64,000 nucleotides of DNA from Hypanus sabinus (Eukaryota). Positions within the stretch are counted from its first letter, which is position 1. Each line of letters begins with the position of its first letter. This document shows, one piece after another, positions 1 to 64,000 of the stretch. The position numbers and the translations under genes are program-made. Below the pieces are notes generated by a model. It searched no databases, was not told the DNA's origin, and was given only the letters and a program-made list of their open reading frames with translations. The stretch is taken from NCBI RefSeq assembly GCF_030144855.1, contig NW_026778903.1, positions 434,001-498,000 on the forward strand, written 5' to 3'.

Positions 1-11693: not shown

Positions 11694-12511
11694 TGTTATG
11701 CCTGTGCCCCAACTCTGAGGGGCCGAAGGGTATAAAGTAGACCCCTCCTTTCTGAGAATCGCAAGATCACTATTAATTCAGGTCAGGAGACCCAGGAAAT
11801 GAATCCACAAGGGGTTTGGAATGTCCTAGCCCCTCAGCGATACAAAGCCACGGGAAACGGCCATTGTCTCTTGGAGATGGAATTGTGTAATGAGCACTGT
11901 GCTATTTATTTGTAGCCCTCAGTGAATAAGCAACATGGGCTGGTTGGGGGATGGCATCCTCCCAACCTGATTGACATCTGACCCCGTGAGTAAGGATAAA
12001 AGAGGGTCTGGGGAACAACCTCTTCAGACGCACCAGGAGAAACGCTAGAAATCCCGTGGCAGTGTTTAATAGCAACAGCCGGTGGAGGGCCCACGTGTGT
12101 CCTTTCCCATTGCCCGGGATTGAGGCCTTACCACGGAAGACAGCTTTGCTAAAGAAGAGATCACCACCAACGAAATTTCGAAGGATCGACATCATAAAAA
12201 GGAAAAGCTGGCAAGTTCTAAAAAATCTGTCTTTCTCCAACCAAAGGCTGCAGCCTGAATGAACTTAAGTGACTTTTATAATTTCATAGGACAATACATT
12301 ATCCCCTAGACAACGATAGAGCTATTTCTTATTGATTATTATTATACCCGCGCTTTTAGATTTAGTATTGACGATGTATATTATCTGTATGTTTGCATTG
12401 ATATTATTTTTGTGTATTTTTATCAATAAATACTGTTAAAAATTGTACCATCAGACTTCAACGGACCTCTCTATCTTTGCTGATAAGTGACCCAGTACGG
12501 GGTACGTAACA
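11694..12511 (+). mobile_element. Solo LTR (818 bp) inserted into a SINE
   Basis: TGTTA...TAACA termini, 4-bp TSD CCAG at 11690-11693 and 12512-12515, AATAAA near the 3' end; SINE sequence resumes after it. Confidence 0.85.
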
Positions 12512-12692
12512 CCAGTAATACCCCGATTTAATCCGAGCCTAATAATGGGACTGTTTACAATCACCAGTTAATCTACCAACTGTCTGTGGGAGGAACTGGA
12601 TCACCCGGATGAAACCCACATGGTCATGGGGAGAGAATGCAAACTCCTTACTGGCAGTGGTGGGAATTGAACCTGGTTCGCTGGTGCAGGAA

Positions 12693-12920
12693 TTACTCCC
12701 ATGAGATTGTGGACTGCGTGAAAAGCCCATGCTTAGTATCTGCAGTTGAATGCCTGGAAGCCCGGTTTGACATAACTGACCCAGGGGTGCCCATACACCC
12801 AGGGATCCAGAGTTTTCCCCCATACATCGGACGCCTGGTAGACAAACAATCATTAAATCCAAATGGGAATTGGTTGACCTGGAATGTCACAGAACTATAC
12901 AGGCCCTTCAGATCCTCCTT
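12693..12920 (-). other. Candidate terminal exon, copy X1 (EDLKGLYSSVTFQ...TQSTISWE-stop), with internal compensating frameshifts
   Basis: Paralogous to 14.1, 51.2, 54.0 and 55.0 kb copies with an equivalent stop position. Confidence 0.4.
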
Positions 12921-14095
12921 GCATAGGAGAATTCAACCCCCTCCCATTAATTTTTGGATTGTCAAGGACAAGGATTGACAACAACAGTGCGGTGGATGTT
13001 ATCGACACGCACTTTGGTTAGATCTTTGTTAGGGAGAGCTGGTCCAGGAGCTCTTGAGGTCCAAGGTAAACTAGTTAATTGGTAATCAGAAGTTGGAGGT
13101 AGAGTTGGGAAGTTGCTTTTTTGATTGATGTGTTACTCTGTGATGTATCAAAGGGTAACTTGTGTGATCTGATAATAAATCAGTTGTGTGTGAATGGTGA
13201 AGATATAATTGGTAGGTTTGTGTCAAAGACAAGTTGATGGTCTTGTGGAGAGTGAGGAAAGTTGGCTTGGATACAGATCGGATGGAGGATTGTGCAGAGA
13301 GGGGCAGATGGAGTTTAATACAAAGGAGGGCAAGGTGATGTGTTCTGCCATGAAGGAATGGGAGAGTGGTCTCAATGAGCCGAATGGCCTAATCCTGTCC
13401 CTATCTATTATGGGCTAAATGTAGAAAATAGAGTATGTGTGTGTGCACGTGAGTGTGTGCATGTGTGACACAACTGTTTGGTCAATCTCCTTCCCTGTTT
13501 GGTAGATGCTCCCCTTGTTCACTGCCTGACACTTCATGCGTTCCTCCTGTTGTACTCCGAGAATTGTTGGAACTGAAAGTGCACGGTGCTGTGTCACACT
13601 CTGATTTATTCTAAACCTTCAGCAGTGCACGAACGGCATTGGGACGACATCCTTCTGATTTCGAGACGGGACAGAATGTCGATGGCAAACTGCCTGTTAT
13701 GCTTATATTAGTAGTAAAACAGTGAATACATTTCAATAATGAGCACAACATTCTTTAAGGAAAAAGTACATATTTATTGTTATAAATTAATCATAAACTG
13801 CTCAAAATTACAATGGCACACGCGAGAGTTCGCTTTAGAAGATCGTTGCCCATTTAGGCACACGTGATCAAAAAAGTATAAAAGATATTATTCCTAATCT
13901 GTTTCCACAGTCCTTCAATCCAGATTGAATACTTTAATTTAATAATGTATTGTCATAAATACAAGAATAATTTATAACCATAAATACTAAAATTCATACT
14001 TATAACACTGAGCCCTCTCACACCAGGGGTCAGTTTTGTTCACAGCCAATAAAACTACCTCCATCACTCCCACATATTTGGGAAAGAGGCAGGAA

Positions 14096-14312
14096 TTACT
14101 TCCAAGAGATCCTGGACTGGACTGTGGAAATCCCACACCTGGGCTTGCAGAACTGACCCAGAGCTGCATACCCACCCAGGGGTCTGTAGATTCTCTTATA
14201 CATGGCACATCCTGGGAGATGTGCAATTTACAAGGGACAACGGTGGATCTGACTGGCTTTTGGCTGGGAAAGTCACAGAATTTTCCGGATACAGGCACTT
14301 CAGCTCATCTTT
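14096..14312 (-). pseudogene. Candidate terminal exon, copy Y1, frameshifted
   Basis: Close paralog of 53980-54188; DELKCLYPENSVTFPAK then a premature TAA; followed by an AT-rich tract with AATAAA near 13782. Confidence 0.4.
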
Positions 14313-15144
14313 GTAGAGTTAATTCCTGTGCATCTAATTTGCCTGGATTTTTTCAAGGTGGTCAATAAAAGGATCGATAAGGGCAGTGAGGTAGATGTTA
14401 TCTACCTACACTTTAGTAAGATCTTTGATATGAAGGACTGGTCTGGAAGGCACTTGGAGTCCAAAGTGAGCCAGATAATTGGATCCAACATCGGCTGGTG
14501 ATCAGAGTTCGATGGTAGTGATGGGAAGATACTTTTCTGATTGATGTCTGACCTGTGGTTGACCAGAGGGTACCAAATGTGTGATTTGTTACCAACTGAG
14601 TTGTAAAGGGTGCTGGTATGTTTATCAGGCATGTGCTAAGACAAGTTGGTGGTGCTGTGAAGGGTGATGAAGTTTGTCAAGAATTCACCTTCATCGTAGA
14701 AGAGAATTACAAGGATGAAAGGTGTCTTTCATTATGCTGGCAGCTTCCCTGAGGCAGGGGGAGTGTAGACAGTGTTTTCAAATGGAAATTTAATTCCGTG
14801 TCTACCTTCCCCCCCCCCCCCCCCCCACAGATGCTGTCTGACCTGCTGAGAGTTTCCATCATTTCCAATCTCCATCCCCCACTCCCTCACTCTGGGGTGA
14901 ACACTTTAATATAACAATAACATATTGTCACAACTACAAGACAAGTACAATAAATACGTACAACACTGACCCCTCTCACAGCAGGCAGGGTATTTGGTGT
15001 TCAATCCCAGAACACCAAATTCATCATTTCACAAATGTGACTGAGACTTTTGAAGAGCTAACGAAGATGATCAAAGCAGTAAATATGGTCTGGATGGACT
15101 TTAGCAAAGACTTTGACCAGGTTCTGCATGGTAGCAACACCCAC

Positions 15145-16130
15145 AAAATGCTGGTGGAACGCAGCAGGCCAGGCAGCATCTATAAGGAGAAGCACTGTCG
15201 ACGTTTCGGGCTGAGGCCCTTCGTCAGGACTAACCGAAAGGAAAGATAGTAAGGGATATGATAGGGGGAGGGGGAATCCAAAACGATAGGAGAAGACAGG
15301 AGGAGGGTAAAGCTAAGAGCTGGAAAGGTGATTGGCAAATGGGATACAGAGCTGGAGAGGGAAAGGATCATGGGAAAACACACAACACGCTGGAGGAACT
15401 CAGGTCAGGCATTATCCATGGAAACGAACAGTCAACGTTTCGGGCTGAGACCCTTCGTCAGGACTGAAGGGGGAGCGGGCAGGGGCCCCATAAAGAAGAT
15501 GGGGGGAGGGTGGGAAGGAGAAGCTGGTAAGTGCTGGGTGAAAACCCAGCAAGAGGAAAGATTAAGGGGTGGGGGAGGGGATAGGTAGGAAAGCTGAAGA
15601 AGGAATGTAAGGGGAAAGCACTATGTGTGGTAGACGAAGGCAGAATCGTGAGAGAGGTAATAGACAGCTGGAGGAGGAGGCAGGGTGAAACGGATGGGAG
15701 AAAGAGAGAGGGAGGGAATTACCTGAAATTGGAGAATTCAGGGGACGGGAGGCCTAGGGAGAGAGAAAGAGGAAGGGGAGCTCAAGAGAGAGATGGAGAA
15801 CAGCAAGGACTGATTGCGAGAGGGGCAGAGAGAGAGAGAGAGAGAGAGAGAAAAAAGGAAAATAAATATGTCAGGGATGGGGTAAGAAGGAAAGGAGGTG
15901 CATTATCGGAAGTTAGAGAAATTAATGTTCATGCCATCAGGGTGGAGGTTGATCAAACACCTTTCCAGCTCTTAGCTTCATTCCTCCCCCTCCCACTTTC
16001 ATATTCCTTACTATCTTTTCTTTCAGTTAGTCCTGACGAAGGGTCTCGGCCTGAACCGTCGACAGTGCTTCTCCCAATAGATGCTGCCTGGCCTGCTGTG
16101 TTCCACCAGCATTTTGTGTGTGTTGCTAGG
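15145..16130. mobile_element. Penelope-like retroelement 3' ends: two minus-strand copies and one plus-strand copy forming an inverted pair
   Basis: Same 3' sequence as the GIY-YIG element at 62 kb; 15145-15255 is the reverse complement of 16005-16125. Confidence 0.8.
15197..15230 (-). ncRNA. Minimal hammerhead ribozyme motif of Penelope type
   Basis: GTC-CTGACGA-A-GGGC ctca GCCC-GAAACGTC-GAC: catalytic core, stem II, palindromic ACGT helix III and a 3-bp stem I. Confidence 0.6.
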
Positions 16131-16289
16131 TGGGATCTAGATGGGCGGGATTACCTGAACAGCCAATAGGAAGCTCGCTTAAATCCCGCCTCAGCCCCTC
16201 CCCGCATCCCAGCCGCTCTGGTTGATACACGAACTGTGAGGTATTTTATCATTGAGCTGACAGGCGTCCAAGACGCACTTCAAATCAAG

Positions 16290-16640
16290 ACACTTTTAAA
16301 AATACATAGTAAAAATGAGACAACGTTTTTCCAGGACCATGATGTTACTTGACGCAGTACACAAACTAAACTGAACTACGTAAAAAGAAACAACACAAGG
16401 GGTAAAAAAAAAACTACACTAGACTACAGAGCTTCCCAGGACTTCATAAAGTGCACAAAACAGTGCAGGCATTACAATAAATAATAAACAAGACAGTAGG
16501 GCAAGGTGTCAGTCCAGGTTTCGGGTATTGAGGAGTCTGATAGCTTGGGGGAAGAAAGTGTTACATAGTCTGGTCGTGAGAGCCCGAATGCTTCAGTGGC
16601 TTTTCCCAGATGGCAGGAAGGAGAAGAGTTTGTATGATGG
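16290..16640 (-). mobile_element. Rex1/Babar-like LINE 3' end
   Basis: Matches 8900-9250 (ggggagtctgatagcttgggg, ttcccagatggcagg). Confidence 0.7.
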
Positions 16641-17049
16641 GGTCCCCTGTTCGCGGTTCAGTATACATGAACAGAGATACGGAGTAATAGATCAGAATCT
16701 CTCTGCACCTTATCGACCTCTGGTGCTGCCGGACCAGAGGGTGGAGAGGTTGAGTTGCCAAATCGTGCCGATTTTTTTCGATTAGTGAAGGATTTTACTC
16801 TCAGAGGAAGTCTGGACAGTCCCGTTTCTCGTATAAACCCGACCCTGGCCCAGCACAGTTTCCCGGCCCACAGACCCTTTCTCTCCCACCGCCCCACCCC
16901 GCCAATCCCTGTGTGTGAAGCGTCGCCGGTACTGGTATCTGTCCCCGTCGCTGACCCGACCCGACCCATCACAACGTCCCCGTCTCGGCAACAACGGTCC
17001 GGTAGTATCCACCAGCACAGCCCCACCGTCACGATCCCGGGACCTTTAC

Positions 17050-17111
17050 CTGAGGGTATTCAGTTGTGGGATGATGCCGGGCCCGAAGGGAGCAGCCGCT
17101 CCAAACCGCAT
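17050..17111 (-). CDS. Orphan intact paralog of gene A/B exon 1: MRFGAAAPFGPGIIPQLNTL(R)
   Basis: 62 nt, phase 2, ccctcag|gtaaag donor as in gene A exon 1; TTTAAA and CCAAT upstream. Confidence 0.5.
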
Positions 17112-17884
17112 CACTGCCGCTGTGGTGAGGCGCCGGCTGATCTGATGCATTTAAAGAGGCTCTGAAGCACAACTGACACTGCTGATTGGTACAGCTTGTT
17201 GTATTCCTGATTACCGTCACCAACTTTAGGGCTCGTGGGCGTAAAAAACTGTATTTCATGTTTCCCACTGTGCACTGATGACCCGCACTTAACAAATCCG
17301 GGGACTACTCACCTCTGCCATCTGATTTCTAAATTGACTTTGAACCCATGCAATTTTATTATTTCTGTTTTTGTGCTTTTTTCATGTAAATATTCAACAT
17401 ACATATATGAAGTTGCTGTAATTTATTTATTTATTTTTCTATATTTTAACACGCATTACTTTGTACTTCTGCCGCGAAGTTAACAGATTTCACGACGGAT
17501 GCGGGTAAATTTAAAACTGATCCTGATTCTGACTTTACTCTCCTCGTTAGTTTTCAATCACTGACACATCTTACTGAGCTTGTTTAACTTTGCCTTCTTT
17601 ACCGCACTATCAATCGTCTGGAAAGTGGTCTCCATATGCCATTTCTCTACCCGTGTCTGCATCCCGCTCTGTCCTTTGCCAGACTTGTACACTACTCACA
17701 ACACCAGTCTACAAACCACCCAGCTATATTCTCCTCCAAGATATTTCTATTATCACCAACAGTGTATGACCCAGACAGATCCCCACGGAATACCAGTACA
17801 CATGGGTCTCCTGCCTCCACTCTGACTTCTATGAGACCAAATGGCTAAATTCACTGTGGATCCCATGCATCTTAGTCTTCTGGA

Positions 17885-17961
17885 GAGGGGGGGGAGAGAG
17901 AGAGAGAGAGATAGAGGGAGGGAGGAGGAGGGGGTGAGAGAGAGGAAGGGAGGGGGAGGGG

Positions 17962-17993
<32 letters not shown>

Positions 17994-18025
17994 CCGTCGG
18001 TGTGTGAGTGAGAGGGAGAGAGAGG
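17885..18025. repeat. GA-rich microsatellite / low-complexity tract
   Basis: (GA)n runs interrupted by G-rich stretches. Confidence 0.9.
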
Positions 18026-18191
18026 ACAGTCAAACTCCAGCCTCGGCTCAGCACAGTTTCCAGACACAGACGCTTCGCCCTAGCCTACCCTCACCCCAAC
18101 GGGACTCCCGCTCCAGGACCCCCACTTCGGCAGTCTCCGGCCGCTGCTGTCGGAAAGACAAACCTCACCATCCCGATCCCGGGATCGTTAC

Positions 18192-18222
18192 CTAAGGGTA
18201 TATCGCTGTGGAATGACGCCAT
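18192..18222 (-). other. Orphan exon-1-like module MASFHSDIPL(G), phase 1
   Basis: ttgtccgcctggcgaATG context matches gene B exon 1 (ttgtccgcccggagaATG); donor ttag|gtaacg; downstream intron matches 6150-6240. Confidence 0.45.
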
Positions 18223-18249
18223 TCGCCAGGCGGACAATCTAGACAGTCA

Positions 18250-19010
18250 GCCCCTTTATTTCCACTCTTTCCTTCCTGCCATGAATCTAATATCCTATCC
18301 AAGCAAGTATCCTTCCTGTAATACCATGGGCTCTTAACTTGTTAAACTGTCTCATGTGCAACACCTTGTCAAAGAGCTTCTGAAAATCCAAATAAACAAA
18401 ATGGATTGACTGTCCTTTATCTGTACCGTCAGTCATCTCCTCAAGGAATTCCATGGATTTGTAGGCAAGGTTTCCTCTGATGGAAGTGATGCAGATTTTG
18501 GCCTATTTAATCATGTGGATCCAAGTACCCTGAAGCTCATCCTTAGTAATGGACTCCAACATCTTCCCAACTACTAAAGCAGGCTAAATGGCCTACAATT
18601 TCCTTTCTTCTCCCTCTATCCCTTCTTAAGTAGTGGAGTGACATCAGTCCCGAGGACCCGTTCCAGACTGTAGTGATTCTTGAAATGCCTCCACAGTCTC
18701 TTCACAGCCTCGTTCAGAATCCTGGAGTGTTGGCAGTCCATCCGGGTGCAGGTGACCTTTCTACTTTCAGACCTGTCAGTTCTCCAAACACCACCTTCCT
18801 CCCTCGTAATGGCAACGTCACTCATTCTGCCCCCTGACACTCTCGCATTTCTGGCATTCTGCTATTGTCTTCTAAAGAGAAGAATGAAGGAAAATACTGT
18901 TTACTTCTTCCACCATATTTTGTCCCCATTACTACCTCTCCAGTGACATTTTCCACCGTCTGATATTAACTGTCACCTCTCTTGTAAATTGGGAAAAACA
19001 GTTTGTACCC
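18250..19010 (-). mobile_element. CR1-type LINE RT fragments
   Basis: Degenerate DVTPLLKKG / RPFSLL and DFQKLFDKV-like motifs on the minus strand. Confidence 0.65.
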
Positions 19011-19223
19011 TCTTGCATATTATTGGCGAGCTTCCCTTCATATTTCATCTTGCTCAGAACCCATGTTTTTTTTTTGCTGCCTTCTGTGGGTTTTTAAAGC
19101 TTTTTAAAAGTATCTGAACAAACTATAACTTTGCAAGGACAGATTTCCTCCATCCACTATAAGCTCAAAACGATGGCAATCAGTTCTGCATTATACACTG
19201 ATAAATAGTTAGTAAGGCATTTC

Positions 19224-19240
19224 TTTATTGTTACTTTATT
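19224..19240 (-). terminator. Tandem AATAAA polyadenylation signals, probably for the multi-V receptor gene
   Basis: tttatt at 19224-19229 and 19235-19240, about 670 nt past the stop at 19910. Confidence 0.5.
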
Positions 19241-19909
19241 GTAAATCAGGCACAAATACAGCCACACCCACATTCCCTGTTAAATTATCTTTTGATCCAT
19301 CAGTAAAAATGGTTAACGTATCACAATAATTTGCATTAACATACTGATGAACCAACAGACTCTTGGGCATATCAGGATCCTTGGATTTCTTTGAATCATG
19401 CAACTAAAATCAACTAAATGCATTGGAAAAGATCATGGTGGGTTAACGAAACAACATCAGTGGGACAAATTACATAATCTAGCAAACCCGTATTCCTAAC
19501 GTGATGAGAACCCAGCCAGCCAGAAATAAAAACACACTTTTCCTGATGTTCCCAACAGTCTTGCAACAAACTTTTATCAGGGTGATCATTCCTCTGCTCC
19601 CTCAAGTTAACCCAGTATTTTAACAACAACTTCGTTTTCCGTAAGGGTAAGGATTCTCTGCGAAACAGACTATTTCCTGATCTCACACAGACAGGCATCA
19701 AGTATTGCTGGAAGATGATCAGCTCCATGAAGGATGTCCTTTGGTCTGTCGGGAATCTGTTGGTCTCTCCTGACAGTGAGATGTCGTTGGGAGAAAGTTG
19801 GTGATTGGCACAGTCCAGGCTGCAGGAGGACGGACTAAGGAAGTGTCCCGGGTCCGCCAGCAGTGCTCCGCCACTGTCTCCGTCCCTTCAGAGTCCGCAC
19901 ATTACGGAA

Positions 19910-20031
19910 CTAAACTGGGTGCGCTGGTTCGCTCTTGCTCTTTGGGAGCCGATACGCGATGGTCAGGAATAGCAGTGCGAGCGCCTTCAGGCTGAGCAGG
20001 ATGTAAAGAGGCAGTGGCTCCAGGGGAGAAC
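19910..20031 (-). CDS. Multi-V receptor: TM and short cytoplasmic exon GSPLEPLPLYILLSLKALALLFLTIAYRLPKSKSEPAHPV-stop, Lys in the TM
   Basis: atttactctcag acceptor, phase 1, 122 nt; hydrophobic run containing K; short basic tail without Tyr motifs. Confidence 0.85.
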
Positions 20032-20281
20032 CTGAGAGTAAATCGGAGTTCAGAGTGAGACGGTTCACCGAGGCGAGGTAGGGATGGGATGTATTCCGAG
20101 GGTTCAGGGGTTTATGTATAGAATCACATTGCTGGGAGTGGACCACAGGCTGGGATCTAATCCGAGCGTTCAGCGGGATAATATATATGAAATAACAGAA
20201 CTGGACATGCGGTCCAATCCCAGGAGGAATCAGGGAAGCGGCGGTGGAAAGTGAACCAGGGGAGAGATACCGGAGACTCAC

Positions 20282-20641
20282 CTCGTACCAGGAGCACGGT
20301 CCCGTTCCCTCGGAGCAGCAGCTGCCGGTCGGGAAGGTGAACGGACGCCAGGCAGCGGTAGGTGTTGGAGTGGCTCGGGCGGAGGTGCCGTAGTTGGAGG
20401 GAGAGTCCCGCGCCGATCTCACTCTCAGGTAGGGCGGCTTCCTGCTGGGATTCCTTGGGGGGCGGGTAGACGACACGTTCCTCTTCCCCCTCCCCCGTCC
20501 CGCCGATCACCCAGTAGGGGTAGATTATCACCCGGGGTTCCGTCAGCCCCAGAACTTCGCAGTGCAGCGTCACGTTGGAGCCACTAGGGACCTCCAACCT
20601 CCGAGGCCACTGGGACACGTGGAGGGTGGCGAGGGAGCTGT
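20282..20641 (-). CDS. Ig V(J)-type exon V1 (NKp30/NCR3-like)
   Basis: tgttacag acceptor, gtgagt donor, 360 nt, phase 1/1; VSQWP, LHC, YPYW, LSLQL, TYRC and J-like GNGTVLLV. Confidence 0.92.
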
Positions 20642-21892
20642 CTGTAACATGGTGAGGGAGGGAGAATGGTGAGGGTGCGTCTGTAACATGGTGAGGGAGG
20701 GAGAATGGGGAGGGTGCGTCTGTAACATAGTGAGGGAGCGTTTGTAACACAGAGCGATGGAGAGAGTGAAGTGGATGAGGGAGTTTCTGTAACACAGCTA
20801 GTGAGGGAGCGACTGTAACACGGAGGGAGAGAGGAGTGAAGGAACGTCTGTACACTAGAAGAGGATAGGAGGGGCAGAGATTAAATGTGGCGTGATGTTA
20901 AACTATAAAGAAAGAGTGAAACATGATTCTTTCTTGGTTTGTGTCAAAATAAAAAGGAAGTCTGCCAGACAACATGGTGTGAACCCAGAGTGGAACGGAT
21001 TTGAGAAAGTGGATTGAGTACAAGACTCCAGCCTGTTGAGTAGATCATGATGAATAAAAGTTTGTGTCGGGAAGGCAAGGCCTTTGTCCAGGTACCAAAG
21101 AGTGACCCATCAGGGTGAGTTCTGGAGTAAGAGTTATGTTAGAGTTCCAAAGGGATATTGAAGGGTATAAATACGGGTAAAATTTTGTGTAAGTCGGGAG
21201 AAATTTCCAGCAGACCACGTTACGACCAGCGATAATGGTAGAAGTTGGGGAAGATAGAGACAAGGACGTCGTGTGAGAGAGGAAAAGAATTTAAAGATTG
21301 AGGGATCTGTGATTCCTTCACGCATCTGCAGATCAGCTCGTTCAGAGGACGGGAAGTGTTTTGTTTTCGCTACATCATTAACCTTTTGTTTTCGTTTTTG
21401 TATTGCATGGTTATAAAAAACTAATAAAACAATTCGTTGTAGTTTAACACGTGTACAGTTGTCCCCTTTGTTTGTCAATACAGACCCGAATGCCTATTGC
21501 TGAATCGGTAAAGAACACGGAACGAAATTTCAAACAATTATCGTCAGGCAAACACAGCCCAAAATCGGGCAAACTCTGCCTAACCCTCCCACTTCTCCCC
21601 GTGTCCTTCCTCCCATTCAACCCGTGTCCATGACATTTCCCTTCCCTGCCCTCCACAGGCGTCCCCTCCTCCCTCTCTCCCACCGCGATTCTCCAGCTCC
21701 CTCATCCCCTCAGACTTGCACAATTCATCCAAAGATACATAGATGTACTGCCCATGATCCGGTTAGAGACTGGGATCTAACCCAGCAAGTCAGGAAAATT
21801 ATACATATTAAAACTGAACAGGATATTGGATTGGATCCCAGTAGGCAATCGGGAATCCGCGGGGATTAAGGGCAGTGGGACCGGAGACTCAC

Positions 21893-22252
21893 CTCGTACC
21901 AGGAGCACGGTCCCGTTCCCTCGGAGCAGCAGCTGCCGGTCGGGAAGATGAACGGACGCCAGACAGCGGTAGGTGTTGGAGTGGCTCGGGCGGAGGTGCC
22001 GGAGTTGGAGGGAGAGTCCCGCGCCGATCTCACTCTCAGGTAGGGCGGCTTCCTGCTGGGATTCCTTGGGCGGCGGGTAGACGACACGTTCCTCTTCCCC
22101 CTCCCCCGTCCCGCCGATCACCCAGTAGGGGTAGATTATCACCCGGGGTTCCGTCAGCCCCAGAACTTCGCAGTGCAGCGTCACGTTGGAGCCACTCGGG
22201 ACCTCCAACCTCTGAGGCCACTGGGACGCGTAGAGGGTGGCGACGGAGCTGT
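21893..22252 (-). CDS. Ig V(J)-type exon V2
   Basis: 360 nt, intact frame and splice sites; N-terminus DSSVATLYASQWPQR. Confidence 0.92.
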
Positions 22253-23431
22253 CTGTAACACAGTGAGGGAGGGAGAATGGTGAATGAGCGCCTGTAACAC
22301 ATGAAGCGAGGTAGTGAGGGTGCGTCTGTAACACAGGGAGCGAAGGACAGTGTTAGTGAAGGACTGTCTGTACACAGGAAAGAGGAATGGAGGGGCAGAG
22401 ATGAAACGTTATGTGATATCAAATTGTAAGGCAAGAATTAAACACGATTCGTCCTATGGTATGTGCTAAAATAAAAAGGAAGTCTGCCAGACAACATGGT
22501 GTTAACCCGGAGTGGAACTGATTTGAGAAAGTGGATTAAGTACAAGTCTCCAGCATGGAGCGTAGATCATGATTAATAAATGTTTGTGTCGGGAAGGCGA
22601 GGACTTTGTCCAGGTCACAAATAGTGACCCCTCAGGGAGAGTTCTGGGGTAACGGTTATGTTAGAGCTTTAAATGGATATTGAAAGGTATAAATACGGGT
22701 AAATCTTTGAGAAAGTCGGGAGAATTTTCCACCAGACCACGTTGCGACCAGTAATAATGCTAAGAGTTGGGGCAAATAGAGACAAGTAAGTCGAGTGAGA
22801 GAGAGAAAGAGAGGGAGATGGAAGTTTGTGGGATCTGTGATTCCTTCCCGCATCTGCAGATCAGCTCGATCAGTGGACGCGAAGTGTTTGTTTTTCGCGA
22901 CATCCTTAACCCTTGGTTTTCCTTTTTATATTGCATGGTTATACAACACAAATAAAACAATTTGTTGTAGTTAAAAACGTGTACAGTTGTCCCCTTTGTT
23001 TGTCAATACAGACCCGAATGCCTATTGCTGAATCAGTAAAGAACACGGAACGAACTTTCAAACAATTATCGTCAGGCAAACACAGCTCAAAATCGGGCAA
23101 ACTCTGCCTAACCCTCCCACTTCTCCCCATGTCCTTCCACCCATTCAACCCGTGTCCATGACATTTCCCTTCACTGCCCTCCACAGGCGTCCCCTCCGCC
23201 CTCTCTCCCACCGCGATTCTCCAGCTCCCTCATCCCCTCAGACTTGCACAATTCATCGAAAGATACACAGATGTACTGCCCATGATCCGGTTAGAGACTG
23301 GGATCTAACCCAGCAAGTCAGGAAAATTATATATATTAAAGCGGAACAGGATATTGGATTGGATCCCAGTAGGCAATCGGGAATCCGCGGGCAGCTAGTG
23401 GGGATTAAGGGCAGTGGGACCGGAGACTCAC

Positions 23432-23791
23432 CTCGTACCAGGAGCACGGTCCCGTTCCCTCGGAGCAGCAGCTGCCGGTCGGGAAGGTGAACGGACGCCA
23501 GACAGCGGTAGGTGTTGGAGTGGCTCGGGCGGAGGTGCCGGAGTTGGAGGGAGAGTCCCGCGCCGATCTCACTCTCAGGTAGGGCGGCTTCCTGCTGGGA
23601 TTCCTTGGGGGGCGGGTAGACGACACGTTCCTCTTCCCCCTCCCCCGTCCCGCCGATCACCCAGTAGGGGTAGATTATCACCCGGGGTTCCGTCAGCCCC
23701 AGAACTTCGCAGTGCAGCGTCACGTTGGAGCCACTCGGGACCTCCAACCTCTGAGGCAACTGGGACACGTGGAGGGTGGCGAGGGAGCTGT
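23432..23791 (-). CDS. Ig V(J)-type exon V3
   Basis: 360 nt, intact; DSSLATLHVSQLPQR. Confidence 0.92.
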
Positions 23792-25440
23792 CTGTAACAC
23801 AGTGAGGGAGAGAGAATGGTGAGGCAGCGTCTGTAACTCAGAAAGGGAGGGAGTGTAGTGAGGTAGCAACGTAACACATGGAGGGTGGGAGAGGGTAGTG
23901 AAGGACTGTCTGTACACAGGAGAGAGGATTGGAGTGCAGAGAGTAAACCTGGAGTGATATCAAACTGTAAGGAAAGAGTTAACATTATTCATTCTTGGTA
24001 TGTGCTAAAATAAAAAAGGAAGTCTGCCAGACAACATGGTGTTAATCCGGAGCGGAACGGATCTGAGAAAGTGGAAGGAGTACAAGTCTCCAGCCTGGAG
24101 AGTAGATCATGATTAATACAAGTTTGCGTCGGGAAGGCGAGGCCTTTGTCCAGGTACCAAATAGAGTTCTGGGGTAAGAGTTATGTTAGAGTTTTAAAGG
24201 GATATTGAAGAGTATTAATACGGGTAAATCTTTGTGTAAATGGGGAGATTTTTCCATCAGACCACGTTATGACCAGTGATAACGGTAAGAGTTGGGGAAG
24301 ATAGCGGTGAGGGAGCGTATGTAACACATGGAAAGAGGTGGAGAGAGTAGATAGGGAGCGACTGTAACACAGGGAGGGAGGGAGAAAGTAATGAAGGACT
24401 GTCTGTACACAGGAGGAGGAATGGAGGGGTAGGATTAAACGTGGAGTTTGATCAAACTGTAATGAAAGAGTTAACATTATTCGTTCTTGGTATGTGCTAA
24501 AATAAAAAAGGAAGTCTGCCAGACAAGATGGTGTTAATCCGGAGCGGAACGGATCTGAGAAAGTGGAAGGAGTACAAGTCTCCAGCCTGGAGAGTAGATC
24601 ATGATTAATACAAGTTTGTGTCGGGTAGGCGAGACCTTTGCCCAGGTACCAAATTGTGACCCATCAGAGAGAGTTCTAGCGTGAGAGTTGTGTTAGAGTT
24701 TTAAAGGATATCGAATGGTGTAACAACGGGTAAATCTTTGTGTCAGTCGGGAGAATTTTCTATCAGACCACGTTACGACCAGTGATAATGATAAGAGTTG
24801 GGGGAGATAGAGACAAGTACGTCCAGTGAGAGAGAGATGAATGTTTGTGGGATCTGTGATTCCTTCCGGCATCTGCAGATCAGCTCGTTCAGTGGATGGG
24901 AAGTGTTTGTTTTTCGCTGACATACTGAATCCTTCGTTTTTCTTCTTGGATTACATGGTTATATAATTCTAATAAAACAATTTATTGTAGTTTAACATGT
25001 GTACACTTGTCCCCTTTGTTTGTCATTACAGACCCGAATGCATATTGCTGAATCAGTAAAGAACACGGAACGAAATTTCAAACAATTATCGTTAGGCAAA
25101 TACAGACCAAATTCGGGCAAACTCTGCCTTACCCTCCCACTGCTGCCCAGGTCCTTCCACCCATTCAACCCGTGTCCATGACATTTCCCTTCCCTGCCCT
25201 CCACAGGCGTCCCCTCCTCCCTCTCTCCCACCGCGATTCTCCAGCTCCCTCATGCCTTCAGACTTGCACAAATCATCCAAAGATACATAGATGTACTGCC
25301 CATGATCCGGTTAGAGACTGGGATCTAACCCAGCAAGTCAGGAAAATTATATATATTAAAACTGAACAGGATATTGTTTTGGATCCCCGTAGGCAATCGG
25401 GAATCGGCGGGGATTAAGGGCAGTGGGACCTGAGACTCAC

Positions 25441-25800
25441 CTCGTACCAGGAGCACGGTCCCGTTCCCTCGGAGCAGCAGCTGCCGGTCGGGAAGGTGAA
25501 CGGACGCCAGGCAGCGGTAGGTGTTGGAGTGGCTCGGACGGAGGTGCCGGAGTTGGAGGGAGAGTCCCGCGCCGATCTCACTCTCAGGTAGGGCGGCTTC
25601 CTGCTGGGATTCCTTGGGGGGCGGGTAGACGACACGTTCCTCTTCCCCCTCCCCCGTCCCGCCGATCACCCAGTAGGGGTAGATTATCACCCGGGGTTCC
25701 GTCAGCCCCAGAACTTCGCAGTGCAGCGTCACGTTGGAGCCACTCGGGACCTCCAACCTCCGAGGCCACTGGGACACGTGGAGGGTGGCGAGGGAGCTGT
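25441..25800 (-). CDS. Ig V(J)-type exon V4
   Basis: 360 nt, intact; DSSLATLHVSQWPRR. Confidence 0.92.
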
Positions 25801-26955
25801 CTGTAACACAGTGAGGGAGGGAGAATGGTGAGGCAGCGTCTGTATCTCAGAGAGGGAGGGAGTGTAGTGAGGTAGCGTCGTAACACATGGAGTGTGGGAG
25901 AGGGTAGTGAAGGACTGTCAGTACACAGGAGTGAGGATAGGAGTGCAGAGAGTAAACGCGTAGTGATATCAAACTGTAAGGAAAGAGTTAAACATTATTC
26001 GTTCTTGGTATGTGCTAAAATGAAAAAGGAATTCTGTCAGACAACATGGTGTTAACCCGGAGTGGAACTGATTTGAGAAGGTTGAATGAGTACAAGTCTC
26101 CAGCCTGGAGAGTAGATCATGCTGAATTCAAGTTTGTGTCGGGAAGGCGAGGCCTTTGTCCAGGCACCAAATAGCGTTCTGGGGTACGAGTTATGTTCGA
26201 GTTTTAAAGGGATATTGAAGGGTATTAATACGGGTAAATCTTTGTGTAAATGGGGATATTTTTCTATCAGACCACGTTACGACCAGTGATAATGATAAGA
26301 GTTGGCGGAGATAGAGACAAGTTCATTCAGCGAGAGAGAGATGGAAGTTTGTGGGATCTGTGATTCCTTCCGGCATCTGCAGATCAGCTCGTTCAGTGGA
26401 TGGGAAGTGTTTGTTTTTCGCTGACATCCTGAACCCTTCGTTTTTCTTCTTGCATTACATGGTTATATAATTCTAATAAAACAATTTATTGTAGTTTAAC
26501 ATGTGTACAGTTGTCCCCTTTGTTTGTCATTACAGACCCGAATGCATATTGCTGAATCAGTAAAGAACACGGAACGAAATTTCAAACAATTATCGTTAGG
26601 CAAAAACAGCCCAAAATCGGGCAAACTCTGCCTAACCCTCCCACTTCTGCCCATGTCCTTCCACCCATTCAACCCGTGTCCATGACATTTCCCTTCCCTG
26701 CCCTCCACAGGCGTCCCCTCCTCCCTCTCTCCCACCGCGATTCTCCAGCTCCCTCATCCCCTCAGACTTGCACAATTCATCGAAAGATACACAGATGTAC
26801 TGCCCATGATCCGGTTAGAGACTGGGATCTAACCCAGCAAGTCAGGAAAATTATATATATTAAAGCGGAACAGGATATTGGATTGGATCCCAGTAGGCAA
26901 TCGGGAATCCGCGGGCAGCCAGTGGGGATTAAGGGCAGTAGGACCGGAGACTCAC

Positions 26956-27315
26956 CTCGTACCAGGAGCACGGTCCCGTTCCCTTGGAGCAGCAGCTGCC
27001 GGTCGGGAAGGTGAACGGACGCCAGACAGCGGTAGGTGTTGGAGTGGCTCGGGCGGAGGTGCCGGAGTTGGAGGGAGAGTCCCGCGCCGATCTCACTCTC
27101 AGGTAGGGCGGCTTCCTGCTGGGATTCCTTGGGCGGCGGGTAGACGACACGTTCCTCTTCCCCCTCCCCCGTCCCGCCGATCACCCAGTAGGGGTAGATT
27201 ATCACCCGGGGTTCCGTCAGCCCCAGAACTTCGCAGTGCAGCGTCACGTTGGAGCCACTCGGGACCTCCAACCTCTGAGGCAACTGGGACACGTAGAGGG
27301 TGGCGACGGAGCTGT
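26956..27315 (-). CDS. Ig V(J)-type exon V5
   Basis: 360 nt, intact; DSSVATLYVSQLPQR and LLLQGNGT. Confidence 0.92.
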
Positions 27316-28494
27316 CTGTAACATAGTGAGGGAGGGAGAATGGTGAATGAGCGCCTGTAACACATGAAGCGAGGTAGTGAGGGTGCGTCTGTAACACAGG
27401 GAGCGAAGGACAGTGTTAGTGAAGGACTGTCTGTACACAGGAAAGAGGAATGGAGGGGCAGAGATGAAACGTTATGTGATATCAAATTGTAAGGCAAGAA
27501 TTAAACACGATTCGTCCTATGGTATGTGCTAAAATAAAAAGGAAGTCTGCCAGACAACATGGTGTTAACCCGGAGTGGAACTGATTTGAGAAAGTGGATT
27601 AAGTACAAGTCTCCAGCATGGAGCGTAGATCATGATTAATAAATGTTTGTGTCGGGAAGGCGAGGACTTTGTCCAGGTCACAAATAGTGACCCCTCAGGG
27701 AGAGTTCTGGGGTAACGGTTATGTTAGAGCTTTAAATGGATATTGAAAGGTATAAATACGGGTAAATCTTTGAGAAAGTCGGGAGAATTTTCCACCAGAC
27801 CACGTTACGACCAGTAATAATGCTAAGAGTTGGGGCAAATAGAGACAAGTACGTCGAGTGAGAGAGAGAAAGAGAGGGAGATGGAAGTTTGTGGGATCTG
27901 TGATTCCTTCCCGCATCTGCAGATCAGCTCGATCAGTGGACGCGAAGTGTTTGTTTTTCGCGACATCCTTAACCCTTGGTTTTCCTTTTTATATTGCATG
28001 GTTATACAACACAAATAAAACAATTTGTTGTAGTTAAAAACGTGTACAGTTGTCCCCTTTGTTTGTCAATACAGACCCGAATGCCTATTGCTGAATCAGT
28101 AAAGAACACGGAACGAACTTTCAAACAATTATCGTCAGGCAAACACAGCTCAAAATCGGGCAAACTCTGCCAAACCCTCCCACTTCTGCCCATGTCCTTC
28201 CACCCATTCAACCCGTGTCCATGACATTTCCCTTCACTGCCCTCCACAGGCGTCCCCTCCTCCCTCTCTCCCACCGCGATTCTCCAGCTCCCTCATCCCC
28301 TCAGACTTGCACAATTCATCGAAAGATACACAGATGTACTGCCCATGATCCGGTTAGAGACTGGGATCTAACCCAGCAAGTCAGGAAAATTATATATATT
28401 AAAGCGGAACAGGATATTGGATTGGATCCCAGTAGGCAATCGGGAATCCGCGGGCAGCTAGTGGGGATTAAGGGCAGTGGGACCGGAGACTCAC

Positions 28495-28854
28495 CTCGTA
28501 CCAGGAGCACGGTCCCGTTCCCTCGGAGCCGCAGCTGCCGGTCGGGAAGGTGAACAGACGCCAGACAGCGGTAGGTGTTGGAGTGGCTCGGGCGGAGGTG
28601 CCGGAGTTGGAGGGAGAGTCCCGCGCCGATCTCACTCTCAGGTAGGGCGGCTTCCTGCTGGGATTCCTTGGGGGGCGGGTAGACGACACGTTCCTCTTCC
28701 CCCTCCCCCGTCCCGCCGATCACCCAGTAGGGGTAGATTATCACCCGGGGATCCGTCAGCCCCAGAACTTCGCAGTGCAGCGTCACGTTGGAGCCACTCG
28801 GGACCTCCAACCTCTGAGGCAACTGGGACACGTAGAGGGTGGCGAGGGAGCTGT
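28495..28854 (-). CDS. Ig V(J)-type exon V6
   Basis: 360 nt, intact; LTDPRV and RQLRLRGNGT variants. Confidence 0.92.
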
Positions 28855-29989
28855 CTGTAACACAGTGAGGGAGAGAGAATGGTGAGGCAGCGTCTGTATC
28901 TCAGAGAGGGAGGGAGTGTAGTGAGGTAGCAACGTAACACATGGAGGGTGGGAGAGGGTAGTGAAGGACTGTCTGTACACAGGAGAGAGGATTGGAGTGC
29001 AGAGAGTAAACATGGAGTGATATCAAACTGTAAGGAAAGAGTTAACATTATTCGTTCTTGGTATGTGCTAAAATAAAAAAGGAAGTCTGCCAGACAACAT
29101 GGTGTTAATCCGGAGCGGAACGGATCTGAGAAAGTGGAAGGAGTACAAGTCTCCAGCCTGGAGAGTAGATCATGATTAATACAAGTTTGTGTCGGGAAGG
29201 CGAGGCCTTTGTCCAGGTACCAAATTGTGACCCATCAGAGAGAGTTCTAGCGTGAGAGTTGTGTTAGAATTTTAAAGGATATCGAATGGTGTAAGTACGG
29301 GTAAATCTTTGTGTCAGTCGGGAGAATTTTCTATCAGACCACGTTACGACCAGTGATAATGATAAGAGTTGGGGGAGATAGAGACAAGTACGTCCAGTGA
29401 GAGAGAGAGATGAAAGTTTGTGGGATCTGTGATTCCTTCCGGCATCTGCAGATCAGCTCGTTCAGTGGATGGGAAGTGTTTGTTTTTCGCTGACATCCTG
29501 AACCCTTCGTTTTTCTTCTTGCATTACATGGTTATATAATTCTAATAAAACAATTTATTGTAGTTTAACATGTGTACAGTTGTCCCCTTTGTTTGTCATT
29601 ACAGACCCGAATGCCTATTGCTGAATCAGTAAAGAACACGGAACGAAATTTCAAACAATTATCGTTAGGCAAATACAGACCAAATTCGGGCAAACTCTGC
29701 CTTACCCTCCCACTTCTCCCCATGTCCTTCCACCCATTCAACCCGTGTCCATGACATTTCCCTTCCCTGCCCTCCACAGGCGCGATTCTCCAGCTCCCTC
29801 ATGCCTTCAGACTTGCACAAATCATCCAAAGATACATAGATGTACTGCCCATGATCCGGTTAGAGACTGGGATCTAACCCAGCAAGTCAGGAAAATTATA
29901 TATATTAAAACTGAACAGGATATTGTTTTGGATCCCCGTAGGCAATCGGGAATCGGCGGGGATTAAGGGCAGTGGGACCTGAGACTCAC

Positions 29990-30349
29990 CTCGTACCAGG
30001 AGCACGGTCCCGTTCCCTCGGAGCAGCAGCTGCCGGTCGGGAAGGTGAACGGACGCCAGGCAGCGGTAGGTGTTGGAGTGGCTCGGGCGGAGGTGCCGGA
30101 GTTGGAGGGAGAGTCCCGCGCCGATCTCACTCTCAGGTAGGGCGGCTTCCTGCTGGGATTCCTTGGGGGGCGGGTAGACGACACGTTCCTCTTCCCCCTC
30201 CCCCGTCCCGCCGATCACCCAGTAGGGGTAGATTATCACCCGGGGTTCCGTCAGCCCCAGAACTTCGCAGTGCAGCGTCACGTTGGAGCCACTCGGGACC
30301 TCCAACCTCTGAGGCAACTGGGACACGTGGAGGGTGGCGAGGGAGCTGT
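29990..30349 (-). CDS. Ig V(J)-type exon V7
   Basis: 360 nt, intact frame and splice sites. Confidence 0.92.
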
Positions 30350-31504
30350 CTGTAACACAGTGAGGGAGGGAGAATGGTGAGGCAGCGTCTATATCTCAGA
30401 GAGGGAGGGAGTGTAGTGAGGTAGCGTCGTAACACATGGAGTGTGGGAGAGGGTAGTGAAGGACTGTCAGTACACAGGAGTGAGGATAGGAGTGCAGAGA
30501 GTAAACGCGGAGTGATATCAAACTGTAAGGAAATAGTTAAACATTATTCGTTCTTGGTATGTGCTAAAATAAAAAAGGAATTCTGTCAGACAACATGGTG
30601 TTAACCCGGAGTGGAACTGATTTGAGAAGGTTGAATGAGTACCAGTCTCCAGCCTGGAGAGTAGATCATGCTGAATTCAAGTTTGTGTCGGGAAGGCGAG
30701 GCCTTTGTCCAGGCACCAAATAGCGTTCTGGGGTACGAGTTATGTTCGAGTTTTAAAGGGATATTGAAGGGTATTAATACGGGTAAATCTTTGTGTAAAT
30801 GGGGATATTTTTCTATCAGACCACGTTACGACCAGTGATAATGATAAGAGTTGGCGGAGATAGAGACAAGTTCATTCAGCGAGAGAGAGATGGAAGTTTG
30901 TGGGATCTGTGATTCCTTCCGGCATCTGCAGATCAGCTCGTTCAGTGGATGGGAAGTGTTTGTTTTTCGCTGACATCCTGAACCCTTCGTTTTTCTTCTT
31001 GCATTACATGGTTATATAATTCTAATAAAACAATTTATTGTAGTTTAACATGTGTACAGTTGTCCCCTTTGTTTGTCATTACAGACCCGAATGCATATTG
31101 CTGAATCAGTAAAGAACACGGAACGAAATTTCAAACAATTATCGTTAGGCAAAAACAGCCCAAAATCGGGCAAACTCTGCCTAACCCTCCCACTTCTGCC
31201 CATGTCCTTCCACCCATTCAACCCGTGTCCATGACATTTCCCTTCCCTGCCCTCCACAGGCGTCCCCTCCTCCCTGTCTCCCACCGCGATTCTCCAGCTC
31301 CCTCATCCCCTCAGACTTGCACAATTCATCGAAAGATACACAGATGTACTGCCCATGATCCGGTTAGAGACTGGGATCTAACCCAGCAAGTCAGGAAAAT
31401 TATATATATTAAAGCGGAACAGGATATTGGATTGGATCCCCGTAGGCAATCGGGAATCCGCGGGCAGCCAGTGGGGATTAAGGGCAGTGGGACCGGAGAC
31501 TCAC

Positions 31505-31864
31505 CTCGTACCAGGAGCACGGTCCCGTTCCCTCGGAGCAGCAGCTGCCGGTCGGGAAGGTGAACGGACGCCAGGCAGCGGTAGGTGTTGGAGTGGCTCG
31601 GGCGGAGGTGCCGGAGTTGGAGGGAGAGTCCCGCGCCGATCTCACTCTCAGGTAGGGAGGCTTCCTGCTGGGATTCCTTGGGCGGCGGGTAGACGACACG
31701 TTCCTCTTCCCCCTCCCCCGTCCCGCCGATCACCCAGTAGGGGTAGATTATCACCCGGGGTTCCGTCAGCCCCAGAACTTCGCAGTGCAGCGTCACGTTG
31801 GAGCCACTCGGGACCTCCAACCTCTGAGGCAACTGGGACACGTGGAGGGTGGCGAGGGAGCTGT
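31505..31864 (-). CDS. Ig V(J)-type exon V8
   Basis: 360 nt, intact; QQEASLPE variant. Confidence 0.92.
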
Positions 31865-33008
31865 CTGTAACACAGTGAGGGAGGGAGAATGGTGAGGCAG
31901 CGTCTGTATCTCAGAGAGGGAGGGAGTGTAGTGAGGTAGCGTCGTAACACATGGAGTGTGGGAGAGGGTAGTGAAGGACTGTCAGTACACAGGAGTGAGG
32001 ATAGGAGTGCAGAGAGTAAACGCGGAGTGATATCAAACTGTAAGGAAATAGTTAAACATTATTCGTTCTTGGTATGTGCTAAAATAAAAAAGGAATTCTG
32101 TCAGAGAACATGGTGTTAACCCGGAGTGGAACTGATTTGAGAAGGTTGAATGAGTACCAGTCTCCAGCCTGGAGAGTAGATCATGCTGAATTCAAGTTTG
32201 TGTCGGGAAGGCGAGGCCTTTGTCCAGGCACCAAATAGCGTTCTGGGGTACGAGTTATGTTAGAGTTTTAAAGGGATATTGAAGGGTATTAATACGGGTA
32301 AATCTTTGTGTAAATGGGGATATTTTTCTATCAGACCACGTTACGACCAGTGATAATGATAAGAGTTGGCGGAGATAGAGACAAGTTCATTCAGCGAGAG
32401 AGAGATGGAAGTTTGTGGGATCTGTGATTCCTTCCGGCATCTGCAGATCAGCTCGTTCAGTGGATGGGAAGTGTTTGATTTTCGCTGACATCCTGAACCC
32501 TCCGTTTTTCTTCTTGCATTACATGGTTATATAATTCTAATAAAACAATTTATTGTAGTTTAACGAGTGTACAGTTGTCCCCTTTGTTTGTCAATGCAGA
32601 TCCGAATGCTTATTGCTGAATCAGTAAAGAACACGGAACGAAATTTCAAATAATTATCGTTAGGCAAACACAGCCCAAAATCGGGCAAACTCTGCCTTAC
32701 CCTCCCACTTCTGCCCATGTCCTTCCACCCATTCAACCCGTGTCCATGACATTTCCCTTCCCTGCCCTCCACAGGCGTCCCCACCTCCCTCTCTCCCACC
32801 GCGATTCTCCAGCTCCCTCATCCCCTCAGACTTGCACAATTCATCGAAAGATACACAGATGTACTGCCCATGATCCGGTTAGAGACTGGGATCTAACCCA
32901 GCAAGTCAGGAAAATTATATATATTAAAGCGGAACAGGATATTGGATTGGATCCCAGTAGGCAATCGGGAATCCGCGGGGATTAAGGGCAGTAGGACCGG
33001 AGACTCAC

Positions 33009-33368
33009 CTCGTACCAGGAGCACGGTCCCGTTCCCTCGGAGCAGCAGCTGCCGGTCGGGAAGGTGAACAGACGCCAGACAGCGGTAGGTGTTGGAGTGG
33101 CTCGGGCGGAGGTGCCGGAGTTGGAGGGAGAGTCCCGCGCCGATCTCACTCTCAGGTAGGGCGGCTTCCTGCTGGGATTCCTTGGGCGGCGGGTAGACGA
33201 CACGTTCCTCTTCCCCCTCCCCCGTCCCGCCGATCACCCAGTAGGGGTAGATTATCACCCGGGGTTCCGTCAGCCCCAGAACTTCGCAGTGCAGCGTCAC
33301 GTTGGAGCCACTCGGGACCTCCAACCTCTGAGGCCACTGGGACACGTAGAGGGTGCCGAGGGAGCTGT
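33009..33368 (-). CDS. Ig V(J)-type exon V9
   Basis: 360 nt, intact; DSSLGTLYVSQWPQR. Confidence 0.92.
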
Positions 33369-34523
33369 CTGTAACACAGTGAGGGAGGGAGAATGGTGAG
33401 GCAGCGTCTGTATCTCAGAGAGGGAGGGAGTGTAGTGAGGTAGCGTCGTAACACATGGAGTGTGGGAGAGGGTAGTGAAGGACTGTCAGTACACAGGAGT
33501 GAGGATAGGAGTGCAGAGAGTAAACGCGGAGTGATATCAAACTGTAAGGAAATAGTTAAACATTATTCGTTCTTGGTATGTGCTAAAATAAAAAAGGAAT
33601 TCTGTCAGACAACATGGTGTTAACCCGGAGTGGAACTGATTTGAGAAGGTTGAATGAGTACCAGTCTCCAGCCTGGAGAGTAGATCATGCTGAATTCAAG
33701 TTTGTGTCGGGAAGGCGAGGCCTTTGTCCAGGCACCAAATAGCGTTCTGGGGTACGAGTTATGTTAGAGTTTTAAAGGGATATTGAAGGGTATTAATACG
33801 GGTAAATCTTTGTGTAAATGGGGATATTTTTCTATCAGACCACGTTACGACCAGTGATAATGATAAGAGTTGGCGGAGATAGAGACAAGTTCATTCAGCG
33901 AGAGAGAGATGGAAGTTTGTGGGATCTGTGATTCCTTCCGGCATCTGCAGATCAGCTCGTTCAGTGGATGGGAAGTGTTTGTTTTTCGCTGACATCCTGA
34001 ACCCTTCGTTTTTCTTCTTGCATTACATGGTTATATAATTCTAATAAAACAATTTATTGTAGTTTAACGAGTGTACATTTGTCCCCTTTGTTTGTCAATG
34101 CAGATCCGAATGCTTATTGCTGAATCAGTAAAGAACACGGAACGAAATTTCAAATAATTATCGTTAGGCAAACACAGCCCAAAATCGGGCAAACTCCGCC
34201 TTACCCTCCCACTTCTGCCCATGTCCTTCCACCCATTCAACCCGTGTCCATGACATTTCCCTTCCCTGCCCTCCACAGGCGTCCCCTCCGCCCTCTCTCC
34301 CACCGCGATTCTCCAGCTCCCTCATCCCCTCAGACTTGCACAATTCATCGAAAGATACACAGATGTACTGCCCATGATCCGGTTAGAGACTGGGATCTAA
34401 CCCAGCAAGTCAGGAAAATTATATATATTAAAGCGGAACAGGATATTGGATTGGATCCCAGTAGGCAATCGGGAATCCGCGGGCAGCTAGTGGGGATTAA
34501 GGGCAGTGGGACCGGAGACTCAC

Positions 34524-34883
34524 CTCGTACCAGGAGCACGGTCCCGTTCCCTCGGAGCAGCAGCTGCCGGTCGGGAAGGTGAACGGACGCCAGACAGCGG
34601 TAGGTGTTGGAGTGGCTCGGGCGGAGGTGCCGGAGTTGGAGGGAGAGTCCCGCGCCGATCTCACTCTCAGGTAGGGCGGCTTCCTGCTGGGATTCCTTGG
34701 GCGGCGGGTAGACGACACGTTCCTCTTCCCCCTCCCCCGTCCCGCCGATCACCCAGTAGGGGTAGATTATCACCCGGGGTTCCGTCAGCCCCAGAACTTC
34801 GCAGTGTAGCGTCACGTTGGAGCCACTCGGGACCTCCAACCTCTGAGGCAACTGGGACACGTGGAGGGTGGCGAGGGAGCTGT
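34524..34883 (-). CDS. Ig V(J)-type exon V10
   Basis: 360 nt, intact frame and splice sites. Confidence 0.92.
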
Positions 34884-36042
34884 CTGTAACACAGTGAGGG
34901 AGGGAGAATGGTGAGGCAGCGTCTGTATCTCAGAGAGGGAGGGAGTGTAGTGAGGTAGCGACGTAACACATGGAGGGTGGGAGAGGGTAGTGAAGGACTG
35001 TCTGTACACAGGAGAGAGGATTGGAGTGCCGAGAGTAAACGTGGAGTGATATCAAACTGTAAGGAAAGAGTTAACATTATTCGTTCTTGGTATGTGCTAA
35101 AATAAAGAAGGAAGTTCTCCAGACAACATGGTGTTAATCCGGAGTGGAACGGATTTGAGAAAGTGGAATGAGTACAAGTCTCCAGCCTGGAGAGTAGATT
35201 ATGATTAATACAAGTTTGCGTCGGGAAGGCGAGGACTTTGCCCAGGTACCAAATTGTGACCCATCAGAGAGAGTTCTAGCGTGAGAGTTGTGTTAGAATT
35301 TTAAAGGATATCGAATGGTGTAAGTACGGGTAAATCTTTGTGTCAGTCGGGAGAATTTTCTATCAGACCACCTTACGACCAGTGATAATGATAAGAGTTG
35401 GGGGAGATAGAGACAAGTCCGTCCAGTGAGAGAGAGAGATGAATGTTTGTGGGATCTGTGATTCCTTCCGGCATCTGCAGATCAGCTCGTTCAGTGGAAG
35501 GGGAGTCTTTGCTTTTCGCTGACATCCGTAACCCTTCGTTTTTCTTCTTGCATTGCATGGATATATAATTCTAATAAAACAATTTATTGGAGTTTAACGT
35601 GTGTACAGTTGTCCCCTTTGTTTGTCAATGCAGATCCGAATGCTTATTGCTGAATCAGTAAAGAACACGGAACGAAATTTCAAATAATTATCGTTAGGCA
35701 AATACAGACCAAATTCGGGCAAACTCTGCCTTACCCTCCCACTTCTCCCCATGTCCTTCCACCCATTCAACCCGTGTCCATGACATTTCCCTTCCCTGCC
35801 CTCCACAGGCGTCCCCTCCTCCCTCTCTCCCACCGCGATTCTCCAGCTCCCTCATGCCTTCAGACTTGCACAAATCATCCAAAGATACATAGATGTACTG
35901 CCCATGATCCGGTTAGAGACTGGGATCTAACCCAGCAAGTCAGGAAAATTATATATATTAAAACTGAACAGGATATTGTTTTGGATCCCCGTAGGCAATC
36001 GGGAATCGGCGGGGATTAAGGGCAGTGGGACCGGAGACTCAC

Positions 36043-36402
36043 CTCGTACCAGGAGCACGGTCCCGTTCCCTCGGAGCAGCAGCCGCCGGTCGGGAAGGTG
36101 AACGGACGCCAGACAGCGGTAGGTGTTGGAGTGGCTCGGGCGGAGGTGCCGGAGTTGGAGGGAGAGTCCCGCGCCGATCTCACTCTCAGCTAGGGCGGCT
36201 TCCTGCTGGGATTCCTTGGGGGGCGGGTAGACGACACGTTCCTCTTCCCCCTCCCCCGTCCCGCCGATCACCCAGTAGGGGTAGATTATCATCCGGGGTT
36301 CCGTCAGCCCCAGAACTTCGCAGTGCAGAGTCACGTTGGAGCCACTCGGGACCTCCAACCTCTGAGGCCACTGGGACACGTAGAGGGTGGCCAGGGAGCT
36401 GT
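36043..36402 (-). CDS. Ig V(J)-type exon V11
   Basis: 360 nt, intact; PRMII, AALAESE and DRRLLLR variants. Confidence 0.92.
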
Positions 36403-37233
36403 CTGTAACATAGTGAGGGAGGGAGAATGGTGAGGGAGTGTCTGTATCTCAGAGAGGGAGGGAGTGTAGTGAGGTAGCGTCGTAACACATGGAGCGTTGG
36501 AGAGGGTAGTGAAGGACTGTCTGTTCACAGGGGAGAGGATAGGAGTGCAGAGAGTAAACGTGGAGTGATATCAAACTGTAAGGAAAGAGTTAAACATTAT
36601 TCGTTCTTGGTATGTGCTAAAATAAAAAAGGAATTCTGTCAGACAACATGGTGTTAACCCGGAGTGGAACTGATTTGAGAAGGTTGAATGTGTACAAGTC
36701 TCCAGCCTGGAGAGTAGATCATGCTGAATTCAAGTTTGTGTCGGGAAGGCGAGGCCTTTGTCCAGGTACCAAATAGAGTTCTGGGGTAAGAGTTATGTTA
36801 GAGTTTTAAAGGGATATTGAAGAGTATTAATACGGGTAAATCTGTGTGTAAATGGGGAGATTTTTCCATCAGACCACGTTATGACCAGTGATAACGGTAA
36901 GAGTTGGGGAAGATAGCGGTGAGGGAGCGTCTGTAACCGGTGAGGGAGCGGAGCGGGGCAGAGAGTGACCAGGATGCAGTGTCCAGAACAGCTCGAAGTC
37001 AGGCAACCTCTGCCCAATTTCAACCAGTTCCTCTGCCGACGACCCATGACCTTTCCCGAATCCATGACATTCCTCTGTCAACAACACGCGCCCCTTCTCC
37101 TTCACCCCTACATTGACATCCTAACTCATTCACCCGAAAACGACGGAATTTCTTCCCAACACTCGGCCCCTTCATGCGTACTATCACTCAATGGGGAACG
37201 GGGCCCCACAGACACAGACTCTTTCTGTCATTT

Positions 37234-37367
37234 NNNNNNNNNNNNNNNNNNNNNNNNNNNNNNNNNNNNNNNNNNNNNNNNNNNNNNNNNNNNNNNNNNN
37301 NNNNNNNNNNNNNNNNNNNNNNNNNNNNNNNNNNNNNNNNNNNNNNNNNNNNNNNNNNNNNNNNNNN
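37234..37367. other. Assembly gap (134 N) in the leader-to-V11 intron
   Basis: Run of N. Confidence 1.
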
Positions 37368-37376
37368 AGTTCTTAC

Positions 37377-37419
37377 CCAGTAGCAGGAGCAAGATCAGTT
37401 TCCGAAGCTGCGCCCTCAT
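37377..37419 (-). CDS. Multi-V receptor leader exon MRAQLRKLILLLLL
   Basis: ggcgATGA start, 43 nt, G|gtaaga phase-1 donor compatible with every V exon; basic-then-hydrophobic signal peptide. Confidence 0.85.
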
Positions 37420-37744
37420 CGCCCAGTCAAAGTATTTTCAATGAATACAGCTCTGAGGGCGCAAAAAGAAACTTAGCACAGTTTTTGCCGGGCCGAAGGG
37501 ACGCAATACCTTGCTGTAGTGAAATGCTCTGTATGGACGTGCAGAACAAAGTTTTTCACTGTGACAATAATAAACCAAGTTACCAGGTACATATTTCAAC
37601 GACAATATGCACACGTTGTCTCATTCAGGGAGCTGCGGACACAGCCCAAATACTGGCAAATTCTGCCCAGTACCCGTCCCCAACTCTCCCCGTGACCCCC
37701 CACCCAAACCTTCCATCCATAGCCATGACATTACACTCACCCCC

Positions 37745-37977
37745 TGTGGGGAACTACATGTACCTGTCTGGACATGCCCCCCTGCTGACTGCTTCTGTGG
37801 CTCCTCCCACTGACCGTGTCTCCTCCCACAGACCCCGGTATAAAGGCGATTGGGGCCTGAGCCCTGCCCTCAGTCTCCAGGATGTAGTGTGGTGGTCAAT
37901 TGCTGCTTGTTCTTTCTTCCAGTCAATAAAAGCCTATATCTCGCCTCACGTGTCAGAGAGTTATTGATGGTGCATCA
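37745..37977 (+). mobile_element. Solo LTR (233 bp) upstream of the leader exon
   Basis: TG...CA ends, 5-bp TSD CCCCC, internal TATAAA and AATAAA. Confidence 0.8.
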
Positions 37978-38149
37978 CCCCCATACACGCCAGCTCCATT
38001 TACCACACAGTCCTCCCAGCTCCCTCTTCCCTTCACACCTCCACCATTTCATCCCTATCCGTTCATACACACACCCTCTCTCTAACTGCGTCCAATGGGC
38101 TAGTCTCAATACGACAAGTTAAAGTCAAGGCAGTAAATAGGAAACCGAT

Positions 38150-38470
38150 ATCGCTGACATTGACGTTCAGTGTGCGTCTTCACGCTTCTGTACCTTCTTC
38201 ATCGTGGCGGCAATGAGAACTAGGCTTCAGCTTAATGTAGAGGGAGTAGAGCAGTGGGTTAAGCACACATCCCAGAGGGGCGCCGGTGTTGTCAGCGAAG
38301 TGGAGATGTTATTTCCGATCCACACAGACTGTGGTCTCCAGCTTGGTAAGTCGAGGATCCAATTGCAGAGGGAGGTACAAAGGCCCCGGTTCTGGAGCTT
38401 TTTGCTCAGAACTGAGGAAAGATTGTATTCAATGCTGAGCTGTGGTCAATAAACAGCACCCTGTCATGGC
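38150..38470 (-). mobile_element. Rex1/Babar-like LINE fragment
   Basis: Similar to 11300-11460 (gtggttaagcacacatccc, cagagggaggtaca). Confidence 0.6.
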
Positions 38471-39339
38471 TATTTTTATTGTCCACGTGATCTGAGGCCG
38501 TGTGAAGAGTCTTTGAGATCGCATCCTCCGTAGACCTTCCTTAACCTGTCCCTTTCCAATCTACGTTTCTCTTCTCTCTCTTTCTTTCTCTCATTTTTCT
38601 GCCCCCTGTTCTTCTGTTTCGTTTCCCATCCCGGGCTTTCTCCCTCCTAATACCCCAAGATATTTTTCCAGCCCACACTCCCTCCTTATGTCTCTCCCTC
38701 ACTATTCCTCACCCCATTCCCCCTCCTCTTCACTTGTCTCCTCCTCACACTGCCCCTCTCTGCTCCCTCGTTTTCCCTGAAACCCCCACTCACTGCTCAC
38801 ATCCCCCACCTCCGCCTGGTATCATGTACATCACATCCTATTCACTTCTTGTTCCGCTTTCCCCTGTTTCGCTGTAACTAATTCACTGACCTCACTGGCA
38901 GGCCAGTTCCGTACCGCTGTAACTGTGTGTGGTACGGACTCTGACAAAACTCCCACCCGATTTGCTTCACCGCTACCGGGGTCTCACCGGCGCTTATTGA
39001 TCCCGGGCAGCGGCAGGTGGCTGGCCAATTATACAAACGGGAACTGGATCCTCTTTCTGGACCAGTTACCTCACTGGTCGTGCGATCCCTCACTTGCCCT
39101 ATCTCCTCACCGCCCCTCCCGCAGTGGTTCATCAGCCGAGGACTTCAAACTGATTTCCACCGAGAATCGCTATCTTTGTGCTTCAGATGAGGGAGACAAG
39201 AAACAGAGAGAGCGGAAGAACAAGAGCGAGAGTTATGAGGAGAAAGAGGGAGGGAGATGGGGACATGGAGATGTGGGGAGACAGAAAGAAGTGGTTAGGG
39301 TTAATGGAGACAGAGAGACAAGCAGATACTCATAGAACT

Positions 39340-39750
39340 CCAGGCCGCCATCACCTCCTCACCTGCCCCCTTCTCATAGGCTGGCCACTGAGTTCAGTCA
39401 CCGCCTCCGACCTGTTGCTCCCTTCCCCTCCAGGCGCGCTCTCCTCTTCGTTTGGGAGCAGCCGATCCCATTGTAACCGCTTCCCCGTTGGGGTCGAGCG
39501 CTGGCGCTCCGGACGCCCGACACGAGAGGAGCAGCGGCAGCGAAAGTCAGTTCTCTGTCACGTCTGACTTCCAGTCCGGGGGCCGGACTGAATCTGACCA
39601 TCCGGAAACTCATAACACTGTTCCATCGGAAGTGGGGGGCGGGTGGAATGGCCGCCCTGAGGCGGACCGAGGGAGCAGCCTTGAAGAGGCAAAGTCACGG
39701 AATGAGCGGCAAGCAGTGAGAAAGGGACGGGGCACAACGGACACGGCTTC
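39340..39750. promoter_or_regulatory. CpG-rich island, possible promoter or first exon
   Basis: Locally high GC and CpG content; no recognisable ORF. Confidence 0.35.
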
Positions 39751-40048
39751 CCTTTCATCTACCCTCTTCCCCCAATTCCTCATCGCTCCAAAGCCTTCCT
39801 TTACCCCTCCCGACTTCTTCCACCCTCCCCATTCTACCCCACCCACACAGAAAATGGTGCGAGAAACACAAAACATCCAGTAAATGGCGGTTCTGTTGGA
39901 GAAATCGCCTTGTTAATGAGAGGGCAGACTGGTTCATGCTGACGGGTTGGGGACAGTAACTCAGATCATCACGCGATACAACAGTGTGTGCTAAATGCCC
40001 AGCACATGGAAACTTGCAGCGGGTGATGCAGGTCACGAGCAGACAGTC

Positions 40049-40095
40049 AGCGGCCACTTTATTAGGTACAGGGGGTTCCTGATAAAGTGGCCGCT
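40049..40095. mobile_element. Tiny Tc1-like palindromic MITE remnant
   Basis: agcggccactttat / ataaagtggccgct inverted repeat. Confidence 0.55.
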
Positions 40096-40640
40096 CGTCG
40101 TTAGCGGTAATGGTGCTCTGGTTCAGACTACTGGATTGACCAAATGATACGAAATTTGTTTAATATACATTTTATTGTGAATAAGGTTTATTTTTTGAAA
40201 TTAAATTCGTTACAGTCAGCTGGATAATTGGAGTTTGAAACAAGGCCAAATATTAAAGTGTGAACTGTGAAGTGTTGCAGACAGGGTCACCTAGCAGTAG
40301 AGGAATGTAACTCACTAACAGTGGTCACAGAGATAAACGGGGCGGTGAAAAAGGTGTTTGGCCCACCGGCCATGATGTGTCAGGGAACTGAGTACAGGAG
40401 TTGGGACGTCATGCTACAGTTGTACAAGAGATTGCTGAGACCGTACTGGGAGAACTGTGTGAGTTCTGGTGACCAAGCAATAGGAAGGATATTATTAATG
40501 ATTATTAATTATTAATGATGCAGGAAAGATTCATGAGTATGTTACCGGGAGTGGGAGGGTTTGACAGAATGGGAGTGTTTTCTTTGGAGCAAAGAGGGCT
40601 GGAGGGTGTTTTTTTTTAAATAATGAGGAATGGTTCAAAG

Positions 40641-40991
40641 CAGGGGTGTCAAACTCACGGGCCGGATTGAGCAAAATGCAGCTTCATGCGGGCCGGATCA
40701 GTCGGACGCGTGCGAACGCAGCTTTCGCTGCCTCCGTTTTTTCAGCCTGTTCTCATGTGTCTCAGTCTCTGCTGTAACTACAAAGAGTTTCACTTCACAA
40801 ATTCCGTTTCTTATGAAGAAGACTGCTGAACAAGCATTATTTTTATGATTGGTATTAACACAATCATAGGCTTCATATCGCCGGGCCATTAATAATTAAA
40901 ATAATAGATCTATCTAAAATGATTTCGCGGGCCGGATATAATTGTACGCCGGCCCGGATATGGCCCGCGGGCCTTGAGTTTGACATCACTG
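40641..40991. mobile_element. hAT-like non-autonomous DNA element
   Basis: TIRs caggggtgtcaaactca / tgagtttgacatcactg; no 8-bp TSD seen. Confidence 0.65.
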
Positions 40992-41569
40992 GAAAGGGAC
41001 GTGGGCCCAAGGCAGTGAAACAGGACCAACCCAAGTACACAACTCAGTCGACTTAGATACATCGGGCCGACGGGCCTGTTCTCTGCTCTGTATAGTCTCG
41101 GACCTTTACTGTACCTGGTCTCTCAAGCTTATTGAACAGCTCCTGTGATTCTTCAGTAAACATCTGATCTCCCTGGCCAGTCACCGGTACAGATCGGGAA
41201 CAGCTGGGGACGACTCTGGGCACTGACTCTAGGAAACGCGTAGAGTTCACATCCCTGTCCCTCTGAGGTGGAGAGAGTTGAGAGCTTCAGGTTCCCAGGA
41301 GTGAACATCACCACTTGTCCTGGTGGAACCAGAGAGACGCTGTGGCCAGGAAGGATGCCACTGTCTGTCTCCTTCCAAGGCGAGGCATCGCCATTGCGTA
41401 GCGGCCAGCTCGGGGCGTCGGACTTCAGAGTTGAATTTCAACGTGGTCTGTAAGCCGTTACACAGATGTAGGTTAATAGGTCACTATAAATTGTCCTGTC
41501 AGTCGGCGATGGTCTCGTTGGATAGTTTCTGTGTCGTATCTCGAAATAAATAAAAAAAAACAAAATTTC

Positions 41570-41990
41570 CCCCTCGCTGCCTTCCTATCTCTGCCATTCT
41601 TTCCCCGAACTCCTTTCTGACCCCTCTCACCTTACCTGTCCCTCTACCCTCTTGCCCTTTCCCACTCTCCCTTCGCCCTCCTAGCCCTTTCACCCTCTGT
41701 CCTCCTGCCCCTTCCCCCCCCGTTGTCCTGCCCCTTCCCCGTCCATTCTCCTGCTGTTTCCCCCGCTCAGTTTGCCCCTCTGCCTTTTCCCACCCTCCTG
41801 CCCCTTTACCCCCTCCCTTCGCTCTCCTACCCCTTTTACCCCCTCTGTCCTGCCCCCTTTCCCCCTCTCCCTCCTGCCCTTCCCCCTCCCGCCTCTGCCT
41901 ATGCATTCGTTGCTATGCTTCGTAATGCCTCCGCTTCTCCCCTCTCCCTCATTCCGTCCCTCCCTGACCACCCCTCTCTCTCTCGTGTTC
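41570..41990. repeat. Pyrimidine-rich low-complexity tract
   Basis: C/T-dominated sequence of about 400 bp. Confidence 0.85.
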
Positions 41991-43307
41991 TTTTCTGATG
42001 CAAATGAGACTCTGTACACGTATGGCATCGGCCGGTGGTTTAGTGACGTCAGCACCGGACATTAGCCCCAAAAGGTATCTGAATTCGGCCAGCTCTTTCC
42101 ACCCTGTCTATCCGTGTTGCGTTGAGCTTCGAGTTGGCAACTCGAACTCGGAAAAAAAGACAATCGCTTCGGGAACAGCAATGAATATCACCCGACGCAA
42201 AAAGAAACAACAAATTGTTAGTTCTATAAAACATGTAAAGCATTACAGAAATACTTTTCATCCACTGTATGAGCTGATCCACAGAATGACGACAAACTTT
42301 TTTTCTCTCTCCTTCTCCCTGTAATTACACCTTTTATATCGCCTGGAAAATCCGTCACCCTAGCGCTTTCTCATGCATTAGGTACCTGCACCTGCCTAAT
42401 GATCTCCCCTTCTCCAGACAAGCATGTTATTCACCACTATGGCTGTAGATTTGTCCTCCTTAACTTTTCTCAAACTGTGGACTGATTCTTTTACACTTTC
42501 TCAAAACACTGCAAGCTAACACCAGTCTTCCACTCTATTTTAGCGTATAGGAAGGAAGAAACACATTTAACTTTTTTTTTTCTTTTCCATGTTATGAATT
42601 GAACTAAAATCACTTCCATATCTTAGTCAAGTTTTTAATGAGAACTGTCAACCCCCATAGCTTGTAGTGCAGCCTGCATTTGCTTTCTTTCAACCTTGTA
42701 ATCTTCACATCGTAAAAGAATGTCTTCAGCCATTTCAACACCTACTCACCCCAGAGTGATGTTTTGCAACACATGTTTTGAATATATTTTGCAACAAAAT
42801 ATATGAGGAATAATTAAGCATAGTGTACTCAATTCTAAGTCGAGCCAATATAATTCCTTCCCTTCTTGTCTTACCTTCTCCTGTCGATCCAACAGTTTAA
42901 TGTATTCTATAAACGTGTCTCTCCTTATACCCATTATCCCACAAGTCTTGCCATCATCCCCTGAATCTTATCCTCACTAACCCCATGGCTTCTGATTTGC
43001 TTCGTGGAAGGACATGAACTTTTAACAGCTCTTTTGGACAAACAAACAACTCGCTTATTCCCCTCAACACCTCTCTGTGCAGGGACCCATAAGAAGAGAC
43101 ATGTAGACCAAAACTTTAAAGGTGAAATAAAGCTTGAAGAGCTTCCAGCAGTAAATCTGACCTACTGCTAGAATAAACTGCTTTAAAACTAGCCAAAACA
43201 GAAGAAGAATATTAAAAAAAATACAACTTTGTAAGGACATATATTTCCTCCACTCACTGTAAGCCTAAATCGATTGCAACCAGTTCTGTAGTATACGCTG
43301 ATATATA

Positions 43308-44514
43308 CCGTAAATTCCGGTGTATGAGCCGAGAATTTGACCCTAAATTTTACACCGAGGGTTCCAACTTTGAAAAACCGAATACACGGAAGACAGGTCG
43401 TATTTATTGGCTGTTTTTGAGTCAAATTGGTTCCACTGTCGACGCATCAATTCTTTGACGTGTTTAAACTCACATCTCGTGGCTTGAGCACGGATGTCAA
43501 ACCACCGGGGATGACTGCAATGTCCGTATTTTCAGCTTTCAGTGCTGCTTTTGTCTCACCTGACAAGTGCACTTTGAACGCGTCCCTGACATTAGCGACT
43601 TTTCCTTCCTGACACATTCGGGACATCGACGCCACACCTCTTTAACCCACGTCAAGCAACCGGCTTCGTCCATCCAGCACCGTTCTTGAACGTAAACAAC
43701 ACCCGGCGGGAATTTTCTGAGCAATCTTTGTTTTTTTGTCTCAACCCAAGATCACGTCTATTCATAAATCGGGTGCACCAACTTGGCGTAGCTTTGAAAT
43801 TTTCGCTGACCTCACGGTGTTTTCCAGGCCATTTCAACGCTTGAACTCGAATCATTTCTCTAGTAACAATGTATCCCGACAATCGTTGGTGATTCATCCA
43901 CTCTACAACTTTTTCTTCCAGTTCTGGCCACTGGCATGTTGTCCCGCAGTTTGCACATTTCGTCCTTGGCATTTCCCTCAGCGTGTCCTCTGCCTTTCTC
44001 CACTCTCTCACTCTCTCGTTTACACTGAACTTATTAGCAGCTGCAGAATTAATCGTTCCTCTACCAAAATCAACAACATTCAGCTTGAAGCCAGCATCAT
44101 ATCGCATTTGTTTTAATCTTTTGTACATGGCGGTTGCATACTCAATACTGAGTACACGTACTGATCCTGCCACCCCGTGTTATGTTTTAACGAGATTACG
44201 ATGGGCGCTAAATGGTTTCGCAGGGGTTACGTTGGAAACCTAATCCAAAATTTCCCTCCCTGATTTATTTATTAAGAATTCGCCTATAACGCTCTACAAT
44301 GTGTAGGGCTGTTTTCTTAGCAGGCACTGGTTCACAAAATTTCCAGGGTCCGGTTCCGGCAAAGCTGAGTACCGGCATGTGAGATTTTATGATCGTTTCT
44401 AGTTAAATCAAAAACTTCTACAAAAGGGGTCGTCTTATACAAAGGTAACATGAAAAAGGTCGCTTTTTTAAACTTGGAAATGGGGAGGGTCGGCTTATAC
44501 TCCGGAATATACGG
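43308..44514 (-). mobile_element. Internally deleted pogo/Tigger-family (POGK-like) DNA transposon
   Basis: TIRs ccgtaaattccggtgtatgagccg / cggcttatactccggaatatacgg, TA TSDs; ORF 43652-44173 encodes Brinker-like DBD plus CENP-B HTH; DDE pieces DAFKVH and IPGGLTS. Confidence 0.9.
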
Positions 44515-44765
44515 TAAGGCATTTCGGATCATTTCAGTTAGTCAAGATGAAGGGTAGCGGGGGTGGGGGACGATTGCTGTGTGTGAGAGAGAGACTCGTT
44601 CCCCAGTTAGGGTGAGGTATGGAGATGGGAGACTCGACCCGAATGAGGGTCCTGTGACGAATCCCGCCCGCCTGCGGAGCTGTTGTTTTGATACAGCTCC
44701 GCTCGCTGTTCAATCTCGGAATTACAGCGGCTTCACCCTTTGCGTTGGAACAGGAACGGCGGAAG

Positions 44766-44864
44766 ATGTCTCCCAGCCGAGGGAAGAAGCAGCTGGATCC
44801 AAACCCGTCCCCGGACATTAGCTGCGCTCAAGCGGGACGAGTACACAGTATCACCCCACTACAG
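44766..44864 (+). CDS. Candidate first coding exon in a CpG island (MSPSRGKKQLDPNPSPDISCAQAGRVHSITPLQ)
   Basis: ggcggaagATG context, cag|gtacgt donor in phase 0; no downstream exons identified. Confidence 0.35.
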
Positions 44865-45429
44865 GTACGTGACCCGGAATCGAAGGGGGGTGGGTTTGGG
44901 AAAAATTCAGAGGGTGGAACCCGGGAATCGTACGATCAGTGGCGAGCAGCGGGAGGTGAACTTGGACCGGGCCAGGCCGGCATTTTGAGTGGACCGAATC
45001 AGGGGTAGAATCACCCGTCAGCAAGGCGGGACCCCAGGGGTGTATTACCCCGGAGCTGAGAAAGTATGAGGCGCAGAGTTTTTGCCTGTTGCCTGCGGAT
45101 CAGAATCAGCTTTCTTTATAAAAGGTGAAATTTGCGGTTTTGCAGAACAGGCTTAAAATCTCTAAATAACAATGCAGAACAAGGCGTTGACAGTTCGCGC
45201 GTCTATTCGGCGTCTCCTTTCTCTCCGCCCCTATGGGATCTTTCCTTCACCCCGTCCGTTGGGGAAGCGTCGTTTGACCGAGAAAAGAGGAACCAAAACT
45301 GCACAGGAGTGTAACCGCGGCCTGACCAACGTCATCTGGACACTGCATTACCACCTCCCAACTCCTGTCCTCAGAGCGCGAGCCAAGTTCTTCCTTCGCC
45401 ACCCTGTCTACGTGTGGCGCCGCGTTCAG

Positions 45430-46250
45430 TGAACTAGACTCGTACTGGAGTTCCCTCTATTCCACTGCACTCCCCGGGGACCCTACCTTTCACTCTACAA
45501 GTACTACCCTTGTCTGATCTCCCAAATTGCTACCTTGCATTATCTGGATTTAAATCCATTTGCCAATGCTCAGTCCACAACATCCTGCTCCCCTGTAAAT
45601 ACTCAATAACCTGAGTACAGAATCTGGTTCGATATCGTCTGCAAAGGTCTAGTCACTTGTGTCCTACTTCACATCCAAGTTATTTATATGACTGAGAGAC
45701 GGCAAAGGACCCAGCACAAACCCCTGTGTATTCCACTAGGCACAGACCCCAGTTCCCCAATCAACCATCGACCATCACACACTGCTTCCTACCACTGAGC
45801 CAGTTCTCAATCCAGTCCACTATACCTCCTGGATTCCATAAGGTGTAGGAGTGTGTTAGGCCTCTTGGCCCTTCATTATCGGAACCCTCTTCTGAACCTT
45901 TCCAATGAGAGCACATCTTTTCTTTGATAAGAGGCCCAAAAATGCTCACAATACCCCAAGTGCAGTCTGACCAATGCCTTAGAATTTCTCAGCAGTCCAG
46001 CCTGGCTCTTATATTCTAGTACTCTCAAAGATGAATGCTAACATTGCCTTCCAACACACAGACGTAATCTATAGGGAATCCTGCATGATCCCCTAATTAC
46101 ACTGTTTCCTGATTTTTAAATGCTTACACCCTTATCTTTCTACCAAAGTCCATGAAAATACATCTCCATGCATTAAATTCCATCTGCCACTTCATTGCCC
46201 ATTCTCCCAATCTGTCCAAGTCCTTCTGCAGACTCCCAGACTTCCTAACT
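45430..46250 (-). mobile_element. CR1-type LINE fragments
   Basis: VDWIENWLSGRKQCVMVDG and related motifs. Confidence 0.7.
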
Positions 46251-47914
46251 TTGGAAGGTTATGTTTCCTAAGTTTACAAACTAAAATTAATATCCTGATG
46301 AAAGGTCCCAGGTGAAACCTTCAATGTTCACTGTTTACTCCCCTCCTTAGATGCTGCCTGACTTGTTGATTAGCCCAGCATTTTGTCTGTGTTGCTCTGA
46401 AGAACCTGTGTGTGTAAAATTAACAAGAAATTGTAAATGATAGCTGTTGTGTTTATTTTGTTTAAATGCAAGCATGCAAATTCATCTGCTTGGGTACGAG
46501 TGGTTTGGTGCTGGTGGGACAACATTCCAGTTAGTAAGCTCATTGAAAATGCTACTCCACTTCCCAACTCAAATCCTGCAAACCTTTCTATAACCTGAAA
46601 AAGCTTGATTCCTATGATGAGTACACTGAATAGCTCCAATACAGGCACTCCAACATGCCCCTCTCCCCAGCAGAGATCTGAACGACAACCCCCACCTTGC
46701 TCCCCCCGGGGTTTAAGGCAGCTACTGGAAACAACAGGATGGTCACAAATAGACTCAGAAGTCAACATGCTAAAACAGTGCAAACAGTACCCCTGGTCCA
46801 AACATGCTCTCTAACCAAGGTCCGAGACCAGCCGCAGTCCATCTTTGCAGCCAGGAGCTGAAGGAATGGCTTGACTAAAAATAATTAGAAGTATGAAGAG
46901 AAAAAACACCTGCCATATGAGATTACAAAGACTGCACTTAGCAATGAACCAAGCTGTGGTGGTGATGGGGGCCTTTACTTCCTCAGCAGGCAAAAGAAAT
47001 TTCCCCGTTGACCCTCACCAATGTATTATTAAGACACCACTGAAAACATCCTATACATACCTTTCACATTCGGTGTGGCTCTGTACAAGATCACATGAAA
47101 CTGTAGGGAGCTGTAGACACAGTTCTCCTTTCCCCCAGCCCCCACCATTCTGTTATTTCCACTTCCCTTTCAGTCCTGTGGAAGTCCCCAAACTTCAGCG
47201 GTTTATTCATTTCCACAGATGATGCCTGACTTGCTGACTTCCTTCAGCATTTTGTCAGCATTCCTCCAGATTTTCAGTATCTGCAGAATTGCTTGTTAAA
47301 GATTCCAGCCAGCCCAGACAGTCTCTTTCCATCCCCTCTCCTGTCAGTTAGAGACACAGAAATGTGACATCACGTACCACCAGACTCAAAGACAGCGTCT
47401 GCCCTTCTCTCTTCAGACTGTTGTGTGGTTCCTTAGTGCAGTAGATTGACTCGGTCTCATTATGATCGGCACCTTATCGTTTGCCTGCACTGCACTTGCT
47501 CTGTTCTGCTCCCTGTCATTAGTTTACCCTGTTCTATTATGGAATGATCTGATCTGTATGAACAGTGGGCAGGACAAGCTTTTCACTGTCTCGGTACACG
47601 TGACATAATGAACCAGTGCTGATTTCTAATATGATGAAGGCATTCAGGAACCTCTTAGAAACTCATGTGATTGGACAGAGAATGGAGGGATTTGAATCAT
47701 GTGTAGTCAGGAGGGTCCGTTCAGTTATGGGGTTCATTACTGGTTTAATTGATTTGACAAAGTATTTTGGGCCACAGTGCCTGTTTGTGTGCTGAACTGT
47801 TCTAAGTCTGGAAACCAGAGTCTTCCTCTAGTGGCACGGAGAGAATGTACATCAGAATGGTGGCAGTCTGGAGTATCAGACCCTCACGGTACTCCCTCTC
47901 CCACCGGCACTTAC

Positions 47915-48150
47915 CCGATGTGTTGTAGATCTCACAGTAGATGGTGCCAGGGATAACCTGGGTGTAGTTCAGGGTGAGACCAGCAGCTTCCACCCTGGCC
48001 TGGCTGGCGATCTGACAGTAGTGCCAGTATCCTGGAACATTTGGAGCTTGTGAAGCTCCAGGCTCTGCTCAGCAACTGGGAGCCAGGACATTGGGCAGGG
48101 ACTGGTGAGGGAGCAGGTGTTTGGAATGAAATTACAGGTGCCCTGATGAC
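47915..48150 (-). pseudogene. Third copy (C) of the six-Cys ectodomain exon, frameshifted
   Basis: Homologous splice sites but 236 nt rather than 246; C-terminal TLNYTQVIPGTIYCEIYNTS is out of frame; flanking intron matches gene B 57900-58390. Confidence 0.8.
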
Positions 48151-48299
48151 CTATCAGGAGAGGACCATTAAATGCTGCTGATATATTAACGCTGTCATCT
48201 CCAGGGTCATTCCTGTGAACCTCATCTGGACTGTGACAGATCGCCGTTTATTGGGTATTCGTAACAAAACAAAATCAGTTTAGTCCACTGTAAGGAAAG

Positions 48300-49110
48300 G
48301 GGAGAATGAAGAACAAATGACGGAAAATGAACAAAGATGTATTACGGGAAAGTTACGAGCGTGGATAGAGCATTGGCTCTTGGGTGGAGGCAAAGAGTGG
48401 GAATTAAGGCTGCCGGTCTCCAGTGATCTGCACCAGTCAGTTTGGGGACCACTTCTCTGTACGTTGTATGTAAATAATCTGGATGACGGAATTGCTGATT
48501 TTTGTGCCCTAGCTTGCCAATGTTGGGTGGAGGGGCAGATGGAATTGAGGTAGCAGGGAGACTGCAGAAGAGCTGCACTGATTCACAGAATGGGCAAAGG
48601 AATTACTGTTTTCTAAATGGGGAGAGAATTCAAAAATCGGAGATTTTGCTGATATTGGAGATGGATCATTATAATTATCCCCGTAAGTAAAGGCTTGTCT
48701 TAGGAGGAGCGTTTGACGGCTCTGGGCTTGTACTCGCTGGAATTTAGAAGAATGAGGAGGATCTCATTGAATTCTATCAAATGTTGAAAGGCCCAGATAG
48801 AGTGGATGTGGAGAGGATGGAACCTGCAGTGAGGGAGTCTGGGACCAGAGGATACACCCTGAGATGCTCATGTTTAATGGAGATCTGGAGGAACTTCCTC
48901 AGCCATACAGTGATGAATCTGTGGAATTTATTGCCGCAGGTGGCTGTAGAGGCCAGGGTGTATTTAAGGTGGAGGTTCACAGATTATTGATAAGTCAGGA
49001 CATGAAAGGTTACGGGAAGAAGGCAAGTTAATGGAGTTGAGAGGGAAACGAATCAACCACCATCAAATGGTGGTGCAGACGTGATGGACCGAATGGCCTA
49101 ATTGGTTCCC
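48300..49110 (+). mobile_element. CR1-type LINE degenerate 3' half
   Basis: LRAWIEHWL, PLLCTLYVNNLDDG and a CR1-type 3' UTR. Confidence 0.75.
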
Positions 49111-49204
49111 CTGTCTTATGGTCTAAGTCGCCTTGCTCACCACGCCCTCTCCTCATTACTGCTGTGAGGGAGGAGGTAGCAGAGCCTGAGGACGGACACT
49201 CATC

Positions 49205-49440
49205 ATGGACAGAACAGTAGCATAATGGGTAGCAGGTCACTATTACAGAGCCAGTGACCCGGGTTCGATTCCCACCACCGTCTGTAAGGAGATGTATGTT
49301 CTCCCCGTCTCCGCACGGGATCCGATGGGTGCTCAGGTTTCTGGTCTCCTCCCACCTTCCAAAAGGGACAGATTTGTCTGGAGTAATACACAGTGCAGGT
49401 TTCTCCAGTTGGACGGGCCTGTGACTGTGCTTTATATCTA
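49205..49440 (+). mobile_element. tRNA-derived SINE, with a paralog at about 63455-63620
   Basis: cagtagcataatgg...ggttcgattcccacca...gtctgtaaggag shared by both copies. Confidence 0.75.
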
Positions 49441-49549
49441 AATAAAAATTTAAAAAATACCTTTTCAGTACAACTTCCAGTTTACCATCAGATTTCTGAA
49501 TAGTCTGTGAAGCTATGGTCTACCTCACTATTTTGCTCCTTTTTCCAGG

Positions 49550-50540
49550 TTATACCCCTCTTTGTTGACTGTCCCTGTCAATAAAAAATACCCAATCAAC
49601 CAGTCCCGATAATACCTTTTCATAACTTGTCCACCACTGATGTCGACTCACTGGCCTATAATTTCCTGGATTATTCTCAGAGTCTTCCTTAAACAGCAGA
49701 GCAACAGTAGCCATTCTCCAGTCATCTGGTACCTCATCTGCTCTAAATATCTCTGCCAGGGCCCCTGCAATTTTTGCACTTGCTTTCCAAAGGGACACCT
49801 TGTCAGGCCCTGGGGATCTGTCCACCCTGACTTGCCTCAGGACAACAAACCCCTCCTCCTCTGTAATGAGTACAGATTCCACGGGCTCGATGCTGCTTTG
49901 CCTCTCTTCCATCGACTCTGTCCACCTCCTGACTGAATTCCTATGCAACATGTCCATTTAACATCTCCCCTCATTGCTTTTGACTCCACACTGATTACCA
50001 TTCTGATCTTCCAGAGGGCAAATTTTCTGCCTTGCAATCATTTTGCTCCTTCACCTTGTCTGCTGGAGCAAGCTCATGCCTTCTTTTAGCAACCTGATTT
50101 CTTCTTTAATGTTCTTCTGCATTTCTCCTACTCAACTACCTATCTGCGATGCACCTCCTTTTTTTCCTCAACCAGGACAGCAATATCTCTCAAAGCAAGC
50201 TTCCCTAAACCTGTTAACCTTGCCTTTTATTCTGACCAGCAGATACAAGCTTTGTCCTCTGAAAAGACCTCCCACTTATGAAGTTACCTTTGCCAGAAAA
50301 CATCCTGTCTGAATCCACACTTGCTAGATCCCTTCTGATACATCCAAGTTGTCTGAGTTAAACTCCATCTGCAATTCCTTGATTCAGTTCGCCAGGTCCT
50401 CTGGAACTCACTATAACATGAGATAACACCCTTCACTGCCCACTACCTCACCAATTTTGGTGATATGTACAAACTTATTTGAACAGGATGAGGGTGTCTG
50501 TAGATTGGGTGTTTGTAAACCCGTGACATATTGACTCCTG
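49550..50540 (-). mobile_element. CR1-type LINE fragment
   Basis: VDRSPGPDK, DDWRMATVALLFK and NPGNYRPVS motifs. Confidence 0.8.
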
Positions 50541-51187
50541 TCTGTTCTCACTCCCTAACTGCTCCCAATCACTCAGTGAGTTTGTCTGCACCTTCTCCCT
50601 GTGGTTACCCCAGTTTTAGCCCATCAGAGACATCCTCCACCCCCACTCCGCCCTGCAGTTCCACAAGCAGAATTTACAATTTACCTGCTTCTCCATTTTG
50701 ATAATTGCTTTATTATTCTCACTTGTACTGAGGAACAGTGAGGAGCTTTAATTTGTGTCCTGTCCTGTCCTGAAAGATCATGCCTACATCAGCACCTCAG
50801 TGCAGTGCAAATGGGAAACAGAATACACAATACTGTTAGAGTTACAGAGAAAATTTGTGCAGGTAAACAATCAGGGCTGCAATGTTCTCATTAGAATATC
50901 GGGAAGCCACAAGACTCGTACAAGAGCCCCCTCAGATGCTGACTGACCTGCTGAATGTTTCCATTATTTTCGGATTACATTTCCAATCTCCATCCCCCAC
51001 TCCCTCACTCTGGGCTGAACACTTCAGTTAACAACAATATATTGCCATTAATACAAGATAACTACAATAAATATTTACAATACTGATCCCTCTCACACAG
51101 GGAGGGATAGTTGGTGTTCTCATCCTAGAAAGCAGACTTTGTCATTCCCACATCCAATACTTTGAGAGATGTGTGGAAAGGCAGGAA

Positions 51188-51420
51188 TTACTCCCATGAG
51201 ATTGTGGATTGAGTGAAAAGCCTAGGCTTACTATCTGCAGTTGAATGCCGGGATGCCAGGTTTTACATAACTGACCCATGGGTGCCCATGCACCCAGGAG
51301 TCCAGATTTTCCCCCATACATCGGATGCCTGGTAGACAAACAACCATCAATTCCAAACGGGAATTGGTTGGCCTGGAATGTCACAGAACTATACATGCCC
51401 TTCAGATCCTCCTTGCACAG
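51188..51420 (-). pseudogene. Candidate terminal exon, copy X2 (DLKGMYSSVTFQAN...), frameshifted near the end
   Basis: Paralog of the 12.7 and 55.0 kb copies. Confidence 0.4.
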
Positions 51421-52140
51421 GAGAATTCAACACCCTCCAATGAGTTTTTTTAAGGAGATAACTGTAATGATTGACAGCAACAGTGAGGTAGATGTTATCG
51501 ACATACGATTTGGTTAGATCTTTGATAGGGAGAGCTGGTCCAGAGGCTCCTGAGGTCCAAGGTAAGCTGTTTAATTGGATCCAACATTAACTGGTGATCA
51601 GAAGTTGAAGGTAGAATTGGGAGGTTGCTTTTCTGATTGATGTCTGTTCCTCTGTGATGTATCAAAGGGTAACTCGTGTGATATAACAACTGAGTTGTGA
51701 ATGGTGAAGATATAATTGGCAGGTTTGTGGCAAAGACAATGTTGATGGTCCTGTGGATGGGAGGAAAGTTGGCTTGGATACAGATCGGAGTGAAAGTTGT
51801 GCAGGGAGAGGCAGATGGAGTTGAATGCAAAGGAGGGCAAGGTGATGTGTTCTGCCGTGATGGAATGGTAGAGTAGACTCAATGGGCCGAGTGGCCTAAT
51901 CCTGTCCCTATGTATGATGGTCGAAGTGTAAAAGTGGACTGGCTCCTAGTCTAATGTATGAGAGATATTGGGTTGCAGATCCAAAGACTGTGGATATGGT
52001 GGTTAAAAGGCTAAACTGTGAATACGTTGATAACTTAGTTTATTATTCCCACATTTTCGAGGTACAATGTAAGCTTTTCTTTTCATTTTTTCTGGCCCGG
52101 TGAGATTGTCCTGTAGCAATTCGATTGGGGCCATCAGCAG

Positions 52141-52350
52141 NNNNNNNNNNNNNNNNNNNNNNNNNNNNNNNNNNNNNNNNNNNNNNNNNNNNNNNNNNNN
52201 NNNNNNNNNNNNNNNNNNNNNNNNNNNNNNNNNNNNNNNNNNNNNNNNNNNNNNNNNNNNNNNNNNNNNNNNNNNNNNNNNNNNNNNNNNNNNNNNNNNN
52301 NNNNNNNNNNNNNNNNNNNNNNNNNNNNNNNNNNNNNNNNNNNNNNNNNN
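52141..52350. other. Assembly gap (210 N)
   Basis: Run of N. Confidence 1.
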
Positions 52351-52459
52351 TTTGGGGACAAAAGGAGTCGGTGTGGGAGGTGGGATGGTGAGATGGAGTT
52401 GGGGTGTCAGTGGTGGGAGAGGGAGAAGGGGTTTCTGAGAGGGAGAGGAGAATGTCGGG

Positions 52460-52760
52460 TACGTGGGATCCCAGCCTGTAAGCTATGCCCATTGATCTGT
52501 TATTCTGTATATAAACCTCCCCAAGCCCCTGGATTAGACCCCAGCCTGTAACCCACACCCACAATCTGTTATTCTGTATATAAACCTCCCCAAGCCCCTG
52601 GATTAGACCCCAGCCTGTAACCCACTCCCACAATCTGTTATTCTGTATATAAACCCCCCAAGCCCCTGGATTAGACCCCAGCCTGTAACCTACTCCCACA
52701 ATCTGTTATTCTATAAATAAACCCCTGAACCCCTCGATTAGATCCCAGAAGGTAACCCAT
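52460..52760. repeat. 69-bp minisatellite, about 4 copies
   Basis: tattctgtat recurs at 52501, 52570 and 52639, with a variant at 52707. Confidence 0.9.
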
Positions 52761-53089
52761 TACTGCTGTGTGTGGGGGCACTCCCACACCAGATTCCACC
52801 TGTTGCAGGTGCATTCTCCTGCTCCATCCCTCTGTGTTACTCCCTCCATATGATACAAACAGCTCCCTCACCACCTTCCAAGAGCTGATGTGGCCCCTGA
52901 GGCTGGGGGTCCCAGTCACTCCATTATGAAGTTGAGGGGTCATTGAGCCCTGGGAGATGACCAACCCCTGGATTAGATGCTGATTTCTAACCCACACCTG
53001 ATGATGGGTTATTAAACAGACTCCCACAGATCTGTCATTCTTTATCTACAACCCTGAACCACCGGATTATATTTCAGCCTGGAGCTCAC

Positions 53090-53218
53090 TCCCGGGGGAT
53101 CTGGGGTGTTCCCCAGCCACCACGCCTCTGCCCTCGTACTTCTGGCCTGAGAGAGACTGGAGCGAGACGCTGTGGGAGTAGCCGGGCGGGTGCCTTCTGT
53201 CGGCGGTCTGCACTGCAG
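53090..53218 (-). CDS. Candidate internal exon (AVQTADRRHPPGYSHSVSLQSLSGQKYEGRGVVAGEHPRSPG)
   Basis: cccctccctccacagcag acceptor, A|gtgagc donor, 129 nt, GC-rich, open in phase 1/1. Confidence 0.35.
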
Positions 53219-53979
53219 CTGCTGTGGAGGGAGGGGATGCTTAGAATGAGTGCGGGGTGCTGATCGATCGGGCAGCTCTGTCCCAATTAGTGTTGTGCTT
53301 CGAGGATTGTTGGAACTGAAAGTGGACAGTGCTGTGTCGCACTCTGATTTATTCTGAACCTGCAGCAGTGCACGAACGGCATTGAGACAAGATTATTCTG
53401 ATTTTGAGACTGGAGAGAATTGTCTATGGCAATCTGCCTTTTATACTTTTATTAATAGGAAAATAGTGAATACATGTCAATAATCAGCAGGACATTCCTT
53501 TTCCTTAAAAAGTGCGTATTTATTGTTATAAATTAATCAATGATAAACTCTGCTTAAAATTACAATGGCACACGAGAGAGTTCTCTTTAGAACATTACTC
53601 CCCTTTTTGCCCCCCCCCCCCAATACACTGGATGCCTGGGAGAACCGTCATTTCCAACCCGGAATAGATTGGCCTGGAACGTCCACACAAGAGAATTCTC
53701 TTTGGAAAATCACTCCCCTTTTTGGCACAAGTGATCAAAAAGGTTCACCACCCCTCATTTCCACCATTGCCTGATTCTATTCCCAATCTCTTTGCACAGT
53801 AACTAACTCCAGGCTGAACACTTTAATAACGTATTGTCATAAATACAAGAATAATTTATAACCATAAATACTGAAATTAATATTTATAACACCGATCTCT
53901 CTCACATCAGGGGTAGCTTCTGTTCACGTCCCAGAAAACTACATCCGTCATTCCCACAGATTTGGGAAAGAGGCAGGAA

Positions 53980-54188
53980 TTACTTCCAGGAGATCCCGGA
54001 CTGTGTGCAAATCCCACACCTGGGCTTGCAGAACTGACCCAGAGCTGCATACCCACCCAGGGGTCTGCAGATTCCCTTATACATGGCACACCTGGGAGAT
54101 GTGCAATTTACAAGGGATAATCGTGGATCCGACTGGCCTTTGGCTGGGAAAGTCACAGAAGTTCCCAGATACAGGCACTTCAGCTCAT
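53980..54188 (-). CDS. Candidate terminal exon, copy Y2, open (ELKCLYLGTSVTF...TQSGISWK-stop)
   Basis: 69 codons open in phase 1, stop at the family-conserved position, AT-rich 3' region with AATAAA near 53520. Confidence 0.4.
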
Positions 54189-55044
54189 CTTTGTAGAGTT
54201 AATTCCTGTCCATCTAATTGGCCTGAGCTTTTTAAGGTGGTAAGGTTTTTTAAGGCAGGGGGTTATATGGGAGGCAGGGTTTGAGGGTTGGCACAACCTT
54301 GTGGGCCAATGGGCCTGTAAAGTGCTGTATTATTCTATGTTCTACGTAAATAAAAGGATCAATAAGGGGAGTGAGGTAGATGTTATCTACCTAAACTTTA
54401 GTAAAATCTTTGATTATGGAGGACTGGTCTGGAAGGCACGTGGAGTCCAAAGTGAGCCAGATAATTGGATCCAACATGGCTGCTGATCAGAGTTTGAATG
54501 TCGTGGTGGGAGGATACTTGTCTGATTAATGTCTGACCTGTGGTTTACCACAGGGTACCAAATGTGTGATTTGTTACCAACTGATTTGTGAAGGTTGCAG
54601 GTATGATTGGCAGGTTTGTGCTAAGACTTTGGTGGTGTTGTGGAGGGTTGGGAAGGTTATCAAGAAATCACCTTCATTGTCCAACAGAACTACCAGGATG
54701 AACGACGTCTTTCAGTTTGCTGGCAGCTTCCCCGAGTCAGGGGGATCACAGATGGAGTGTTTTCAAATGGAAATGTTTACTCCGTGTCTCCCCCCCACAG
54801 ATGCTGTCTAACCAGCTGAGTGATTCCATCATTTCCTGATTACATTTCCAATCTCCATTCCCCACTCCCTCACTCTGGGCCGAACACTAAAAATAATATT
54901 GTCATAAATACAAGACAACTGCAATAAATATTCACAACACTGATCCCTCTCTCAGCAGGCAGGGCTAGTTGCTGTTCACATCCCAGAAAACCCACTTCAT
55001 CATTCCCACATCCAATTCCCTAAGAGGTGTGGGAAAGGCAGGAA

Positions 55045-55298
55045 TTAGTCGCATGAGAGTTTGAACTGTGTGAAATGCCTGTACTTAGTGTACACAGTCC
55101 AATGCCAGGGTTTACATAGGTGACCCAGGGACGTACGTACACCCAGGGGTCTAGTGTCCATCCCCCCACCCCCATACATTGGGCGCCTGGGAGAACCATC
55201 AAATCTAACCCAGAATAGGTTGGGCTGGAATGTCACAGAACTATACAGCACAGATAAAGTTCCTTCAGCTCGTCTTTCCACAGGGGAATTCCTCCCCT
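55045..55298 (-). CDS. Candidate terminal exon, copy X3, open, with ITIM-like VLYSSV
   Basis: acacttgcag acceptor, phase 1, open to the family-conserved stop (TQFKLSCD-stop). Confidence 0.4.
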
Positions 55299-55379
55299 CT
55301 GCAAGTGTTTTTTTTTTAAAGGAGGTAACTATAAGAATTGACAAGGTTGGCTAGGATACAGATCGGATGGAAAGTTGGG

Positions 55380-55850
55380 CCGATAGAGACAGATGGACTT
55401 TAATACCAGTGGGAACAAGGTGATGTATTCTGGGATGTCAAATTCTGGTAGAACATCCACAATTTATGATGGGACACCGGGGGTGTGGAACAGAGAGTCC
55501 GTGGGATACAATTCCAGAGACCCCTGAAAGCAACTACACCGTGGGACAGGATGGTGAAGAAGTCGTACAGTGCAGTTCCCTTCTGAGATCAGGGGATGGA
55601 ATGGAAAAGCTGGGATGGTATGTTAGAACTTGACAAGATACTGGTCAGACTGCACTGGGATCACTGTGTACCACTACAGGAAGGCTGGGGTCACATTGGA
55701 GGGAGAGCCGAGGAGATACACTATGATGTTGTTGGGATCGGGTGGTGGGGGTTTAGTCATGTGGAGTGATTGGACGGGTTGGAGCAGATTCCTCTGGAGT
55801 GTCGGAAGCTGAGGGGAGACCTGATGGACGTGCTGCTTGAGGTATCAACC
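55380..55850 (+). mobile_element. Degenerate CR1 3' fragment, overlapped in antisense by gene B's tail
   Basis: ctctggagtgtcggaagctgaggggagacctgatgg is the CR1 LE.RRLRGDL motif. Confidence 0.7.
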
Positions 55851-55921
55851 CTGACAGTGGGATCTCCCTGTGCGTCTCCATCTCGACCGATCTTCTCCGA
55901 CACCTTTTCCCGCGTTGCCAC
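55753..55921 (-). CDS. Gene B exon 6: cytoplasmic tail (W)WQRGKRCRRRSVEMETHREIPLSG...TPHD-stop
   Basis: ttgtacctccag acceptor, phase 2, basic stop-transfer residues; the 3' end is uncertain because it runs into antisense CR1. Confidence 0.6.
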
Positions 55922-56079
55922 CTGGAGGTACAACAGAGGGGAAGGTCACTGAGAGTCTGTTCACTGAGCGACAGAGATAGGTCACGGAGGCAGTGAGTGA
56001 TGTGGGGTACCGGAGGGACAGTGAGTGAGTTGAGAGAACTGAACACTGGGATTCTCCAGGAAACAACGAGGTCACTTAC

Positions 56080-56128
56080 CACAGAACGAGAACCGGGACA
56101 CCAATTAAGACTACCAGCACCAGCACCA
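56080..56128 (-). CDS. Gene B exon 5: TM VVLVLVVLIGVPVLVL(W)
   Basis: ttccattctacag acceptor, gtaagt donor, 49 nt, phase 1 to 2. Confidence 0.82.
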
Positions 56129-56319
56129 CTGTAGAATGGAAATTTTACAATTAGACTGGTTTGACCAGAAACATACTCGATCGATATGGGAAAGTCTGAT
56201 ACCCATCCTCCTCCCCATTCATATGCCCGCATCACCATCCACACCCATACCTCCATCCATCCCATAGTCCCACTTACTCCCCATCTTCACTGCCTTCTGT
56301 ATCTCTCCATCTCGTTTCT

Positions 56320-56920
56320 AAATCACAAGTACAGGGATCTGTAAACATGGTGTCACCGGTAGACGGGATGGTGAAGAAGGTGTTTGACACACTGGCCTTC
56401 ATCAGTCCAGGCACAGAGTACAGAAGCTGGAACATTACGTTGCAGTTGTACAAGACACTGGTGAGGGTTCGTTTGGAATATTGTGTTGGTCAGTGTGTTT
56501 CTAGTTACTTTGAATGAAAGGTGCCATTCCGGGGGTCAGTCCAGAAGTTCACAATAACTACTGGGAAGTGTTTGATGTTTCTGGGCCTGTGTTCACTAGA
56601 GTTCTGAATGATGAGGGAAGGGGTCTCATTGAAGTGTCCTGGATACAGAAAGTCCTGGATAGAGAGGATGCAGGGAGGACCTTTCCATCTGGATCTGAGG
56701 AAACGACGACAGGATAAAGGAACATGCAGAAAATGCTGGAGGAGCTCAGCAAGTCAGGTGACATCTATGGAGAAGAGTAAACAGTCAGCGTTTCAGACTG
56801 AGACCCTTCATCGGGAAGGGTTTACTCTTTTCCATAGATGCTGCCTGGCCAGCTGAGTTCCTCCAACATTTTGTGTGCATTGCTTGGATTTCCAGCATCT
56901 GCAGGTTTTCTCTTGTTTGT
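56320..56920. mobile_element. CR1 fragment (+) followed by a Penelope-like 3' end (-)
   Basis: CR1 LQLYKTLVR motif; then aaatgctggaggagctcagcaag and a degenerate hammerhead. Confidence 0.6.
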
Positions 56921-57354
56921 GACGGGATAAAGGGAAGTCACTTTGGAATTATGAGGAACTTCACCATTCCGAAAGTGTTGAATCTGCAGATTGAGACCAT
57001 GTCATTAGATGGACAAAGTAGCCACTGAGTGTATGTACATGGTCTCTGCTGCTGTCACACATCCACTTCAAGGTTTGACACCTTATGCGTTTAGAGATGT
57101 TCTTCTACACACCACTGTCGTCCATGGTCCAGGTGACGTATCTACCTGCAGACCTTCCAGCTTCCCTGTCACATTCTCATTGGTAATAGCAACAACACTC
57201 ACTTCTGCCCTGACACTCAGATTTTTGGCATACTGCTGGTGTCTTACACTGTGAAGACGGATGCCAAACTCTTATAAATTACATTGGCCTCATTCTGCTT
57301 CTACATCCTAGAACAGCTCACTTCAACCTTCAGGTACAGAGTGGGAAGCCTCAC

Positions 57355-57501
57355 CTGGAATTACCAACTCCATACGCGCACTCGTAGTTTTGTCCCGCAC
57401 CCGTCTTCCGTCTGTTTCAGTGGACAGTGGGTTCCCAGATGTCATCTGTGGTGGGATAGACAACCAGTCTACTTGTGTCCTCTGGCTGGGACCCTCCCCG
57501 C
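57355..57501 (-). CDS. Gene B exon 4: stalk (GGEGPSQRTQVDWLSIPPQMTSGNPLSTETDGRRVRDKTTSARMELVIP)
   Basis: gtgtttttcag acceptor, ccag|gtgagg donor, 147 nt, phase 1/1. Confidence 0.75.
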
Positions 57502-58398
57502 CTGAAAAACACAGCGGGTACATCTCAGAGCCGAGCGGCTGTCCTTAGATCCACGATTCTGAGGTCGGATGGGTCCCGTGGGGAGGAGTGGTGAGCTCAG
57601 TGCAAAAGGAGCAAGAGATGAGCCTGTCCCACAGAGCAGGTCTGTCCCAGGACCCAGTCACAATCACACACCGGAGAAACAGGCACTTTGGGGACAAACC
57701 AACAGAGCCAGTCCCATTGGCTTGCATTCGCTCTGAAACCTTTCCCATCCCCGTACCTCTCCGAGTGACTTTTAAACGTTATTATTGTACCTGCACCAAA
57801 CTCTTGGCTGCTCAGTCCAGGGATGGACCTTTTTCTGAGTGAGAAAGCTGCTTAAAACACTGCATAACCTCGGGAGAAAGGCTATGTGTATTCACCCCAT
57901 CCATGCCCCTCGTGATGACAGATAGATTATCATCATGCACCTTATCGTTTACCTGCACTCCAGTTTCTCTGTTGCTGTGTCACTTCTTTCTGCTTCCTGT
58001 CATTATTTTACCCTGTTCTATTGTGTAATTATCTGATCAGTTTGAACAGTGGGCAGGACAAGTTTTTCACTATCTCGGTACATGTGACATAATGAATCAG
58101 TTCTGATTTCTAATATAATGAAGGCATTCAGAACCTCTTAGAAACTGAGGTGATTGGGCAGAAACTGGGGGGATCTGTACCATTGTACAGGCAGAAGAGA
58201 GTTAATTAGTTACGGGTTAATTACTGGTTTAATTGATTTGACAAAGTATTTTGGGCCAAAGTGCCTGTTTGTGTGCTGAACTGTTCTAAGTCTGGAAACC
58301 AGAGTCTCCCTCAAGTGGCACGGAGAGAATGTACATCAGAATGGTGGCAGTCTGGAGTATCAGACCCTCACGGTACTCCCTCTCCCATCAACACTCAC

Positions 58399-58644
58399 CC
58401 AATGTGTTGTGGATCTCACAGAAGACGGTGCCAGGGATACCCCGTGTGTAGTTCAGGGTGACACCGCCAGCTTCCACCCTGGCTTCCCTGGCGATCTGAC
58501 AGTGGAGTTCGTTGCCTTTGCCTCTGGTGCAGGTATCCTGGAACTGTCGGAGGTTGTGAAGCCGCAGGATCTGGGACCAGGACATTGTGCAGGGACAGCT
58601 GAGGAAGCCAGTGTTTGGAATGAACTTACAGGGGCCGTAATTAC
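58399..58644 (-). CDS. Gene B exon 3: six-Cys ectodomain (NYGPCKFIPNTGFLSCPCTMSW...GTVFCEIHNTL)
   Basis: 246 nt, phase 1/1, open; all six Cys, the Trp and NYT are shared with gene A. Confidence 0.85.
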
Positions 58645-58738
58645 CTGCCGGGAGAGGAGTGTCAGAGTCAGTGGGTTCAGAGGGAGGTCATCCTCCCCTT
58701 CATAGAGTGGTTCCTCATACACTGCCCCATCACAGCCC

Positions 58739-61262
58739 CAGGGTCAGACAATCAATGAATCTCCACCTCTCCCTGCTATCCCATGATAGACAATCATTTG
58801 GCCCTTCATGTCAGTACCGCCATTCAATGTGATCATGGTTGATCATCCACAATCAGTACCCCGTTTCTGCCTTCTCCCCATATCCCTTCACCATCTTTAA
58901 GAGCTCTATCTAACTCTTTCTTGAAAGCATCCGGAGAATTGGCCTCCACTGCCTTCTGAGGAAGAGCATTCCATAGATCCACAACTCTCTGGGTGAAAAA
59001 GTTTTTCCTCAACTCCGTTCTAAATGGCCTACCCCTTATGCTTAACCTGTGGCCTCTGGTTCTGGACTCTCCCAACGTCGGGAACATGTTTCCTGCCTCC
59101 AGCGTGTCCAATCCCTTAATAATCTTATATGTTTCAATCAGATCCCCTCTCATCCTTCTAAATTCCAGTGTATACAAGCCCAGTCGCTCTAATCTTTCAA
59201 CATATGACAGTCCCACCATCCCAGGAATCAATCTCGTAAGCCTACGCTGCACTCCCTCAATAGCAAGAATGCCATTCCTGAAACTTGGAGACCAAAACTG
59301 AACACAATACTCCAGGTGTGGTCTCACCAGGGCCCTGTACAACTGCAGAAGGACCTCTTTGCTTCTATACTCAACTCCCCTTGTTATGTAGGCCAATATG
59401 CCATTAGCTTTCTTCACTGCCTGCCGTACCTGCGTGCTTACTTTCAGTGACTGATGAACAAGGACACCTAGATCTCATTGTACTTCCCCTTTTCCTAACT
59501 TGACACTATTCAGATAGGAATCTGCCTTCCTGTTCTTGCCACCAAAGTGGATAACCTCACATTTACCCACATTAAACTGCATTTGCCCACTCACCCAACC
59601 TGTCCAAGTCACCCTGCATTCTCATAACATCCTCCTCACATTTCACACTGCCACCCAGCATTGTGTCAACCGCAAATTTGCTAATGTAACTTTTAATCCC
59701 TTCATCTAAATCATTAATGGAATTGTAAATAGCTGTGGTCCCAGCACTGAGCCTTGCGGTACCCCACTGGTCACTGCCTGCCATTCTGAAAAAGCACGGT
59801 TAATCCCTACTCTGTGTTTCCTGTCTGCCAACCAATTTTCTATCCATGCCAGTACCCTACCCCCAATACCATGTGCTCTAATTTTGCCCAATAATCTCCT
59901 ATGTGGGACCTTATCAAAGGCTTTCTGAAAGTCCAGGTATACTACATCCACTGACTCTCTCTTGTCCATTTCCACAGCTACATCCTCAAAAAATTTGTTA
60001 CTGTTGTTACGGATTCAAGCAACAATAAATATGATTGAGGCAGGGTTTTGATAACAAACAAAACATTTATTACACACTGAAAAACAAACCCCCAAAAGTA
60101 AACAAATAACTGGAAATCAGCTGCTGTGCGGCAGCTTAAACAGTTTGTTAAAGCGATGTGGCAAAAACAGTTCTTCAAAGTAGTATTGCAAAAGTTCAAA
60201 ATGCTTTCAGTCCATTTAAGGGAGAGACTTTTTAAGATGGTTTAAATTCTCTTACACATCGTGTCGCCGCAGTTCCCCTTCGAACTTCCCCTCCCACGAA
60301 GAATTTACGAAGGTGAAATGAAACGGCTTAAAGGCCCTGACCTTTCCTTTACAAAACTGTACCCAAACCCTTTCTACTATTCACAGGGATTAACACGAGC
60401 ACAGTCAACGAATTCCTTCCGAATGAGGATCAAACAAGGTCGAACCTGTTTCACCGTCAAAATCGACTTTCCTCGATCTTTTAGCTCCCGAACTCGGATC
60501 TTCACTCTCCACTGATTTTGAACTAGCAGCATTATAAAGAAACTGCTGGCAATGACCTTTTAAACTTTAGACATTAAATAAAACTCCATCTTTCAACTAA
60601 ACTGCGTCATAACATTAAATCACGCAGTGGCATGAAGTCAACATGGCAAAACCAGCCAGGAACGGCCCCTCCTCACAGGGAGGGGTCCTCCTTTCATACC
60701 CTGTAAAACAAACCTGTCACATGTCCTCTACTGGCGGGAAAATGACGTCACACCACCATCACAAGACCAGTATAGATGCAACACCAGTCAAGTGACAAGT
60801 ACACCACTCTCACGTGCCACAGGTAGTAACACTGTTAACCAAATGTGCCGCTACTTCATCTTTTATAATTGACTCCAGCATCTTCCCCACCACTGATATC
60901 AGGCTAACTGATCTATAATTCCCTGTTTTCTCTCTCCCTCCTTTCTTAAAAAGTGGGATAAGATTAGCTACCCTCCAATGCACAGGAACTGATCCTGAAT
61001 CTATAGAACATTGGAAAATGATTACCAATGCATCCACGATTTCTAGAGCCACCTCCTTAAGTACCATGGGATGCAGACCATCCGGCCCTGGGGATTTATC
61101 AGCCTTCAGTCCCATCAGTCTACCGAACACCATTTTCTGCCTAATGTAAATTTCCTTCAGTTCCTCCGTTACCCTCGGTCCTCTATTACGTCCGGGAGAT
61201 TGTTTGTGTCTTCCCTAGTGAAGACCGATCCAAAATACCTGTTCAATACCATACTGGAACCA
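58739..61262 (-). mobile_element. CR1-type LINE inserted in gene B intron 2
   Basis: ORFs 58833-59417, 59706-59975 and 60810-61133 are CR1 RT; the flanks rejoin as gene A's uninterrupted intron (cagcccc...gata.agggtgaaa). Confidence 0.92.
60005..60831 (-). mobile_element. Solo LTR (827 bp) nested in the CR1
   Basis: TGTTAC...GTAACA termini, 4-bp TSD CTGT at 60001-60004 and 60832-60835. Confidence 0.85.
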
Positions 61263-61422
61263 GATACAGGGTGAAACTCCCTCTGCAATGTCCCATCGCC
61301 CACTGCATGGGTCCGATGAAATGCAGTTCCCTGCACCCTGTCCCGTCACTGGGACCGGACACAGAATGAATCTCACTCCCATCCTGGACACAGAATCTCC
61401 CTCTATGCTATGTTGTACTTAC

Positions 61423-61469
61423 GAGCAGCCGATACGACCGTGAACAGCCACACACATTCTGCGATGGAC
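61423..61469 (-). CDS. Gene B exon 2: signal-peptide core SIAECVWLFTVVSAA
   Basis: 47 nt, phase 2 to 1, canonical splice sites. Confidence 0.85.
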
Positions 61470-61637
61470 CTGAGGAGAAAGATAGGTTGAGGTGAGGAGT
61501 GAACTCTGCAGAATCTGGTCGCACCTCAGACAGTCATGAACAGCTGAAACTGTCCAGTCAGCCATCTGCTCTTAAATGCTCCCGGGCAGCAGGCCCACGA
61601 CCGGTAGGTCGAGAAGCAGGAGCACCGGGATCTTTAC

Positions 61638-61651
61638 CTGAGGAACACCAT
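61638..61651 (-). CDS. Gene B exon 1: MVFL(R)
   Basis: agaATGG start, cctcag|gtaaag donor in phase 2; CCAAT and GGAAGT elements at about 61780-61835. Confidence 0.7.
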
Positions 61652-62039
61652 TCTCCGGGCGGACAACCACTCCGAATTTCTTCACGACCACTGTGCGGAA
61701 AATACACCGATGCCTAATCCTCTCTTTGAAGCGTGCCCGCCTCACATTTACACCTTGCTCCCGCCCACATTCTAAGCACTGATTGGTTGTGCTTTGCGCA
61801 CGCCACTAACAGGGCAGCCAATAGGAAGTCCGCATTTAGTAACCCGAAATAACCCCGAGTCAATGGAGAGCATTTTGATGCTTGGACTGCGGAAATTCCG
61901 TAAATCTGTAAGCTTCTTTGCAGTCTGTGTCATGCAAGTTGAATTTGATAGGTAACTCCTTATTTTGGAATGTCTTATTAACTCCACCTTTCTGGTTCCG
62001 GTTTAGAAGGGGTTAAGTGTTCGCGGCAGTAAGTGGGCA

Positions 62040-62860
62040 TCTCCCCCCTCTGATCCTTGTAAACGGAACAAGTGCTACACCTGCCCTTACACTTCCTCCC
62101 TCACCACCATTCAGGGCCCCAGACAGTCCTTCCAGGTGAGGCGACACTTCACCTGTGAGTCGGCTGGTGTGGTATACTGCGTCCGGAGCTCTCGGTGTGG
62201 CCTTTTATATATTGGTGAGACCCGACACAGACTGGGAGACCATTTCACTGAACACCTGCGCACTGTCCGCTGGAGAAAGCAGGATCTCCCAGTGGCCACA
62301 TATTTTAATTACATGACCCACTCCCATTCTGATATGTCTATCCATGACCTCCTCTACTGTCAAGATGAAGCCAAACTCAGGTTGGAGGAACAACACCTTA
62401 TATACCGGCTGGGTAGCCTCCAACCTGATGGCATGAACATTGACTTCTCTAACTTCCGTTAATGCCCCTCCTCCCCTTCTTACCCCATCCCTGACATATT
62501 TAGTTGTTTGCCTGTTCTCCCCCACCTCCCGTGCTCCCCCCTCTTTTCTTTCTCCCTAGGCCTCCCATCCCATGATCCTTTCCCTTCTCCTGCTCTGTAT
62601 CACTTTCACCAATCACCTTTCCAGCTCTTAGCTTCATCCCACCCCCTCCGGTCTTCTCCTATCATTTTGCATTTCCCCCTTCCCCCCTCTACTTTCAAAA
62701 CTCTTACTAACTTTCCTTTTGGTTAGTCCTGCCGAAGGGTCTCGGCCCGAAACGTCGACGTCGCTTCTCCCTATAGATGCTGCCTGGCCTGCTGCGTTCC
62801 ACCAGCATTTTGTGTGTGTTACTGTTTGAATTTCCAGCATCTGCAGATTTCCTCGTGTTT
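62040..62860 (+). mobile_element. Penelope-like retroelement 3' part encoding a GIY-YIG endonuclease
   Basis: CKRNKCYTC...VVYCVRSSRCGLLYIGETRHRLGDHFTEH...LEEQHLIYRLGSLQPDGMN; 3' tail with a degenerate hammerhead at 62726-62759. Confidence 0.92.
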
Positions 62861-64000
62861 GATCTCCCCTCCTCTCTCCCTGCATCCTGGCCCTTCCCCC
62901 ACTCCTCTCCCGTCTCTGTGCCGCCGGGCAGTTTGACAACAGTAGGCAAGGGAGCAAGTTAGGCCATTCGGCCCTTTGAGTCTGTTCTGCCATTTAAATA
63001 GGATTTTTCCCATCTCTCTGCTCCCTTTTATATGTTTTCTCTCACCATAAACATGTCTCCTTGATTCCCCAACTCTGGAGGTGGGAACTTGTTTATATCC
63101 TTCAAATTTTATACCCCTCTGTCAGATCACCCCTCAGTCTCCGTGGCTACTTACTGTGCAGAAAGTCCCAATGAATTCAACATCTGTCCCTCAAATCCCC
63201 TCGGCTCTCTCTACAGCTGAATGGCATCTGTCCAATGGCAGGGTGATCGATATTGTAAATCTCCCGATTGATGTAGGCCAGCGGTCCTGTCTACCTGTGC
63301 CACTGCACACAAAACATGTACTTGACTATAAGAGGACTTGACATATTTCTTGACACAAAATGCAGTGGGTCAGGGTGGGAGAATTTGTATTCTGTGTTTG
63401 TTCCATGTGAAATGCATTGTTTGTATAAACAGCTGAAAGAGGTGCAGGGGACACAGTAGCATAATGGATAGCAGGTCCTTTTATAAAGCCAGTGACCCAG
63501 GTTCGATTCCCACCACTGTCTGTAAGGAGATGTATTTTCTCCCCATCTCTGCACGGGATCCGACGGGTGCTCAGGTTTCTGGTCTCCTCCCACATTCCAA
63601 AAGGGACAGATTTGTCTGGAGAATGAAATCTTAAAAATGTAGAAGACAATGGTGGGTTAATGAGAGGTAGCTAAGAGATGTAGATTAGAACATGATTAAG
63701 TCCTTGTAAACGGAACAATAGAAACAATAGTGGCGGATGTACATGTGATACATAGCTATAGACCGATTGGATATGCTAATGCAACTAAACCAGGAGATTG
63801 CTATAAAAATGCTGTGTCCAAAGATCGGTGGGTAATCAGCAACTAGCTCAATGACTGTCTCAGCTTTGATTTGCAAATTAAAGTTTAACCCTTCTTGAAG
63901 AATCTTCTGCGTCTCCTGGTCATTTGTGAGGCACGAGAAACCACGACAGTAACTCCTTATTTTGGAATGTCTTATTAACTCCACCTTTCTGGATCTGGTT

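Follow-up and report, generated by a model that had tools for sequence, protein, structure and literature searches.

Research on germline-joined VJ domains treats them as relics of the ancestor of antigen receptors, and known examples, NKp30 among them, have a single V domain. In NKp30/NCR3, a leader exon is combined with one exon for a germline-joined VJ-type V domain whose G strand reads G-N-G-T-x-L-x-V; the membrane span contains a basic residue, and the short tail lacks a signaling motif. The DAP12-coupled receptors NKp44, TREM, SIRP-beta, and activating KIR, which have 1-3 different Ig domains, have short tails and a lysine at the center of the span. NKp44 uses its lysine with DAP12, and NKp30 uses an arginine with CD3-zeta or FcR-gamma (PMC6514059). 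Serial V-set domains (4-8 per protein) occur in the type I membrane proteins of the EWI family (IGSF3, PTGFRN, IGSF8, and CD101), where the domains are old and mutually diverged. Near-identical in-frame tandem exon units inside one gene are found in LPA (kringle IV-2), CR1 (long homologous repeats), and DMBT1 (SRCR); in these arrays splicing retains every unit, and unequal crossing-over alters how many units there are. In Dscam and the clustered protocadherins, tandem alternative-looking exons are placed between constant exons. The number of Ig domains in skate MDIR reportedly varies from 1 to 6, a range attributed to Cannon et al. in 2006. MDIR are IgSF receptors of cartilaginous fish with activating and inhibitory forms (PMC3031540); their domains are CD300/TREM/pIgR-like and belong to different subfamilies within one protein, whereas the V domains described below are VJ-type.

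Analysis of the window (the whole 64,000-nt stretch of Hypanus sabinus DNA under study) supports the presence of one gene-like unit on the minus strand, composed of one leader exon, 11 symmetric VJ-type V exons, and one exon for a lysine-bearing transmembrane (TM) span. This arrangement had been proposed by a sequence-only reading of the same DNA, and all of its positions were re-found. The leader exon (37377-37419) begins with ATG, encodes MRAQLRKLILLLLL, and ends at a phase-1 donor, G/gtaaga, with the exon reading ATG...CTGG/gtaaga (where the slash represents the exon border). The V exons follow as V1 (36043-36402), V2 (34524-34883), V3 (33009-33368), V4 (31505-31864), V5 (29990-30349), V6 (28495-28854), V7 (26956-27315), V8 (25441-25800), V9 (23432-23791), V10 (21893-22252), and V11 (20282-20641); all 11 are intact, exactly 360 nt in length, and free of stop codons. 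Ten inter-V spacers of 1135-1649 nt, which serve as introns, are distributed between these exons (20642-36042), and an intron of 250 nt (20032-20281) separates V11 from the TM exon (19910-20031). The latter encodes a short stalk, the span LPLYILLSLKALALLFLTIAY with a lysine near its middle, and a 14-aa tail without ITIM or ITAM that ends in TAG (19910-19912). Each of the 11 V exons is bordered by the acceptor ttacag/AC and the donor CGAG/gtgagt and is therefore in phase 1 at both ends, and the TM exon has the acceptor tctcag/GT. With all junctions in phase 1, every subset of V exons keeps the reading frame, and the predicted product ranges from 174 aa (one V) to 1374 aa (eleven V); the borders and the arithmetic agree with the phase and lengths proposed earlier. 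A run of N (37234-37367) begins 9 nt past the leader donor and thus lies inside intron 1, where no question of reading frame arises. Its flanks are colinear with those of a gap-free H. sabinus paralogue with 2 V exons, in which they are 146 nt apart compared with the 134 N here. The flanks of the window are rich in transposable elements, and no MHC marker gene was recognized within the window.

The relationship of the V domain to described receptors was examined by sequence and fold. One 360-nt exon encodes a complete V domain, including the G strand RGNGTVLLV, and a Pfam V-set match was obtained (E 7.5e-8 for V2). Alignment of the domain to TCR-alpha VJ extends through the J strand, and its AF2 model (pLDDT 85) matched Ig light-chain and TCR V domains at a Z of about 13. 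The top-ranked matches by sequence and fold were the V domains of TCR-alpha, Ig light-chain, IgNAR, SIRP, CD7, and TMIGD2, and the assignment of a germline-joined V-J domain is supported. A protein atlas returned generic V-set neighbors only, and the fold matches to IGSF3 domains (TM-score 0.71) likewise represent generic V-set likeness only. A profile search with one alignment was set aside, as a snake SIRP-like row dominated it and only SIRP-type proteins were returned; an AF2 model of the 2-V paralogue product (pLDDT 35) was also discarded, and no inference on interdomain geometry was drawn from it. The NKp30/NCR3 design suggested by the sequence-only reading was borne out in part, namely in the single-exon VJ-type V domain with its GxGTxLxV strand; the span has a basic residue, and the short tail has no signaling motif. 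However, NKp30 has one V exon and one V domain per polypeptide, compared with 11 exons here and 2-6 exons (2-5 V domains in the products) in relatives; its TM residue is arginine rather than a central lysine, and sequence alone does not specify the adaptor (PMC6514059); and the relatives are named in RefSeq as uncharacterized, not as NKp30/NCR3. Searches of the V domain by HMM and structure returned the V-set fold, and NKp30 was absent among the best 60 phmmer and profile matches in PDB sequences, the best 30 Swiss-Prot models, and the best 50 PDB folds. Membership in NKp30/NCR3 is not established. The central lysine and motif-free tail of 14 aa are a hallmark of the Lys-TM activating IgSF receptors, among which SIRP also contributes V domains to the best fold and sequence matches, and they fit an adaptor-coupled activating receptor; in place of 1-3 different Ig domains, the locus has a near-identical V series, and the pairing with an adaptor is putative. 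The near-identity of the series also differs from the diverged domains of the EWI family. No EWI tripeptide was found in the V sequence of the locus, and EWI proteins are not known to have a Lys-TM activating design.

Related genes were identified in H. sabinus and in other rays. RefSeq includes uncharacterized proteins of H. sabinus, Hemitrygon akajei, and Mobula hypostoma that share the leader and Lys-TM of the locus and contain 2, 3, or 5 serial V domains. These include: (i) H. sabinus LOC132385340 (332 aa, 2 V), with a V domain 100% identical to V2/V5/V9 of the window; (ii) H. akajei XP_072911415 (450 aa), found by exhaustive protein search, which has 3 V domains (94% identity) and shares the leader and TM tail; (iii) M. 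hypostoma LOC134350234 (632 aa, 5 V); and (iv) two further 307-aa proteins with 2 V each. The leader peptide is identical in four annotated relatives, and the TM lysine is kept in the Hemitrygon, Mobula, and catshark relatives. At the genomic level, the relative loci have 2 (H. sabinus paralogue), 3 and 2 (Hemitrygon), and 6 (Mobula) V exons; thus V-unit number differs among genes and species (2, 2, 3, 6, and 11), and the earlier suggestion of a copy-number reservoir is supported insofar as paralogues and species differ, with 2, 3, 6, and 11 V exons. In every relative with a readable locus, the annotated products join V directly to V. The annotation of genes with between two and six V exons of this kind in related rays indicates that the family is real and not an artifact. 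No paper describing multi-V VJ receptors in rays was found in literature searches, and the family is present in public annotation solely as 'uncharacterized protein', making it an undescribed gene family.

Sequence variation was compared between the V exons and the spacers. The V exons differ pairwise by 1-10 nt, with V1 standing furthest apart (7-10 nt from every other copy), and are 96-100% identical in protein, with four of the 11 identical. Segregating sites were detected at 23 of 360 positions without indels in the exons, compared with 182 of 927 positions and 12 indel runs in the spacers (Fisher p 6e-10), such that the V exons are about three times less variable. Within the array, V-exon pS and pN are 0.028 and 0.013, respectively, and spacers differ by 0.086 on average. 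The spacers form four lineages, A (I1, I5, and I8), B (I2, I3, I4, and I7), C (I6 and I9), and D (I10), and in the spacer tree Hs_I10 grouped with Ha3_I2 (100/100) and Ha3_I1 with Hs_I6/I9 (100/96). The spacer lineages arose before Hypanus and Hemitrygon separated; between these two, V pS (0.058) is similar to the divergence of orthologous spacers (0.060). The whole V plus spacer unit can be aligned between Mobula and the window (about 80%), and the tandem unit formed by the V exon and its spacer of ~1.2 kb was present before Mobula and Hypanus diverged. The occurrence of old spacer lineages together with near-identical V exons within a gene points to concerted evolution plus purifying selection; since synonymous sites are also homogenized, part of the exon similarity is due to gene conversion and not to selection on the protein. 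A spacer stretch +100 to +300 nt past each donor shows high conservation among the units of the array; it was rejected as a hidden element given its Mobula versus Hypanus divergence of 0.25-0.36 and is read as a gene-conversion tract.

The 39 nt immediately 5′ of each V exon are part of a 39-nt tandem repeat, and for 10 of the 11 V exons (V5 is the exception) this repeat provides an in-frame alternative acceptor 39 nt upstream. Use of this -39 acceptor adds a 13-aa Pro/Ser linker, D-A/T-A/P-SPFSLPH-x-VT, and the same linker is found in four annotated products of relatives. The sequence-only reading had overlooked both the acceptor and its linker. The Hemitrygon isoforms differ solely in acceptor choice and have several transcript accessions each, which, from NCBI pipeline practice, we take to suggest RNA support. 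A hydrophobic read-through tail after some donors was rejected as coding because no more than about half of the units keep its frame open, and it is read as non-coding.

How the 11 exons are used can be explained in several ways. A Dscam/protocadherin-style choice, one of three options raised earlier, finds no footing: the exons lack a promoter or leader of their own; they are 96-100% identical in protein, so choice among them would create no diversity; and no docking/selector complementarity of 10-12 nt was detected between the spacers and the unique introns beyond an AT-rich run (part of intron 1 lies under the gap). A related but rather doubtful explanation is that symmetric cassette exons are skipped, stochastically or under regulation, and with the -39 acceptors generate a ladder of 1-11 V domains with varied hinge lengths. 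Any exon subset would be in frame, the alternative acceptors are used by relatives, and the Mobula model uses 5 of 6 intact V exons, which means that skipping can occur or that the model is wrong. Counter to this, the uniform strong consensus of the splice sites marks no exon as weak, the H. sabinus 2-V paralogue and both Hemitrygon loci include every genomic V exon in every annotated isoform, docking/selector pairing is likewise missing, and skipping among identical exons would yield length variants and not specificity variants. Of the three earlier options, a polyvalent multi-V receptor has the strongest support, as the annotation of relatives shows 2-5 V domains joined serially by splicing.

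Other explanations place less weight on the array as a functional unit. Unequal crossing-over could have enlarged the array recently, as a selectively neutral or polymorphic change, in which case the locus would be silent or would use only one V exon or a few. Such a history would agree with the few differences between V exons, with the very recent block duplication shown by the spacer pairs I4/I7 and I6/I9 (99.3-99.5% identical), and with the ~96% identical paralogue in the same assembly that has only 2 V exons. We consider it unlikely, since the spacer lineages predate the species split, yet 11 of 11 exons are intact, indel-free, and low in variation, and since multi-V structure is kept in three genera, with Mobula V exons that are intact yet diverged (pS 0.154, pN 0.078). 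The region is a tandem repeat with an N gap at the array edge, as might be expected if 1-2 real units had been expanded to 11 by the assembler; however, the array contains no gap, every unit is distinct in sequence, and the spacers, which show differences of 0.5-14%, belong to four lineages with orthologues in another species, which leaves an artifact highly improbable. Least probable of all is a set of eleven separate single-V genes, each with a hidden leader and TM exon. In total ~130 nt upstream of the leader resemble part of each spacer (72-82%), hinting that an old duplication may have included the 5′ flank. Nonetheless, the units are only about 1.5 kb, annotated relatives splice V straight to V, and the hidden exons that the sequence-only reading had named as evidence for separate genes were absent, as no leader-like ATG exon, TM-like exon, or leader relic above shuffled controls was found in any spacer by blastn, tblastn, a hydrophobicity and leader-pattern scan, or Smith-Waterman alignment with shuffled controls.

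Overall, the locus is a real gene, probably one of a ray-specific family of VJ-type, adaptor-coupled activating receptors in which V number changes by unequal crossing-over and the products are serial poly-V proteins. This family of stingrays and eagle rays (Myliobatiformes) would consist of type I receptors with a signal peptide, n serial germline-joined VJ-type V domains, a short stalk, the Lys span, and a 14-aa tail, and its arrays may grow and shrink by unequal crossing-over between units. The hallmark of LPA KIV-2-type arrays, tandem, near-identical, and frame-preserving exon units in one transcription unit, was found here; the domain type and gene class differ from those of LPA, CR1, and DMBT1, and the copy-number differences are between paralogues and species. 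Given that the splice sites share one strong consensus and that every junction is in phase 1, the primary transcript is predicted to splice from the leader through V1 to V11 in series and on to the TM exon, with inclusion of all 11 exons presumed by extrapolation from the 2-V and 3-V paralogues. Such a transcript would encode a rod (1374 aa) in which as many as 11 equal V domains, each N-glycosylated at two sites, follow one another; wherever splicing selects the -39 acceptor, the optional 13-aa Pro/Ser hinge would be added. The TM lysine may recruit an ITAM adaptor of the DAP12/FcR-gamma class, such that the cell would be activated when the receptor binds a repetitive or clustered ligand multivalently. 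Near-identical adjacent domains are reportedly disfavored in multidomain proteins in general owing to the risk of misfolding, a point attributed to Wright et al. in 2005, which argues against a stable 11-V product.

More tentatively, and as a possibility that falls short of probable, rays may have evolved an activating receptor class in which the ligand-binding VJ domain is held in many identical copies by exon-restricted concerted evolution, with avidity and reach tuned by a copy number (2 to 11 so far) that evolves fast and may be polymorphic. The receptor could then be a polyvalent rod of ~40 nm with optional 13-aa hinges provided by alternative 3′ splice sites, and would parallel, among immune receptors, the LPA kringle size polymorphism. 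Against the single V of NKp30, the VJ exon is here multiplied up to 11 times within a gene, with copies that are near-identical while the introns drift, and the arrangement is kept in at least three ray genera. The array is a clear natural case of exon-level concerted evolution, and, if the long products are made, it would represent a distinct route to avidity in an innate receptor.

The receptor gene was located on the minus strand at 19910-37419 of the window and was found to comprise, as the sequence-only reading had proposed, one leader exon, 11 intact 360-nt V exons and one Lys-bearing TM exon, all joined in phase 1. The leader exon (37377-37419) encodes MRAQLRKLILLLLL and ends at the donor G/gtaaga; it is followed on the same strand by the open exons V1 (36043-36402), V2 (34524-34883), V3 (33009-33368), V4 (31505-31864), V5 (29990-30349), V6 (28495-28854), V7 (26956-27315), V8 (25441-25800), V9 (23432-23791), V10 (21893-22252), and V11 (20282-20641), and by the TM exon (19910-20031), which codes for a short stalk, a transmembrane segment with a Lys at its centre, and a 14-aa tail ending at a TAG stop. 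The acceptor ttacag/AC and the donor CGAG/gtgagt were present in each of the V exons, which are thus in phase 1 at both ends. The product sizes given earlier, 174 aa for a single V and 1374 aa for all eleven, were correct when recomputed. Pairwise differences among the V exons amounted to 1-10 of 360 nt, and four of the 11 encode an identical protein. With its equally strong splice sites and symmetric phases, the arrangement is seen to resemble a single transcription unit. Two AATAAA sequences at 19224-19240 (minus strand), ~670 nt 3′ of the stop codon, are candidate polyadenylation signals.

Assembly expansion is very unlikely to be the source of this array, judging from the sequence: the array itself is gap-free, no two of its 11 units are identical (spacers of 1135-1649 nt, substitution differences of 0.5-14%), and the spacers, introns I1 to I10, form four lineages (A, I1, I5, and I8; B, I2, I3, I4, and I7; C, I6 and I9; and D, I10) with orthologues in another species. 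A row of eleven separate single-V genes, each unit concealing its own leader and TM exons, was rejected because such exons were not found in the spacers by three types of search: (i) blastn and tblastn with both exons detected no further copy of either in the array; (ii) a scan of all spacers found no ATG-initiated hydrophobic phase-1 exon, and the recurring hydrophobic stretches lie in a frame that differs from unit to unit; and (iii) Smith-Waterman scores of the leader region against each spacer were no higher than those of shuffles, leaving no sign of a leader relic. An N gap (37234-37367, 134 N) starts 9 nt past the leader donor and so lies inside intron 1, where no reading frame is affected. 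Both of its flanks are colinear with a gap-free H. sabinus locus, L001 (L001 9678-10052 with window 37743-37368, and L001 10199-12407 with window 37233-35025), and are separated there by 146 nt versus 134 N in the window; on the simplest reading, the gap would be short and intronic and would conceal no further units. Upstream of the leader, 37639-37732 and 38016-38054 resemble every inter-V spacer at ~+175 and +267 nt, with the order kept and 72-82% identity, which hints that the 5′ flank may have been part of an early duplication. Transposable elements are abundant in the flanks of the gene, and reverse-transcriptase-like and transposase-like ORF fragments were noted at 3683-4156, 49550-49957, 58833-59417, and 43652-44173. 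Adjoining a second N gap (52141-52350), 52531-52748 (plus strand) holds 3-4 tandem copies of a ~60-110-nt element, probably of a short repeat family, that matches a portion of the V11-TM intron (20084-20200) at 76-81% identity.

The V domain matched the Pfam V-set family (E 7.5e-8) and was aligned end to end, J strand included, with TCR-alpha V-J regions by phmmer against PDB sequences. Its AF2 model (pLDDT 85) superposed on Ig light-chain, TCR, and IgNAR V domains (Z ~13, rmsd 2.0-2.5 Å), and Foldseek placed IgNAR V, TCR-alpha V, SIRP-alpha, CD7, IGSF6, and TMIGD2 in the top ranks. The V exon product is, then, a germline-joined VJ domain. Of the earlier NKp30-like designation, the common leader-VJ-basic-TM gene plan and the joined VJ domain stand; as NKp30 was absent among the matches listed in the sequence and fold searches, what links the two is a similar design, not a demonstrated relationship.

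An exhaustive protein search detected Hemitrygon akajei XP_072911415 ('uncharacterized protein isoform X2', 450 aa), in which the leader is identical, the Lys-TM tail is the same, and three V domains are present, 94% identical to those of the window. Outside rays, the nearest relative found belongs to a catshark; this 175-aa protein shares the TM Lys and has a single V domain (40% identity). A second protein search identified H. sabinus LOC132385340 (332 aa, two V domains), Mobula hypostoma LOC134350234 (632 aa, five V domains), 307-aa two-V proteins (one in Hemitrygon and one in Mobula), and more Hemitrygon isoforms. Public annotation labels these relatives uncharacterised, and a literature search found no paper describing the multi-V VJ receptor design. 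The V domain of LOC132385340 is 100% identical to V2, V5, and V9 of the window. Because homology to the window stops at both sides despite 95-98% identity across ~7 kb, its locus (L001) is a paralogue and not the other haplotype. In the paralogue TM exon (L001:14006-14200), Gln (CAG by inference) occupies the position of the window's TAG stop and the annotated tail is 25 aa longer; two further residues differ in the stalk and TM. V exons number two in this paralogue, three and two at the H. akajei loci, and six in Mobula, versus 11 in the window, with the same splice-site architecture throughout; the idea of a copy-number-variable reservoir is borne out to the extent that V exon number varies among paralogues and species. 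Every annotated product of the paralogue and of both H. akajei loci includes all genomic V exons. At the Mobula locus, the third V exon (L002:21181-21540) is intact yet left out of the RefSeq product, and the sixth (L002:26020-26386) is frameshifted in a poly-C tract encoding Pro, owing to a genuine defect or else to a homopolymer error, with the annotated product ending out of frame before the TM. Isoforms of the relatives differ by a 13-aa insert, DAPSPFSLPHCVT, which arises from an acceptor 39 nt upstream of the V exon within a 39-nt tandem repeat; an in-frame -39 acceptor with an open 39-nt extension accompanies 10 of the 11 window V exons.

Exons and spacers were found to differ in their histories. 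Within the array, 23 of 360 exon sites segregate, with no indel, compared with 182 of 927 in the spacers, where 12 indel runs occur per 1000 columns (Fisher p 6e-10; P(0 indels) = 0.013). The V exons have a mean pS of 0.028 and pN of 0.013, and spacer divergence averages 0.086, reaching 0.10-0.14 between lineages. Between Hypanus and Hemitrygon, exon pS (0.058) is close to the divergence of the orthologous last spacer (0.060), so that silent sites and spacers tick at an equal rate. In the spacer tree, I10 grouped with the last Hemitrygon spacer (support 100/100), I6 and I9 with spacer 1 of the three-V Hemitrygon gene (100/96), and the A and B types with spacers of the 2-V genes (99/96). These pairings, taken with the exon similarity, indicate that at least three spacer lineages predate the Hypanus/Hemitrygon split and the exons between them postdate it. 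Old spacers flanking young exons amount to concerted evolution limited to the exon plus ~300 nt 3′ of it; the intron stretch from +100 to +300 is homogeneous inside the array and is not conserved between Mobula and Hypanus. Recent block duplications were also evident (I4/I7, 99.3% identical; I6/I9, 99.5%). The spacer after V8 (23792-25440) is ~500 nt longer than the others and carries a doubled ~514-nt pre-V segment (~23792-24305 and ~24306-24810), the two copies not being separated by a V exon. It resembles a half unit lacking its V, such as unequal exchange or a deletion could leave behind. The multi-V design is old and maintained, because the whole unit is alignable at ~80% between Mobula and the window, and the V exons of one Mobula gene have diverged (pS 0.154, pN 0.078) with five of six still intact. 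In these Mobula exons, the framework is conserved and the C′-C″ part is variable.

Among the annotated relatives V is spliced serially to V, which favours the polyvalent receptor among the options of the sequence-only reading; copy number changes between genes, and exons are homogenised. Against the joining of all 11 V exons stand the Mobula model, which skips one V exon, and the risk of misfolding, to which adjacent near-identical domains are generally prone. A Dscam/protocadherin-style cassette is not supported, since choice among identical exons yields no diversity; docking/selector complementarity of the Dscam type was looked for at the window locus and none was found. On the gene strand, AATAAA occurs at a shared place, ~+431 to +466 nt from the donor, in the spacers that follow V1-V5, V7, and V8 (7 of 10 spacers, lineages A and B), and it is missing from lineages C and D; shortened soluble V forms through intronic polyadenylation are conceivable.

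The design is a combination of three known things: the NKp30-like plan, the way EWI proteins are built from V-set domains in series, and the repeat dynamics seen within genes such as LPA (KIV-2), CR1, and DMBT1. By default, the polyvalent product would have many or all V domains joined in one chain, and each domain would carry two predicted N-glycosylation sequons, NVT and NGT. The TM Lys would recruit an ITAM adaptor; among human natural cytotoxicity receptors, NKp44 pairs a Lys with DAP12 and NKp30 an Arg with CD3-zeta or FcR-gamma (PMC6514059). Carried on one such chain, identical V domains may let the receptor bind with avidity to a ligand that is repetitive or clustered.
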